Positions 1-64,000 of a stretch of DNA of 64,000 bases are shown in pieces (within the stretch, counting starts at the first letter, position 1; each line of letters begins with the position of its first letter). Both the position numbers and the translations under genes were made by a program. Below the pieces are notes generated by a model, which was not told where the DNA came from, made no database searches, and saw nothing but the letters and a program-made list of their open reading frames with translations. Origin of the DNA: an uncultured Bacteroidota bacterium (lineage in GTDB: Bacteria > Bacteroidota > Bacteroidia > Bacteroidales > GCA-2748055); the NCBI GenBank assembly GCA_963713725.1, contig CAVQMZ010000006.1, positions 227,591 to 291,590 of the forward strand. Reading direction: 5' to 3'.

Positions 1-815
1 ACCACGTCCCTTCTTTTGGAAGCGATACCGGCCACCACTTCGCGGGCCACCTTTTCCGAGGACATAAGCTTCTCTTCGTCCAGGTGAGACTCGTCGTGGG
101 GCTCACCAATATTATTCAGGGCAACACGCCGGATATTGGAACTCGTATAACCCGGATGAACCAGCATAATGTGCAATCCGGTTTTCCTGTTTTCGAGCCT
201 TAAGGATTCCAGGAAACCATCCAGGGCATGTTTGGAGGCGGAGTAGCCCGATCTTCCGGGCAAAGGGGTTACCCCGCAAATGGACGATATACCCACTATA
301 CTGCCACCTGTCTGAAGAATATGGGGCAGAGCATACCTGGCACAATAGACAGAACCCCAGAAATTTGTATCCATAACCTGACGTAATACTGCCATATCCA
401 CATCGCTGAAATTTGCCCTCATGGAAATTCCTGCATTATTAATCAGGTAATCAATTTTTTGAAAACGCTTGCAGGTGGTCTCTACCAGCTCCCGGCAAAG
501 GGACTCATCCCTTACATCAATCACAAAATGTGAAGCAACCCCTCCATTGTTCTCGATCTCCTGCCGTACAGCAATAAGATTTTCCTCTGTCCTGGAGGCC
601 AGCATCACGCTCACGCCCCTGTACGACAACTCAAGGGCGATGGCCCGGCCTATTCCGGATGAAGCACCAGTAATAATGGCTACTTTGCCATGAAAGGGAT
701 CAAATATATCAGGAAGCCTGTTCTCTGCTTCTTTTGAACTTTTTGCCACGAAATCAGGAAATCCGGGAAGCTCCCAGTGGAAATTAAATTTCGACCTGTA
801 TAAAAAGCTTTTCAT
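1..815 (-). CDS. SDR-family oxidoreductase, C-terminus beyond the window edge
   Basis: The frame is uninterrupted from ATG 815-813 to base 1. It is absent from the ORF track because there is no stop in the window. I translated GKVAIITGASSGIGRAIA (TGxxxGxG motif), NNAG and SGYSASKHAL (YxxxK catalytic pair). Confidence 0.85.
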   Translation of the reverse strand, partial: MKSFLYRSKFNFHWELPGFPDFVAKSSKEAENRLPDIFDPFHGKVAIITGASSGIGRAIALELSYRGVSVMLASRTEENLIAVRQEIENNGGVASHFVIDVRDESLCRELVETTCKRFQKIDYLINNAGISMRANFSDVDMAVLRQVMDTNFWGSVYCARYALPHILQTGGSIVGISSICGVTPLPGRSGYSASKHALDGFLESLRLENRKTGLHIMLVHPGYTSSNIRRVALNNIGEPHDESHLDEEKLMSSEKVAREVVAGIASKRRDV

Positions 816-945
816 CTCTGCTGATATTATTTGTTCTTCAACAATCCCACCCAGGCCCAGCTTTTCAAGAAGCATGCCAATCCAAGTCAAATATATAACA
901 TTAAATACAATGTGTCATTTTTCATTTATTTTATGCTTGACGATA

Positions 946-968
946 GTGAAAAAATGTCAATATGACAT
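946..968 (-). terminator. possible weak intrinsic terminator after the giant PKD gene
   Basis: Perfect palindrome ATGTCA-ata-TGACAT at 954-968, followed on the minus strand by TTTTT (946-953), 8 nt downstream of the stop at 976-978. The stem is short and AT-rich. Confidence 0.3.
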
Positions 969-975
969 ATAGAAA

Positions 976-1359
976 TCAATCCTTCTTATGCTGAATCAGG
1001 GTAACATCCCCCTTCAGATTGAAGGCTTCCCCATTGAGGAAATAGCCGGTGCATATGTACACATACACATCCTGGTCACATAGCACTCCATTATAATAGC
1101 CATCCCATCCTATATTCACATCGTCACTGGTAAAAATCCGCTCACCCCATTGTGTGAAGATTTCAAGGTGGTAAATGTCTACTCCCTTCCACAGGGGATG
1201 GAATATTTTATTGGTCTCCCTGTCGTTCAGGTTGTAATAACCACCATTGCCGCCATCCAAGAGGGGTTTAAAGGCATTGGGGAAGATGATGGAACCTTCA
1301 CCCTTTACTGTAACAATCTCGGGTTCAAAATTCTGTCGGTGCATCCATACTCGGTCCAT
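976..1359 (-). CDS. fragment: T9SS type B / gliding-motility-associated C-terminal sorting domain
   Basis: Translation IIFPNAFKP...IFTQWGERIFTSDDVNIGWDGYYNG...YVYICTGYFLNGEAFNLKGDVTLIQ matches the CHU_C/type B CTD pattern. It joins fragment 1305-3476 through an indel near the A/T run at 1326-1333. Confidence 0.8.
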   Translation of the reverse strand: MDRVWMHRQNFEPEIVTVKGEGSIIFPNAFKPLLDGGNGGYYNLNDRETNKIFHPLWKGVDIYHLEIFTQWGERIFTSDDVNIGWDGYYNGVLCDQDVYVYICTGYFLNGEAFNLKGDVTLIQHKKD

Positions 1360-3476
1360 ACATCCAGCGAGATATCATACAAGCCTACCTCATCGTATAG
1401 ATGTGAGGGATTCTCCTCGGTGGAAGTGTGGCCATCGCCAAAGTCCCACAAATAGCTGGACCCGTATTTTGACAGGTTATAGAGCCATACATGGTCATCG
1501 GGCAGCATAACAACATCATGCGATACCCTGAAATCCACCAGGGGCATCCTGTAAACCTCCACCTGGCGGTAGGTATATTCTTTCCCACCCTGCCCTGTGA
1601 CAGTCAGCTTGACATTGTACAGGCCATAACGTTCATAGGTGTGTTCCGGCTCAAATTCTGTTGAGGTATTTCCATCTCCAAATTCCCACAGATAACTTTC
1701 TCCGTACACAGAATGGTTAGTAAACTGCACCGTATGTGGTTCACAGCCACCTTCTATTGAGTCAAAGACGGGTATGGGTGTGGCGGCAAGGACACGAATG
1801 CTGTGCTCCACAGAATCGGAACAGTAGGGTGTCGAAGCACTCAGCCAGATCCGGTATTCTCCCCAGCTTGCATAAATATGTGCAGCCGGATCCTCAAGCA
1901 TGCTCTCTGTGCCGTCTCCCATGTCCCAGTGATAGTCCCAGTAACCTTCGTTGGTCATATTGGTGAAATCAACGGTCGATTCAGGATACATCTGGTGGGT
2001 GGGAGTGGCATAAAATTCCACATTGGGCTGGGCATATACATCAATGGAATCGGTATGGGAATCCACACAGCCATGCTGGGTGGTGGAAGTAAGGGTCACA
2101 TAATAAACCGTATCATTCCCCGAGAGGTTGAAATAGAGGTTTGAAGGATCTGTGGTGGAGGCCGAGGTTCCGTCTCCGAAGTCCCACATATAGGTTTCAC
2201 CCCTTGTGGATTCGTTCACAAAATAGGCGTAAAAAGGACTGCAGTCGCCGTCATTTACCGTAAAGTCGGCAATGGACCTGGGGTACACATAAATATCCTG
2301 CTGAACCGTATCGAGGCAACCAAAATCGGTGGTGGCAGTCATGGTGATTTCATAGGTGGCAATCTCCGCGCTCATATTTTCAAAAATGTGGCTGAAAGGG
2401 GCAAAGGAGCGGGTATCGATAAGGGTATCGCCACCAAGGTCCCAGCGGTACTGGTCGGCATTCAGGCTGGTATTGGTAAAGGGAACTTCGAAGGGTGCAC
2501 AGTCAATAATCCTTTCGGTCTCAAAACGTGCCACCGGTTTCGGGTGAATGGTAATCTCAGCCGTGATTTCACTTGTACAGTTGAATTGTGAAGTGGCCAG
2601 AAGATGAACCTGCCTGGTTAAGGGGGCCCCGGTAAAATTTGTAAAGGTGTGAACCGGACCATCTGCCTCACTTGAGGCTCCGTCCCCGAATTCCCAGGAA
2701 TAGATGTTCGCACCACTGGAAATATTCGTAAAATCGACCTCCAGCGGGTGACAGCCCTCTACCACACTGCTCGTGAATTGCGCGTTTATGGCAGGATATA
2801 CTTCCACAGTTTTGGTGACTGAATCGGCACGTCCTGCTCCATTTTCTGCCAGAAGGGTCACCTGGTAGGATGCATTATTCACAAAGCTGGCATTGATGAA
2901 GGAATGGTATACCGGGTCCTGGTTACGGGTGATTGTATCTGATCCATCCCCGAAGCTCCAGGTATCGGTGCTTCCTCCAATGGAGGCGTTTTGCAACTGC
3001 ACCGGAGAAGGCGTACAGGCAATATTTTCCTGGAAGGTAAAATCGGCTGTGATGTAAGGATGCACCACAATATAGATACATGGAATCCCGGCAAAGCAGA
3101 TTCGATCCGTTCCATCAAGCCAGACTCGATAGGTGACATCTGATATACCCAGGTTGTTAAAGGTCTGGGTGGGAAAAACCTCCTGGGAGGTGGTTCCGTT
3201 CCCAAAGTCCCACAGAAAGTGCTCTGCTCCGTTGGAAAGGTTTGCAAAATCCACCGTAAGCGGATGACATCCCTGCAGCTGGCTGGGTGCAAAATCCACC
3301 TGGATGGCAGGTTCTACGGTAATGGTTCTGGAGATCTCATCGGTGCACCCCGCGAAATTCTCTGCCACAAGGGTAATTTCATAATCCTGCTGGCTGGAAA
3401 AATCATTATTAACAAACTGGTGGGAGATGGGATTGGTATTAAAAGTGGTGGTATCCATACCATCCCGAAGTCCCAT
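1305..3476 (-). CDS. fragment: PKD-domain array (8 repeats)
   Basis: 723-aa ORF with eight WxFG(D/N)G repeats about 85-90 aa apart, each with conserved GC..., typical of PKD/Ig-like domains. Confidence 0.85.
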   Translation of the reverse strand: MGLRDGMDTTTFNTNPISHQFVNNDFSSQQDYEITLVAENFAGCTDEISRTITVEPAIQVDFAPSQLQGCHPLTVDFANLSNGAEHFLWDFGNGTTSQEVFPTQTFNNLGISDVTYRVWLDGTDRICFAGIPCIYIVVHPYITADFTFQENIACTPSPVQLQNASIGGSTDTWSFGDGSDTITRNQDPVYHSFINASFVNNASYQVTLLAENGAGRADSVTKTVEVYPAINAQFTSSVVEGCHPLEVDFTNISSGANIYSWEFGDGASSEADGPVHTFTNFTGAPLTRQVHLLATSQFNCTSEITAEITIHPKPVARFETERIIDCAPFEVPFTNTSLNADQYRWDLGGDTLIDTRSFAPFSHIFENMSAEIATYEITMTATTDFGCLDTVQQDIYVYPRSIADFTVNDGDCSPFYAYFVNESTRGETYMWDFGDGTSASTTDPSNLYFNLSGNDTVYYVTLTSTTQHGCVDSHTDSIDVYAQPNVEFYATPTHQMYPESTVDFTNMTNEGYWDYHWDMGDGTESMLEDPAAHIYASWGEYRIWLSASTPYCSDSVEHSIRVLAATPIPVFDSIEGGCEPHTVQFTNHSVYGESYLWEFGDGNTSTEFEPEHTYERYGLYNVKLTVTGQGGKEYTYRQVEVYRMPLVDFRVSHDVVMLPDDHVWLYNLSKYGSSYLWDFGDGHTSTEENPSHLYDEVGLYDISLDVWTEYGCTDRILNPRLLQ

Positions 3477-4081
3477 CTGAATATGGAGGCATGAATGGAT
3501 GAATTGATAATCTCAACCTCAAAGGGATTGCAATCCAGCATATCCGGCATGGTGAAATTGGCCTGTAAATAGGGATGAACCGTGATATCCACAAAGAATG
3601 AATCGGAACAGATATTGTTGGGGGCAAGGGATAACAATTTTACAGTAAATATGGAATCGACAGTCCCCGTATTGGTAAATATATCCCCCGGATTTTCAAG
3701 GTTGGATGTGGCCCCGTCTCCAAACTCCCAAACATAGGTCGATCCACCATCGGTATGGTTGGTGAAATTTACGCTGAGCGGGTGACACCCTTCGGTGGTC
3801 GAGCTCAGGAATCCTGCATCAATGCCCGGGTAAACGGTCACTGTTTTTACAATTTCACTCACACATCCATAATCATTTTCTGCGTGCAATATCACATCAA
3901 AATCCTGTGGAGAAGTGAAGTTGGTATTTACAAAGGTATGGGTCTGGGGCTCCGGAAGCAGTGTGTTGATCACGGTTCCGTCCCCGATCCCAGGTAAAGT
4001 TTGTACCGCCAATGGTAAGGTTTTCAAAAGTAACTTCAAAGGGTCCGCAACCCTGGGCATAGGGGAAGGTGAACTCGGCAA
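3314..4081 (-). CDS. fragment: PKD-domain array
   Basis: The central part (about 3470-3990) reads as PKD repeats (YVWEFGDGATS, FRWDFG). The ends are out-of-frame read-through. Confidence 0.7.
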   Translation of the reverse strand: MPSSPSPMPRVADPLKLLLKTLPLAVQTLPGIGDGTVINTLLPEPQTHTFVNTNFTSPQDFDVILHAENDYGCVSEIVKTVTVYPGIDAGFLSSTTEGCHPLSVNFTNHTDGGSTYVWEFGDGATSNLENPGDIFTNTGTVDSIFTVKLLSLAPNNICSDSFFVDITVHPYLQANFTMPDMLDCNPFEVEIINSSIHASIFRWDFGMVWIPPLLIPIPSPTSLLIMIFPASRIMKLPLWQRISRGAPMRSPEPLP

Positions 4082-4313
4082 TGATCTGTGGAAGCACGGT
4101 TATGGGCCAGGATACTGACTTCACACATTCCCCGTCAGCTGTGGAAGTTGTCAGTGTCACAAGGTAGGTCGTGTCAGAGGACCCAAAATTGCTAAAGGTG
4201 TGCACCGGGGAGTGCTCTACCGAGGCGGCACCATCTCCAAAATCCCAGAGGTAGTTGACCGCATTGACAGAAAGATCGGTGAAAGTTACCGTCAGTGGAT
4301 GGCAGCCCTGCAA
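3897..4313 (-). CDS. fragment: PKD-domain array
   Basis: QGCHPLTVTFTDLS...YLWDFGDGAAS...GCGPFEVTFENLT; the tail after NFTWD is out of frame. Confidence 0.7.
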   Translation of the reverse strand: MQGCHPLTVTFTDLSVNAVNYLWDFGDGAASVEHSPVHTFSNFGSSDTTYLVTLTTSTADGECVKSVSWPITVLPQIIAEFTFPYAQGCGPFEVTFENLTIGGTNFTWDRGRNRDQHTASGAPDPYLCKYQLHFSTGF

Positions 4314-4618
4314 ACCATCGGTGGAAAAACTTGCGGAATCTCCGGGTGAACCGTGATGTTCCTGACAAGGGTATTCGAGCAGCCCTCATCATTAAAAACA
4401 ATGAGCTGGAGGGGATACACCACACTGCTACTGCCTGTGTTCAGGTAGACATGTGACAGAACTGCATCGGAAGCATTGCTCACAGGTGTACCATCACCAA
4501 AGTCCCAGAAGTACTGATCCACCCCAATGGATTCATTGTTGATGTCCACCGGGAAGGGGTGGCAGCCCACCACATCCTCCACGGTAAAAGCCGCTTCAAT
4601 GTAGGGGTGGATTACCAC
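4292..4618 (-). CDS. fragment: PKD domain
   Basis: VGCHPFPVDINNESIGVDQYFWDFGDGTP...EGCSNTLVRNITVHPE. Confidence 0.7.
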   Translation of the reverse strand: MVIHPYIEAAFTVEDVVGCHPFPVDINNESIGVDQYFWDFGDGTPVSNASDAVLSHVYLNTGSSSVVYPLQLIVFNDEGCSNTLVRNITVHPEIPQVFPPMVCRAAIH

Positions 4619-4684
4619 ATCGAAGGTGGCCGATCCCGGCAGAATTCATCGGAGGTGGCCACCAGCATGACTGTAAATACCGTA

Positions 4685-5083
4685 TCATGCCTGAGTAAAT
4701 TCCGGTCGTCGCGATGAATAGGGTTTTCCCCGGTCGACTTCCCCCATCCCCAATTCCCAAAAATAAGTGGCTGCACCTGTGGAATTATTCTGGAATATCA
4801 TCTCCGCAGGGGAACAGGCCTCCTGGGAAACACGTCGAAAGCCGCCCTCAACTTCAGGATATACAGTAACCTCCCTCTGGATCTCATGAAAACAGCCCTG
4901 GAAATTATCCACCCTGAGGGAGATTGTATAAGTTTGCGGAACCGGTGTGCTATTTACATAGGTGTGCCTGAGTACAGGCCCGGATGAGTTACTGGTGGTC
5001 CCATCCCCAAAATTCCAGGCGTATATATCTGCCCCATAGGACTGATCGTTAATTATGATCTCGTCGGGGGGAACACTAGCCAC
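4685..5083 (-). CDS. fragment: PKD domains
   Basis: YAWNFGDGTTS...QGCFHEIQREVTVYPE...ATYFWELG. Confidence 0.7.
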   Translation of the reverse strand: MASVPPDEIIINDQSYGADIYAWNFGDGTTSNSSGPVLRHTYVNSTPVPQTYTISLRVDNFQGCFHEIQREVTVYPEVEGGFRRVSQEACSPAEMIFQNNSTGAATYFWELGMGEVDRGKPYSSRRPEFTQA

Positions 5084-5190
5084 GGTATCGTAGGCAAAGC
5101 TGGCCTCAATAAAGGGGCTGACCGTTATGGGATGGGAAGAGGTATCATGACAGTTGAAGGGTGAAATAGCAATCAGTCGTGCATCAAATA

Positions 5191-6147
5191 CTATATCCCC
5201 GGACCGAAGAGGTTCCTGTATTCATGAACCGGGTTTTCTTCCACAGATGAACCCCCGTCACCGAATTCCCATAACCAGGTATTTGTATCACCTGAAGAAT
5301 TATTTGAAAAGCTTACCTCCAGGGGCTCACAGCCCTCATCCCTGTCCACCGAAAAATCAGACTGGATTTCAGGAAAAACTGTAATGGTTTTGGTCAGGAT
5401 CTCGGAACAACCGCTTTCATTTTTTGCCAGCAGGGTAATTTCATAGTCAATGGGCTGATCCGTTGTATTGGTGTAAACATTGTTAAATACAAAAGGATCC
5501 GGGGGAGGCGGATAGGGCGTTGCCGGATCATTGTCATATCGGAGCAGGGGGGTTCCATCACCCAGGTCATACTGCCAGGAATAGGTGCCCTCTGACTGAT
5601 CCTCAAAACTTATCTCTAAGGGAGAACAGCCGGAAACCACATTGGTCTCAAAGTGGGCAACCACCGGTGTGGACACAAGCACTGTCAGGGGAATGGTACC
5701 GGAACCACAGGCTCCTGATACCTCTACGGTGTATTCATGGGGACCGGGGGGCAGGTTAATTGCAGTGGGTAGATTGATGTTGGCGTCATCCAGGTAGGTA
5801 TCAGGTGTCCACTGATAATTGGTTCCCCCGAAGGCATACAGTTGTACTGAATCCCCGTAGCAGGCACGGACCACCGATGAGTTTGTCCCTGCTACTGTGG
5901 CCCCCACATTCAGTCCGCCAAAATCAGAATAGTAGCCATAATAAAGTCCACCCTGGCCTGCGCCCGGGAAGCCATTGATGATCGCCAGGTGGAAGATGCC
6001 ACCCGTATTTTCCACCAGGTGCTGACCGATGGGCAGGACATTGGCATTAATGGAGTTTGTCAGCAGGGCCACCCAACCGTCACTGCCCTGGATTTCAGTA
6101 AAGGCCCCCGGATCGATGATGGTGGGCTCGGCATTTCCATCAATCAA
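5191..6147 (-). CDS. fragment: N-proximal region plus two PKD domains
   Basis: 318-aa ORF. The C-terminal half has SGCSPLEISFEDQS...YDLGDGTP and EGCEPLEVSFSNNS...WLWEFGDGGS. Confidence 0.75.
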   Translation of the reverse strand: MIDGNAEPTIIDPGAFTEIQGSDGWVALLTNSINANVLPIGQHLVENTGGIFHLAIINGFPGAGQGGLYYGYYSDFGGLNVGATVAGTNSSVVRACYGDSVQLYAFGGTNYQWTPDTYLDDANINLPTAINLPPGPHEYTVEVSGACGSGTIPLTVLVSTPVVAHFETNVVSGCSPLEISFEDQSEGTYSWQYDLGDGTPLLRYDNDPATPYPPPPDPFVFNNVYTNTTDQPIDYEITLLAKNESGCSEILTKTITVFPEIQSDFSVDRDEGCEPLEVSFSNNSSGDTNTWLWEFGDGGSSVEENPVHEYRNLFGPGI

Positions 6148-6176
6148 AAATTTGTCCTCATTCCCTTTCTCTGTAA

Positions 6177-7031
6177 TCAGGAAAAAATAAAAAATATTCT
6201 CTCCCTGCCTGGCCCGGGTAAAAGCCAGCTGTGTATTACCCGTACAACCAATGGCCGGAACCAGGGCCCCGCCCGGGTCTGGTTTGAAAGGGCATGCTGA
6301 TAGACATAAATCGGTTTGGTCGCATCACCCGGGTTGGCCCTGGAGGTGATCCTGGCATACTTTGAACCATTGGGAACCACAATCAGTCCCTGTTCACCCT
6401 GGTTCAGGGTGGTATAGGGGGTGGAACCAATGGGCAGGCCGTCGGAATTGGTCACATAGATATTTGTATTATCCTCCGTGGCAACCACATAAATATGGTT
6501 GGGATTTTTTATGTCCGGTACAATATAATTATCTCCGATGATGTTCACCGGTACCAGCTGGTCGCCTGTCACGGGCTGTCCCTGGGATCCCGTATTCAGT
6601 GCATCATCCTTTATACAAACACTGATGGGCTTGGTGGATTCGATCCGTGTACCGGCAAGGCGATCGGCTGCCAATATGCTGTAGTTTCGTGGGAAGAGTG
6701 AGAAGGTCTGTCCCCGGTTCAGGGTAAGCACATAGGTTTCGCCGGGAAATACGGGCGTAACATTTGAGCCATAACTGGCGCCCTTTCCTGCTGGCAGGGT
6801 GAAGGTCACCTGGGTATTATCCTCCGTGGCTACTATGTCGATGGCAGAATAGGTGCGTGGTGTCAGGTTCCGGTTCGGGTAAGTGGTCTGGAAAGGCGTA
6901 TAAAACAGGGTTCCCATACCATTGCCTCCCTTGAGGGTCCATAGATCGGAACCATAATCGTAGTTCACCTCCCAGTAAACATTGATCACATTGGTGGAGG
7001 TGATGTGCAAACCAAAATCGTTCGATCCCAT
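6177..7031 (-). CDS. fragment: N-terminal beta-rich domain of the giant adhesin (IgGFc-binding-N-like, tentative)
   Basis: 284-aa ORF with two similar segments: IDIVATEDNTQVTFTLP...GTRIESTKPISV and IYVVATEDNTNIYVTN...ARITSRANP. The family assignment is from memory only. Confidence 0.5.
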   Translation of the reverse strand: MGSNDFGLHITSTNVINVYWEVNYDYGSDLWTLKGGNGMGTLFYTPFQTTYPNRNLTPRTYSAIDIVATEDNTQVTFTLPAGKGASYGSNVTPVFPGETYVLTLNRGQTFSLFPRNYSILAADRLAGTRIESTKPISVCIKDDALNTGSQGQPVTGDQLVPVNIIGDNYIVPDIKNPNHIYVVATEDNTNIYVTNSDGLPIGSTPYTTLNQGEQGLIVVPNGSKYARITSRANPGDATKPIYVYQHALSNQTRAGPWFRPLVVRVIHSWLLPGPGRERIFFIFS

Positions 7032-7421
7032 CCGGGGTCAGGGGTTTATTTTCCAGCAAATTCCTGTTGGGATTGGCCGCATCATCCAGCAGGTGGGAAA
7101 GGTCGGCCTCTATGCCGGATTGGCAGCTATGTCCAGGATAATTTCCTGAAAACCGGTGGGATTCAGTGTGGCATGATAGGGATTTGCAGGCATGGTAATG
7201 GAGACCGTGGCCTCAAGTTCCAGGGTGGCAATTCTGAGCCTTCCCGGAGTACCACCGGTATTTCCACGATCGGAAATTCCGGAACCACAAACCCGAAATC
7301 AGTGTCCACCTGGGCATAAAGACCTGACGCAGAGCCACCCAGAAAGGATGACAAATACTGCCCAGTTAGGAAAAAAATTAAAAAAAATACGGCCCTTTTT
7401 TATCATCAAGCGGACTTCTTT

Positions 7422-7429
7422 CAAAACTA
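7422..7429 (-). promoter_or_regulatory. Bacteroidota -7 box (TAnnTTTG) for the giant PKD gene
   Basis: Minus strand reads TAGTTTTG, 15 nt upstream of ATG 7406. Confidence 0.3.
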
Positions 7430-7493
7430 TTTAAGCAACTATACGTAGAAACTCTTAGTTAAGTTATAAGGTTGCTTCAAATTATATAAACTG

Positions 7494-8255
7494 ATGAAAT
7501 TATATAAACCCTGTCTATCCCTCTTAATTAGTTTATTAACCCTTCCGGGAATCTCCCAGGTTTACTTGAGTGAAAGTTTTGAAACGGGATCAAAACCCGA
7601 AGGCTGGACCGAAGAGGGCGTTTATGGAAACGAACCCTGGAGATACAGGAACGGGGGTCACAGCCCCAATGACAACAACTGGCAGGAACCTGCCGATATT
7701 ATTGACATTACCCGGAACCCTCCGGCTGCATATGAAGGGACCTACAACGCCATTTTCTTCAAACAGGGAGATAACAATGAACGCACCAAGCTAATCGCTC
7801 AAGAGCTTAATATGCTCAGGGCCACCTCGGTTGAACTGACTTTCTGGCTGTGCCAAATTCCATTGACATTCGAAGGGGCTTCGGGATGGGATGTGCTGAG
7901 GGTGTATGTTAAGGTACCTGCGGAAGATCCCTGGGTTCTGCTGCATGAGTACCTGGATCCGGTATTCGAGTGGGAAGAGCAGAAACTGAACCTTCCAAAT
8001 CCTTCGGGATCCTATTATGTGGCTTTTGAAGGCCAAACACGGTGGGGTTACGGAACCTGCCTGGATAAAATTTCCATTGAAGAGACAGGAAACCAGCCCA
8101 TGTACATAGGGGAAATCGGTTTTCAACAGTCCTTTTCCAATTTTGTCCCTTCCGGATCACCCGATGTACCCATCATGAGCGTGGACTTCAAGGTTTTTGG
8201 AAATACCGATTCGGTAGTACTTGACTATATCCATTTCAATTCCTTGAATACTTAG
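7494..8255 (+). CDS. fragment: signal peptide plus MAM/choice-of-anchor-J-like N-terminal domain
   Basis: MKLYKPCLSLLISLLTLPGISQ is followed by ESFE...GW...LIAQELN...LTFW. The domain name is tentative. The fragment ends at an in-frame TAG. Confidence 0.6.
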   Translation: MKLYKPCLSLLISLLTLPGISQVYLSESFETGSKPEGWTEEGVYGNEPWRYRNGGHSPNDNNWQEPADIIDITRNPPAAYEGTYNAIFFKQGDNNERTKLIAQELNMLRATSVELTFWLCQIPLTFEGASGWDVLRVYVKVPAEDPWVLLHEYLDPVFEWEEQKLNLPNPSGSYYVAFEGQTRWGYGTCLDKISIEETGNQPMYIGEIGFQQSFSNFVPSGSPDVPIMSVDFKVFGNTDSVVLDYIHFNSLNT

Positions 8256-8784
8256 GATAATGATGTCGGAGCAATGGTCTAAAAATTTACACCACTACCA
8301 ACCAGACCTTTGATAAAAACAATCCACTGGGTTCGGCCACCAGCTTTTCATCCGGAGTGGCAAGCTTTACCGGACTCAATCACACACTGCCGGCCGGACA
8401 ATCCTACCTATGGCTGACCTGCGACGTGGAGACGGATGCAGGTCATGCAAACATTCTTGACGTAATGGTGGCTGAAAACGGGATCAGGGCCAATGGCTCC
8501 TGTATCCGTCATCTGATCAATCGCCGGATGGTTACAGGGAAATCTACGAAACCCGTTACCGTGAAGATTTTGAAGGAAACCACAACTGGGCCCTTACCGG
8601 AGAATTCGAAGTGGACACCCCCAATCGAATGGGGGGTATACCCGGCAACCCAAATCCCGATGAAGCATTCAGCGGTACACGTATCCTGGGAACTGATCTC
8701 ACCGGGCTGGGCGCAAGAAATTAAGGCCTTAATTATGAACCCGGTTTAAGCGAGGCCGCATCCTACCTGGCCACCTCCCCCAAT

Positions 8785-9108
8785 GTGGATGCCCTCTATT
8801 ACAAAAATCTGAACCTGTTTTTCTCCCGATACCTGAATATTGAGGTATGGGATCAGGCAGCCATTGAGATCAGTACGGATAATGGCACTACCTGGAACCC
8901 AATCTGGGAGAATAATTCATATCTAAGTGATTTTCAATGGTTTCAGACTCGCCTATCTATCCCTGATGAATATTCAAGATCGGAAATGTTAAAAGTCCGC
9001 TTTAAGCTGGGTCCCACCGATGGCTTTAATAATTATTCGGGTCAATATGATGACATCTACCTGACCGGAGAATTTATTTCCAGGGATGTGGGGTCTCCCG
9101 ATGGATAA
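8785..9108 (+). CDS. fragment: MAM-like domain tail
   Basis: LNLFFSRYLNIEVWDQAAIEISTDNGTTWNPIWEN...VRFKLGPTDGFNNYSG; it lies in the same frame as the preceding TAA-interrupted segment. Confidence 0.55.
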   Translation: MDALYYKNLNLFFSRYLNIEVWDQAAIEISTDNGTTWNPIWENNSYLSDFQWFQTRLSIPDEYSRSEMLKVRFKLGPTDGFNNYSGQYDDIYLTGEFISRDVGSPDG

Positions 9109-11674
9109 GTCCCCTGAGTGGCAGCGGCCATACAGCCAGTGAAGATGTCGCCGTGGAAATTCGGAATACGGGGGTGCCGAAATCGTAGATCCGGTACCGG
9201 TGGCCTATTCCTTCGAATCGGGGTGCAGACTGGACCATCGACGATGTACCCAGAAAATTCCCGTTGGCGGGGCGGTTGAATTTACCTTTCCTTCAAGCAG
9301 CCGGCCTTTCCCAACCTGGCTACAGGCCTTCAGTCCTGGCAAAAACCACCATGCCCGGCGATCAATTTACCGGTAACGATCAGTTGGAAACGGAGATTTA
9401 TATCATACCCACCTTTGTTCCTCCCTATCTGGAGGATTTCGAAGACGGAAATGGATCCTGGAGATCCTTGGGTAATGGAATCTGGGACATGGAACCCCAG
9501 CGGGAATACCATCAATAAAGCGGCTTCGGGATCGGTCCCTGGGTAACGGGCTTATCTGACAGGTATGGCAATATACTCGCACTAAGGGACCAGGTGGTGT
9601 TTCGAGATGATTTTGAAACCGAAAAAGGATGGACCTTTACCGGGGAATTTGAACAAGGACCCAGCAACATGCACCAGCCCTACTTTGCCAATTCCGGATA
9701 TTATTCCATTGGGACCGACCTGACAGGGCTGGGATCCAGCTTCATCGTTACGAAAACGGGATCTCGGGGGTTCAGCCTACAGCGCAACTTCTCCGCCATG
9801 GATGTCAGCCACTTTACAGACCTCCAAGTGCATTTCGCAAGCTGGATCACCATCCTGAACGGGGATTCCATAAAGCTCGAGCTCAGCTCCGACAACGGTT
9901 TAAGCTGGCAAGCCTCTGGAAAAACAACGAAGGGGAAATCTGGGAATTTGGCTTTGCCGAACGGGTGTTGATGTTCCTGAAGCATATATTTATTCCACTG
10001 CGTTGCGTTTCCGATTCTCGCTTTTCATTCTTCAGCCGCAGGAGCAGTTGCCGAGGGATGGCATATTGATGATTTCAGTGTCAGAGGCGACCTGGTTGGG
10101 AATGTACCCGGATACATGAATTCACCCAGTTATGACCTGACCGAATGACAGGCCTGTATTGATGGCCAGGCTATGGCTTGATACGGAACAGGACGTGGAT
10201 GGCGTGAACCTCAGTTACTCGCTTGATGATGGTGCTACCTGGACTTATTTAAATAACCCTTCCGGATATGATGTTTACTGGAACTGGTATACCGAAAACC
10301 GGTAAGGGCCCTTGGCCAGGATGGATGGAGTGGCCAGAGCAATGGCTGGATAAATGTAAAACACCTCCTTCCTGCACCCCTGATAAACCAGGCAAATGTG
10401 CAGTTCAGGTTTAATTTTGCAGCTGATAAAAACCAACAATCAGTTTGACGGTGTAGGGGTAGATGATATTGAAATAATGGAGGCCCCCGTGGATATCGAC
10501 ATGCTGGAGATCCTGGCTCCGGTCTCTTCCTGTGACCTTTCACCCGTTCAAACCTTTACTCTGAGAATGAGAAATACAGGTCTTTCCACAATCCCGGCAG
10601 GTGATTCACTGCAAATTGGGTACAGGTATTGCGTTCGGGTGATATCCAGACTGCCAAAGAAACCCTGATTGTAACCCAGCCATGGCCTGTTGGTACCACA
10701 GGGATAGTCCCCATGTCCCAGGCCCTGGATTTGAGTCTCAGCGGAAACTATGAATCCACGGTCTTCTTTAATTCCTTTGATCCCCATTTCTACGGTAATC
10801 TTTTCAAATGATACAGTAACCCGCTTCATCGAAGTAAATAAACCTGCCGTGGAACTGGGAGAGGATATTTCCACGGTACGGCCCGATACGGTTCTCTAAA
10901 GGCATATCAGGAGTGCCCGGACAAACTTACCTGTGGCAGGATGGGTCCCCGGACTCAACATTCCAGGTAACCACCGACGGTAAATACCATGTAAGGGTAA
11001 GCAACGGAAAAGGCTGTATTGCATCGGATACAATCCAGGTCCTGCAGCTGATTACCGATGTGGGTGTAAATGTTTACCTTGGCCCCCAGTCAGCCTAGTA
11101 CTCCGACCAGCTAACCTGAAGGTAACAGTCACAAACCTGGGAACCGATACCATTGAGACCGGGGAAAGCATTTATGTGGAAGGGCTGATCAATGAAAGAG
11201 AAAGCTTCTCCGACCAGAAGTGCTGACCCAACGCTTTAAGCCAGGTGAATCATTCGACCACACCTATTCCAGGATCTTTGATTTCTCTACTCCGGGCGAT
11301 TACAACATGAAACTGTTCACCCGAATGGGCGGAGACATGGTTCCGGATAACGATACCCTGTTTAATACCCTTCAGGTATAAGGTTACCCCGATGCCGACC
11401 TGGGTCCTGATACCACAGTCCTGGGGGCAGAATATATCCTAGTCCCGCTCCGGGGTATTTCCAGTACCTCTGGCAGGATGAGTCAACTGCAGAAACCTTC
11501 CTTGTAAACGAGGCCTGGATTGGGTTTTTACCATGTGACCATCAGCGATGAGCATCAGTCTACAGCTCCTGACACGGTCCTGGTCACCCTGAATGTGATG
11601 GACCTTGCACTGGAAGAGTTGCTTTCACCGGCCATTCCTGTGCCCTGTCAGAGTCAATTACCATATCGGCCCGC

Positions 11675-13525
11675 GTGAGGAACGCAGGGAACCGGGCCAT
11701 TCCTTCCGGTGAACCCATTCAGGTGGGATATCAGATTGACGGCGGAGCCATTGTAATGGATCAGATAATTCTCTCACAGAACCTCCTGCCGGGCCATACC
11801 TTCGACTTCACTTTCTCCAACAGTGGGACAGTGCAGACCGGTCAGTGGTACGATTTTACCGTTTTCTCCGACTATGACATCGATTCAAAACGACTCAACG
11901 ACACCATCATTACTTCAGTGGGAGTATTTGAAACACCTGACATGGATCTGGGAGATGAATTCCAGGTAATTCCGGGCTTTGAGCATACCCTGGATGCCGG
12001 TCCGGGATTTGTTTCCTACGAATGGCAGGATGGAAGTACAGACCAGACCTATACCATCACAACTCCCGGGGTTGGAAAGTACAGTGTGACTGTAACTGAC
12101 CTGAACGGGTGTACAGCTTATGATGAGGCAGATGTGATGCTTGCCGTACCCGATGTTGGCATCCTGGAGCTGAGTTTTCCTGTCACCACCTGTCACCTCG
12201 AGAATGAGGAACATGTGGAGGTGATTGTTAAAAACTTCGGGAACTGGGATATTGAGTCCGGTGCCACCATTCCTGTTACCTACTCCATTAACGGAGCTGA
12301 GGAGGTAAGTGAAAGCCTTGTACTGGAAGAGGATTTTGAAAACGGCGCAGAGCTGAGCTATATCTTCAGCCAGGTGGAAGACTTCAGTGAACCCGGTCGT
12401 TATGATATCATGGCCTATACAAGCTATGAGTCAGACCTGGTTCCATCCAACGACATCATCCTTGTGAGTGTGGATCATTTTGGCAGCCCCATTGTGGATA
12501 TTGGAATGGGATCAGACACCATGCTGATTTTTGAACCAATCACCCTTGAAGCAACTCCGGGCTATGCCTCCTACCAGTGGCAGGATGGCAGTACAGAAAG
12601 CGATTACCCCATCACAGATCCCACTGCGGGGTGGTACAGGGTGATTGTCACAGGTGAAAACGGATGTGCCACTCATGACAGTGTTTACGTGGCCTATGAC
12701 AGGCCCGACCTGGCCATAGCCAGCATTGCCTCACCCGCATCATCCTGTGAAACAGATGCCCCTGCACTTGTATCCATGGAGATCATTAACAATGGTTATT
12801 ACCGGATCTCCACCAGTGATACCCTTACCATTACATATTCGGTGGACGGCGGATCCTCCTTCATTGAACAAATTCAGCTGGACAATGAACTTCCACTTGG
12901 TGAATCAAGGATTCTGACCTTTACCGAAGCCTATGACTTCTCAAGTCCCGGGACCTACCAGATGCAGGTCAGCCTGATCTGGAGTTCGGACCAGAATATG
13001 GCCAACAATCTGCTTACGGGTAGTGTCACTACCTGGGAAAACCCGGAAGTTGCCATCAATGACGGAGCCGATACCCTGATTACAAATCTGCCTGCAACGC
13101 TGGAAGCCAGCCCCGGCTTTGCCTCCTATCAATGGCAGGACCAGTCAGCGGGATCCGCATACCAGGCCACACGATACGGGACATTCTGGCTTACTGCCAC
13201 AGACGATCATGGTTGCTCTGGTGGTGATACAGTGGTACTGGTTTCTCTTACCTCCGCCGGATCAGGCATGGCAGCGGCGGGAGCCGTGAAAATTTACCCG
13301 AATCCTGTGAAGGAGCGCCTGCATGTGTCCATCGATCTGGATGTGGAAAAGCAGGTAAGTATAGAGCTTTATTCCATTACAAATGCCCTGATCTACCGGG
13401 AGGATGTGAAACAGGCCATGGTAAGTGAAAGACAGATTGATGTTCAGGACCTTCCCCCGGGGACTTATTACCTGAGGGTCATGACGGATTCACAAGCTCA
13501 TAACTTCCTGGTGATTGTGGAATAA
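11675..13525 (+). CDS. fragment (intact 3' third): three CARDB-like plus Y.WQDGS modules and a T9SS type A CTD
   Basis: VRNAGNRAIPSGEPIQVGYQIDG, VIVKNFGNWDIESGATIPVTYSING and MEIINNGYYRISTSDTLTITYSVDG alternate with SYEWQDGSTDQTY, SYQWQDGSTESDY and SYQWQDQSAGSAY. The C-terminus KIYPNPVKERLHV...LPPGTYYLRVMT..FLVIVE is the Por/type A tail. Confidence 0.85.
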   Translation: MRNAGNRAIPSGEPIQVGYQIDGGAIVMDQIILSQNLLPGHTFDFTFSNSGTVQTGQWYDFTVFSDYDIDSKRLNDTIITSVGVFETPDMDLGDEFQVIPGFEHTLDAGPGFVSYEWQDGSTDQTYTITTPGVGKYSVTVTDLNGCTAYDEADVMLAVPDVGILELSFPVTTCHLENEEHVEVIVKNFGNWDIESGATIPVTYSINGAEEVSESLVLEEDFENGAELSYIFSQVEDFSEPGRYDIMAYTSYESDLVPSNDIILVSVDHFGSPIVDIGMGSDTMLIFEPITLEATPGYASYQWQDGSTESDYPITDPTAGWYRVIVTGENGCATHDSVYVAYDRPDLAIASIASPASSCETDAPALVSMEIINNGYYRISTSDTLTITYSVDGGSSFIEQIQLDNELPLGESRILTFTEAYDFSSPGTYQMQVSLIWSSDQNMANNLLTGSVTTWENPEVAINDGADTLITNLPATLEASPGFASYQWQDQSAGSAYQATRYGTFWLTATDDHGCSGGDTVVLVSLTSAGSGMAAAGAVKIYPNPVKERLHVSIDLDVEKQVSIELYSITNALIYREDVKQAMVSERQIDVQDLPPGTYYLRVMTDSQAHNFLVIVE

Positions 13526-13528
13526 TGT

Positions 13529-14368
13529 TCAGCTGATATCGGCGATAACAGTGTACTGGGTTTTGCTTAACGATCTGGAATGCCTGAACAGCTTCAGAAA
13601 GTGGGGTTGGATATCCGGATCCTCGAAATAGGACCATTCTCCTCTTATACTGAATGCGGGGTGGTAAGATTCCAGGTCACCGGCCTGTTTGACTCCAAAC
13701 TGATAATGGTCTCCGGCTGTGGTTCCGGCTCCCCTGCGCATCTTCCTCTCCACCATCTTCTTGCGAAATCCCCGGGTGTATTTCTCATGAACCACCTCCA
13801 TAACGAGCCTGGATTGACTGAAGGATTCGGCCATCCGTTTAAGTGTTTGCACCACCTGTTCTTTTGGGAGATACATAAACAGGCCCTCGGCAATGAAAAG
13901 CACCTGTTTTGACTGAAGCTTCTTAATCTCTGAAATCCAGGCCTCTTCCAGCACTGATTCAGCGAGAAGCCTGTAGCTAATATTACCACCCAGCAGATCC
14001 TGCTTGATCTTAATAACAGGCGGAAGATCCAGTTCCATATAATTGAGGTCAGCGCCCCCAAGCCTCCAGAAACGGGTATCCAAACCGCAGCCAAGGCTTA
14101 CAATAAGCCCCTCAGGAAATTCAGCCAGAAAATCTTTGCATAGCACATCATACTTCCTGGCCCTGAGGGAAATATGCCTGGTGAGCATGGGTGAAAGCCT
14201 GGCGCTTAAAATCCGATTTCGGGAGTCTCCGGGAAGTGACTCCAGGAGCTTCCCGAGCAAGACCTCACCCATGGGATCCTTCAAAAGTGGCTTCGGCTTT
14301 CGGGACTCATAAACCCTTGACCGAAGGGTGATCAGGGCTGTTTCTGAAACTTCACTGAGTGGATACAT
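13529..14368 (-). CDS. class I SAM-dependent O-methyltransferase (LCMT/TcmP-like)
   Basis: 279-aa ORF with VSLGCGLDTRFWRL...MELDLP..I..K...LFIAEGLFMYL, typical of the leucine carboxyl methyltransferase family. Confidence 0.7.
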   Translation of the reverse strand: MYPLSEVSETALITLRSRVYESRKPKPLLKDPMGEVLLGKLLESLPGDSRNRILSARLSPMLTRHISLRARKYDVLCKDFLAEFPEGLIVSLGCGLDTRFWRLGGADLNYMELDLPPVIKIKQDLLGGNISYRLLAESVLEEAWISEIKKLQSKQVLFIAEGLFMYLPKEQVVQTLKRMAESFSQSRLVMEVVHEKYTRGFRKKMVERKMRRGAGTTAGDHYQFGVKQAGDLESYHPAFSIRGEWSYFEDPDIQPHFLKLFRHSRSLSKTQYTVIADIS

Positions 14369-14447
14369 TTCAAAGAATATCTACTGTAATTTACAAAAAT
14401 TGATGGGTTCGGCTCTTTGAACTATATTTATTGCCTGGCTATTCCAT

Positions 14448-15020
14448 ATGAAAGAAATAGAAGACATTGTTAATTCCATTTATCCGGTATCCGGCCATTC
14501 ATTGAAGCAGATCTCTGATTTAATTGAATTCCAGGAATACAGGAAAGGAAACTGTTTCATAGAAAAGGGGACCCATAATTACCATGAATATTTTCTAATT
14601 GAGGGTGTTTGCAGAAGCTTTGTTCTAAATCCTGAAGGGGAAGAAATAAGCATCGCATTTTTTAATCCGGGTACTGTTCTATCCCCTTACGTAACACGAA
14701 CCATAGAAGGCATCTCAAATCTGAACTTTCAGGCCCTTACCGACATCAGGGTCGGGACGATGGATGCTTCAAAATTCCTGGACCTGATGGTCAATCATAT
14801 GGACACCAGGGAATTCGGGAACATGGTATTAAAAATTGAACTGCAAAACAAAGTTGATAAAGAAATCGGACATGCTTCCCTTACAGCCAGAGAAAGGCTT
14901 CTGAAATTCAGGGAACAGTATTCCCTGTTGGAAAACCTGGTCCCTCATACCACCATTGCAACTTACCTGGGCATTACAAATATCTCCCTGAGCAGGCTCA
15001 GGAAAAAACTTATTACTTAG
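14448..15020 (+). CDS. Crp/Fnr-family transcriptional regulator
   Basis: 190 aa with an N-terminal cNMP-binding-like beta-roll and a C-terminal HTH (TIATYLGITNISLSRLRKKL). Confidence 0.75.
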   Translation: MKEIEDIVNSIYPVSGHSLKQISDLIEFQEYRKGNCFIEKGTHNYHEYFLIEGVCRSFVLNPEGEEISIAFFNPGTVLSPYVTRTIEGISNLNFQALTDIRVGTMDASKFLDLMVNHMDTREFGNMVLKIELQNKVDKEIGHASLTARERLLKFREQYSLLENLVPHTTIATYLGITNISLSRLRKKLIT

Positions 15021-15096
15021 AGCCTCTTTTTATCATTTGTTAATGGATATCGCTTCCTGATGCCTGAGCTTTGTATCAGACATTAAAAGCAAAGCG

Positions 15097-16518
15097 ATGA
15101 AAACACAAATTCAAAAAAGCATCAAACCATTCTGGTATTTAGCTGCAGGAATTATCACAATGACTGCCTCCCATTTTTCATTTAACATTGATTTGATGGG
15201 GTGGGTGGCCATGGTTCCCTTCCTTATTTACCTCAGCCTGACAACAGGGTGGAAATCAAGGGTGCTTTTTTCAGTAACACTCATGCTTACCTGGTCGGTG
15301 ATTGTATCAAAAATTATCACTGATCCCATCCCCTATTTTATAATTCCATTATATGCAATACCCATTACCCTGTTCCATCTGCCCGGATATCTTTTATATG
15401 ATAAATTCAGGAAGCTAAAATGGTCAGGATTGATTTTCCCGGCCACCATGGTTGTTTCCGAATGGATCCAATATACTTTTACTCCCTTTGGCAGCTGGGG
15501 TGTTGCCGCCTATACCCAGGCCAACAGCATTCATATACTGCAATCCTTATCCCTCTTTGGCCTGGCGGGATTAAGCTTTATCATATACTGGTTTAACACC
15601 GCAATTGCTGAGACCCTCTTGAAGCGAAAAGTGCATCCCGGCTTGCTGATTCCCCTGGCTATATGCGCTTTTATGCTCGTATTTGGCTCCCTAAGGCTTG
15701 AACTGGGGAAGTCAAAGGGAACAGAAACCATCAGCATGGCTGCCGTGGGCACCGATTCTGAAATCAGTGGATTACCGCTTCCCTCAAAAGAATCCAATGA
15801 GGAAGTCATTTATGACATCTTCAAACGAACAGCGAAAGCTGCAGAATTTGGAGCAGAACTGGTGGTATGGAATGAGGGCTCATTTTTCCTTGAAAAGAAT
15901 TATGAAAAACAATGGCTTGATTCAATCGGCATGCTTGCCAGGCACAATAGTGTATCGATTGTGGCGTCTTATGTGGTCCCCATCTCGGAATCTCCCTTTC
16001 GCTATGAAAATAAATTTCAGTTTTTTAATCCCGATGGTTCTATGGAATTTGAATACTTTAAACATCAACCCGTGCCCGGGGAACCTGTCGTGAAGGGTAC
16101 AGCTTCTCAACGAGTTAAAAAAGTTTCCGGATCAAACATTGGAGGGGCAATCTGTTACGATTATGACTTTCCCTACCTCGCAAAGGGGAATCGGAGAGCA
16201 GGTGCTGATATTGTTGCTTTACCCTCATCCGACTGGAGGGGGATTGATCCCCTGCACTCGAAAATGGCTGCGTTCAGGGCCATTGAGCAGGGTCATTCCA
16301 TATTAAGGTCCACAAGATTTGGTCTTTCAGCCGCAATTACCCCCTACGGAGAGATGAGGACTCAAATGAGCAGTTTTGATGATAATGATAAGATCATGAT
16401 GGCCCGCCTGCCGGCGAAAGGCATCGGCACAATGTATGCTAAAATTGGGGATGTTCTGGTTTATCTCTGTATTGCCTATCTCCTGTTCATCGCAGGCCTT
16501 GTTATTCTCGGAAAGTAG
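15097..16518 (+). CDS. membrane-embedded carbon-nitrogen hydrolase, apolipoprotein N-acyltransferase (Lnt)-like
   Basis: The first 200 or so aa are polytopic hydrophobic, followed by a CN-hydrolase domain. Triad candidates are VVWNEGSF (Glu), YFKHQPVPGEP (Lys) and GGAICYDYDFP (Cys). Confidence 0.6.
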   Translation: MKTQIQKSIKPFWYLAAGIITMTASHFSFNIDLMGWVAMVPFLIYLSLTTGWKSRVLFSVTLMLTWSVIVSKIITDPIPYFIIPLYAIPITLFHLPGYLLYDKFRKLKWSGLIFPATMVVSEWIQYTFTPFGSWGVAAYTQANSIHILQSLSLFGLAGLSFIIYWFNTAIAETLLKRKVHPGLLIPLAICAFMLVFGSLRLELGKSKGTETISMAAVGTDSEISGLPLPSKESNEEVIYDIFKRTAKAAEFGAELVVWNEGSFFLEKNYEKQWLDSIGMLARHNSVSIVASYVVPISESPFRYENKFQFFNPDGSMEFEYFKHQPVPGEPVVKGTASQRVKKVSGSNIGGAICYDYDFPYLAKGNRRAGADIVALPSSDWRGIDPLHSKMAAFRAIEQGHSILRSTRFGLSAAITPYGEMRTQMSSFDDNDKIMMARLPAKGIGTMYAKIGDVLVYLCIAYLLFIAGLVILGK

Positions 16519-16520
16519 TA

Positions 16521-16869
16521 CTAAGCAAGACCCTCCCTTTTTGATTTGGGAAGGCTTTCAACTACAATCTGATAGGAATGATCGATCCACTCCTTCAGCT
16601 GCTTATCACTGACACTGCCTTTAAGATTAACCCCGTTCCAGTGCTGCTTATTAAAGTGCCAGGCCGGGGTAACTTCGGGGTGCTGCCCTGAGTGCAATGG
16701 CCAGTTCCGGATCGCATTTCAGGCTGATGCCCCGGCTGTCCTCTGAAAGGTCCAGCAGAGCAAACATCTTTCCGGCCACCTTAAAAACCAGGGCTGTATC
16801 ATTGAAGGGAAAACCTTCAGTGACGCCTGGTTTAGCGATGCAGTATTCGCGGATTTCTTCGTTGTTCAT
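16521..16869 (-). pseudogene. MmcQ/YjbR-family protein with one frameshift near 16680
   Basis: ORF 16651-16869 reads MNNEEIREYCIAKPGVTEGFPFNDTALVFKVAGKMFALL. It continues in another frame as HPEVTPAWHFNKQHWNGVNLKGSVSDKQLKEWIDHSYQIVV to the stop at 16521-16523. Confidence 0.6.
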
Positions 16870-17005
16870 GAGCCAAAAAATTGTTTCATAAAATACAATA
16901 ATCTGCGAATATTTCGATCTGCATTGATATTACCTGATGAAATACAACAATATTGTGGAGTAAAATTCCTTCTGTTTGATCAATCCATGATGGACTGGAA
17001 AGAGC

Positions 17006-17024
17006 TTATCACAATCTGTGATAA
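17006..17024. repeat. perfect palindrome TTATCACA-atc-TGTGATAA downstream of hicA
   Basis: 8-bp arms with a 3-nt spacer, 30 nt past the hicA stop. The function is unknown (terminator stem or protein site). Confidence 0.4.
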
Positions 17025-17053
17025 CATATGTGCACCCTCAGTACCAACAACTG

Positions 17054-17251
17054 CTATTTCCTCTTCAATATATCAGGGATACTGAGATCTTTGCAAATCT
17101 TCCTGCAAAGATTCTCTTTAATATCTGAGTGTCTGGGAACAGTAGATATCTCTCCGGTACTTGTGTTTTTGTACAATGAGTGTCGGCCGCCTTCTCTTAA
17201 TAACATGCAATTGTTCTGCTCAAGATATTTTATGAATTTGTTTCGTTTCAC
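17054..17251 (-). CDS. hicA: type II toxin HicA-family mRNA interferase
   Basis: 65 aa: MKRNKFIKYLEQNNCMLLREGGRHSLYKN..GEISTVPRHSDIKENL. This fits the YcfA/HicA pattern with a conserved G-x-H. Confidence 0.8.
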   Translation of the reverse strand: MKRNKFIKYLEQNNCMLLREGGRHSLYKNTSTGEISTVPRHSDIKENLCRKICKDLSIPDILKRK

Positions 17252-17484
17252 TACAAACTAAAGGAGAGTGTTTGAGTAATCAGCTTTTTTACACTTCTAT
17301 TCTGGTTAGCCTTTTGACTATCTCGTCTTTCTTCAAACATAAGATTAATCGCATCTGTCAAGTTTTCCTTGGCTTCTTCAATTGTTTCTCCCTGACTATT
17401 AATTCCTGGAATTTCCTCAATATATGCAAGGTAGCCACCTTCTTCGCAGGGTTCAAATATAGCTGTCATTTCAATACTGCTCAT
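17251..17484 (-). CDS. hicB: HicB-family (UPF0150) antitoxin, short form without an obvious DNA-binding tail
   Basis: 77 aa: FEPCEEGGYLAYIEEIPGINSQGETIEEAKENLTDAI. Its stop overlaps the hicA start by 1 nt. Confidence 0.75.
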   Translation of the reverse strand: MSSIEMTAIFEPCEEGGYLAYIEEIPGINSQGETIEEAKENLTDAINLMFEERRDSQKANQNRSVKKLITQTLSFSL

Positions 17485-17521
17485 GATATTTTCCTTTTGA
17501 ACAAAGTTACAACCTTTTCGA

Positions 17522-17540
17522 CAACTAGTCTCTAGTTGTA
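17522..17540. promoter_or_regulatory. candidate operator palindrome upstream of hicB
   Basis: Perfect ACAACTAG-tct-CTAGTTGT lying 38-56 nt upstream of the hicB ATG (17484). Confidence 0.35.
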
Positions 17541-17714
17541 TGTAAACAAATATGGTGCCCAGTTACAGTATAAAATAATTATACAATGACCTAATTCATA
17601 TGCCAGCCAGGCCGGATGTCCTGTTTGTTCATGAGTATAGCATATTTGGACCACCCAAACAAAAGCATTTCGCGCTTGATGCCTACATTTAGATAATGTA
17701 ACCTGAAACAGATT

Positions 17715-18230
17715 ATGGACGAACTAACATTGTCGCTTTATTTTGGAAAAAGAAAAAAAACGAAAGAAAGTGGATCGAGGGCGCATACGGCCACTTTGCA
17801 TGAACCGATTTCTCCGCTTATTATTTCATTTAAGAGGGAAGGGCGGTTCCATTATTTCATGATCAGGGTGAAAGAGGGTCAGGCTGCGGATGTCACCGAA
17901 CAGTTAAGCAGTAAATAGGAGCGGATCATCCCGGAAGTTCCTTTCGAATGCAGCTACCTGGAAGATATGGATGATATTGGATACCTGAATGAAAAAAGAC
18001 AGGCAACCCTAATTCTGCTATTCACGATTCTGGCAATGCTGATTGCCTGTCCCTTTGCCTTTTATGCCATTATCCGGTGGCTGCAACATTTCGCGTATAA
18101 AACCCATATGAGCTGGTGGGTCTTTATGCTTGCCGGGGTAAAAGCCATCGTAGTATCCATCCTGACGGTGAGCTGGCAAACCATAAAGGCTGCCAGGAGG
18201 AATCCTGTAGATGCGCTTCATTATGAATAA
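17715..18230 (+). pseudogene. remnant of the C-terminus of an FtsX/MacB-type ABC transporter permease
   Basis: ORFs 17715-17918 and 17967-18230 share one frame, separated by an in-frame TAG (17916-17918) at the position of a Trp I recall as usually conserved (..K[W]ERIIPEVPFE..). The tail reads WLQHFAYKTHMSWWVF...AARRNPVDALHYE. The RTKEIGIRK loop and one TM appear to be deleted, and no N-terminal 600 aa is present. Confidence 0.6.
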
Positions 18231-18268
18231 TTTCTATCTGGAAGAGCTTTTTCATCTCCGGGATGAAC

Positions 18269-18276
18269 TATATTTG
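18269..18276 (+). promoter_or_regulatory. Bacteroidota -7 box TATATTTG upstream of the SulP gene
   Basis: Exact TAnnTTTG match, 16 nt before ATG 18293. Confidence 0.35.
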
Positions 18277-18292
18277 CTCACTTTTTTAAGCC

Positions 18293-19936
18293 ATGGCAAA
18301 GCTTTTCCAACCCAAATTGTTTTCTCTCATTCGCTCCGGGATAGGGAAAGAACAGCTTACCAATGATATTTTCGCCGGAATCGTAGTAGGGATTGTGGCC
18401 CTTCCCCTGTCAATCGCTTTTGCAGTCGCATCAGGTGTATCGCCTGAAAGAGGATTGATCACGGCCATTGTGGCAGGTTTTGTGATCTCCCTCCTTGGCG
18501 GGAGCAGGGTTCAAATCGGAGGGCCCACAGGGGCCTTTGTCATCCTTATCTTCGGAATAGTCAACCAGTATGGCATCAACGGCCTGATTATTTCCACCAT
18601 GATGGCCGGGCTGCTCCTCATGCTTTTCGGAATCTTAAAACTGGGAACACTTCTCAAATACTTTCCCCATCCCTTGATTGTGGGATTCACCAGTGGCATA
18701 GCTCTTGTAATCTTTTCCACGCAGGTCAGGGACGCCCTGGGCTTGCCAATTGAAAAGGTTCCGACCGGTTTCCTTGAGAAATGGAAGGTCTATTTGGATC
18801 ATATTGATCAGATCAACCCTGCTGCCCTGGCCATCACCGCAGGCACCATATTGATCACGGTACTCTCAAAAAAGTTAATCCCCCGTATCCCGGGCTCAAT
18901 CATAGCCATCATCTTATTCACATTAATTGTAAAATTGTTTCACCTGCCTGTCCCCAGTATCGAGACCTTCTTCGGGACCATACCGAAAACGGTACAGTTG
19001 AGCCTCCCCGAAATCCATTTCCATGAGTTGGGTAAGTATTTTTCACCTGCTCTGGCCATTGCCCTGCTTGGTGGAATTGAATCCCTGCTTTCGGCGGTGG
19101 TGTCTGACGGTATGATCGGTGGCAAACACCGGTCGAATACGGAACTGATCGCCCAGGGAATTGCCAACCTGCTGACACCCGTTTTCGGAGGCCTGCCCGC
19201 AACAGGTGCTCTTGCCCGGACTGCCACCAATGTCAGGAACGGGGGAAGGACTCCCCTGGCAGGTATCACCCATTCCATTACCCTGTTGCTGATCATGTTG
19301 TTATTCGGTCAATGGGCCAAATGGATTCCAATGTCCTGCCTTGCAGGTGTCCTGATCGTGGTGGCATACAACATGAGCGAATGGCGTTCGTTCAGATCCA
19401 TTCTGAAAGGCAACTATTTTGATATTCTTATTTTGCTGACAACCTTTTTTCTTACCGTTCTTTACGACCTGACAATCGCCATAGAAATCGGTGTTGTGCT
19501 TTCCGCTTTGCTTTTTATGAAGAGGATGGCAGACATAAGTGATAAAAGAATCCTCAATATCCTGGATACAGATGTCATTGAAGATTATAAGACGATCCCG
19601 GATGGCATTTCCATATTCGAGATCAGCGGTCCACTGTTTTTTGCCTCGGCCCGCAGGTACTCGGAAGTAATTGAGGAGATCGGTCTAAGGAGCAGGATAC
19701 TCATCATCCGGATGAGACATGTTTCCTTCATTGACGAGACCGGTCTGAAAAACCTTCGTGATGCCATAAAAATACTCAGGGCAAAGCAAATCACTATAAT
19801 CCTTTCCGGGGTAGCCCCGGAGGTCAGGAAAAACATCAACAAATTAAACGATGCCGGGCTGAATGATGACTTCATATGCGATTCCTTTAAAGAGGCCCTT
19901 GGAAAGGCAAATGCGGAATTGGGGATGATTATTTGA
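18293..19936 (+). CDS. SulP-family anion transporter with a C-terminal STAS domain
   Basis: 547 aa, multi-TM, with AGIVVGIVALPLSIAFAVASG and GGIESLLSAVV... motifs and a STAS tail (FEISGPLFFASA...IIRMRHVSFIDETG). Confidence 0.85.
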   Translation: MAKLFQPKLFSLIRSGIGKEQLTNDIFAGIVVGIVALPLSIAFAVASGVSPERGLITAIVAGFVISLLGGSRVQIGGPTGAFVILIFGIVNQYGINGLIISTMMAGLLLMLFGILKLGTLLKYFPHPLIVGFTSGIALVIFSTQVRDALGLPIEKVPTGFLEKWKVYLDHIDQINPAALAITAGTILITVLSKKLIPRIPGSIIAIILFTLIVKLFHLPVPSIETFFGTIPKTVQLSLPEIHFHELGKYFSPALAIALLGGIESLLSAVVSDGMIGGKHRSNTELIAQGIANLLTPVFGGLPATGALARTATNVRNGGRTPLAGITHSITLLLIMLLFGQWAKWIPMSCLAGVLIVVAYNMSEWRSFRSILKGNYFDILILLTTFFLTVLYDLTIAIEIGVVLSALLFMKRMADISDKRILNILDTDVIEDYKTIPDGISIFEISGPLFFASARRYSEVIEEIGLRSRILIIRMRHVSFIDETGLKNLRDAIKILRAKQITIILSGVAPEVRKNINKLNDAGLNDDFICDSFKEALGKANAELGMII

Positions 19937-20130
19937 TATTAAAATATTTGCTTTCTAATTCATTAACTGCCAGCTATATAATCAAAATAAACGTGTCCTT
20001 TAAAAAACTAATTTCAAATTCATCAAAATAAAATATCCGCAGCGTGTTTTTGAATTCAAAATATTCTTAATATTGCGGAAAATTATACCATTATTTTAGC
20101 GACAAAACAGACAGGCATTATCGTAGATAA

Positions 20131-21399
20131 ATGAAATCGCCAAGATCGCAGTCATTGGCCTTCTCCACGCAGGAGGACGATGAAACATTTTCTCCGGCAG
20201 CTGAACCTCCATCCGGCAGAGAAATCCCCAGAAAGTCCTTAGAGAAAGATACTTTTTCATCCAGTCAAAGTAGTGACAGGACAAAGCGTTTCAGGAATAG
20301 GTATTACCATGATGTGGGCGACCAGGACTGGAACAGCTGGGCCTGGCAGCTGGGCCATAGTCTTAACTCCTGGGATCAGCTCCAGAGATTCATCAAGCTA
20401 TCTCCGGACGAACTGCATTCGGCAGAACTGAAAAAGAAGCTTCCTATCAGGATTACTCCCTATTATGCAAGCCTGATGGATCCGGAGGATTCTTTGCAAC
20501 CGATCCGCCGAACCATGGTCCCGGTTTTTAACGAGCTGATTCTTTCGCCGGAAGAAATGGCTGATCCCCTGGGAGAGGAAAACCAGAGTCCTGTACCCCA
20601 GCTGGTGCACCGTTATCCCGACAGGGTGTTGTTTCTCACCACCGGTGTTTGTGCAGCTTATTGCCGTTACTGCACCCGCTCCCATATGGTTTCAAAAAAG
20701 GACAAGGTTCATGCCCGGATTGCACAATGGGATGCTGCCCTTGACTACATCCGGATGCATCCGGAAATAAGGGACGTACTTCTTTCCGGGGGTGATCCCC
20801 TGACCCTGACCAATGCAAGGCTTGAATACCTTCTCTCGAATCTGCGCGCCATTCCGCATGTGGAGATCATCCGGATTGGCACCAAGGTTCCGGTGGTACT
20901 TCCTCAGCGCATCAGCCCTTCGCTGGTGAGAATGCTTAAGAAATATCACCCCCTCTTCATGAGCATACATTTCACTCATCCCGAGGAGATTACGCCCGAA
21001 GTACAATATGCCTGCAATATGCTTGCCGATGCGGGCATTCCGCTGGGGAGCCAGACCGTGCTGATGAAAGGGATCAACGACCAGGCGGAGATCATGAAAA
21101 ACATGTATCATCTTCTTCTAAAAATCAGGGTCAGGCCTTATTATCTCTATCAGTGCGATCCCATACCGGGATCTGCACATTTCAGAACTCCTGTAGAGAA
21201 GGGGCTTGAAATCATCAGGGGCCTGAGGGGCTTCACCTCCGGATATGCCATTCCGCACCTGGTGATTGATGCCCCGGGTGGCGGCGGGAAAATACCCATC
21301 CTGCCTGACTATATTGAGGAAAAGAATGATGAGGGATACGTTCTGAGGAATTACCAGGGAAAACGTTTCCTGTATAAAGAGCCAAGGGCTGAAAAATAA
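20131..21399 (+). CDS. kamA: lysine 2,3-aminomutase (KamA-family radical SAM/PLP enzyme)
   Basis: CAAYCRYCTRS (CxxxCxxC), GGDPL, YYLYQCDP and LVIDAPGGGGKIP (PLP Lys and both Asp implicated in binding the Lys epsilon-amino group). The true start may lie downstream of 20131. Confidence 0.85.
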   Translation: MKSPRSQSLAFSTQEDDETFSPAAEPPSGREIPRKSLEKDTFSSSQSSDRTKRFRNRYYHDVGDQDWNSWAWQLGHSLNSWDQLQRFIKLSPDELHSAELKKKLPIRITPYYASLMDPEDSLQPIRRTMVPVFNELILSPEEMADPLGEENQSPVPQLVHRYPDRVLFLTTGVCAAYCRYCTRSHMVSKKDKVHARIAQWDAALDYIRMHPEIRDVLLSGGDPLTLTNARLEYLLSNLRAIPHVEIIRIGTKVPVVLPQRISPSLVRMLKKYHPLFMSIHFTHPEEITPEVQYACNMLADAGIPLGSQTVLMKGINDQAEIMKNMYHLLLKIRVRPYYLYQCDPIPGSAHFRTPVEKGLEIIRGLRGFTSGYAIPHLVIDAPGGGGKIPILPDYIEEKNDEGYVLRNYQGKRFLYKEPRAEK

Positions 21400-21405
21400 T
21401 CAGAT

Positions 21406-23134
21406 ATGTTAATCATCAGAAGGATCTCGGACGGTTCAATGCCCGTGGATCAAATAGCAATTGAACAGGTACAGCAAATTTTGAAAACGAGGTTTCCGGA
21501 CCTGCGGAATGAGGAAATAGACCTGATTCCGGAACATTTAAAGAATCCCCTGAAATTCCGTTTTCGATCCACCCTCCTGGTGGCTGAAAACCGCAATGGA
21601 ACTGTACAGGGCTTTGCCATGGTTCTGTATGCCCCGGACCTGAACTTTTGTTTACTGGATTATGTGGCTTCAAAAAAGGGTATAGTGGTAAGCGGAATCG
21701 GCAGTTCCCTCTATGAAAGTGTAAGAGAATTTGCCCGTGAACTGAAGGCTACAGGTGTATTCTTTGAATGTCTGCCCGACGAGCCCCTTGTGTGCAAGAA
21801 CGGGTCTCTCATAGAGCAAAACAGGCAAAGGCTGAAGTTTTATGAGCGGTTTGGAGCATTTCCCATAGTTAATACCCTGTATGAGACTCCAGTAAGCCCG
21901 GAACAGGACGAATGCCCTCCCTACCTGGTGTGTGACCTGTTATTTCCAGGCTCTACACTGTCCAGAAAAAATGCGAAGAAGATTATCAGGGCTATCCTGG
22001 AAAGAAAATATGCCTATTTATGTCCGGAAGATTATGTAAGGGGAGTGGTGGATTCTGTATCGGACGACCCTGTTCAATTCAGGCCGCCAAGGTATATCAA
22101 GAATTATTCTCCTGCCCCCGCCAGCTCCAATGGCAGGAATGATAAAACCATCACCCTGATCGTCAATGATAAACACGCCATCCACCACGTTCGTGAACGT
22201 GGGTATGTGGAGTCGCCGGTACGAATTTCATCCATACTTACCGAACTTCAGAAAAGCGGCTTGTTTCGCGAAATTCCGGTCACCACGTTCTCGGAGGACC
22301 ACATCCGCGAGGTTCATGAAAGGAAATACATCAATTATTTTAAAAGGGTTTGTGAAACACTGCCGGAGGGAAAATCTATTTATCCCTATGTGTTTCCTGT
22401 AAGGAACAATAACCAGGGCCCCTGCTGATGATTCCGTTCTGGCCGGATATTATTGCATTGATACCTTCACTCCTATAAACAGAAATGCATTCCTGGCAGC
22501 AAAACGTGCGGTGGACTGCTGCCTGACAGGCGCCACCGGTCTGTTGAAGGGCAGCGGTGCCGTCTATGCCCTGGTCCGTCCCCCCGGCCACCATGCAGAA
22601 AAGAAGGTGTTCGGCGGATTCTGTTACTTCAATTCTGCCGCAATTGCCGCCAATTTCCTGAGCCGTTATGGAAAAGTAGCCATGCTGGATGTTGACTACC
22701 ATCATGGGAACGGTCAACAGGACATATTTTACGACAGAAAGGATGTATTTACAGTGAGCATCCATGGTCATCCTTCTTTCGCCTACCCCTATTTCTGCGG
22801 GTTTTCGGAGGAAAAGGGAGCAGGAGAAGGCCTCGGTTTCAATCTGAACTATCCCATGAAGGAACAGCTCACAGGGGAAGAATACTATAAGGTGCTTGGA
22901 AAGGCCCTGGCCCGGATAAAGCGGTTCCAGCCCTCCTACCTTGTACTGCTTCTCGGGCTGGATACGGCAAAGGGAGATCCTACCGGAACCTGGAGTCTCT
23001 CGTCAAAAGACTTTTACAGGAACGGAAATCTAATTGGAGGACTTAATATCCCAACCCTGATCGTACAGGAAGGCGGATACAGGAACCGGGTGCTCGGAAC
23101 CAATGCCACGCCACTTCTTCCAGGGCTTTTATGA
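21406..23134 (+). CDS. GNAT-like domain fused to a histone-deacetylase-family amidohydrolase; one frameshift near 22412-22428
   Basis: The N-terminal 230 or so aa include LLDYVASKKGIVVSGIGSSLYE (acetyl-CoA loop-like). The HDAC part has RPPGHHA, DVDYHHGNG, GLDTAKGDP and QEGGY. ORFs 21406-22428 and 22511-23134 join via frame +1 (TRAPADDSVLAGYYCIDTFTPI). Confidence 0.75.
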
Positions 23135-23164
23135 TGCGATTAATTATAAAAAGAACTGACTTGC

Positions 23165-24172
23165 ATGTTAATAGGACTCACATACGACCTTCGGGATGAA
23201 TACCTGCAAATGGGATTCAGCGAAGATGAAACCGCAGAATTTGACCGGGAGGACACCATCTCTTCCATCGAGAATACCCTCGCAGAGCTGGGGTATAAAA
23301 CTCAGCGTATCGGGCACATTAAGAATCTTGTCAGCCGCCTGAACCAGGGAGACCGGTGGGACCTTGTCTTCAACATTGCAGAAGGAATGTATGGAGCAGG
23401 AAGAGAGGCCCAGGTGCCTGCCCTGCTGGATGCTTACAGGATACCCTACGTGTTTTCCGGTCCGCTGATACTGGCACTGACCCTGGACAAAGCTCTGACT
23501 AAAATTATCGTGAGGGATGCAGGAGTGGCTACACCCGACCATGCAGTTGTTTATGACAGGGCTGACATTCAGAAGGTAAAGCTTCCTTATCCACTGTTCG
23601 TAAAACCCCTTGCCGAAGGCACGGGCAAAGGCATAGATCCTGAGTCGGTGATTTCTGGCCAGGCGCAACTGGAAAAGAAATGTGCTGAACTTTTAGACCG
23701 TTACCAGCAACCGGTACTCGTGGAAACATACCTGAGCGGACGGGAATTTACCGCTGGAATAGTGGGGACGGGTGAGGATGCAAGGTGCATCGGGGTGATT
23801 GAAATCATTCTGAAAGACAATGCCGAAAAAGGTGTTTACTCCTATGTCAACAAGGAAGAGTGTGAGGAACGGATCATTTACAGCCTGACCGACCAGGATG
23901 CCGTGGATGCATGTTCAGCACTTGCCTTAAAGGCCTGGAAGTGCCTGCGTGCAGAAGATGGGGGAAGGGTGGATATTCGTTTCGACAAAATGGGTAATCC
24001 TCACTTCCTCGAAATCAACCCGCTGGCAGGCATGCACCCCGAACACTCGGATCTGCCCATCCTGGCCGGACTATACGGAATTCCATATTGTGAACTGATG
24101 AGGATGATTATGGATTCGGCAGTCAAAAAAACCAAAAATGACATGTATGAGAGATCTGCTCATTTTAACTAA
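23165..24172 (+). CDS. ATP-grasp ligase, D-alanine--D-alanine-ligase-like (paralog 1)
   Basis: 335 aa: DKALTKIIVRDAGVATP...YPLFVKPLAEGTGKGI...VLVETYLSGREFT...GRVDIRFD..G.PHFLEINPLAG. Confidence 0.75.
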   Translation: MLIGLTYDLRDEYLQMGFSEDETAEFDREDTISSIENTLAELGYKTQRIGHIKNLVSRLNQGDRWDLVFNIAEGMYGAGREAQVPALLDAYRIPYVFSGPLILALTLDKALTKIIVRDAGVATPDHAVVYDRADIQKVKLPYPLFVKPLAEGTGKGIDPESVISGQAQLEKKCAELLDRYQQPVLVETYLSGREFTAGIVGTGEDARCIGVIEIILKDNAEKGVYSYVNKEECEERIIYSLTDQDAVDACSALALKAWKCLRAEDGGRVDIRFDKMGNPHFLEINPLAGMHPEHSDLPILAGLYGIPYCELMRMIMDSAVKKTKNDMYERSAHFN

Positions 24173-25112
24173 TTCAATATCTGATCAGGCCTTGGAGGAT
24201 GAACTGGATGTTCTGGTGCAGGCCGAAGCTGTTGAACGGGCCGCAAAGGAGTTGGGACTCAGGCCAAGACGGGCATCATTTGGCCTGAATCTTGAACCAG
24301 TGGCTCAAATCCTTGAGTGTCATCGACCCGATTTGGTTTTCAACCTGGTTGAAACAGTGGGTGAAAAAGGAGCCCTGATCCATCTCTGTCCATCCCTGCT
24401 GGATGCGTATGGAATCCCCTTTACAGGTTCCGGTACCTATTCCCTGGTTACTACCACCGACAAAATCAGGACTAAAAAAATCCTGAAGGATCATGGAATT
24501 CGCACTCCCGAGTGGATTCAGCCGGGCCAGAAACGAATGCCGGCAAGGAACAAAAAATACATCCTGAAACCTATCTGGGAGGATGGCTCTGCCGGGATTA
24601 CTGATGAATCCATTATTGATGGGAAAACCATGGACCTCAACCGCCTTTCGAGGGATGGACTCCTGAAAGATGCCTTCCTGGAAGAGTATATTGATGGACG
24701 GGAATTTAATCTCTCTATGCTTTCAGACAGTCAGGGGCACGCAGTCATGCCGGTTGCAGAAATGTTGTACATGGATTACCCGGCAGCGAAGCCAAAAATT
24801 CTGAATTATGCTTCCAAGTGGGACGAGTCATCATTTGAGTATCATAATACCATCCGTTCATTCGATCTTTCCCCGGCGGACGAGACGCTTATTGAAAAGA
24901 TGTCAGAAATCAGTATGCAGTGCTGGAAAATCTTCGATATGAACGGCTACATCAGGGTGGATTTCAGGGTCGATGATCAAAACCGGCCCTGGGTTCTTGA
25001 GGTGAATGCAAATCCGTGCCTGTCACCCGACGCAGGATTTGTGGCTGCCTGCCATCGGGGTGGAATTAATTACAAAGACATGGTTAACAGGATTATATCT
25101 GCTGCCAGATGA
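24138..25112 (+). CDS. ATP-grasp ligase, Ddl-like (paralog 2)
   Basis: 324 aa: DKIRTKKILKDHGIRTP...YILKPIWEDGSAGI...EEYIDGREFN...GYIRVDFRVDDQNRPWVLEVNANP. It overlaps the upstream gene. The alternative start is ATG 24147. Confidence 0.75.
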   Translation: MTCMRDLLILTNSISDQALEDELDVLVQAEAVERAAKELGLRPRRASFGLNLEPVAQILECHRPDLVFNLVETVGEKGALIHLCPSLLDAYGIPFTGSGTYSLVTTTDKIRTKKILKDHGIRTPEWIQPGQKRMPARNKKYILKPIWEDGSAGITDESIIDGKTMDLNRLSRDGLLKDAFLEEYIDGREFNLSMLSDSQGHAVMPVAEMLYMDYPAAKPKILNYASKWDESSFEYHNTIRSFDLSPADETLIEKMSEISMQCWKIFDMNGYIRVDFRVDDQNRPWVLEVNANPCLSPDAGFVAACHRGGINYKDMVNRIISAAR

Positions 25113-25621
25113 AGAAACCAGATCACATCCTTCTGCGCGGGGAAGTATACCCCGGAGACCAGGATCGCGTAAAAGCTGTCGTAACTTCAACCGGGTTTTT
25201 CAGGGAGGATGAAGTCCTTGTAGCAGCCGAACTTGTGGAGGAACGCCTTGAAAAAGGGGCCGCCAGCGGATATGAATTTCTATTCGCGGAAAGGGATGGT
25301 GAGATCCTTGCTTACAGTTGTTTTGGACTGATCCCATGCACCCTGCATAGCTACGATCTCTACTGGATTGCTACCCACAGGGATTACATGAACCGGGGCA
25401 TCGGAAAGTACCTGCTGCAGGAAAGCGAGAAAGCAATCTTTGCCCTGGGCGGCCAGGGAATTTATGTGGAAACCTCTTCACAGGATCAGTATGCGCCAAC
25501 CAGGGCCTTCTATGAAAAGAACAAGTATTTGCTTCAGGCCAGGTTTGAAAATTTTTATGCCCCGGGCGACGATAAGTTGGTTTACGTGAAAATCTTTCAC
25601 GGCCAGGAACAAAATATATAA
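25109..25621 (+). CDS. GNAT-family N-acetyltransferase
   Basis: 170 aa with HRDYMNRGIGKYLL (R/Q-x-x-G-x-G/A) and an ATGA start/stop overlap with the upstream gene. Confidence 0.8.
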   Translation: MKKPDHILLRGEVYPGDQDRVKAVVTSTGFFREDEVLVAAELVEERLEKGAASGYEFLFAERDGEILAYSCFGLIPCTLHSYDLYWIATHRDYMNRGIGKYLLQESEKAIFALGGQGIYVETSSQDQYAPTRAFYEKNKYLLQARFENFYAPGDDKLVYVKIFHGQEQNI

Positions 25622-25626
25622 GGGAA

Positions 25627-25645
25627 ACAGGGATCCTGTATTTTT
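25627..25645 (+). terminator. possible weak terminator closing the kamA operon
   Basis: ACAGG-gat-CCTGT hairpin followed by ATTTTT, 6 nt after the GNAT stop. Confidence 0.35.
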
Positions 25646-25649
25646 AAGG

Positions 25650-26190
25650 CTATTCCGGTGCATAGAGCTGCCATTCCGCCATGCCTGGAGGACCCGCTTC
25701 CCGTTCCACATGCAACCTGACCCGGCTGGTCTGGACGGGATTGAATCTTCTGACCAGGCCATGCCCCCTGGTTTCGGCTGAGAAAAGCTCCAGCCAGGCC
25801 CCCATAGCCTGCAATCTCTCCACACGGGGCCCGGGAAACTAACCTTCGGCAGTTGGGCCCATATTCAATAAAAAGTTACCCCCTTTTGATTGGTGATGAT
25901 ATTGGGTCTGATCTCGGGCGCTTCCACAAAGGGCCGGGTCCGCTCCTCATTCATCCAGGTGGGCGTATCCCACCAGAGGATATCCAGGGGATAGCGTGGA
26001 TGCCAAAAGCACCTCCGGCACTAAGATTCAGCTAAGTGTGGAGGGAAAAAAGGCAGAGGAAGTATGACGAACAAACGCTTCTGGAATTTGCTGGGGGGGC
26101 CTGGTGCGTCTGCCCCTTTCACCAGGTTATCATACAGTCTCATGGAATGCCAGTGGATGTAAACCCGGAATTTTTCTTATATCATATTCA
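25650..26190 (-). pseudogene. degenerate glycoside hydrolase remnant (GH29 alpha-L-fucosidase-like)
   Basis: Minus-strand pieces in shifting frames read VYIHWHSM.., LDILWWDTPTWMNE...RPNIITNQ and LLNMGPTAEG[TAG 25839-25841]FPGPRVERLQAMGAWLE..., with a tail FNPVQTSRVRLHVE...AEWQLYAPE. The total is far shorter than an intact enzyme. The family call is from memory of GH29 motifs. Confidence 0.45.
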
Positions 26191-26419
26191 AAGTAATCTG
26201 ACACTAAAAAGCCAAGAATATCAAAGACCTTTAAAAGTTCATATCCGGAGCACTCATTTATTGTGATAACTCCAGACAATCTCTTTCAGCTATTCAATAT
26301 GCAAACCTGAATACAACGCCCGGTCCTGTTTAAAATACTTCATCCGGGATTCTCAAATTATCATTATATTAGCAGCACTTAACGTACATTATACATTAAT
26401 CTAAATCCCGGATCAAGAC

Positions 26420-27775
26420 ATGAAAAGAAGAGATTTTTTTACCAGTTCAGCCATTGTCGGCGCAGCATTACCCCTGGGAGTGGCCCCTCTGATGAGCTCA
26501 TGCAGTGGAAATGAAAATAAAAGTAGAAGTAAGGCCAGCTTTACCCCTGAGCAACTGGGTATGCCTTCTTTTGCAAAACAGGCGCCCGACGGAAAACCCT
26601 TAAAAGCTGCACTGATTGGATGTGGCAGCCGGGGAACCGGTGCTGCAGTTCAGTTCCTGAATGCAGGGAATGACCTCTCCATTGTTGCCCTGGCTGACGT
26701 GTTTGAAGACAGGCAGCAACAATGCCGGAGATCCTGATGGAGAAGAAGAACAACAAGGTGGAAGACAACATGTGTTTTCTTGGATTTGATGCTTATAAGA
26801 AAGTGCTGGATCTGGATATTGACCTGGTCCTGATCGCCACACCCACTCACTTTCACCCGGATCAGTTCAAGGCTGCTGTGGCAGCCGGAAAGCATGTCTT
26901 CATGGAGAAGCCTGCAGGTGTGGATCCGGTGGGTATCCGGACGGTACTTGTGGCTGCCAAACAGGCAGAAGCCAAGGGACTGACCGTGGTAACCGGAAAC
27001 CAGCGCCGTAACCAGCGCGATTACTGGGAAGCATACATGCAGATCAAAAACGGGGCCATCGGAGATGTGCTTTCGGCCACCGCGCATTGGAACCAGGGAG
27101 CATGGTGGAACAAGCTCAAGCGCCCTGAATGGTCTGATATGGAATACAATATTCGTAACTGGTTTAATATAAAATGGTTAAGTGGCGATCACCTTCTCGA
27201 CCAGGGGGTGCATAACATCGATGTGGCCACATGGTTTACCGGCTGGGTTCCGGAAAAGGCAGTTGGCTATGGGGGAAGGGCCAGGCGAATGACCGGTGAT
27301 ATATTCGACTTTTTCAGCGTGGATTACCGCTATGCCAATAACAAACGGATGATGGCCACGGCCCGGCAGATTGATGGCTGCGACACGAATGTATCCGAAT
27401 CGGTCATGGGAACCGAAGGTGTACTTTATACAGGGGGGCAAGAACATGCGGATCGAGAATATGAAGGTGAGGTCATATGGCAATATGATTATGAAGACAA
27501 TCCCGGTGGTCGGGGGCCATGATCAGGAGCATGTTCATCTCGTGGAATCCATTCGTCTGAACCAGAAGGTCAACCAGGCTGAAGATATCGCCATCTCCAC
27601 ACTGGTTTCAATCATGGGCCGGGAGGCTGCCTATACCGGTAAGGAGATTACCTGGGAGGAAATCATGGCTTCCGACCTGTATTACGGTCCCACCGAATAT
27701 GCCATGGGACCCCTGCCCGACTACAAGGAGGGTGTTGCCCCGGTTCCCGGCCGTGATCCAAAAGCTCCTCTATAG
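26420..27775 (+). pseudogene. TAT-signal Gfo/Idh/MocA-family oxidoreductase, at least two frameshifts
   Basis: MKRRDFFTSSAIVGAAL (twin-Arg) ...KAALIGCGSRGTGAA (Rossmann). It continues through ORFs 26722-27522 and 27371-27775 in other frames. Confidence 0.7.
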
Positions 27776-27779
27776 AACT

Positions 27780-29306
27780 ATGAACAAAAAAGCAGGGAAA
27801 TATAGGTGGAGGTGGATCTTACCCATAGCCGGGCTCATTATGGGAGCCGGAATGATAATCGGAGTAAACAGGGTCGTACAGCATACAAGCACCGATGAAT
27901 ATTGCCAATCCTGTCATATCCACACCGGGGCCGATGAGGCATGGACCAAATCAACACATTTCACCAATGAAAGCGGGGTTCGGGTAGGCTGTGCGGAATG
28001 CCACCTTCCACCCAAGGGTAGATTTCACGCATTTCCGCACCAAGGTCCGAACAGGACTCCACGACCTTTATGCCTATCATTTCAAAGACCATGAGTCCTT
28101 TGACTGGGAACGAAAGCAGCAGCTGGAGTATGCAGTGAACATCGTTTATAATGAATCCTGCGTAGAAATGTCATCAGAACCTGTATCCGGATGGCCTATC
28201 CGATGACGGGGGGAAGGCCCACCTCTATTATGAAATGAATGCCGAAAAACTGGAACTGCACTGCATAAACTGTCACCTGGATGTTGGACATCATCTTCCC
28301 GGCTACGAGCATAAGCAGATGACTGGGATTCCCGTATCAGATGAGGGTCACGAAGGAAGTATTTTCAGAAGCGGCCATTGTCACCGAATTTGAGGACTTC
28401 ACCGAGTTTATTCCCAACACTTCGGTTTCCTTTAATATGATTGCCATACAGGGAGGTGACATTCCAGATGGGAAGTCCGGATGATGAGCCACTTACGGAA
28501 TAAAAATGAGGGACCCGTCCGGACGGTAACGTATCATCCTTTCTTCATGGCAGAGGTGGAGGTTAGCTGGGATGAGTACTGGACCTTCTATAGCCAGACC
28601 ATGTCCGAAGGCAGGCTGGCTCCGGAAACAGTTTATGCAAACAATGCAAGCAATCTGGATGCAATCAGCGGACCAACGCCTCCTTTCGGAAATCCTGGAC
28701 AGGGCTGGGGAAGCGGGGACCGTCCCGCCATCACCATGTCCCATTATGCAGCCGTAACCTACTGCCAGTGGTTGTCCAAGGAGACAGGAAAAAAATACAG
28801 GCTTCCCACCGAAGCTGAATGGGAATATGCCTGCCGGGCTGGTACCCAAAGCCCTTATTTCTTTGAAGGAGATCCTAAAAAGCTTTTCCAGTGAAGGTTT
28901 GCGACAGCGGATTTTCGGTGCAGATACCACCCATATCAGCGGTTTTAGCGTGTATGCCCTTAACTCGGGGGGAAAGACCCAGGAACCATCCTTTGTGAAA
29001 GCAAATCCCTTTGGACTCAAGAATATGGCAGGCAATGTATTTGAATACTGTTCCGACTACTATTCGGCCGATGCATATGCTCAGACTGAATAGAAGCTAA
29101 GCGATCCAAAAGGGCCTCGATTCAGGAAGCGAGCATGTGATCCGGGGTGGAGCTTACCTTCAGATGCAGCAGAACTGAGGTCAGCCGCAAGGGCTTCCAC
29201 CGAAACCGAAGCATGGTTGAAGACCGACTGCCAGCAACCCAAAAGCATCTGGTGGTACTCCGATATGAAAGGGATTGGTTTCAGGGTTGTGTGTGAGCCG
29301 GAATAG
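27780..29306 (+). pseudogene. NapC/NirT-type tetrahaem cytochrome fused to a formylglycine-generating-enzyme (SUMF1/FGE) domain; multiple frameshifts
   Basis: There is an N-terminal TM. The haem motifs are CQSCH, CAECH, C-V-x-CH (restored by a 1-nt shift near 28165) and CINCH. The FGE-like part follows: [57 protein letters not shown] and the tail GIGFRVVCEPE. Confidence 0.65.
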
Positions 29307-29429
29307 GCAGATGATCTTTTCAGAATTGCCATAACATCTTAATTCAGAAAGTATTTTTTTGTTATCTTAAAACACTTTGCTTTCAGTTTCTGATGAATAT
29401 CAGCAGCCTACAGATTTAATGTTTGGTGG

Positions 29430-30176
29430 ATGAGATATAAAAGATATATCCTGCTCATTTTTAATAAATTTAAAATCGCCCTGATTGATCTGGTCCCAAT
29501 CATTGCGGTGGTGGTTTTTTTTCAAATGGTTGTAATACAGCAGCCCTTCCCCCAAATTGGAGAAGTCGTTTTTGGTTTCGTGTTCGTAATCATTGGATTG
29601 ATGCTTTTTGTTGAAGGATTGGAGATTAGTTTATTTCCCATTGGAGAAACCCTGGCCTATGCCCTCGCAAAAAAGGGAAGCCTCCTGTGGTTGATGATTT
29701 TCTCATTTTCACTCGGATTTTCAACCACCATTGCCGAACCTGCCTTAATTGCCGTGGCAAAAGAAGCTGCAAGCATATCTTCCGATGCAGGAATTATTGA
29801 AAATAGCGAAAAAACCCGGGGATTATATGCCCTGGGATTACGATTGACCGTCGCATTTTCAGTAGGTTTGGCCATCGTTATCGGGGTATTGCGTATTCTG
29901 AAGGGATGGCCCATATATTATTTGATCATCGGTGGATATATTCTGGTGATGTTGATGACAGTAATTGCCCCCAGGGAGATCATTGGATTGGCCTACGATG
30001 CAGGTGGAGTCACTACCTCCACCATTACCGTTCCTCTGGTCACAGCTTTAGGAGTCGGACTGGCCACTGTAATCAAAGGACGAAGTCCTTTAGTCGATGG
30101 TTTTGGCCTGATTGCCTTTGCTTCACTTTTGCCAATGATCTTTGTGATGGCCTATGGTTTATTTTGGTTTAATTAA
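29430..30176 (+). CDS. DUF1538-family integral membrane protein
   Basis: 248 aa, multi-TM: GFSTTIAEPALIAVA...LAYDAGGVTTSTITVPLVTALGVGLA...DGFGLIAFASLLPMI. Confidence 0.7.
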   Translation: MRYKRYILLIFNKFKIALIDLVPIIAVVVFFQMVVIQQPFPQIGEVVFGFVFVIIGLMLFVEGLEISLFPIGETLAYALAKKGSLLWLMIFSFSLGFSTTIAEPALIAVAKEAASISSDAGIIENSEKTRGLYALGLRLTVAFSVGLAIVIGVLRILKGWPIYYLIIGGYILVMLMTVIAPREIIGLAYDAGGVTTSTITVPLVTALGVGLATVIKGRSPLVDGFGLIAFASLLPMIFVMAYGLFWFN

Positions 30177-30188
30177 TATTGGGTATAT

Positions 30189-30965
30189 ATGGATGGATTT
30201 TTGATGGATTTTGTCCTGGTATTGTTACATACACTGAGAGACATTTCACCCATCTTATTATTGGTTATTATTTTTCAGCTAGTGGTTCTAAAACAACCAA
30301 TACCTCATTTAAAAAGGGTAATTCAGGGGGGTATTTATGTTGTGCTGGGGCTTGCTCTTTTCCTCGTTGGATTGGAAAAAGCGCTATTTCCGGTGGGGAA
30401 TATTATGGCTGCTCAACTATCTGATCCTGAATTTTTAGGAAAGTCGGGAGAGGAATTGTCATATTGGGGGACATATTACTGGATTTACATATTTGCAGCC
30501 CTGATCGGGTTTGCCACAACTATCGCTGAGCCCTCGCTCATTGCTGTGGCATTAAAGGCCAGTGAGGTATCTGCGGGTACCATTAGTCAATGGGGACTTC
30601 GTATTATAGTGGCTCTTGGAGTGGCTTTTGCTCTGGCTCTTGGAACATTTCGAATCGTAACAGGAACACCATTGTATTTTTATATAATTGCAGGATATTT
30701 GGTGGTGATCATTCAGACCATATTTGCCCCAAAAAAACTCATTGCACTGGCCTATGATTCCGGAGGCGTAACTACTTCCACGGTTACTGTCCCCCTGGTG
30801 GCAGCTCTTGGATTGGGGCTATCAAGCGCAGTACCAGGCAGAAACCCAGCCTTGGATGGATTTGGACTCATTGCCTTTGCCAGTTTGTTCCCGATTATCA
30901 CTGTCTTAGGATATACTCAATTAGTAGAATTGAAAACTCGATTTTTTAAAAATAAATACAAATAA
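30189..30965 (+). CDS. DUF1538-family integral membrane protein (paralog)
   Basis: 258 aa with the same motif set (GFATTIAEPSLIAVA, LAYDSGGVTTSTVTVPLVAALGLGL, DGFGLIAFASLFPII). Confidence 0.7.
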   Translation: MDGFLMDFVLVLLHTLRDISPILLLVIIFQLVVLKQPIPHLKRVIQGGIYVVLGLALFLVGLEKALFPVGNIMAAQLSDPEFLGKSGEELSYWGTYYWIYIFAALIGFATTIAEPSLIAVALKASEVSAGTISQWGLRIIVALGVAFALALGTFRIVTGTPLYFYIIAGYLVVIIQTIFAPKKLIALAYDSGGVTTSTVTVPLVAALGLGLSSAVPGRNPALDGFGLIAFASLFPIITVLGYTQLVELKTRFFKNKYK

Positions 30966-30967
30966 CG

Positions 30968-31315
30968 ATGCAATTTAAATTGATTATCGCTTTTGTCAAA
31001 CCCAGTATCACTGATTCTGTAGTTGATGCAATGAAGGAAGCAGGGGCAACCGGGGCAACCATTGTTCCCGCAAGAGGAACAGGAATACATGAGGCAAAGT
31101 CCTTCTTTGGCCTTAGTATTGAGGACCAAACAGATATTATTATTTTCCTCGTGGAAGAACATGTAGTAGAAAACCTTATGCAGGTCATACAGCTGGAAGG
31201 CAAATTTGATGAACCGGGTACGGGAATCGCTTTTGTTTTGCCCATAGAGCATATTGCCGGATTGACCAGTCAAATGAAAGAGTTCAAGAAGCAAGCCAGG
31301 GACAAATATTTTTGA
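30968..31315 (+). CDS. P-II-like signal-transduction protein (non-canonical T-loop)
   Basis: 115 aa: KLIIAFVKPS..D.V.DAMKEAGATGATIVPARGTG...IIIFLVEE......GTGIAFVLPIE. It starts 2 nt after the DUF1538 stop. Confidence 0.65.
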   Translation: MQFKLIIAFVKPSITDSVVDAMKEAGATGATIVPARGTGIHEAKSFFGLSIEDQTDIIIFLVEEHVVENLMQVIQLEGKFDEPGTGIAFVLPIEHIAGLTSQMKEFKKQARDKYF

Positions 31316-31354
31316 CAGGCCTTCACAATTATTAAAAACATTTATGTAGAAAAC

Positions 31355-31756
31355 ATGGATTCAAAAAGAAGCTATCAAAGTGCCAAGAATGTCATGGCGC
31401 AGAACATTATCTTTATTGACGGCATGGCCACAGCAAAAGAAGCGGTCGATATCATGCGAAGGGAGAAGGTCGAAGCCCTGATCGTCAATAAGCGCTATCC
31501 GACTGACGCCTATGGGATTGTGTCGGTGCATGATCTTATCAGGGGTGTAATTATTCCGGACAAAACTTCAGAGGAGGTTAATGTCTTTGAAATTATGACC
31601 AAACCTGTAATCAGTGTTCCGGCTGATATGGATGTGCGCTATGTCGCCAATCTGTTGACGACAGTGGGACTAAGGATGGCCCCGGTTGAGGAAAATTGCA
31701 TGTATATCGGAATGGTAGCCCTTTCAGATCTGATATTGGAAAATTTGCTTTTTTAA
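31355..31756 (+). CDS. CBS-pair domain protein
   Basis: 133 aa with two CBS-like halves (VMAQNIIFIDGMATAKEAVDIM...; IMTKPVISVPADMDVRYVANLL...). Confidence 0.7.
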   Translation: MDSKRSYQSAKNVMAQNIIFIDGMATAKEAVDIMRREKVEALIVNKRYPTDAYGIVSVHDLIRGVIIPDKTSEEVNVFEIMTKPVISVPADMDVRYVANLLTTVGLRMAPVEENCMYIGMVALSDLILENLLF

Positions 31757-31809
31757 GATCTGAAGATTGCACATTCAGGCGATCTCTTCGAGGCAGACAA
31801 TCAATTGTG

Positions 31810-32877
31810 CTAGAACCATTTTTTCTTTCTGAAATATATAAGCATTCCAATTGCTACCGTTATAATAACCCCCCACATAATAAAGTAGCTGTATTGGTAA
31901 TGAAGTTCTGGCACAAAATCAAAATTGGTCCCGTAAATCCCTGCTATGAAAGTCAAAGGAATGAATATTACAGAGAAAATAGTTAAGAATTTCATAATAT
32001 CATTCAGCTTGCTGCTGATGGACGTGTGGTAGATATTTAATTGATCCGAAAGAATTTCCCGGTAACTATCAGATGAATCATTTGCCTGATCAATATTCTC
32101 CTGGAGCTCCTTGAAGTGAACATCTGTGTTCTCAGCAATTAAATCAGATTCAATCTTTGACAGGGCCAGAATCATCTCCCTGGCAGGTTTAATGCTTTTT
32201 CTCAGGAAATTTAGCTCTCTTTTATACATATTTATTTCTTCAATGACAGATTTTTTAGGATCCATGAGAAGGTCCTCTTCTATGCTCTCAATTTTTTCAC
32301 CTAAGAAACTTATGATATAAATATAATTGTCAATAACGATATCGAGCAAGGCAAAGGCCAGGTAGTCAGTTCCCGAGTTCCTGATTCTCTTTTTTTGTTT
32401 CCTGATTCGTTCTCTCAAGGGTTCAAAAACATCCCCCTTCCTTTCCTGAAAAGAAATAAGGACTGATTTGGTCAGGATCAGACTCAGGTTTTCTACCGAG
32501 CTCGTATTGGTCTCCTCATCCAGTTGCAACATTTTTATGGATACAAGAATGCAATTGTCATACTCCTGGACTTTTGGACGTGACTGGGTATTCATCACAT
32601 CTGCAATAATCAGTTGATCCAGCTGGAACGATTCAGCAATTTCCTTCATAATGACAGTATCATGCAAGCCGTCAATATTGAGCCAGGTGACTGAATCTTT
32701 TCCTTGATATTTCAACACCTCATTTAAGCTGGAAATGGAGTCTTCTGCAAGATTATCTGCATCATAATCAATAATACGCAACAGTACCTGGTCAATCTTT
32801 TTCTCGCCCCGAAACAATAATTCATCAGGGGATATCCCTATCTCTTGCTTATTCTTTTTGATAAATCTTGCCATCAT
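31810..32877 (-). CDS. corA: CorA-family divalent cation channel with GTN instead of the GMN signature
   Basis: 355 aa. The C-terminus FIPLTFIAGIYGTNFDFVPEL...YFRKKKWF closely parallels classical CorA. The motif codons GGG ACC AAT are at 31932-31924. Confidence 0.8.
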   Translation of the reverse strand: MMARFIKKNKQEIGISPDELLFRGEKKIDQVLLRIIDYDADNLAEDSISSLNEVLKYQGKDSVTWLNIDGLHDTVIMKEIAESFQLDQLIIADVMNTQSRPKVQEYDNCILVSIKMLQLDEETNTSSVENLSLILTKSVLISFQERKGDVFEPLRERIRKQKKRIRNSGTDYLAFALLDIVIDNYIYIISFLGEKIESIEEDLLMDPKKSVIEEINMYKRELNFLRKSIKPAREMILALSKIESDLIAENTDVHFKELQENIDQANDSSDSYREILSDQLNIYHTSISSKLNDIMKFLTIFSVIFIPLTFIAGIYGTNFDFVPELHYQYSYFIMWGVIITVAIGMLIYFRKKKWF

Positions 32878-33140
32878 CTTTTTTGCTAAAATTTCAACTA
32901 AACATTTTGATGTATTATACAGAGTACTGTTTTAGTTGGTGGTGAAGACTTCCCGGTTTTCGGACGTGTAAGTAAATATACTAAATATAAGCTCTCACGC
33001 ATGCAAATCCAGGATCTCCCCACGCATCCATAATTTTGTCAAATAGCTGCAGTTTAAAACAACTACATGGTGACCCTGTTTAAAGGATCGGACTTTTCAC
33101 AAGAGCTAATAAAGACTGACAACGTTTATAAAACGTTTCT

Positions 33141-34352
33141 CTACTTTCTGTATGAGGCATAATATCTCAATCCAAAACCTACATTTAAACCCTGATCGAT
33201 CTGCTTGCCCAGTACATAACCTTCTGTTTTATACCCAAGGTCCAGGTGAAGACCCAGCTTTTCCATGATTCTATAATCCAGTGCAGCTTCGCAGGCAACA
33301 CCCGCTCCAAAAATATCCTGGTTCCAGATGTCAATATATGAAGACAGCTGAAGCTTAGGACGATCGAGGATGTTTTGCCAGCCCAGACCCAGGCCCTGGT
33401 TCTTATAAGGGTTGCCGTATTTCAGATAGAATGTAAACATATTGCCCTTAACATGCAGGTAGTTGTTCAAATACAATTCATAACCCAGGGGAGATACATT
33501 AAAAAGGGTTCCGTAAGTCCAACCGGTAAAATGATCGCCAATAAGGAATATGGGCCTTCGGGTTTTAGAGCCATTACCAAAGGATCCACCCACTTCCCTG
33601 TAAAATTGAGGATCCAATAAACTGAAAAAGGATCCAAATATGGCAGATTGCTGATAAAACTTAACCAGGTCGGGGTTTACGCTGCTATCCGTCGGAAGAA
33701 AAACCTGATCGTTGGAATAATTTTTAAAAACCAGCAAGGTAATGTTGGCTGGATCACCCGGCGTATTCATCCATACCTCCGGATCTTTGGGGTCAATGGG
33801 TACAATAAGGGAAGTATACAGGGGATAAAAGATGCGATGGGCAAAACTTAAGCCTAAATCTTCATTATAGATCCCATTCTGAGCAATAAACTCTCTCTGG
33901 AGAGTCCTGATGGTCAGAAAGTTCACCTCAAATCCTCCGGTTACGGCAAGGGCCTCATTCACAAGGTTAATGTCCGAGGGCAAATGCATTGTGGTGTATG
34001 GAACCGGGATGGCGGCATCGTGAATTTTAAAGTAGCCACCCACCTGTTTTGCTCTTAAGGAATGTCCGAATTCATGGGTCCATACCACCTGAAAGAAAGT
34101 AGTAGCGAAATTAAACACGCCATAACTAATGTTTCCAAGCTTCTCTCCCATCAAAGGTTTAAGCTCTTTTCTGAAGGCATCGCTGATTACCCGATGCATT
34201 GCGATTCCATTGGTAGAAGAATTTCTCAGATCATACTGATTGTAAACCCCAAACTGATAGGTCCTGTGCCATAAACTATCCTGTGCCGAAAGTGAAACAA
34301 AGGCCAGTAAAAAAGCTCCAAGGAGCACGACTTTTTTTATTTGCTTATTCAT
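33141..34352 (-). CDS. secreted hypothetical protein with an HExxH zinc-metalloprotease motif
   Basis: 403 aa with a signal peptide (VVLLGAFLLAFVSLSAQ), VWTHEFGHSLRA and a beta-rich C-terminal half. I did not recognise a family. Confidence 0.45.
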   Translation of the reverse strand: MNKQIKKVVLLGAFLLAFVSLSAQDSLWHRTYQFGVYNQYDLRNSSTNGIAMHRVISDAFRKELKPLMGEKLGNISYGVFNFATTFFQVVWTHEFGHSLRAKQVGGYFKIHDAAIPVPYTTMHLPSDINLVNEALAVTGGFEVNFLTIRTLQREFIAQNGIYNEDLGLSFAHRIFYPLYTSLIVPIDPKDPEVWMNTPGDPANITLLVFKNYSNDQVFLPTDSSVNPDLVKFYQQSAIFGSFFSLLDPQFYREVGGSFGNGSKTRRPIFLIGDHFTGWTYGTLFNVSPLGYELYLNNYLHVKGNMFTFYLKYGNPYKNQGLGLGWQNILDRPKLQLSSYIDIWNQDIFGAGVACEAALDYRIMEKLGLHLDLGYKTEGYVLGKQIDQGLNVGFGLRYYASYRK

Positions 34353-35208
34353 GATATGTGTTTTTTAATTGCCAGTTAATTTTATTGAATAGGATGATTG
34401 CCATGAACCAAAAAAGCAAGACCCCGGAAAAACCAAAGGGGCCAAAGATCATGGTGTTCATTTCATCTTTTGAAAGAAAAAGGGAAGCTGTATCCAAAGA
34501 TTTATAAAGTGCTCCATGAGCAAGCACTGCAACGAAAATGCTACGGGTTTTGAAATAGAAGAATTGAAACAGTATTCCCAGCGGAATACAGAACAGGAGC
34601 GTCGGTATAAATGCGATCAGCAAATTGCCCGGACCACCGATTAAGGGCTTCAGAAACAAAAAAGACCATACTCCCCAAAGCATACCACCAAGAATAAATG
34701 CGGGTACGGGCTTAAGGATCTTTAAGAGGCGAGGCAGCATAAATGCCCTCCAGCCAAGCTCCTGCCCCAAAAAAACGGGGATATTTACCAATGCACCCAA
34801 AAGTGCATTGATCAGGGATACTGCAATCAGACCCAGGCTGATGTTCCCAAAGAAAAAACCATCCTCTTTAAGGGCATAGATGATGTCTTCCCTGCTCTTT
34901 AGCAAATCCGGATTAAGAAGAACAGAAGTTCCATAGCTCAGAAAACAGATAACTGTGATCACAAGCGGGGCCAGAATCCAATACTTCCACCCTTCTATGG
35001 AAAAGCCCAAATCCTTACTTTTAAAAAAAGGCTTTCTTAGTAAAACCAGGTAAAGAAATGCGACTGTCAGACCAGGCAGATAAAGGACGATTTCATTAAG
35101 GAAATAAGCGCCGTTACCTCCTGACCAGGGACCAAACTTCAATGTAAGGGCAGCTGCAAAACTGATGATCAGATACCATAGGATTGTATATTTGATTTTG
35201 CTTTTCAT
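34345..35208 (-). CDS. CPBP-family intramembrane glutamic endopeptidase (CAAX/Abi-like)
   Basis: 287 aa, polytopic: LGQELGWRAFMLP (EExxxR-type motif) and FVAVLAHGALY (His motif). It overlaps the downstream gene by 8 nt. Confidence 0.7.
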   Translation of the reverse strand: MKSKIKYTILWYLIISFAAALTLKFGPWSGGNGAYFLNEIVLYLPGLTVAFLYLVLLRKPFFKSKDLGFSIEGWKYWILAPLVITVICFLSYGTSVLLNPDLLKSREDIIYALKEDGFFFGNISLGLIAVSLINALLGALVNIPVFLGQELGWRAFMLPRLLKILKPVPAFILGGMLWGVWSFLFLKPLIGGPGNLLIAFIPTLLFCIPLGILFQFFYFKTRSIFVAVLAHGALYKSLDTASLFLSKDEMNTMIFGPFGFSGVLLFWFMAIILFNKINWQLKNTYHE

Positions 35209-35253
35209 TTGCTTTTGCTTGAAACTTCAAAAGCAAGATTAAGCGTACTAATT

Positions 35254-35261
35254 CAAAAATA
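35254..35261 (-). promoter_or_regulatory. -7 box TATTTTTG upstream of the CPBP gene
   Basis: Exact TAnnTTTG on the minus strand, 46 nt before ATG 35208. Confidence 0.3.
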
Positions 35262-35311
35262 AAAGCGCGTGGGATAGCTGTCAAAGCCGGAGGGACAGAA
35301 TGCAGGAAATG

Positions 35312-36152
35312 TTATTTATTGGGACGAATGACATGGTCAACTTTTGCAATATATGACCTGGACACGGGTACAAAGGAGGTGGAATCTTCCAAAAATAACT
35401 TCAGGCCCTGGGCATTTCCTTCCACATTTATAACTTTATCGGTATTCACAATATAAGCTCTGTGGCATCTGATAAACCCGGGGTGCATGGCAAGGAGATT
35501 TTCCATTTCCTTTATGGTAAGCCGGATGGTTAAGCTTCTATCTCCGGTGAGAAAAATATTGAGATAGTTCCTGTCGGATTCAAAATACAAGAGATCAGAA
35601 ATCGCGTAGGATTGAGATTCAAAGGTAATGAGTTCCTTGCTGGGTTCAATTTTTCGATCAGCACCCTCATCTGACATATTTACCGCCAGCTGGTAATATT
35701 TCTTGAATAGTTTCCTCTGCTCATTGATGATATGCAGGCTAACCGGCAATAGGCCAATGAGCGTAGTTGTAAAAATGGAAGACAAAATGCCTGTAAAAGA
35801 CAAATCATTTCCCATGACATAGGCAGAGAGAAAATGAATGGCCAGAGAAATGGTAAGAAAGTGAATGACATACAATACAATTTCGTTCCAGACTTTCCAG
35901 TTCTTCTCCTTTTCAGGCTTTACAATCGCACTGAAAACAAGGATATTTACCAGGGCGATAATAAAGGTTACCAGCCCATAGTAGGACGAAATTAATAGTC
36001 GATACGGCGTGCTGTTATTTCCAACAAATCGCTTCTGAACGGAATAAAAAGACGAAAAAAAAGATAAACCAGCTTATAAAAAGGATCACTTTCAAGGCCT
36101 CCGGAATCCGGGCCGTATAGGGATATGGTTTATTTAAATTTTGAAATTTCAT
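35312..36152 (-). CDS. membrane-anchored LytTR DNA-binding protein; one frameshift in an A8/T8 run (36055-36062)
   Basis: The C-terminal LytTR domain reads YFESDRNYLNIFLTG...IRCHRAYIVN...VPVSRSY. About 4 TM segments lie upstream. ORF 36015-36197 (MKFQNLNKPYPY...) joins the 35312-35875 frame across the homopolymer. Confidence 0.7.
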
Positions 36153-36299
36153 TATCACACTCACGAATCGAACCCTAATATATAATATTTTTCTCAAGGA
36201 TAAATCCTGAAAAGCAGGCTGATACCATTTTGACTGAGGCCAGGGAAACTTGACTTTGATATCTGAATATCATACATTTAATGTGCAAAAATATAGCAG

Positions 36300-38075
36300 A
36301 TGTCAGATAAAACAAACTTCAACAAAATTGTCTCCAACCCCGTTGCGCATACCTTCCTTGTTTATATAAGCGTGGGATGGCTTGTCCTTGAAATGACGGA
36401 TTTTTTTATAAACAACTACAACCTCACGGAAAGGTTCCGGGATATTCTGCTCATAGCGATGATCATTGGATTGCCCCTGGCCCTCTTTTTTACCTGGTAT
36501 TTCAGCCGTGACAAAGAGACAAAGGATGAAAAGGACATGCGTTTGTCCAAAATTTTGTGGAAACGACCCTGGTTCTCCATTCCTGCCATACTGATTCTGG
36601 CACTCGTGCTTTTTACGGCTGTGAGGTTTGTATACAACCACAACGCGGAAGATTCCAGCAGCCAAAGGGGCAATCAAGCGAAAACAGCTGCTTTTGACCG
36701 TGCCGAGGTTTCCCTTGCGGTTTTGCCATTTACCAACCTTCTGGGTAATGCTGAGCAGGATTGGCTAGTCTCCGGTCAGCACGAAGCATTGATTCATGAA
36801 CTGTCCAAAATAAGCCAGATCAGGCCCTTTCGGATTATTTCCAGAAGTACAGTGGATGCTTTTAAGGATCGAGATAAGCCTGCTGCAGAAATTGCCAGGG
36901 AGATCAATGTGGAATACCTGGTGGAAGCTTCGGTAATCGCCTCTGCCGACTCGGTCTCCATTCAACTAAGGTTGATCCAGGTAAATCCGGAAGAGAGCGT
37001 GGTCTGGGCCGAATCAGCTATCACTGATTTTGCTCATATCCTTAGCTTTTACAACAAGCTTGCCGAACAGATTGCCCAGAGAGTAAATCTCGAACTGACT
37101 CCTTATGAAACCGATCGTTTATCCAATACCAGGGAAGTAAATCCAGAGTCCTACAAAGCATATCTCCGGGGAATGTATCATCTGAACGATCTTACTCCTG
37201 AAGGTCTGGAAAAGGGACTGGAATACCTTCATCAGGCAGTGAGCTTTGATCCTGCTGAGCCCTTTGCCTATGCCGGACTGGCCCTGGGTTATCTCGAAAT
37301 AGCTCATGGCCCGCTGGATCCAGGCGATGCACTTAACAAAGCCGAAGCGGCAGCCTCCCAGGCTTTCAAGCTGGATACAAGCATGGCTGAGGTATATGCA
37401 GCACTGGCTGAGGTTTATCTGTATGATGAGTGGAAATTCGACCTTGCAGAGGAATATTTTCTAAAGGCTCTGGAGATCAATCCAAATCTTGCCATTGTCC
37501 ATTATCACTATGCCTGGGCACTTTATCTCTTCGGCCATCTGGATGAAGCTATTATAGAACATGAACTGGCTCAAAAGTACGATCCCTTTAATCCCTTGCA
37601 TACTGCGTGGCTTGGAACATTATATTCAGCAAAAGGACAAAATGAACATGCCATTGAGCTTGCCCTGGAATCACTTGAAATGAGAGAGGATTACGCTTCA
37701 GGATATTTTGTCCTGGGCTTTGCCTATCTGTATTCGGGACAGGAAGAGAAGGCCATTGAAGCCCATCAGAAACTCATGGAAGTACACCCATGGTGGTCAT
37801 GGGCCCTGGGTTATACCTATGCAAGGACCGGTCATATCGATGAGGCAGAAGAAATTTTGGAGCAGCTTGAAAATTCCAATATAAATGGTTGGGCTGCCTA
37901 TGGCTTGATGACCATCAACACAGGTCTGGGTAGAATGGATGAGGCCTTTGAGTGGTTAAACTATGAACCACATCATGCTTTCGGAGCATGGCCAGCCGTA
38001 ATGGATGAGTACGAAACCTTACGAGAAGATCCTCGTTTTGAGAATTTTCTGGCTCGTCTTAATCTGCCTGATTAG
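36300..38075 (+). CDS. membrane-anchored TPR-repeat protein
   Basis: 591 aa with two N-terminal TM segments, a TolB-N-like alpha/beta module (VLPFTNL...) and a C-terminal half of TPR-like repeats (A..YL.KALEINPN.A..HY..A). Confidence 0.6.
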   Translation: MSDKTNFNKIVSNPVAHTFLVYISVGWLVLEMTDFFINNYNLTERFRDILLIAMIIGLPLALFFTWYFSRDKETKDEKDMRLSKILWKRPWFSIPAILILALVLFTAVRFVYNHNAEDSSSQRGNQAKTAAFDRAEVSLAVLPFTNLLGNAEQDWLVSGQHEALIHELSKISQIRPFRIISRSTVDAFKDRDKPAAEIAREINVEYLVEASVIASADSVSIQLRLIQVNPEESVVWAESAITDFAHILSFYNKLAEQIAQRVNLELTPYETDRLSNTREVNPESYKAYLRGMYHLNDLTPEGLEKGLEYLHQAVSFDPAEPFAYAGLALGYLEIAHGPLDPGDALNKAEAAASQAFKLDTSMAEVYAALAEVYLYDEWKFDLAEEYFLKALEINPNLAIVHYHYAWALYLFGHLDEAIIEHELAQKYDPFNPLHTAWLGTLYSAKGQNEHAIELALESLEMREDYASGYFVLGFAYLYSGQEEKAIEAHQKLMEVHPWWSWALGYTYARTGHIDEAEEILEQLENSNINGWAAYGLMTINTGLGRMDEAFEWLNYEPHHAFGAWPAVMDEYETLREDPRFENFLARLNLPD

Positions 38076-38101
38076 CGAGCTTCAAGGGGAAATAATAGGT
38101 T

Positions 38102-38962
38102 CTAATTTTGTTCTCCCCGGTGGTATTTAACGGCATGTTTTTTTGCTTTGATTTCGAATCCTGTCTTTTGCCCAAACACGTAGGCAAAAGACGCCCCTAA
38201 ATACAGAATTTGAGAAGTATAATACACCCATATCATAAGTATTACAATGGCACTTGCTGCGCCAAACCCAGAATTTATACTACTCTTTCCCAGATACATT
38301 CCAAATGCCACCTTCCCAAGAAAAAACAGGACAGAGGTAAATCCCGCAGCTATTAAAGCAGTCCTCCATGGTACTATGGCATTACCAATGAATTTAAAAA
38401 GAAGCGTAAAGAATATTATGATCAGGGAAAAGGAAATCAGATTCTCATATACATGCGCATTGACAAGAGCCTCAGGAAGGAGTTCCGAAAACTTAATAAG
38501 CAGACTGTTGATTGTTACGCTCAATAATAGAATGAAACCGACAGTAAGTAGATAAGCCAGGGACATCAAATAGCGCATAAAAGAATCGAAAATACTTTTT
38601 TTTGGTTTTGCTTTCAGTCCCCAAATTGCATTAATGGATCTCTGTATCTGGTTAAACATTCCGGTAGCTGCTAACAACATAGCCACTACGCCAATAATTG
38701 CTGCAAAAGAATTGTCATGATGCAAATGTTGATTATTAACAATTGCCTCAAGTTGTTGTGCCCCCTGGTCCCCAACAATGCCATCCAATAAATTGTTCTG
38801 TATATTTGAAATGCTGTCCGGTTTAATTATTTTTCCCAATAAATAGGTGATAATCACAGTGATGGGAACAAAAGAGAAGACCGTATAGTAAGATAAAGCG
38901 GCACCCTTTTCGGAGGTATTGCTGCTTAAAAAATGTTTGAAAATATCCTTTATAAACTTCAT
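38102..38962 (-). CDS. YihY/BrkB-family inner membrane protein
   Basis: 286 aa: KGAALSYYTVFSFVPI..., polytopic. Confidence 0.7.
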   Translation of the reverse strand: MKFIKDIFKHFLSSNTSEKGAALSYYTVFSFVPITVIITYLLGKIIKPDSISNIQNNLLDGIVGDQGAQQLEAIVNNQHLHHDNSFAAIIGVVAMLLAATGMFNQIQRSINAIWGLKAKPKKSIFDSFMRYLMSLAYLLTVGFILLLSVTINSLLIKFSELLPEALVNAHVYENLISFSLIIIFFTLLFKFIGNAIVPWRTALIAAGFTSVLFFLGKVAFGMYLGKSSINSGFGAASAIVILMIWVYYTSQILYLGASFAYVFGQKTGFEIKAKKHAVKYHRGEQN

Positions 38963-38986
38963 CTCAGTATGTTCTCATTTCGAAGG

Positions 38987-38994
38987 CAAATTTA
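38987..38994 (-). promoter_or_regulatory. -7 box TAAATTTG upstream of the YihY gene
   Basis: Exact TAnnTTTG on the minus strand, 24 nt before ATG 38962. Confidence 0.3.
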
Positions 38995-39205
38995 CATATT
39001 TATATGATGCCAGTGTTGGAAATATATCTTCCCGGCCATTCTGAAAAGCAGTGTCGGATCTTTTAAAGGAAAGCCTGCTTTAACATATTCCGGGAAGAGG
39101 TACACAGCACCTTTAACAAATACACTTTTTATTATGCTTTTTTTCCTATTATTGTACCCGCATCAAGACAATTAGTCACATTTTGTATAAGCAGACGGTA
39201 AGTAA

Positions 39206-40612
39206 ATGAAAAACAGCTATTTCGATTTAATCGAGCAAACCTATTATTTCCCCCAGGAAGGCTTTGACCTGAGGGAAGGAAACCTGACCTTCCATGGGGT
39301 TTCATTAAAACACCTGATTGAAAAACATGGTACACCCTTTCGGTTTATCTACCTGCCAAAAATAGGGGACCAGATTAAAAAAGCCCGCAACCTCTTTAAC
39401 AGGGCCATAAAAAAACATCAATATCAGGGAAAATACTACTTCTGCTATTGCACCAAATGCAACCACTTCTATCATGTGATCAAGGAGGCCCTTAAGCATA
39501 AGGTTAACCTTGAAACTTCCTCTGAATTTGACATCGATCTCATTCTGAACCTTCACCAGAAGGGCAAACTGGACTCCGATCGACTCATTGTTCACAACGG
39601 TGTAAAAACGAAAGAATACCTGAGTAAGATTCTATCCCTGCAGGATGCCGGCTTTAAAAATTCCATCATCATCCTGGATAGCACCGAAGAGTTAGATCGC
39701 CTGCTGGATCTGAAACCGACCCATAAGGTAAAAATCGGACTGAGGATGGCCATCAACGAAGAGGCGCAATCGGCATATTATACCTCCAGGCTGGGTATTC
39801 CTCCGGGTGAGATCATCGATTTTTTTAAGAAACGGATCCGCGACAATGAAAATGTCGAATTAAAAATGCTCCACTTTTTTGTGGACACCGGAATTAAAGA
39901 CACCCTTTATTACTGGGGAGAATTTCAGAAAGCCCTCAAGCTCTATGTGGAATTGAAAAAGGAAAGCAAAAACCTCACCTCCTTTAACCTTGGCGGAGGT
40001 TTCCCCATACGTAACCACCTGGGCTTCGAGTACTCTTACGAGTATATGATCAATGAGATCATCAAGAACATCAAAGAGGCCTGTGTTAAGGAAAAGGTAA
40101 TGGAGCCCGATATATTCACCGAATTCGGAAGGTATACGGTTGGTGAGGCCGGGGCAATCATTTTTAAGGTTCTGGAACAAAAACAACAAAACGATACTGA
40201 GACCTGGTACATCGTCAATAACAGCCTGATGAATACCATTCCCGATGCCTGGTCCATCCATGAAAAATTTATCTTACTCCCTGTGAATAAATGGGACAAA
40301 GAATATGGCCGTGTGAACATCGGGGGAATCAGCTGTGATCATTCTGACTATTATAATTCAGAGGATTTGAACCAGGAGGTACTCTTACCCAAATATAAAG
40401 TGGATGACAAAGAACCCCTTTACCTGGGTTTCTTCCATACCGGGGCCTACCAGGACTCAATCAGCGGATATGGCGGCATCAAACACTGTCTGATCCCGGC
40501 CCCCAAGCATGTGATCATAGACCGGGATTCACAGGGTAATATAATCGACACTGTTTACCGCGAGGAGCAATCGGTCAGTGAAATGTTTAACATACTGGGA
40601 TATAATGGATAA
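39206..40612 (+). CDS. PLP-dependent (fold type III) arginine decarboxylase-like enzyme
   Basis: 468 aa with CYCTKCNHF (the PLP-Lys K-x-N motif of Orn/DAP/Arg decarboxylases), NLGGGFP and GGISCDHSD. It is the first gene of the polyamine operon. Confidence 0.7.
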   Translation: MKNSYFDLIEQTYYFPQEGFDLREGNLTFHGVSLKHLIEKHGTPFRFIYLPKIGDQIKKARNLFNRAIKKHQYQGKYYFCYCTKCNHFYHVIKEALKHKVNLETSSEFDIDLILNLHQKGKLDSDRLIVHNGVKTKEYLSKILSLQDAGFKNSIIILDSTEELDRLLDLKPTHKVKIGLRMAINEEAQSAYYTSRLGIPPGEIIDFFKKRIRDNENVELKMLHFFVDTGIKDTLYYWGEFQKALKLYVELKKESKNLTSFNLGGGFPIRNHLGFEYSYEYMINEIIKNIKEACVKEKVMEPDIFTEFGRYTVGEAGAIIFKVLEQKQQNDTETWYIVNNSLMNTIPDAWSIHEKFILLPVNKWDKEYGRVNIGGISCDHSDYYNSEDLNQEVLLPKYKVDDKEPLYLGFFHTGAYQDSISGYGGIKHCLIPAPKHVIIDRDSQGNIIDTVYREEQSVSEMFNILGYNG

Positions 40613-41459
40613 AAGGCGTGCCTTTGCAGGGATCGATGAAGAGTATGCAAGCTATGAGCAGGCCCGAATTCTTCTACAATCCATTCCCTATGACGGCACC
40701 AGTACCTGGGGAAAGGGAGCCGACAATGGCTTCGGGACTTTTCTGGAAGCTGCTGAGAATATGGAGCTGTACGACATAGAGAGCGATTCCGAGGTATACA
40801 GGCAGGGCATACATATTCTGGAGGAGATCGCAGAAAAATCAACGCCTGAAGCAGTTTACCTGAAGGTCCTCGAAAAAACCAAAGAACTTCTTAAAAGCGG
40901 CAAGTATCTGACCTTTTTTGGTGGAGAGCACTCGGTGAGCATTGGGATTATGGAGGCCTTCCGGAAGACCTATCCGAACCTGACTGTGTTGCAACTTGAT
41001 GCCCATGCCGATCTGCGGGAGGAATACATGGGCTCCCCCTATAACCATGCCTGTGCCCTTCATGCCGCCAGCATGGAGTGCAACCTGGTCCAGGTGGGAA
41101 TAAGGAGCATGGATGAGTCGGAGAAAAAATTTCTGAATCCGGACCAGTGCTTTTTCGCCCATGAGGCCCATGGGGACCCTTCCTGGATGGAGCGCTCCAT
41201 CGAAAAGATGAGCGATCAGGTTTACCTGACCATTGACCTGGATGTACTGGATCCTTCCATAATGCCCTACACCGGTACACCTGAACCCGGGGGTATGGAA
41301 TGGTATACCTTATTGAGCTACCTAAAAATGGTTTTCCGGGAAAAAAATGTGGTGGGCTTTGATATTGTGGAATTCTCCCCCACAGGCGATCTGAAAGCTC
41401 CTGGCTTTCTTGTGGCCAAACTTTATTATAAACTTCTGTCCTACAAATTCTGCCTGTAA
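40605..41459 (+). CDS. speB: agmatinase (ureohydrolase family)
   Basis: GGEHSVSIG, QLDAHADLR, TIDLDVLDPS and FDIVEFSP are the Mn-binding motifs. ATG 40605 overlaps the upstream stop (ATGGATAA). The ORF track starts at 40578. Confidence 0.8.
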   Translation: MDKRRAFAGIDEEYASYEQARILLQSIPYDGTSTWGKGADNGFGTFLEAAENMELYDIESDSEVYRQGIHILEEIAEKSTPEAVYLKVLEKTKELLKSGKYLTFFGGEHSVSIGIMEAFRKTYPNLTVLQLDAHADLREEYMGSPYNHACALHAASMECNLVQVGIRSMDESEKKFLNPDQCFFAHEAHGDPSWMERSIEKMSDQVYLTIDLDVLDPSIMPYTGTPEPGGMEWYTLLSYLKMVFREKNVVGFDIVEFSPTGDLKAPGFLVAKLYYKLLSYKFCL

Positions 41460-41471
41460 AATTTTACGAAA

Positions 41472-42452
41472 ATGAACGATCACAAAGGCCCCATCGGTGA
41501 ATTTATATTGAAGCATTATAAGCATTTTAATTCAGCAGCCCTGGTGGATGCAGCCCGGGCTTATGAAGAACAGCTGGATAAGGGAAATAAAATGATGGTG
41601 ACCCTGGCCGGGGCTATGAGTACGGCCGAGCTGGGCAAGTCACTTGCCGAAATGATCAGGCAGGATAAAATTCATATCATCTCCTGCACAGGCGCAAACC
41701 TGGAAGAGGATTTGATGAACCTGGTGGCCCACAAGCATTATAAGCGAATCCCGGAGTACCGCGATCTGACTGCCGAACAGGAGCGCGAATTGATGAACGG
41801 CGGACTGAACCGGGTCACCGATACCTGTATTCCCGAGGAGGAAGCTTTCCGGCGCCTTCAAAAGCACGTATTTAAAATATGGAAGGACTCGGAAAACAGG
41901 TCTGAACGATATTTTCCCCATGAATACCTCTACAAGCTACTCCTTTCAGGCGAACTGAAGCAATACTACGAAATTGATCCCGCCGACAGCTGGATGCTGG
42001 CCGCTGCAGAAAAGAACCTGCCCATTGTAGTGCCGGGCTGGGAGGACTCAACCCTTGGAAACATCTTTGCCTCCTACTGCATCAAGGGAGAACTTCAGGC
42101 TTCCACCATGAAATCGGGCATTGAATACATGGTCTGGCTGGCAGACTGGTATACGGATAATACGGCAGATACTGGAATTGGCTTTTTCCAGATTGGCGGT
42201 GGCATAGCAGGTGATTTTCCCATCTGCGTGGTCCCCATGCTTTACCAGGATCTGGAAAGAACCGAAACCCCTTTCTGGAGCTATTTCTGCCAGATATCGG
42301 ACTCCACAACTTCCTATGGATCTTATTCCGGAGCCGTTCCCAACGAAAAAATCACCTGGGGAAAACTGGATGTGGATACCCCCCGCTTCATTGTTGAATC
42401 GGATGCTACCATAGCCGTGCCCCTGATTTTTGCCTACCTCTTAAACTGGTAA
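41472..42452 (+). CDS. deoxyhypusine synthase-like protein (probable homospermidine synthase type)
   Basis: 326 aa: VTLAGAMSTAELG...IISCTGANLEEDL...FFQIGGGIAGDFP...ISDSTTSYGSYSGA..NEKITWGK. Confidence 0.7.
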   Translation: MNDHKGPIGEFILKHYKHFNSAALVDAARAYEEQLDKGNKMMVTLAGAMSTAELGKSLAEMIRQDKIHIISCTGANLEEDLMNLVAHKHYKRIPEYRDLTAEQERELMNGGLNRVTDTCIPEEEAFRRLQKHVFKIWKDSENRSERYFPHEYLYKLLLSGELKQYYEIDPADSWMLAAAEKNLPIVVPGWEDSTLGNIFASYCIKGELQASTMKSGIEYMVWLADWYTDNTADTGIGFFQIGGGIAGDFPICVVPMLYQDLERTETPFWSYFCQISDSTTSYGSYSGAVPNEKITWGKLDVDTPRFIVESDATIAVPLIFAYLLNW

Positions 42453-42482
42453 GAGAAATTCTTCCTACTTTCCCCCTGGCAT

Positions 42483-44258
42483 ATGAGAAAGAAATTATCC
42501 AAAGGGGCTCTTTTATTAATTGCTTTGATTCTGGTCGTGCTCGCCGGTAACCAGATTATAATTGCCTTGTTCAGCAGATTTTCGGAGAAGCTGATCCTCG
42601 AAAATCATGAACTTAATGCGCTCCAGGAGTTAAAGGGGGCTCTGGGAAAGGTATTAATATATGACAATCAGTATCTGGTAAATCACGAGAAAGACATCAG
42701 GACATCGGTAAACCAGGCCAATATAAAATATCATGAGTGCCGTAAGGTAATCGCCCCTGTTCCTCATGGAGAAAGCTGGAAAAAAATTGAGTTTATGTTC
42801 GAAAGTCTGAATGAGAATGTGAACCATCTGATTGAATCTGCTCCGGAAGATGGAGTCCTACAACACATCATATCCCATCAAATCCTGGACCTGATCGCCC
42901 AGGTGGAGACAGAGATTAAGGAGAGTGTTGAGGAGATCAATGAATATGAGGTTAAAAGCAAGAAGGTGAAACTACATGGCACCATAACTGTGGTGGTAAT
43001 CGGTATGCTGCTCATCCTTCTTTTGACCATTGGCAGCATCAAATTTATCAAAGGGCTTACCCGTCCCATCGAACAGCTGCTGGATGGCATCCGGAAAATC
43101 GGAGAGGGAGACAGGGACCTGCGGGTTCAGGTCGATACTCATGATGAATTTCAGGACCTGGCTGCATCCTTTAATTTCATGATCGATACACTGAATAAAA
43201 CCAGCATTTCGGAAAAGCACCTGAGTAAAATTTTAAATAATCTTTACGGAGCCTTGATCGTTACCGATTCAAAAGCCATGATAAGATCCATAAACGCAAG
43301 CACCTCAAGCATGCTCAGGTATAAGGAAGGGGATCTGATCGGCAAAAGTATTAAGCTCCTCTTCAAACCAGATGAGCTCTCCGTTTATGAAGGCGAGAAT
43401 GAAGAAACAAAGCTCGATGAATTGGCTCTTCAGATTTCTAAATTAACCGAGATGATCGATAAGGATGAACATGAAATTCCGGTTTATATGACTTCCGTGG
43501 TGATGAAAAGTGGAGATGGGAATCCTGAAGGCATGGTCGTTGTGGGGCATGATCTGACCAAGGAGAAGGAAAAAGAGGCGCAAATGGAAAAACTGCGAAA
43601 GGAGCGGATGATTGCCATTCACGAGGCCCAGGAACTGGAACGACTAAGGCTCTCAAGGGATCTGCACGATGGCCTGGGACAGCTTTTAACAGGAATTTCC
43701 TACTCCGTTCAAAAACTCAGCGAGGAAGAAAGCATTGATAAAGCGTTTGCAAGTCGACTTGAAGACCAGGTTAATGCGGCCATCCAGGAAGCCCGGAATA
43801 TTGCACAAAACCTTACCCCTATTGTGCTGCGGGATTTCGGTCTTGTGGCTGCCATTGAAAATCTGGTTCAGAGAACGAACCAACTGAATAAGACGCGGTT
43901 TATATTTAGAAGCTACTCCTTCACTGAACGCATTGACGAAAAACTTGAAAAGGCCATCTTCAGAATTTGCCAGGAAGCCGTCAATAACATTATCAAACAT
44001 GCCGGTGCAGTGGAGTCAACTGTTGAGCTGTACAGGGTGGAGGATATGATTGTTCTTGTTGTGGAAGATGACGGACAGGGCTTTGATACCGCATTGCTGT
44101 ATCAAAAAGAAGGTGAAGGCGGGCTCGGGCTGATCAGTATGCAGGAGCGTGTAAGTGCTTTTGACGGTGATCTTGTGATCAACTCGAAAAAGGGAACCGG
44201 GACTGAGATTGTGGTGGAAATTCCCTGCAGGAAAAAGAAAAAGAATGAAAAAAATTAG
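42483..44258 (+). CDS. sensor histidine kinase (TM-sensor-TM, HAMP, PAS, HisKA_3, HATPase)
   Basis: 591 aa: H-box RLSRDLHDGLGQ, HAMP (RPIEQLLDGIRKIGEGD) and the ATPase G-boxes DDGQGF and GLGLISMQERV. Confidence 0.85.
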   Translation: MRKKLSKGALLLIALILVVLAGNQIIIALFSRFSEKLILENHELNALQELKGALGKVLIYDNQYLVNHEKDIRTSVNQANIKYHECRKVIAPVPHGESWKKIEFMFESLNENVNHLIESAPEDGVLQHIISHQILDLIAQVETEIKESVEEINEYEVKSKKVKLHGTITVVVIGMLLILLLTIGSIKFIKGLTRPIEQLLDGIRKIGEGDRDLRVQVDTHDEFQDLAASFNFMIDTLNKTSISEKHLSKILNNLYGALIVTDSKAMIRSINASTSSMLRYKEGDLIGKSIKLLFKPDELSVYEGENEETKLDELALQISKLTEMIDKDEHEIPVYMTSVVMKSGDGNPEGMVVVGHDLTKEKEKEAQMEKLRKERMIAIHEAQELERLRLSRDLHDGLGQLLTGISYSVQKLSEEESIDKAFASRLEDQVNAAIQEARNIAQNLTPIVLRDFGLVAAIENLVQRTNQLNKTRFIFRSYSFTERIDEKLEKAIFRICQEAVNNIIKHAGAVESTVELYRVEDMIVLVVEDDGQGFDTALLYQKEGEGGLGLISMQERVSAFDGDLVINSKKGTGTEIVVEIPCRKKKKNEKN

Positions 44259-44895
44259 CATCTTAATCGCCGACGATCATGAGGTCATCCATAACGGGGT
44301 TGTGGACATTCTGAAGTCCTTCGAAAATCTAAAGATTTGCTGCCATGCCTATACCGGGAAGGAAGCTCACCAGCAGGCTGTGGCACTTAAACCTGATGTG
44401 ATTTTTATGGATATTTCCATGCCCGAGTTAAACGGGATAGAGGCCACCAGGCTTATCCGCCAGGAAAATTCCCACTCCAAAATCATCGCCCTTACCCAGT
44501 ACGAAGAAAATGAATATGTACTCCAGTTTTTGGCAGCAGGGGGAAATGGTTACCTGCTGAAGAACTCGAAAAAGGGAGAATTCAAAGATGCCATAGAGGC
44601 TGTTATGCAAAACCAGCGCTACCTGAGTTATGAACTGTCCCATAATTTGCTTAATTCCGTAATCTCCAAGGAGGTACAGGATGGTGAACAAAAGAAGGTT
44701 CACCTCACTCGAAGGGAGATTGAAATCATTAAAAAAATTGCCGAAGAGAAGAATAATCAGGCGATTGCCGATGAGCTGAATATCAGCCTTCGGACCGTGG
44801 AAACCCACCGCAGGAACATCATGCAAAAGCTGGAAGCAAAGAGTGTAATTTCGCTCTTAAAATACGCCTCTCAGCAAAAAATCATCGACCTCTGA
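44245..44895 (+). CDS. NarL/LuxR-family response regulator
   Basis: MKKISILIADDHEV...DVIFMDISMPELNG (receiver) and LTRREIEIIKKIAEEKNNQAIADELNISLRTVETHR (LuxR HTH). It overlaps the kinase gene by 14 nt. Confidence 0.85.
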   Translation: MKKISILIADDHEVIHNGVVDILKSFENLKICCHAYTGKEAHQQAVALKPDVIFMDISMPELNGIEATRLIRQENSHSKIIALTQYEENEYVLQFLAAGGNGYLLKNSKKGEFKDAIEAVMQNQRYLSYELSHNLLNSVISKEVQDGEQKKVHLTRREIEIIKKIAEEKNNQAIADELNISLRTVETHRRNIMQKLEAKSVISLLKYASQQKIIDL

Positions 44896-45043
44896 GACCT
44901 CTGAGACCTCTATTGCTCCTTCCGGAAAATAATTTCTACGTGTTTTCTGGTATATAAAATACCATGAATGTACGATTGCCCGCGGGCCATTGTGTATCTA
45001 CTTTTACAGCAGACTAAGGGCTAATTTTTTTAACCTGTACAGC

Positions 45044-46297
45044 ATGAAAAACCTTTATATAATTCCCATTTCCCTGCTTTTGTTTTTTTTCTCGGCCTGT
45101 GCCAACAAGACCATTGAAAATCCCTCTGCAGGAGAAGCTACTTTTGTGGGCTCAGAGGTCTGTAGGAGCTGTCATACTGACAAGTATGACGATTGGGCTA
45201 CCACCGGTCATCCCTACAAATTTACGATTATTGAAGATGGCCAGGAACCCCTTTATCCTGCTGAAGCCATTAATTTTCAGTCTACCTGGATGGCGGAACT
45301 GGGAGACGGATCTTACGAGTGGAGTGACATTGCCGGTGTGATTGGTGGTTACGGATGGAAAACCCGCTTTGTTGGAAAAGACGGACATGTCATTGGAACG
45401 GCCAACAGCGAAAATTCCCCCGGCCTGGGACATAACCAGATTAACTTCTTCGGTGGAGAAAATCATGGCTGGTCTGATTATCACACAGACACAGAAACAG
45501 TTTACAACTATTCCTGCTTCAAATGCCACACCACCGGGGGAACAACTGAAGGTACATGGCTTGAGGGAGTGGATGGTCTGGGAACCTTTTCAGAAGGGGG
45601 AATCGGCTGCGAGAGCTGCCACGGCCCCGGAAGCACTCATGCCGGTGCACCCTCTGATCAGAATATCGACCGGGTATACGAATTTGCCCACGCTGACAAC
45701 AGCCTTGGCGGTCTGGAAATAAACGGAGTGGTTCAAAGCCCTGATCCGGATGGAAACGATGTTGTTTTTTTATGCGGAACCTGTCACAACAGGGGATATG
45801 CTAATCCCATTGATGCGAGTGGAGGTTTTATCAAGCACCATGAGCAGTGGGACGAATTCGTGGTTACCAGGCATGGTAAAGGCGGACTTACCTGCATAAC
45901 TTGCCACGACCCTCACAAAAGGACCATCTGGGATGGAGATGGTATTAAAGCCAGCTGTACCTCCTGCCATTCGGATAAAGAAGCAAATACCAAACACAAT
46001 GCAATACCAACATGTGTCGACTGTCACATGCCCTATGCTGCAAAATCAGGCACACAAATTGGTGAGAGTGGGTACAGGGGCGATGTTCGTTCCCACCTTA
46101 TGACCATTATCCCGGACACAGAAAGCATGTTTACCGAAGACGGAAACTGGGTTCGTGATGATGATGAGCGTCCTGCTGCACTGAGCCCTGCCTATTCCTG
46201 CCTGGCTTGCCATAATGACGATCCCAATGATGGTATCTTTGATTTGACACTTAACTTTGCAGCCTCCTATGCCAAGAATATGCACGCCACAAAATAA
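45044..46297 (+). CDS. octahaem c-type cytochrome lipoprotein
   Basis: Lipoprotein signal MKNLYIIPISLLLFFFSAC. Eight CxxCH motifs: CRSCH, CFKCH, CESCH, CGTCH, CITCH, CTSCH, CVDCH, CLACH. Confidence 0.8.
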   Translation: MKNLYIIPISLLLFFFSACANKTIENPSAGEATFVGSEVCRSCHTDKYDDWATTGHPYKFTIIEDGQEPLYPAEAINFQSTWMAELGDGSYEWSDIAGVIGGYGWKTRFVGKDGHVIGTANSENSPGLGHNQINFFGGENHGWSDYHTDTETVYNYSCFKCHTTGGTTEGTWLEGVDGLGTFSEGGIGCESCHGPGSTHAGAPSDQNIDRVYEFAHADNSLGGLEINGVVQSPDPDGNDVVFLCGTCHNRGYANPIDASGGFIKHHEQWDEFVVTRHGKGGLTCITCHDPHKRTIWDGDGIKASCTSCHSDKEANTKHNAIPTCVDCHMPYAAKSGTQIGESGYRGDVRSHLMTIIPDTESMFTEDGNWVRDDDERPAALSPAYSCLACHNDDPNDGIFDLTLNFAASYAKNMHATK

Positions 46298-46312
46298 CTC
46301 CTATACTATATA

Positions 46313-46347
46313 TCAAGCAAAAGAGGCTGTATCAAAAGGTGCGGCCT
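46313..46347 (+). terminator. rho-independent terminator
   Basis: AAGAGGCTGTA...TGCGGCCTCTT stem (7 perfect bp, extendable with wobbles) followed by TTTTTT, 16 nt after the cytochrome stop. Confidence 0.6.
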
Positions 46348-46576
46348 CTTTTTTATGACAAAGTTCGATCACAAGTTGCCATATGCTTCGCTATAGACCT
46401 GATAATAGGATTGTCCAGGATAGCACCCTCCTTATTCATTTCAGATCCCTGCAAATAGACATATAGCTATAACTGTCCCGCAAAGACAAATGTTCAAAGC
46501 CAGAATCCTTAAGAAATGCAGAGTCTTATTCATTTGAAACTGACAATCGGCCATTATCGGCCTATATCGCAAAGGC

Positions 46577-48094
46577 TTAGAGCCGCTCCTTGATTTTTTC
46601 CAGCACTACCCTGTTAGAGAATTTTGTGCAGTGTCCTTCCATGGGTGAAAACTCGATCACTGCATCCGAGTGGGGATTCTGAGTGGTCTCAAGAAACTCG
46701 CTGAATGCCCGCGTGGCGGTATTGAGGTAGAAGTGATCCATGTCGCCCATCCAGATATAGATTTTCCCATCGATTTTGGGGCCCAGATCAGCCCAGTTTT
46801 CCCTGGCATGAATTTTAAAATCATACTTTTTCCAGTGCTCCGCTACTTCCTTATCAATTGCCCCGGTAATAGGATCAATCAGTGCTTTGGGGAGGCCATT
46901 ATCCCCTTTAGGAGAATATAGCGCAGCATGGGCGCTGAACTGACCTCCCGAATTTAGGTAGGTGTTGGAGGCACCGATGACGTTTTCATATTGGGTGAAC
47001 TTCCTGAGCAAAATAAAGGGTTCTCCATTCACGTTCCTCATGACTGGTCTTTCAAGCCCGAAGCGCGTGACAAAAGCATTCTCTTCCTCGTAGATGTTCA
47101 CCAGCTGGTAGTTTTCAAATTCAACTGCGTCAGGACTGTAGGAGAAACATCCGCCAAAAAAATCGGGATAGTAGAGCTGGAGACCCAGGGATACCCAACC
47201 ACCGGTGGAACAACCATCCACGAAACGAGTGTCGGGGTTGTCAGTTCCCCTGTACTCAGATTCTATATGGGGAATCAGCTCATTGATCAGTGAATATCCA
47301 TAGGGTCCGCTGTTCTCTGAATCCATCTGGTATGAATCACCGAAGGGACCCTCTCCATCAAGGAAGACGCTGATAAGCTCTGGAGCATCATCCGAGTTCC
47401 ACCAGTTCATGAATTCTTCATTAGCGCTTAACCGGTTGACCCGGGTATATCGGCCACCATAGCCGGCCACATTATAACGGATGGGATAGGCCTTATTCTC
47501 ATCGTAGTCCCCTGGAAGCAGAACAGATGCTTTCAGGTGCATTTCTTTCCCCCACCAGCTGGAAAGGGTGTCGCTTTTCATTTCGACCAGCCTGACCTGG
47601 GGGTGTTCTGCCACCTTTGTGGCTTCGATTACCTGGTCAAGGGAGACTTTAATATCCAGCGACCTGTCCACCACCACCTTCTGCTTAAGACTGAAAATAT
47701 TACCCGGGGCATTGATCCCCGACTCATCGGTATCCTGGTCCCATAATACCTGGAGATTGTATTCTCCCTCAGGCACTCCGTCAAGGTCCCATTCTGTAGT
47801 TTTCATCCAATCCATAGATTGGTCAAGTACCAGTTCTTTATCCGCTTTCACTCCTGACAGGTTGATGGCAAAAATATGGTTATTCACCCATGGCATGGGC
47901 CAGGTCTGGGTGCGGGGCTCTGCCATCTGATTCTCACAAAGGAAGAGAAACAATCGACCCTCTGGCTTAAAATCTGCCTGTAGCTCTCCGGGAATGGTCA
48001 GACTGGCTTTGATACTGAACGCTCCGGACTGAGCCTGGAGACTTGAAGTGATTCCCAGGATAAGGAGGGAAACAAGAATAAATCTGCTTTTCAT
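46577..48094 (-). CDS. secreted alpha/beta-hydrolase, esterase-D/enterochelin-esterase-like
   Basis: 505 aa with a signal peptide, an N-terminal beta domain and FVDGCSTGGWVSL (GxSxG-type nucleophile elbow). Confidence 0.6.
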   Translation of the reverse strand: MKSRFILVSLLILGITSSLQAQSGAFSIKASLTIPGELQADFKPEGRLFLFLCENQMAEPRTQTWPMPWVNNHIFAINLSGVKADKELVLDQSMDWMKTTEWDLDGVPEGEYNLQVLWDQDTDESGINAPGNIFSLKQKVVVDRSLDIKVSLDQVIEATKVAEHPQVRLVEMKSDTLSSWWGKEMHLKASVLLPGDYDENKAYPIRYNVAGYGGRYTRVNRLSANEEFMNWWNSDDAPELISVFLDGEGPFGDSYQMDSENSGPYGYSLINELIPHIESEYRGTDNPDTRFVDGCSTGGWVSLGLQLYYPDFFGGCFSYSPDAVEFENYQLVNIYEEENAFVTRFGLERPVMRNVNGEPFILLRKFTQYENVIGASNTYLNSGGQFSAHAALYSPKGDNGLPKALIDPITGAIDKEVAEHWKKYDFKIHARENWADLGPKIDGKIYIWMGDMDHFYLNTATRAFSEFLETTQNPHSDAVIEFSPMEGHCTKFSNRVVLEKIKERL

Positions 48095-48156
48095 TATATC
48101 TCTTTAAAACAATAAGACATAAATTGCCACTTTGTTCATTTTCAGGAACAATTTCC

Positions 48157-48540
48157 CTATGGCTTTTCCTGAGGGCTCATTCGACGGATGCAAAAAATGC
48201 ATTCTCGATGTGTTCTATCTCCAGCCCGGCTGGAATGGTAGCTCACCCCGATCACATCGAAACGGCAGGGACGGCGACAATCATAGAGGCGGATAAAGGC
48301 ATCTGTGGCCAGTACAATATTTCGCTGCTTGGCAGGGCCCACAACTTCCCAGGGCAGGTTCACCTGGTTTCCCAAACGTGCCTTTACTTCCACAATGACC
48401 AGCTCATTGCGGTAAAGCGTCACCAGGTCCAGCTCCCTTTTACCCCAGCGCCAATTGCTTTTCCATATATGGTAGCCGCGGGCTCTCAGATACGCTGCAG
48501 CCACCCTTTCAGCCTTCCTTCCGGTATCGCATTGATTCAT
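48157..48540 (-). CDS. yraN: YraN-family (UPF0102) endonuclease-like protein
   Basis: GRKAERVAAAYLRARGYHIWKSNWRWGKRELDLV....LVIVEVKAR. Confidence 0.75.
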   Translation of the reverse strand: MNQCDTGRKAERVAAAYLRARGYHIWKSNWRWGKRELDLVTLYRNELVIVEVKARLGNQVNLPWEVVGPAKQRNIVLATDAFIRLYDCRRPCRFDVIGVSYHSSRAGDRTHRECIFCIRRMSPQEKP

Positions 48541-48595
48541 CGCTTTCGGTTTTTAGCTTGATGTGACAGGAAGGAAAGAATCAGCCATTTATCAC

Positions 48596-48603
48596 TATCT
48601 TTG
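48596..48603 (+). promoter_or_regulatory. -7 box TATCTTTG upstream of metG
   Basis: Exact TAnnTTTG, 21 nt before ATG 48625. Confidence 0.35.
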
Positions 48604-48624
48604 TGCCACTCAATCCCAGCTGAC

Positions 48625-50661
48625 ATGACAACAAAGAATTATAAAAGACACCTGATTACCTCTGCCTTACCCTATGCCAATGGGCCCATTCATCTTGGTC
48701 ACCTGGCCGGGGTTTATGTGCCCTCCGATATCTATGTCAGATACCTTCGCAGTCGCAACAGGGATGTGATCTCCATCTGCGGTTCGGATGAACACGGGGT
48801 ACCGATCACCCTGAAGGCAAGGAATGAAGGAATTACCCCCCAGGCTGTGGTTGACCGCTACCATGCCATTAACAAAAAGGCCTTTGAGGATTTCGGAATT
48901 GCATTCGATATATATTCCCGGACTTCTAACAAGGTGCACCACGAAACCGCTTCAGAAATCTTTAAAACACTTTACGATAAAGGTGTTTTTATTGAAAAGA
49001 CCTCTGAACAGTATTACGATGAAGAGGCAAAATCCTTTTTGGCCGACCGCTATATTACCGGAACCTGCCCCCACTGCGGAAATCCCTGTGCCTATGGCGA
49101 CCAGTGCGAGCAGTGTGGTACTTCCCTGAGTCCCACCGACCTGATCAATCCGGTTTCCACCATCAGCGGGAGCCAGCCGGTGCTGAAGGATACCAAACAC
49201 TGGTTTCTTCCCCTTGACCAGTATGAACCCTGGCTTAAGGACTGGATCCTGGAGGGACATAAGGAATGGAAGCCCAATGTTTACGGACAGTGTAAATCAT
49301 GGCTGGACCAGGGCCTGCATCCCAGGGCAGTAAGCCGGGACCTTGACTGGGGCGTACCGGTACCTGTGGAAGGTGCCGATGGAAAAGTGCTCTACGTGTG
49401 GTTTGATGCGCCCATTGGCTACATCTCAGCCACCAAGGAGCTGACCCCCGACTGGGAGCTTTACTGGAAGGATGAAGAGACCCGCATGATCCACTTCATT
49501 GGGAAGGATAATATCGTATTTCATTGTATCGTCTTTCCCACCATGTTGAAGGCAGAAGGCAGCTACATTCTCCCGGAAAACGTTCCGGCCAATGAATTCC
49601 TTAATCTGGAGAACGACAAAATTTCCACCTCCCGCAACTGGGCCGTATGGTTACATGAATACCTGGAAGATTTCCCGGGTAAGCAGGATGTGATGCGCTA
49701 CGTACTTTGCGCCAATGCGCCGGAAAACAAAGACAACGATTTCACCTGGAAGGATTTCCAGAACCGGAATAACAACGAGCTGGTGGCCATCCTAGGGAAC
49801 TTTGTAAACCGGGCCATTGTGCTGACTCACAAGTATTATGAGGGCCGGGTGCCAGAGATTGGAAATCTTCTGGACAGCGACAAAGACGTCCTTGCCGAGA
49901 TCGGAAAGATTGGGAAAAGTGTTGAGCAAAGCCTGGAGCTTTTTCGCTTCAGAGAGGCCATCAAAACTGCCATGGACCTTGCCCGCCTGGGTAATAAATA
50001 CCTGGCTGACACCGAACCCTGGAAGGTAATTAAAACCGATCCGGAAAGGGTAAAAACCATTCTGAATATATCCCTGCAAATCACGGCAAACCTCACCCTT
50101 TTACTGGAGCCCTTCCTTCCCTTCTCCATGGAAAAACTCAGGGGCTTTATAGGCTTTGAACCCACTGATTGGGAACTGATTGGTGAGACAGATCTTTTAA
50201 AGGCCGGGCATGTGATTAATAAAGCCGGATTGCTTTTTGAGAAGATCGAAGATGATCAGATCCAGGCCCAGATCGACAAGTTGCTGAGGAGCAGGGAAGA
50301 GAATCTGGAGAGTCTTGAAGTGGCACCTTTAAAAGAGGAAATTGCCTTCGATGATTTTACAAAAATCGATCTGCGCACAGCAACCATCCTGGAGGCCGAG
50401 AAGGTGGCTAAAACCAAAAAACTGATCAAGCTGAAAGTCGATCTTGGTTTCGAAGAGCGGACCATTGTTTCCGGCATTGCTGAATACTACGAACCTGCAG
50501 AACTGCCCGGGAAAAAAGTCTGCGTGCTGGCCAATCTGGCTCCAAGGACCCTCAAGGGAATTGAATCCCAGGGTATGATCCTGCTTTCTGAGAATCCCGA
50601 CGGCTCACTGTTTTTTATTGAGCCGGCAGATGATGCCGTGAACGGTTCGGAGATAAACTAG
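48625..50661 (+). CDS. metG: methionine--tRNA ligase
   Basis: [16 protein letters not shown] (HIGH), the zinc knuckle CPHCG...CEQCG, KISTSRN (KMSKS-like) and a C-terminal tRNA-binding (EMAP/Trbp111-like) domain. Confidence 0.95.
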
Positions 50662-51831
50662 TTATTCATTGGAGAGGAGCCAAACGGATTCCATCCCAGC
50701 TTCGGTCTTCAGACTTGCCAGTCTTCTTTCTGCCTCTACCATGCTGGGAAAGGATCCTACGCTGACCCGGTACATCCGGTTTTCAGTGATCATTACCTCG
50801 GCATGATAACCCATTAAATTGAGCTTATCCTGTAATTCGCTGGCATTTGTAAGATTCCTGAAGCTTCCCGCTATAAGGAAAAAATGATTGACATCTTCCT
50901 CAATAACAATAAGCTCCTCGGGAGCTGTCACATCCTCATCTGTGAGTTCCGGAGCCCCAATGGGTTGCTCTGTTTCACCGCTCGGATCTTCCTGAATGCT
51001 GACATCAGGCTGAACAGCCGGCCCAGCCTGAGGCTGCCGGGTTTGAACCTGGTCTCCTGCTGCACCTCCTCTGTCAGAGGGAATCATCAGTAAAATCACC
51101 AGAACCACAATAAGAATTCCGGCTACGATCCAGATGACCCTCCATAAAGCGGACCTTTTACTGGATTTTTGATTCTCCATGGGTCCTTGTGGCGTGGATA
51201 TCCTTTTGGAAAGTGGCCTGGGGCTTTGACTTTTAACGAGCTTTGCCACAGGTTTCGGTGTACTTTCTTCCTCAGGCGCTTCTTCCTCCTTTATGTCCTC
51301 ATCCTCACTTAGCTCCAGAATGGGGCCCCTGTCTGGTTCAAATTCACGTTCTCCTTCGGGCTCATCCAGACTGGCTGAAAGATCCAGGGTCTCCACCTCA
51401 TCCAGGGGCAAGTCCTCCAGCTCCAGAAGATCCATGGTCCCCAATCCGTACTGATCTTCATCCAGAACCCAGGAAGGATCCGGCTGAAAGTATACTTTCC
51501 CCTCGTCATCCCTGCTGAAAACGCCAGCATTGACCAGTGAATAGGACTCACCCTTATCCAGGGCAAAACGAATGGCATCCACCAGTTCCAGCACCTGCTG
51601 TTCAGCTTCCTCCCTGCCTACCCCTCCCGCCTGGGACCAGGTCTCTGCAAGCAGACCGTCATCTTTACTGAAACTGCTATCAAACCGGATCATCAGGCCC
51701 GGTGGATCGATCCGTGCGGAAGAGCTTGGAATTCCTCCTGCGGACTCTTTTACTTCCAGGTTTCCAAATCCGGGCAGAATAAGCCTTTTTCGCTCTTCCA
51801 GAAGTTGTTTGATGCTTTCTCCGATGGTCAC
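50662..51831 (-). CDS. SPOR-domain protein with an HU-like N-terminal domain and an acidic linker
   Basis: N-terminal LILPGFGNLEVKE, a D/E-rich low-complexity middle, one TM (ALWRVIWIVAGILIVVLVILLMI) and a C-terminal SPOR (FFLIAGSFRNLTNASEL...YRVSVGSF). Confidence 0.7.
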   Translation of the reverse strand: MTIGESIKQLLEERKRLILPGFGNLEVKESAGGIPSSSARIDPPGLMIRFDSSFSKDDGLLAETWSQAGGVGREEAEQQVLELVDAIRFALDKGESYSLVNAGVFSRDDEGKVYFQPDPSWVLDEDQYGLGTMDLLELEDLPLDEVETLDLSASLDEPEGEREFEPDRGPILELSEDEDIKEEEAPEEESTPKPVAKLVKSQSPRPLSKRISTPQGPMENQKSSKRSALWRVIWIVAGILIVVLVILLMIPSDRGGAAGDQVQTRQPQAGPAVQPDVSIQEDPSGETEQPIGAPELTDEDVTAPEELIVIEEDVNHFFLIAGSFRNLTNASELQDKLNLMGYHAEVMITENRMYRVSVGSFPSMVEAERRLASLKTEAGMESVWLLSNE

Positions 51832-51919
51832 TTTTCGCTCTTTTATCGGGTAAAAGTAGTCAGAATAAAGCCCTTTTCAAAACCAATTTATCAAGCCGCA
51901 ATTTTTAGTATATTCGTAC

Positions 51920-53053
51920 ATGGAACAGATTAGAATGGTAGACCTTCATGGTCAGTATCTAAAAATCAAATCTGAGGTAAACAATGCCATCCAGGGGGTT
52001 ATTGATTCCAGCGCCTTCATCAAGGGTGGAGAGGTAATGGACTTCCAGGAAGAGCTCTCCCGCTACATGGATGTGCCCCATACCATCGCCTGTGGAAACG
52101 GCACCGACGCCTTGCAGGTGGCCATGATGGCCCTTGGGCTGGAGCCCGGGGATGAAGTGATCACAACCCCTTTTACTTTTATTGCCACAGTTGAAGTGAT
52201 CAAACTCCTGGGGCTTAAACCGGTATTTGTGGATGTGCTGAGAGAAAGCTTTAATATTAACCCGGCTTTGCTTGAAAAGGCCCTTACAAAGCGAACCAGG
52301 GCCGTCGTGCCGGTTCACCTCTTCGGCCAGTGTGCAGACATGGACCTGATCATGGACTTTGCCAGAAGCGCTGGTATTTATGTAATTGAGGATAATGCCC
52401 AGGCAATTGGGGCAAACCACACTTCCCACGATGGCACCATCCGTAAAGCCGGAACCATCGGACATATTGGAACCACCTCCTTCTTTCCCTCCAAAAACCT
52501 GGGGGCCTTTGGAGACGGTGGGGCCCTTTTCACCAGGGATGAAAGTTTCGGAAAGAAACTTCGTTCGCTGGTTAACCATGGCATGAGTAATGAACGGTAT
52601 TATTACGATCAGGTGGGTGTGAACTCCCGGCTGGACACCATGCAGGCAGCCATCCTCAGGATTAAGCTGAGGCACCTGGAGGAATATCATGCTGCAAGAC
52701 AAAAGGCGGCGGCCTACTACGATCAGGCCCTCTCGGAACTTGCTGAAATACAGATCCCGGAACGCTCAGCCTATTCTGATCACATTTTTCACCAGTACAC
52801 CTTAAAGCTGGCTCCCGAAAAGCGGGAAAAGCTGAAACAATATTTAAGCGAAAAGCGTATACCATCCATGGTTTACTACCCTGTCCCCCTCCATCTTCAG
52901 CGTGCTTACAAAGATCTCGGGTACAAGGAGGGCGATTTACCGGTTTCTGAAAGCTTGTCAGGCCAGGTACTCTCCCTGCCCATGCACACCGAACTGGAGG
53001 AGGAACAGCTGGCCTACATTTGCCAGGAAATTAGAGCTTTTTTTAAAGGATGA
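51920..53053 (+). CDS. DegT/DnrJ/EryC1-family sugar aminotransferase (WbpE-like)
   Basis: 377 aa with the typical N-terminal DLHGQYLKIK.E...AI..V..S..FI.GGEV..FE and SFFPSKNLGAFGDGG (PLP Lys). Confidence 0.85.
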   Translation: MEQIRMVDLHGQYLKIKSEVNNAIQGVIDSSAFIKGGEVMDFQEELSRYMDVPHTIACGNGTDALQVAMMALGLEPGDEVITTPFTFIATVEVIKLLGLKPVFVDVLRESFNINPALLEKALTKRTRAVVPVHLFGQCADMDLIMDFARSAGIYVIEDNAQAIGANHTSHDGTIRKAGTIGHIGTTSFFPSKNLGAFGDGGALFTRDESFGKKLRSLVNHGMSNERYYYDQVGVNSRLDTMQAAILRIKLRHLEEYHAARQKAAAYYDQALSELAEIQIPERSAYSDHIFHQYTLKLAPEKREKLKQYLSEKRIPSMVYYPVPLHLQRAYKDLGYKEGDLPVSESLSGQVLSLPMHTELEEEQLAYICQEIRAFFKG

Positions 53054-53634
53054 AGATGAAGGAGTTTTTTGCACATGAAACTGCGGTGATTGACCAGGGG
53101 GTTGAAATAGGAGCCGGAACCAAAATATGGCATTTCAGCCACATTATGACCGGCAGTGTAATCGGGGAAAACTGCAACCTGGGTCAGAATGTGGTGGTTT
53201 CACCGGAGGTTATCCTGGGAAAAAATGTGAAGGTACAGAACAATGTCTCCATTTACACGGGCGTTATTTGCGAAGATGATGTATTCCTTGGGCCCTCCAT
53301 GGTATTCACCAATGTGATTAATCCCAGGAGTGCCATTAAGCGCAGGGAGGAATACCTGAAAACCGTGGTGGGAAGAGGAGCGACCATAGGTGCCAATGCC
53401 ACCATAGTTTGCGGAAACGATATCGGAGCCTATGCCTTCATCGGAGCCGGGGCAGTAATTACAAAGGAGGTTTTGCCCTATGCCCTCATAGTGGGGAATC
53501 CCGGAAAACAGGTGGGCTGGATGAGTGAATACGGACACAGACTGGAATTTGATACCTCCGGCATAGCCACCTGCAGTGAGAGCCAGGAGAAATATATACT
53601 TGAAGAAAACAGGGTCAGGAAAATAGAAGCGTAA
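53050..53634 (+). CDS. left-handed beta-helix sugar N-acetyltransferase (WbpD-like)
   Basis: 194 aa with hexapeptide repeats (IGENCNLGQNVVV, GATIGANATIVCG). It overlaps the upstream gene by 4 nt. Confidence 0.8.
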   Translation: MKMKEFFAHETAVIDQGVEIGAGTKIWHFSHIMTGSVIGENCNLGQNVVVSPEVILGKNVKVQNNVSIYTGVICEDDVFLGPSMVFTNVINPRSAIKRREEYLKTVVGRGATIGANATIVCGNDIGAYAFIGAGAVITKEVLPYALIVGNPGKQVGWMSEYGHRLEFDTSGIATCSESQEKYILEENRVRKIEA

Positions 53635-53635
53635 A

Positions 53636-54589
53636 ATGGAGAAGAAAGCAGTAAATTTTGCGCTCATTGGAGTGGCAGGTTATATAGCCGTAAGGCATGT
53701 GAGGGCTATAAAGGAAACGGAGAACAGCCTGGTGGCCTCCCTGGACCGATTCGACAGTGTGGGATTCCTGGATTCCTATTTCCCGGACGCCGATTTCTTT
53801 ACAGAATTTGAGCGTTTTGATCGCCACATAGCCAAGCTGAACAGGCAGGGAACAAAGGTGGAATACGTGAGCATCTGCTCTCCCAATTACCTCCATGATT
53901 CTCACATCAGGTTTGCTTTGAGAAACGGGGCCGATGCCATCTGTGAAAAGCCCCTGGTATTAAATCCCTGGAACATCGATGCCCTGGGTGATTACGAGAA
54001 AGAGACCGGCAAAAAGATATGGAACATCCTGCAGCTAAGGCTCCACCCTTCTATTATTGAGCTCAGGGAGCAGGTGAAGAATGGCCCTCCCGATAAAATC
54101 TATGATGTGGATCTTTCCTACATTACCAGCCGAGGAAACTGGTATCATTTCTCCTGGAAAGGGGACGAGGAAAAATCGGGTGGTGTGGCCACCAACATCG
54201 GCGTACACTTTTTCGATATGTTATCCTGGATTTTTGGCGAGTTCAAACAGAATGTGGTTCATGTACTTGAGAAGGACAAGGCCGCCGGATACCTGGAGCT
54301 GGAAAAAGCCCGTGTGAGGTGGTTCCTGAGTATCGATTACGATGACATCCCCCGGGATATTAAAAAAATCAATCAGCGCACCTACCGTTCCATTACGGTG
54401 GATGGAAAGGAGATTGAATTCAGTGGTGGCTTCACCGACCTGCACACCATTTCCTACGAGAAAATTCTCCAGGGAAAGGGTTTTGGACTGGAAGCCGGAA
54501 GGCGCTCCATCCAGGCTGTATACAACATAAGAAATTCAACGCCCATCGGTCTGAAGGGCGACTATCATCCCATAATTAAAATGAAATAG
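53636..54589 (+). CDS. Gfo/Idh/MocA-family sugar oxidoreductase (WbpB-like)
   Basis: 317 aa with FALIGVAGYIAVRH (Rossmann) and CEKPL. It starts 1 nt after the upstream stop. Confidence 0.75.
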   Translation: MEKKAVNFALIGVAGYIAVRHVRAIKETENSLVASLDRFDSVGFLDSYFPDADFFTEFERFDRHIAKLNRQGTKVEYVSICSPNYLHDSHIRFALRNGADAICEKPLVLNPWNIDALGDYEKETGKKIWNILQLRLHPSIIELREQVKNGPPDKIYDVDLSYITSRGNWYHFSWKGDEEKSGGVATNIGVHFFDMLSWIFGEFKQNVVHVLEKDKAAGYLELEKARVRWFLSIDYDDIPRDIKKINQRTYRSITVDGKEIEFSGGFTDLHTISYEKILQGKGFGLEAGRRSIQAVYNIRNSTPIGLKGDYHPIIKMK

Positions 54590-54590
54590 C

Positions 54591-55883
54591 ATGATTTATA
54601 ATGACCTGCTGAGCGGGAAGAAAAAGATGGCCGTCATTGGCCTGGGTTATGTGGGCCTGCCCATTGCACTGGAATTTGCCAGGAAAATATCGGTGATCGG
54701 TTTTGATATTAAAGCCGACCGTATAGATTTAATGAAACAGGGAATTGATCCCAGTAACGAACTTGAAACCAAAGATTTCGAAGGATGCGATATCCAGTTC
54801 ACTGCAAATCTTGAGGATCTGAAGGAGGCCGCCTTTTACATTGTGGCCGTACCCACTCCAATTGACAGTCATAAAAAACCTGATCTTACACCTCTCTTGT
54901 CGGCAACCAGATCGGTAGGAAAAGTACTTTCCGAAGGCGACTATGTGGTATATGAATCCACGGTTTATCCGGGCTGCACTGAAGAGGACTGCATCCCCCT
55001 TCTGGTGGAAGAATCGGGCCTGACATATATCGACCAGTTTAAGGTGGGTTTTTCCCCCGAAAGGATCAATCCCGGCGACCGTGAACATACCCTGACCAAA
55101 ATTACCAAGGTAAGTTCGGGATGTGATGCAGAGTCGGCCGAGGAGATCGCCCTTACCTATGAGCTGGTAATCGAGGCCGGAGTTCACAGGGCATCTTCCA
55201 TCAAGGTAGCCGAGGCAGCGAAGATCATTGAAAATACGCAGCGCGATATCAACATCGCCTTTATGAATGAGCTCTCAATGATCTTTAATAAGATCGGAAT
55301 CAATACCTACGAGGTACTTGAAGCCGCGGGCACAAAATGGAACTTTCTGAAGTTTTATCCCGGACTGGTGGGAGGACACTGCATTGGCGTGGATCCCTAC
55401 TACCTCACCTATAAATCCATGAAGTTTGGCCACCATGCCCAGATCATCAACGCCGGAAGGGGAATCAACGACTCCATGGGTGCCTGGGTGGCAAGGCAGG
55501 TTACCCTGAAACTCTCTGCATCCTTTCCAAACCTGAAAGATTGCCGGGTGCTGGTAATGGGTGCCACTTTCAAGGAGAACGTAAGCGACATCCGCAACTC
55601 CAAGGTGGCCGATGTGGTTGATGAACTGAAAGAGTTCGGTGTCTGTGTGGATGTGGTTGATCCTTACGCTTCCCCTGATGAAATCAAGGAAGAGTATGAT
55701 TTTGAACTGGCCGATTCCATCTCCGGTCCCTACCATGGTATCATCGTGGCAGTAAGCCACACCGAATATGCAAATCTGGATGAGGACTATTTCATGAGCA
55801 TATCACTCCCGGGGGCTGTATTTGCAGACCTGAAGGGGATCTACAGAGACAAGATCAAAACATTAAATTACTGGAGTCTATAG
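54591..55883 (+). CDS. UDP-N-acetyl-hexosamine 6-dehydrogenase (NDP-sugar dehydrogenase, WbpA-like)
   Basis: 430 aa: MAVIGLGYVGLP, GGHCIGVDPYY (catalytic Cys). Confidence 0.85.
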   Translation: MIYNDLLSGKKKMAVIGLGYVGLPIALEFARKISVIGFDIKADRIDLMKQGIDPSNELETKDFEGCDIQFTANLEDLKEAAFYIVAVPTPIDSHKKPDLTPLLSATRSVGKVLSEGDYVVYESTVYPGCTEEDCIPLLVEESGLTYIDQFKVGFSPERINPGDREHTLTKITKVSSGCDAESAEEIALTYELVIEAGVHRASSIKVAEAAKIIENTQRDINIAFMNELSMIFNKIGINTYEVLEAAGTKWNFLKFYPGLVGGHCIGVDPYYLTYKSMKFGHHAQIINAGRGINDSMGAWVARQVTLKLSASFPNLKDCRVLVMGATFKENVSDIRNSKVADVVDELKEFGVCVDVVDPYASPDEIKEEYDFELADSISGPYHGIIVAVSHTEYANLDEDYFMSISLPGAVFADLKGIYRDKIKTLNYWSL

Positions 55884-55885
55884 TT

Positions 55886-56911
55886 ATGTCCACAATTCTT
55901 GTAACCGGCGGAACGGGCTATATCGGGTCACATACCACCGTGGAGCTGATGGAATCGGGTATGGATGTGGTAATCATCGACAACCTTGAAAACTCCAAAA
56001 AAGAGGTGATCGATGGTATTACTGAGATTAGCGGGAAAAAACCCCACTTCGAGGAGGTGGACCTGCGAAACCGGGCAGCTACCTTTGCCGTTTTTGAAAA
56101 GTACCCCGACATCGAAGCTGTAATCCACTTTGCTGCATACAAGGCTGTGGGTGAGAGTGTCGAAAAACCACTTGCCTATTATGAGAATAACCTGCTCTCC
56201 CTGGTGAACCTGCTGGAGGCCATGAAGCAGTTTGGGGTAATCAACATCGTCTTTTCATCATCCTGCACCGTATACGGTCAGCCCGAAAAGATGCCCGTGA
56301 CTGAGGATGCTCCCATACAGGTAGCCACTTCACCCTATGGCAATACCAAACAGATTTGCGAAGAAATATTACGTGACGAGGTGGCCTCCGGTTCCGCCAC
56401 CCGGGTAATTGCGCTGCGCTATTTCAACCCCGTGGGAGCACATCCTTCGGCAAAAATAGGGGAACTGCCCCTGGGTGTTCCGGCTAACCTGGTCCCCTTC
56501 ATCACACAGACAGCCATAGGGCTCCGCGAAGAGCTCAGGGTATTTGGAGATGACTATAATACTCCTGACGGATCAGCCATCAGGGATTATATTAACGTGG
56601 TGGATCTGGCCAGAGCTCATGTGGTGGCCATCCAGCGCCTGATTGATAAGCAGCAAAAGAAACCCCTGGAAGTTTTTAACCTGGGAACCGGGACCGGGCT
56701 ATCGGTTCTGGAGGTGATCAAAGCCTTTGAAGATGCCACCGGGGAAAAGGTGAACTATAAAATTGTGGACCGGCGTGAGGGAGATATAGAGCAGGTATGG
56801 GCTGATACCCGCTTTGCCAACGAAGAGCTGGGATGGAAAGCCGAAAGAGGTATAAAGGAGACGCTTCAATCGGCCTGGGACTGGGAAAAGCGCATCGGGA
56901 AAAAAGATTAA
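55886..56911 (+). CDS. galE: UDP-glucose 4-epimerase
   Basis: ILVTGGTGYIGSH, SSSCTVYG, YGNTK (YxxxK). Confidence 0.9.
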   Translation: MSTILVTGGTGYIGSHTTVELMESGMDVVIIDNLENSKKEVIDGITEISGKKPHFEEVDLRNRAATFAVFEKYPDIEAVIHFAAYKAVGESVEKPLAYYENNLLSLVNLLEAMKQFGVINIVFSSSCTVYGQPEKMPVTEDAPIQVATSPYGNTKQICEEILRDEVASGSATRVIALRYFNPVGAHPSAKIGELPLGVPANLVPFITQTAIGLREELRVFGDDYNTPDGSAIRDYINVVDLARAHVVAIQRLIDKQQKKPLEVFNLGTGTGLSVLEVIKAFEDATGEKVNYKIVDRREGDIEQVWADTRFANEELGWKAERGIKETLQSAWDWEKRIGKKD

Positions 56912-56933
56912 CAGGAGATTAAACACTGAAGAG

Positions 56934-57986
56934 ATGAAAACGATATTGGTAACAGGTGGTGCAGGTTTTATTGGTTCCCATGTGTTAAGAAAGCTTGTGT
57001 TAGGGCATCCCGAATACCAGATAATCAATCTTGACAACCTGACCTATGCAGGTAACCTTGAAAATCTGGAGGATATCAAGGATCAATCCAACTACCTTTT
57101 TGTAAAGGGCGACATCGTAGACGCTGCCTTCCTGGCAGAGCTCTTTAAGGCACACAAAATCGAGGGTGTGATCCACCTGGCGGCCGAGTCGCATGTGGAC
57201 CGCTCCATTGAAAGTCCCATGGATTTCATCCACACTAACATCATTGGAACCGTGAACCTGCTCAACGCCTGCAGGACCACATGGAAGGATCAAATGGAGG
57301 GAAAATTATTCTATCATATATCAACCGATGAGGTATATGGCAGCCTGGGATCTGAGGGGCTCTTCACCGAAGAAACTGCCTATGATCCCCGCAGTCCTTA
57401 CTCGGCCTCCAAGGCCAGTTCGGACCACCTGGTAAGGGCCTATCACCATACCTTCGGCCTCCCGGTGGTGCTTTCAAACTGTTCAAATAATTATGGTCCC
57501 AACCAGTTTCCCGAGAAACTGATTCCACTGGCCATCCATAACATCATCCATATGAAACCCATTCCCATCTACGGAAAGGGAGAGAATATCAGGGACTGGC
57601 TCTTTGTAAAGGATCATGCAGATGCCATTGAACAAATATTCCACAAAGGTGAGACCGGAAAAACCTATAATATCGGGGGAATCAACGAGTGGACAAACAT
57701 TGATCTGATCAGGCTGCTCTGCCGCATCATGGACTCCAAGCTTCAACGCCCGGAAGGTACATCAGCAGGCCTGATCACCTACGTAAAGGACCGCGCAGGT
57801 CACGACCTGAGGTATGCCATCGACAGCAGCAGGATTACAAAGGAATTGGGCTGGACCCCCTCTCTTAAATTCGAGGAGGGGCTGGAACTTACCGTTGACT
57901 GGTACCTGGAAAACCAGGAGTGGATGGAACGCGTTACCTCAGGTGCTTACCAGAGCTATTATCAGAAACAATACGAAGAGAGGTGA
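56934..57986 (+). CDS. rfbB: dTDP-glucose 4,6-dehydratase
   Basis: ILVTGGAGFIGSH, HLAAESHVDRS, STDEVYG, YSASKASSDHL. Confidence 0.9.
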   Translation: MKTILVTGGAGFIGSHVLRKLVLGHPEYQIINLDNLTYAGNLENLEDIKDQSNYLFVKGDIVDAAFLAELFKAHKIEGVIHLAAESHVDRSIESPMDFIHTNIIGTVNLLNACRTTWKDQMEGKLFYHISTDEVYGSLGSEGLFTEETAYDPRSPYSASKASSDHLVRAYHHTFGLPVVLSNCSNNYGPNQFPEKLIPLAIHNIIHMKPIPIYGKGENIRDWLFVKDHADAIEQIFHKGETGKTYNIGGINEWTNIDLIRLLCRIMDSKLQRPEGTSAGLITYVKDRAGHDLRYAIDSSRITKELGWTPSLKFEEGLELTVDWYLENQEWMERVTSGAYQSYYQKQYEER

Positions 57987-58067
57987 AAAAATGCCCGCCT
58001 ATCGGCGAGCGTTAGTAGGTTAATGGTTAGAGGTTAGTGGATAGTTTCGATCCTAACATAATAACAT

Positions 58068-58125
58068 ACTAACCCCTAACTTTACTAACCCCTAACTTAT
58101 TAACCCCTAACTAACTAACCCTAAC
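58068..58125. repeat. 16-nt tandem repeat (ACTAACCCCTAACTTT) x3 plus a partial unit, with an inverted partner at 58025-58040
   Basis: Units start at 58068, 58084 and 58100, with a degenerate unit at 58113. GGTTAGAGGTTAGTGG at 58025-58040 is the near reverse complement of the unit core. Confidence 0.8.
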
Positions 58126-58148
58126 GTGACCCGAACTTTTAACAACTT

Positions 58149-60038
58149 TTATTTCCTCGGCAGGCCTGAAACATCCAGTCTGGTATTTGGCATGCTCATA
58201 TCCTTTGTGTCTTTTACAGTCAGGATAATATCATTAAAGTCGTGATCACATGATTCGGCGTTAACCCTGATATCTTCAAATGTCAGCACGATATCATCAC
58301 AATCACTACTTAAAAACAGGGTTGACTGCTGAGCCTGGTCCTTGTTAAAGATTTTGTCTGTGAACTGTGTATAAACACCCTCTACTGTCAGACCGTTTTT
58401 CCATCCCTGGGCAACAATGTAAAAACCGATTACGGTTCCTGCCGGAAAGCTTCCTTCACCCAGTTGTACACGGTCACCAAAGTCCAGTCCGCCGCCTTCT
58501 CCAACTTTTGATACGTTTGGAAATACGATGTTCATTTCAAAATCATCGATGCTTTGCGGGGGGTTATCCTCAGGATAGGTATAATAACCGAAAGTATTTC
58601 TCCATCCGGCTCCTTCATCAATGAATGAAACATAAACCGGCGTTTCCTCTGTCACCTTGATATTCAGGACAGCGCTTTCACTGAAAAGGTCAGCATGAAT
58701 ATCTCTTACATCCACCCTCTCGGGGAATAATTCTGAAATATTTCCCATTAATGATTCACAGGGATCGGTAGGCTCAACATCGTCGGGAACCCCTTCGTCA
58801 ATACTTATTGCAAGAATTTTTAATCCTCCCAGTCCGGTGGCAACAAAAATCACACTGTCTTTGGATTCCACAAAATTTGCGGATTGGGCTTCGCCAAATT
58901 CCATAGCCCCCAACATCCATAAGTTATCTTCATCTTCTGTAATCAGTCCGCCAACATAAATACCGGACTCACCATTTCCTATCAACACAAGGTCGCCATT
59001 GAGTGATACACTATTGGTAACATGGTTTTCATCCAGAGCACCGGAGGGTGTTTCTGGTTTTGGAATGCTTTGTTTCAGGCTCCCATCGAGATTGAGAATG
59101 GAAAGACCTCCCTCATTCAATGCGGCAAAAATGTACTCATCTGAAACAGCGATTTCAGATTTAGATTCCGGGATGCTGGCTCCGCCAACATTATAGGTTT
59201 CAATATAAGAGGCATCAGCCAGGTTGAATACATTCACACGCCCTTCCTGACCCTGCAATACATAGAGGTAATCTTTATTTGCATCAACTGAACGGGCATC
59301 GGAGATTTCCTCCTTACCTGCTTTAGCATAAGCGGCATCAAAAATAGTGAGATCTCCAGTGGAACCGCTGGTTGTATATATTCGACTGGCTGCTACCTTA
59401 ATATCGGTTCCTGCAAAGGAAGAAATATCGATAATGGCATCTACTTTTTCAAAGGCCATCGTTGCATCCAGTGATATCACTTCCATAAATGCGGGCGAGA
59501 CAAAGCCTTTTTCTTCAAAGTCTCCTGTTGCACCAACCACATAAATTTTTCCATCTGCATAGTCTACTGCACTTACATCAGTATTTGGAAGAATGGCGCT
59601 TGAAATAATCACCGGATTCTTTATATCAGAAACATCAAATATTTCTATACCACCCTGCCATTTTGGCCCGCGGGTGTTATAGGTAACAAAAGCATAATCA
59701 TCTTTGATGGTGACATGGGTTGCCTGCAGGGTATTACCCTCGTAAACCGGAGGATCAACTTCGGCCCTTAATTTAAAAGCATAATTCTTTGTCAGGTCGA
59801 TTTCCGGAAAAGCACCAGTGCCCTTAAACTGTGAGGAATTTTCCTTATCCACAATGGGTACTATTTCATTTTTGTACCTTATTCTTGCGTCCAGCTGGGC
59901 ACGATTGCTATTGATCAGCAAATTCCCATTTTCAATATATTCACCCTCTTGATTATCATTTGCTAAGGGATCTTTTTCGCAACTAAGCAGCGTAAATACG
60001 GCAAATAATATAAAAATTACTTTTCCAGGATTTTTCAT
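58149..60038 (-). CDS. lipoprotein with LVIVD-type beta-propeller repeats and a C-terminal DUF4114 domain
   Basis: Lipobox FAVFTLLSC. It has repeated YAFVTYN..GGIEIFDVSD / KIYVVGA / YLYVLQG..GRVNVFNL blocks. The C-terminus reads GWRNTFGYYTY...FYIVAQGW...CDHDFNDIILTV. Confidence 0.6.
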   Translation of the reverse strand: MKNPGKVIFILFAVFTLLSCEKDPLANDNQEGEYIENGNLLINSNRAQLDARIRYKNEIVPIVDKENSSQFKGTGAFPEIDLTKNYAFKLRAEVDPPVYEGNTLQATHVTIKDDYAFVTYNTRGPKWQGGIEIFDVSDIKNPVIISSAILPNTDVSAVDYADGKIYVVGATGDFEEKGFVSPAFMEVISLDATMAFEKVDAIIDISSFAGTDIKVAASRIYTTSGSTGDLTIFDAAYAKAGKEEISDARSVDANKDYLYVLQGQEGRVNVFNLADASYIETYNVGGASIPESKSEIAVSDEYIFAALNEGGLSILNLDGSLKQSIPKPETPSGALDENHVTNSVSLNGDLVLIGNGESGIYVGGLITEDEDNLWMLGAMEFGEAQSANFVESKDSVIFVATGLGGLKILAISIDEGVPDDVEPTDPCESLMGNISELFPERVDVRDIHADLFSESAVLNIKVTEETPVYVSFIDEGAGWRNTFGYYTYPEDNPPQSIDDFEMNIVFPNVSKVGEGGGLDFGDRVQLGEGSFPAGTVIGFYIVAQGWKNGLTVEGVYTQFTDKIFNKDQAQQSTLFLSSDCDDIVLTFEDIRVNAESCDHDFNDIILTVKDTKDMSMPNTRLDVSGLPRK

Positions 60039-60223
60039 GGCTTATCTTTAAGTTATTCTCTTGTCCCTTTTACTTGAATTCTTCAGGAAAGTTGCGTTTA
60101 AGCCTTCTAGTTTTGACAAAACACCCTTTTTTTAGCATGGGAAGAGCGATTGCTGAGAGGGTCCATCATCACTGGAAAAGGGCATTTGGTGGAAAATATT
60201 TAATGATACTGATCCCCTGGAAA

Positions 60224-62060
60224 CTACTCCACGGTGACGGATTTGGCCAGGTTCCTGGGCTGATCCACATCACATCCCCTGATCACAGCAATGTGATAGG
60301 CGATGAGCTGCAGGGGTACCACGGATGGTATAGCCACCAGGGCCTCATCGGTCTGAGGAATCTCAATCACATGGTCGGCCATGTTGCGGATTTCCGTATC
60401 CCCTTCGGTTACTATGGCGATAACCACACCATTGCGGGCCTTTACTTCCTGGATGTTGCTCACAATCTTCTCATAGGAGCTGTCATGGTTGGCAATAAAT
60501 ACCACGGGCATTTTCTCGTCAATCAAGGCAATGGGTCCGTGTTTCATCTCCGCAGCGGGATAACCTTCCGCATGGATGTAGGAAATTTCCTTCAGCTTTA
60601 ATGCTCCCTCAAGGGCCACCGGGAAAGAAACTCCGCGTCCCAGGTAAAGGGCATTGGTTGAATCCTTATAGATTTCAGCAATTCGTTTGAACTCATCATT
60701 CTGTTCCAGGATCTTTTCAATTTTTTCCGGTATGGCATTCAGCTCACTGATCAGCTCAGCGAAGCGTGCATCGGAAAGTAGTTTTTTCTCCCGCCCGATC
60801 ATAATGGCCATCATGGTAAGCACGGTCACCTGGGCGGTAAAGGCCTTGGTGGAGGCCACACCAATCTCGGTACCGGCGTGGGTATAAACCCCGGCGTTGG
60901 TTTCCCTTGATATACTCGATCCGGCCACATTGCATATTCCCAGAACCAGGGCGCCTTTATCCTTGGCCAGCTGAATGGCTGCCAGGGTATCGGCTGTTTC
61001 ACCACTCTGAGAGATGGCAATCACCACGTCATCGGGACCAATCATGGGATTGCGGTACCTGAATTCGGAAGCATATTCCACCTCAACGGCTATTCTTGCC
61101 AGATCCTCCAGGAGATATTCCCCCACCAGTCCTGCATGCCAGGAGGTTCCGCAGGCAATGATTACGATCCGCCTGGCATTCACCAGCTGGTCCTTCACAT
61201 CGTGCAGACCACCCAGCTTGATTTCATTGCTGTCGGGAATGATCCTTCCCCGGAAAGTATCCTTGATGGAGCGGGGCTGTTCGAAAATCTCCTTCAGCAT
61301 AAAGTGTTCAAAACCCTGCTTCTCAATCTCTGAAATTCCCAGATCAAGGGTTTGTATATTAATACTGGTGTTATCTGAAGTAAGATTCTTCAGGACCAGC
61401 TCATCCCTGCGTATCAGGGCAATATCATCATTGTTCAGGTAGATTACCCGGTCGGTGTACTCCACAATGGGAGTGGCATCGGAGGCGATGAAATATTCCT
61501 TGTTTCCCAGGCCGATCACCAGGGGAGAGCTTCGGCGGGCAGCGATCATCAGGTTGGGTTCCTCACTGGAAAGCACAACCAGTCCATAAGCGCCAATTAC
61601 TTTTTGAAGGGCACTGGATACGGCCACTTCCACACTCACAGTCCTGACTGGTGTAAATATACTCGATCAGGTTGGCCAGTACCTCGGTATCGGTCTCAGA
61701 GTAAAAGCTCATACCTTTATCGATGAGGCCCTGCTTCAGCACGGCATAATTCTCAATAATACCGTTATGGATGATGGTAAACAAACCCTTCTCTGAGCGA
61801 TGCGGGTGGGCATTTAAATCGCTGGGTTCTCCATGGGTGGCCCACCTTGTGTGGCCGATTCCAATGGTACTCAGGGTTTCTTTTCCCCGGACAAAATCTT
61901 CAAGTTCCTGAACTTTCCCCTTTTTCTTATATATGGATATGTCTCCGTTGAGAAGGGCTACTCCTGCCGAATCATAACCCCGGTATTCCAGTCTCTTTAA
62001 TCCTTTAATCAGTATCGGGTAAGCATCCTTGCTACCGATATAACCTACTATGCCACACAT
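60224..62060 (-). CDS. glmS: glutamine--fructose-6-phosphate aminotransferase, one frameshift near 61640-61650
   Basis: MCGIVGYIG (Ntn Cys), two SIS domains and the C-terminal NLAKSVTVE. ORFs 61563-62060 and 60224-61639 join at ..EYIYTSQD / VEVAVSSALQKVIGAYG. Confidence 0.9.
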
Positions 62061-62063
62061 TTG

Positions 62064-63441
62064 TTAATCCACTTTTATGTATACTATCTCCAGCCTTATA
62101 CGTTTAGGATTGGTATAAAGGTTACTCCAAATCTTAGAAACTTCTGGTTTTGTTTTAGAAGAGTAGGTTTGCAGCACAAAACTGTTGGGTAAATCGACTC
62201 CGTCGACCATGGACTGAAAGTGAAGTGGAATATTAAAACGGTAGTTAAAAGTCGTATCAAAAAACATCCCCTTGGATTCGGCCCTCAGTTGCCCGCCGAA
62301 CTGGCTGTCATCCCCTGAAGTTCCCTGGTAGATTACCCGTAAATCCTGAAGAGGCACGGTACTGTTCGCTTCCTCTAAAGACAATATCAACAGGCGAGAA
62401 GCCAGATCCTGGGGAGGCAGTCCGCCCAATTCTTCCGGGTAGGTGTCAAAGACCAGTGAGGCTGAATTAATCGCCACTTTGCTTCCTTCCTCCTCAAGCC
62501 ACTCGTCCAGCCCACCAAAAGAGAAAGCTGTATTCAATCCTGCCATTCCCTGTACCATGCAGTAGGGTGATTCTATTTCCGGATTGTCTATAATCCCCTC
62601 CACTGCAGTGCCCGAATAGTCATGCTCAAAGACATTGATTTTCTGTGAAGTGAACTCATTCACCGTAAAAGTAGCCCAGCGAAAGTCCCGCTCAATGGTT
62701 GAGTCTACCTCTGTACTGTCATTGGCATACTTCATCGACAGGCGGGTAATAATGTTGGAGGGTAAGACAACAGCAACTGCTCCTTCACTTGATGCTGAAG
62801 TAGCGGTTACATAAAAGCCCTTGAAGTAGTCTTTAAAAATACTGTCATTGGCAAACAAAGCGCTGTCATCCTGCACATCCAGAAATTTTTGAATAAAGGC
62901 CTGGTTCTTGTATGAGCATGGGAACCGTATCCCCTTTCTGTGGCGTAATGGTTACCTCGGCCAGGATTTCAGGATCATATGCCCCTTCTGTCTGGAAGTT
63001 GGAGTAATAAATTGAATCCTTATAGATGCGTTTGATGGATTCATGTAATTGTATGGTAAAAGGCGCCTCGTCATCTCCGTAATAATCTGAAATATAAAGG
63101 GAGAACATAAGAGAGTCTATTTCCGTATTGGGAGCCGGTTTGTAGCTCAATGTGGTATTAATATGAGTAAAAAGACTTGCCTCAGAAATTCCGGTAAGGG
63201 TATCTGTCAGTGTTCCAAGCAGGTAAGGTATTGCCGGATTCAGACTATGGTCAGAAGTCTCAAGTGGTAATCCGGATATGGTGTATGCAGGAATCTCAAT
63301 AATGGTATCATGAAACAGGAAAACCTGGTCACCCGGAGGTAAAAGATCCTGCCCCAGTTCAGGCTCCCAGGCTGTACAGGATGAAAATAGCAAAATTGTG
63401 GTCAAAATGACCGCACCAACCCACAAATCCTTCTTCTTCAT
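62064..63441 (-). CDS. DUF4270-family lipoprotein, one frameshift near 62880-62905
   Basis: Lipobox LLFSSC. ORFs 62866-63441 and 62064-62876 join via frame +1 (SYKNQAFIQKFLDVQDDSALF). Its position between glycogen synthase and glmS is, as I recall, a conserved Bacteroidota neighbourhood. Confidence 0.6.
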
Positions 63442-63457
63442 CTTACTTTAAATGCAA

Positions 63458-64000
63458 TTAATCGTTGAGGATACTGTCATAGAAAACGGAGAACTTGTCT
63501 ACATATTCTGTATCAGCTAAATAATTAAGTGTGGGTTTCCCGGAATCCTTCATCACCTTTAATACCGAATCCGGCAATGTTTCGCTACCCTGAACCAGAC
63601 CGTCTGAATAGTTAGCAGCCAGGGTAACCAGGTTTCCATAACTGGGATCCTGCACAATGGATACATGTTCCGGGGAGACTCCATCCACAAGAAGCTTGTC
63701 CTTAAATGTTGGATCCAGGGGCTTATCGAAACCATTATTATACATCGAAAATACAACTTTTGAATCTGCAAAAAGCGGATCCTCACGGTAGGCTTTCTTT
63801 ATATAGAGGGGAACAAGTGAGGTGAACCAGCCATGGCAATGCACCAGGTCAGGAGACCAGCGCAGCTTACGAACTGTTTCAAGCACACCCCGGGCAAAGA
63901 AAATCATCCTTTCATCATTGTCCTTGAAAAATGCACCCTTTGCATCGGCAACGGTATGCTTACGATGAAAATAATCTTCATTGTCAATGAAGTATACCTG
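63458..64000 (-). CDS. glgA: glycogen/starch synthase (short Bacteroidota type), N-terminus beyond the window
   Basis: The frame is open to base 64000 (QVYFIDNEDYFHRKH...DERMIFFARGVLE..PDLVHCHGWFTSLVPLYIK). Confidence 0.7.
   Translation of the reverse strand, partial: QVYFIDNEDYFHRKHTVADAKGAFFKDNDERMIFFARGVLETVRKLRWSPDLVHCHGWFTSLVPLYIKKAYREDPLFADSKVVFSMYNNGFDKPLDPTFKDKLLVDGVSPEHVSIVQDPSYGNLVTLAANYSDGLVQGSETLPDSVLKVMKDSGKPTLNYLADTEYVDKFSVFYDSILND

Follow-up and report, generated by a model that had tools for sequence, protein, structure and literature searches.

Among the described systems, AblA/AblB combines a KamA-type lysine 2,3-aminomutase with a GNAT acetyltransferase. In the pyrrolysine pathway (PylB/PylC/PylD), a radical-SAM rearrangement of lysine is followed by Ddl-type ATP-grasp amide ligation to a second amine; PylB is not a KamA-family enzyme. 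In the Ngg/AsnO system, ATP-grasp ligation and GNAT acetylation yield a small N-acetylated peptide solute, N-acetylglutaminylglutamine amide (Ngg). RizA and RizB are two ATP-grasp ligases that act sequentially to build a tripeptide, and ATP-grasp ligase pairs that produce tripeptide antibiotics are known. The window, that is, the whole analyzed stretch of 64,000 nt from an uncultured Bacteroidota bacterium, contains a gene set that overlaps in part with each of these systems. Its features are as follows.

19937..20130, + strand: AT-rich intergenic region upstream of the first gene, a presumed promoter region
20131..21399, + strand: KamA-family radical-SAM/PLP lysine 2,3-aminomutase, 422 aa (Pfam Radical_SAM, LAM_C)
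21406..22428, + strand: 5' part of a GNAT-deacetylase fusion gene, comprising a divergent GNAT and the first ~60 deacetylase residues; a frameshift leads to a premature stop
22405..22418, + strand: frameshift site, a 1-nt insertion compared with L001 and L002 (blastn alignment, reading frames)
22415..23134, + strand: 3' part of the fusion, read in the following frame, an HDAC/APAH-type zinc deacetylase domain (Pfam Hist_deacetyl, E = 8e-60)
23165..24172, + strand: AG1, ATP-grasp amide ligase, 335 aa (Pfam Dala_Dala_lig_C; Ddl fold, not Ddl itself)
24138..25112, + strand: AG2, second ATP-grasp amide ligase, 324 aa (Pfam Dala_Dala_lig_C, ATP-grasp_3)
25109..25621, + strand: small GNAT N-acetyltransferase, 170 aa (Pfam Acetyltransf_1; PDB 2R7H, E = 2e-36)
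25627..25645, + strand: weak hairpin and T-run, a possible terminator (5-bp stem, −5.8 kcal/mol, z = −1.2)

The first-pass annotation had described five same-strand genes at this locus. Four of the ORFs were confirmed, as were the gaps of 6 nt and 30 nt and the two overlaps (35 nt and ATGA), but the second gene is split by a frameshift. As the genes overlap or nearly abut, co-translation is suggested. The hairpin and T-run that had been read as the end of the gene set do exist, but they are weak and no more common than in shuffled sequence (7 such sites observed in the region, 7.7 expected). The upstream region (19937..20130) has no Rfam match, and a search of the window and of 26 related loci gave no riboswitch (Na+, c-di-AMP or lysine type). 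A sigma-54-type promoter was not found upstream of the window cassette, in contrast to the Desulfobacterota relatives, in which the cassette comes with a dedicated sigma-54 activator and promoter, in keeping with a regulated pathway.

The gene set is widely conserved. AG1 relatives are encoded in at least 562 species genomes, as revealed by a scan with AG1. Linkage was counted in the best 80 AG1 loci, with the loci that had enough flanking DNA as denominators: KamA lies upstream of AG1 in 61 of 67 loci, AG2 follows AG1 in all 62, and the small GNAT follows in 48 of 51, compared with 13 of 46 loci (about 28%) for the GNAT-deacetylase fusion. The conserved unit is KamA, AG1, AG2 and the small GNAT, and the fifth gene is optional. 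The order KamA-AG1-AG2-GNAT was found in Bacteroidota, Desulfobacterota, Planctomycetota, Acidobacteriota, Pseudomonadota, KSB1, WOR-3 and Gastranaerophilaceae, that is, in about eight phyla as counted from record titles. The strong conservation of the neighborhood extends well past Bacteroidota, and its identical order in dozens of genomes places the arrangement far beyond chance. Within the phyla the distribution is patchy, and in a few loci AG1-AG2-GNAT occur without a KamA gene within 10 kb. Beyond the four genes, no gene was consistently linked in the neighborhoods of the cassette loci, including any enzyme supplying a co-substrate, any exporter or any importer, and no plasmid copy of the cassette was found.

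The KamA-type protein has an N-terminal extension of ~55 residues and lacks the clostridial C-terminal zinc tail. It passes NCBIfam TIGR00238 (349 bits) and aligns to the Clostridium lysine 2,3-aminomutase (PDB 2A5H) with E = 1e-130. This alignment bore out the motifs and Asp residues noted earlier: CAAYCRYC (CxxxCxxC), YLYQCDP and VIDAPGGGGK are present, and C125/C129/C132, R134, D293, D330 and K337 of 2A5H are kept. All 70 complete linked KamA proteins retain the lysine-binding D293/D330, the carboxylate-binding R134, the PLP lysine K337 and the Fe-S cysteines. Among the specific models, AblA scores best (473 bits), ahead of the glutamate (421 bits) and arginine (387 bits) aminomutases. Both results support the earlier proposal that lysine rather than glutamate is the substrate, and with it a predicted conversion of L-lysine to beta-lysine. 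However, the AblA cut-off of 525 bits is not reached, the AblB family model gives no match to the small GNAT, and two equally conserved ATP-grasp ligases lie between KamA and GNAT, all in contrast to AblA/AblB. As had been stated, no known kamA partner set is present: the AblB and EpmA families had no match within the cluster, and the lysine-fermentation enzyme families had none among the flanking ORFs scanned.

Both ligases resemble Ddl and VanA in fold, and the residues for ATP, Mg and phosphoryl transfer are retained. For AG1, an AlphaFold model (pLDDT 88.5) had Ddl structures as top Foldseek matches (TM 0.75–0.8, 24–26% identity). K97, K144, E180, K215, R255, D257 and N272 (Ddl numbering) are invariant in 58 of 58 AG1/AG2 pairs; E187 and E270 are kept apart from a single conservative replacement at each position, in AG2. 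However, AG1 and AG2 are only 20–29% identical to Ddl/VanA, and the best Ddl model scores for AG1 (152 bits) and the Ddl score for AG2 (113 bits) are far below the cut-off of 243 bits. In addition, the Ddl substrate positions are replaced group by group: S150 by T in AG1 and by A or G in AG2, Y216 by E in AG1 and W in AG2, and L282 by D in AG1 and G in AG2, with G276 changed to C in AG2. The failure of both proteins at every Ddl family cut-off and these replacements uphold the view that neither ligase is Ddl. The invariant acidic residues of AG1 at positions 216 and 282 would suit a cationic amine partner, such as beta-lysine or lysine. AG1 is the more conserved ligase of the cassette (median 58% identity across phyla). 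The two ligases had been called paralogous, which stands, but not as close kin: their identity is about 24% (28% for AG1 and AG2 of the window), which puts them no nearer to one another than either is to E. coli DdlB. The orthologue groups separate cleanly; AG1 and AG2 are ancient paralogues.

The small GNAT belongs to the family of PDB 2R7H (DDE_3044, Desulfovibrio G20), and the 2R7H protein itself is encoded in the same cassette in Desulfovibrio.

At the frameshift near 22411, the relatives L001 and L002 read AATAAT-ACCAGG, one base fewer than the window (AACAATAACCAGG), and intact fusion homologues are uniformly about 580 aa. At least four further split genes occur at 26.4–29.1 kb of the window, and thus an assembly indel is the likelier cause; a real pseudogene is the alternative. 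The N-terminal part is a borderline match to Pfam Acetyltransf_1 in the window, which 17 of 19 family members match, and its AlphaFold model (pLDDT 86) folds as a GNAT, with TM of about 0.76 against GCN5, AAC(6') and 2R7H. The deacetylase part has intact zinc and catalytic motifs (PPGHHAE, DVDYHHGNGQQ, GLDTAKGDP, EGGY), and the intact orthologue L001:8244-9968 matches acetylpolyamine amidohydrolase (APAH) structures best (9GKZ at 3e-69; range 3e-69 to 7e-61). By sequence, the domain is closest to these small-molecule enzymes. Unlike APAH, the fusion has about 250 additional N-terminal residues with a GNAT fold, and its gene often lies inside the beta-lysine cassette. The fusion is an accessory of the cassette, occurs away from it too and is frameshifted in the window, so that the acetylation/deacetylation cycle proposed in the first-pass annotation is not a core feature.

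The remaining systems resemble the cassette in part. The pyrrolysine pathway would share its logic, in which a lysine isomer made by a radical-SAM enzyme is amide-ligated, but the cassette lacks PylD and adds another ligase plus an acetyltransferase, and the significant PDB matches of the ligases, by sequence or by fold, include no PylC structure. With Ngg/AsnO it shares ATP-grasp ligation plus GNAT acetylation, but instead of an Ngg-type fusion and an AsnO amidotransferase it has an aminomutase that forms a beta-amino acid. Like RizA/RizB it has two ATP-grasp ligases, but their only L-amino-acid-ligase match (3VOT, E = 2e-7, ranking second to Ddl among PDB families) is weak and partial. Microviridin/graspetide clusters also contain two ATP-grasp enzymes (about 325 aa) and one GNAT. 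This likeness is superficial: no precursor peptide gene is conserved near the cassette, AG1 and AG2 match Ddl models, and their matches include no microviridin-type model. Lysine aminomutases are not known to take part in graspetide formation.

Taken together, the cassette most likely leads from lysine via beta-lysine and one or two amide bonds to an acetylated small molecule. The KamA-type enzyme would first form beta-lysine (3,6-diaminohexanoate). AG1 and AG2, predicted to be catalytically competent and derived from D-Ala-D-Ala ligase, would each form one amide bond via an acyl-phosphate intermediate, giving a beta-lysine-containing di- or tripeptide-like molecule, and the 2R7H-type GNAT would acetylate a free amine on the product or an intermediate. 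In about a quarter of the genomes, the GNAT-APAH fusion may strip N-acetyl from an aliphatic amine, which would serve turnover or recycling. Which way the ligation runs, and with which partner substrates, is pure conjecture. As an explanation of the whole, we give a beta-lysine amide-ligase pathway to a soluble metabolite a probability of roughly one half. In its favor are the conserved gene order, the retained KamA and ATP-grasp residues, the failed Ddl cut-offs, the compact gene spacing, the APAH-like deacetylase and the sigma-54 control in Desulfobacterota; against it count the missing link to a co-substrate enzyme, exporter or importer, the negative riboswitch search and the loci without a nearby KamA gene.

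An unlikely alternative, albeit the best of the rivals, is an oligo- or poly-beta-lysine polycation, with one ligase starting and the other extending the chain via epsilon-amide links, and with the GNAT and the APAH-type deacetylase tuning its charge, as in polyamine homeostasis. Streptothricins contain a beta-lysine chain with such links. Beta-lysine has a carboxylate and free amines, so that no gene for a second substrate would be needed, and none is linked; the acidic residues at the AG1 nucleophile site and the pairing of acetyltransferase and acetylpolyamine amidohydrolase, typical of polyamine control, also fit. However, the ligases lack domains typical of polymer-forming ATP-grasp enzymes (the match to cyanophycin synthase is weak and partial), exporter or anchoring genes are not linked, and the strongly different substrate residues of the two ligases suggest two different reactions.

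Somewhat less probable is the attachment of beta-lysine to a protein or cell-wall peptide, followed by acetylation, the protein version being modeled by analogy on EF-P beta-lysylation or RimK tailing. The unusual conservation of AG1 and a faint RimI similarity of the small GNAT would agree with this, and there is a precedent in EF-P modification, to our knowledge the only other characterized case of a KamA paralogue with a non-metabolic role. Yet no efp, ribosomal protein, small carrier or precursor peptide gene is conserved nearby, EpmA is absent, the EpmB model gives 258 bits with a cut-off of 369, the patchy spread is unlike that of a core translation function, and the nearest relatives of the deacetylase have small-molecule substrates. 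More doubtful again is a secreted bioactive peptide-like compound made by two L-amino-acid-ligase-type enzymes, as for rhizocticin or phaseolotoxin, with acetylation and deacetylation for self-protection or pro-drug handling. The tripeptide antibiotics and the 3VOT match speak for it, but for specialized metabolites it would be unusual that sequences are so highly conserved and that the same four genes recur in about eight phyla, transporter, resistance and tailoring genes are not linked, and plasmid copies were not found. A grouping without joint function is very unlikely: automated annotation labels both ATP-grasp genes D-alanine--D-alanine ligase, but neither protein reaches the Ddl cut-offs, S150, Y216 and L282 are replaced in both, the GNAT does not match AblB, and the gene order is conserved across phyla.

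The first-pass annotation was thus partly confirmed in its observation and partly supported in its interpretation; to its knowledge no pathway of this composition had been characterized, and no paper describing the gene set was found in the open-access text searched. For the beta-lysine amide-ligase pathway, the best reading of the product, which like its role we infer, is a metabolite resembling a di- or tripeptide that contains beta-lysine and is N-acetylated. According to record titles, the source habitats are mostly anoxic freshwater, groundwater, sludge and sediment and not markedly saline, which weakens the osmolyte version. The cassette is a widespread, uncharacterized biosynthetic gene set of four genes and an optional fifth. 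In its hosts, mostly anaerobic bacteria, it most likely yields a soluble metabolite of the cytoplasm that either serves as a compatible solute or resembles a polyamine.

In the window, six open reading frames (ORFs) follow one another on the same strand:

20131-21399, + strand, KamA-type aminomutase (gene 1)
21406-22428, + strand, first part of the GNAT-deacetylase gene (gene 2)
22511-23134, + strand, continuation of gene 2 in a second frame, which is open from about 22415
23165-24172, + strand, first ATP-grasp ligase (AG1)
24138-25112, + strand, second ATP-grasp ligase (AG2)
25109-25621, + strand, small GNAT (gene 5)

The first-pass annotation had described five genes with spacings of 6 nt and 30 nt, a 35-nt overlap and an ATGA overlap, which is correct only when the second and third ORFs are counted as one gene. 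Its reading of gene 2 as a single ORF did not hold here: frame 1 has its stop at 22428, and the rest of the deacetylase domain is encoded in the next frame. In the alignment, the window contains an extra single base (AACAATAACCAGG, compared to AATAAT-ACCAGG in the two closest relatives). Because the domain runs on in the next frame and the relatives are one base shorter at this site, the two ORFs represent one frameshifted gene; its intact homologs are uniformly about 580 aa long. A programmed frameshift was considered and rejected, since in close relatives the gene is read in one uninterrupted frame. Downstream, at least four further frameshifts occur within 2.7 kb (26420-29093, + strand), where three consecutive genes, for a Gfo/Idh/MocA oxidoreductase with a Tat-like signal, a NapC/NirT cytochrome c and an FGE-sulfatase-domain protein, are each spread over two or three frames. 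The simplest reading of the frameshifts in gene 2 and downstream is an indel-prone assembly; less likely, gene 2 could be a true pseudogene and 26420-29093 a patch of pseudogenes. The hairpin that had been taken to close the operon (25627-25645) exists, but it is weak (−5.8 kcal/mol, z = −1.2), and such structures are no commoner here than in shuffled sequence.

The gene neighborhood is conserved beyond this genome. An alignment scan with AG1, with one genome per species, yielded at least 562 matched stretches that encode a relative, and the best 80 of these were analyzed as loci by tblastn with the window proteins. The same gene orders recur throughout this set: KamA-AG1-AG2-GNAT in 38 of the best 80 loci, KamA-AG1-AG2-fusion-GNAT, in which the fusion is the GNAT-deacetylase gene, in 12, and KamA-fusion-AG1-AG2-GNAT, the order in the window, in four. 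The remaining 26 loci are partial versions, most of which end at a contig edge; a few lack KamA within 10 kb. When only loci with enough flanking DNA are counted, AG2 is present in 62 of 62, KamA lies upstream in 61 of 67, and the small GNAT is found in 48 of 51, the GNAT-deacetylase fusion in 13 of 46. At loci without KamA, the upstream genes are unrelated, and none encodes a substitute enzyme. The hosts, as named in the records, include Bacteroidota, Planctomycetota, KSB1, WOR-3, Gastranaerophilaceae, Gamma- and Alphaproteobacteria, Desulfobacterota (Syntrophales, Desulfobacterales, Desulfobulbaceae) and Acidobacteriota (Aminicenantes, Thermoanaerobaculia). Two isolates, Desulfosarcina variabilis and Virgifigura deserti, are represented among the best 80 loci; cultured strains with the cassette are these two, Desulfovibrio alaskensis G20 and D. 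mangrovi. A search for AG1 on plasmids gave no copy.

Gene 1 matches the Pfam families Radical_SAM and LAM_C and belongs to the KamA subfamily (TIGR00238, 349 bits versus a cut-off of 199), while its score against the AblA equivalog (TIGR03820) is below the cut-off (473.3 versus 525.4 bits). Among the equivalog models, AblA nonetheless scores best (473 bits), followed by the glutamate (421 bits), arginine (387 bits) and EpmB (258 bits) models. The protein aligns to the Clostridium lysine 2,3-aminomutase structure 2A5H (E = 1e-130, numbering used here), with equivalents of the CxxxCxxC cluster (C125/C129/C132) and the PLP lysine K337. D293 and D330, which contact the epsilon-ammonium group of the substrate, and R134, which contacts its carboxylate, are aligned and kept in the window. 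The Fe-S cysteines, R112, R116, R134, D293, D330 and K337 are all kept in 70 of 70 complete linked KamA orthologs. In glutamate 2,3-aminomutase both Asp residues are replaced. The retention of D293 and D330, viewed on the 2A5H structure, therefore argues for lysine rather than glutamate as the KamA substrate, in agreement with the first-pass annotation. Gene 1 lacks the clostridial C-terminal zinc tail. At the other end, its ORF begins about 55 codons ahead of the 2A5H-aligned region, and this stretch (20131-20295) is rich in Ser and acidic residues and looks low-complexity. The N-terminal extension is variable among the orthologs, with 34-158 residues when counted from the first possible start codon, values that may be overestimates.

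AG1 and AG2 have the D-Ala-D-Ala ligase (Ddl) fold. The predicted AG1 structure (pLDDT 88.5) matches Ddl structures at TM 0.75-0.8 and 24-26% identity, and the fold search returned Ddl structures alone, with no closer functional relative. Beyond Ddl, the AG1 profile matched only, and partially, L-amino-acid ligase (2e-7) and cyanophycin synthase (2e-5). Both proteins fall below the two Ddl NCBIfam cut-offs (243 and 246 bits), with 152 and 120 bits for AG1 and 113 and 101 bits for AG2. For a comparison of individual residues, E. coli DdlB, whose sequence was checked to be identical to 2DLN/1IOV, was aligned to 58 AG1/AG2 pairs. The residues for ATP, Mg and phosphoryl transfer expected of catalytically active ATP-grasp ligases are present in both groups: K97, K144, E180, K215, R255, D257 and N272 (DdlB numbering) are invariant in all 58 pairs, and E187 and E270 are invariant in the 58 AG1 proteins, with one conservative E-to-D change each among the 58 AG2 proteins. 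The Ddl substrate residues (Glu15, Ser150, Tyr216, Ser281, Leu282), in contrast, are not retained as a set, the alignment at Glu15 being ambiguous for AG1, and the replacements are specific for each group.

Residues of AG1 and AG2 at DdlB positions (58 pairs)
S150: T in AG1; A or G in AG2
Y216: E in AG1; W in AG2
L282: D in AG1; G in AG2
G276: G in AG1; C in AG2

AG1 and AG2 form two clean ortholog groups, with identities of 48-100% within AG1, 26-98% within AG2, 17-31% between the two groups, and 20-29% between either group and DdlB. The failed cut-offs and the replacement of S150, Y216 and L282 set both proteins apart from Ddl itself, in line with the label "Ddl-like" of the first-pass annotation. 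Because the catalytic residues are kept, the substrate residues are group-specific and the ortholog groups are separate, AG1 and AG2 are predicted to be active amide ligases of the ATP-grasp type, whose specificities differ from that of Ddl and from each other. Their duplication is older than the spread of the cassette.

The product of gene 5 is a 170-aa GNAT that matches PDB entry 2R7H at E = 2e-36, a structural-genomics deposit labeled "putative D-alanine N-acetyltransferase" (locus DDE_3044 of Desulfovibrio G20). In G20-like contigs the 2R7H protein also sits in the cassette, behind an NtrC-type sigma-54 regulator, and in D. mangrovi the fusion gene comes after the 2R7H-type GNAT. Gene 2 consists of a divergent GNAT-fold domain and an HDAC-type zinc deacetylase. 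The N-terminal domain is a predicted GNAT acetyltransferase: 17 of 19 family members match PF00583, and an AlphaFold model (pLDDT 86) has GCN5, AAC(6') and 2R7H as its top structural matches. In a profile comparison, this domain and the small GNAT shared no more than generic GNAT similarity (probability 32%), and the two are not demonstrably paralogs. The deacetylase domain matches the Pfam family Hist_deacetyl (E = 8e-60) and has the HH dyad, the D/H/D zinc ligands and the catalytic Tyr. These motifs hardly vary across the aligned family, and they are readable and intact in the second frame of the window, although the gene is frameshifted. The closest solved relatives are acetylpolyamine amidohydrolases (APAH; E = 3e-69). 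The GNAT-APAH fusion family (~580 aa) retains 58-62% identity across phyla. Because the fusion was found away from the cassette in two of the four contexts inspected, it is a recruited accessory outside the core, and the wider family has a function of its own. Fusion genes without a cassette within 9 kb lie at 9001-10740 of locus L084 (Geoalkalibacter ferrihydriticus) and at 9001-10764 of locus L085.

None of the partner sets of known kamA genes was found, as the first-pass annotation had stated. The AblA/AblB osmolyte operon differs in its acetyltransferase, since neither GNAT matches the AblB model (NCBIfam, E <= 0.001) and the small GNAT is a 2R7H-family member. For EpmB/EpmA, the score of gene 1 lies below the EpmB cut-off of 369 bits, and no aaRS-like gene that could correspond to the LysRS-like partner EpmA is conserved near the cassette. 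Genes for the B12-dependent 5,6-aminomutase, the dehydrogenase and the cleavage enzyme of the lysine fermentation cluster (kamA-kamDE-kdd-kce-kal) were not found: none of the fermentation Pfam families was detected when the genes of the cluster, five in all, and about 20 of the flanking ORFs between 11.7 and 38 kb were scanned, nor were such genes among the recurrent neighbors in the 80 loci. A graspetide (microviridin-type) system, which would have a precursor peptide gene and a microviridin-type ATP-grasp ligase, does not fit either, as neither a conserved small ORF nor a further gene family adjoins the cassette and the top matches of AG1 and AG2 are Ddl-type models only. What the cassette does contain is a KamA family member, ATP-grasp ligases with the residues of active enzymes, a GNAT and, in the fusion, an HDAC/APAH domain. 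It resembles the AblA/AblB osmolyte pathway, extended by ligation steps; pyrrolysine synthesis, where a Ddl-like ligase acts after a radical-SAM lysine mutase; and the synthesis of N-acetylglutaminylglutamine amide by a GNAT and an ATP-grasp enzyme. No published description of the cassette was found in open-access full text, in line with the earlier view that the composition is not that of a characterized pathway, and its genes are mentioned neither in the G20 transposon-library paper nor in the Desulfovibrio sigma-54 regulome paper and its supplements. Thus, the enzyme families are familiar, and the combination is conserved and without prior study in the open-access text.

All-against-all clustering of the flanking ORFs of the 80 loci revealed no other consistently linked gene family, except for a regulator in Desulfobacterota, where an NtrC-type sigma-54 response regulator precedes the cassette. 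Sigma-54-type promoters were found before kamA in 12 loci, mostly of Desulfobacterota, and TGGCA-N7-TTGC promoter-like sites together with an NtrC-type regulator occur upstream of kamA in the Desulfobacterota loci L014, L015, L016, L022, L048, L050, L053, L080, L081 and L083. The window contains no site of this type, and no riboswitch (Rfam) was detected either there or in 26 related loci. The neighbors in the window (a T9SS-sorted protein, an LCM-type methyltransferase, a cNMP-binding regulator, Lnt, HicAB, SulP/STAS, two DUF1538 proteins and CorA) show no apparent connection with the cassette. The closest relative, L001 from an uncultured Bacteroidales MAG, has 83% nucleotide identity over the cassette and is rearranged around it. 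An intact SulP/STAS transporter gene (18293-19936) lies directly upstream of kamA in the window, and a ~150-nt remnant of its 3' end is present in L001; the DUF1538 pair is downstream in the window (29430-30965) and upstream in L001, where the rearranged stretch is 4227-6766. Also upstream of the cassette in the window are a HicA toxin/HicB antitoxin pair (17054-17484, − strand) and an apparent gene remnant, of which only a C-terminal FtsX-like permease fragment is readable (17715-18230, + strand). In the Bacteroidales locus L087, a PemK-type toxin-antitoxin pair (8326-8885) lies between kamA and the GNAT-deacetylase gene. On the G20-like contig L081, the cassette is followed by a SiaC/DUF6272/SpoIIE phosphatase/GGDEF module (10684-14179, − strand), which is probably unrelated to it.

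Taken together, these features suggest a pathway in which KamA, on the strength of its residues and family models, would convert lysine to beta-lysine. AG1, which adjoins KamA nearly always (insertion of the fusion aside) and has acidic residues at the Ddl second-substrate site, would probably use beta-lysine or lysine as the amine or acyl partner. AG2 would form a second amide bond, the small GNAT may cap a free amine, and the APAH-type fusion, where present, could take off such an acetyl group. The product would be a small N-acetylated beta-lysine oligo-amide metabolite, a reading to which we assign a probability of roughly 0.5. A simple osmolyte story is weakened by the lack of a detected riboswitch and of a linked transporter, and by habitats that are mostly non-saline and anoxic. 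Among the other explanations, an oligo-beta-lysine polycation is unlikely, and modification of a protein or the cell wall is more doubtful still. A secreted bioactive compound has only about one chance in ten, and a coincidental grouping of the genes is very improbable.

Carried one step further, and tentatively, the N-acetylated beta-lysine oligo-amide might belong to a new class of metabolites, either cytoplasmic solutes or polyamine-like compounds, made with neither NRPS nor ribosome by a radical-SAM aminomutase and two dedicated Ddl-derived ligases, in hundreds of mostly anaerobic species of about eight phyla, including Desulfovibrio alaskensis G20. Because the cassette is small and self-contained and is also carried by cultured strains, the question is directly testable, and G20 is a genetically tractable carrier. 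If the proposal is true, hundreds of "D-alanine--D-alanine ligase" annotations would be corrected, and the orphan crystal structure 2R7H would gain a function. To our knowledge, beta-lysine has few known fates: it serves as an osmolyte, is fermented, modifies EF-P and occurs in a handful of antibiotics. A further, widespread beta-lysine route with Ddl-like ligases would mean one more family of metabolites, together with two new specificities of ATP-grasp enzymes.
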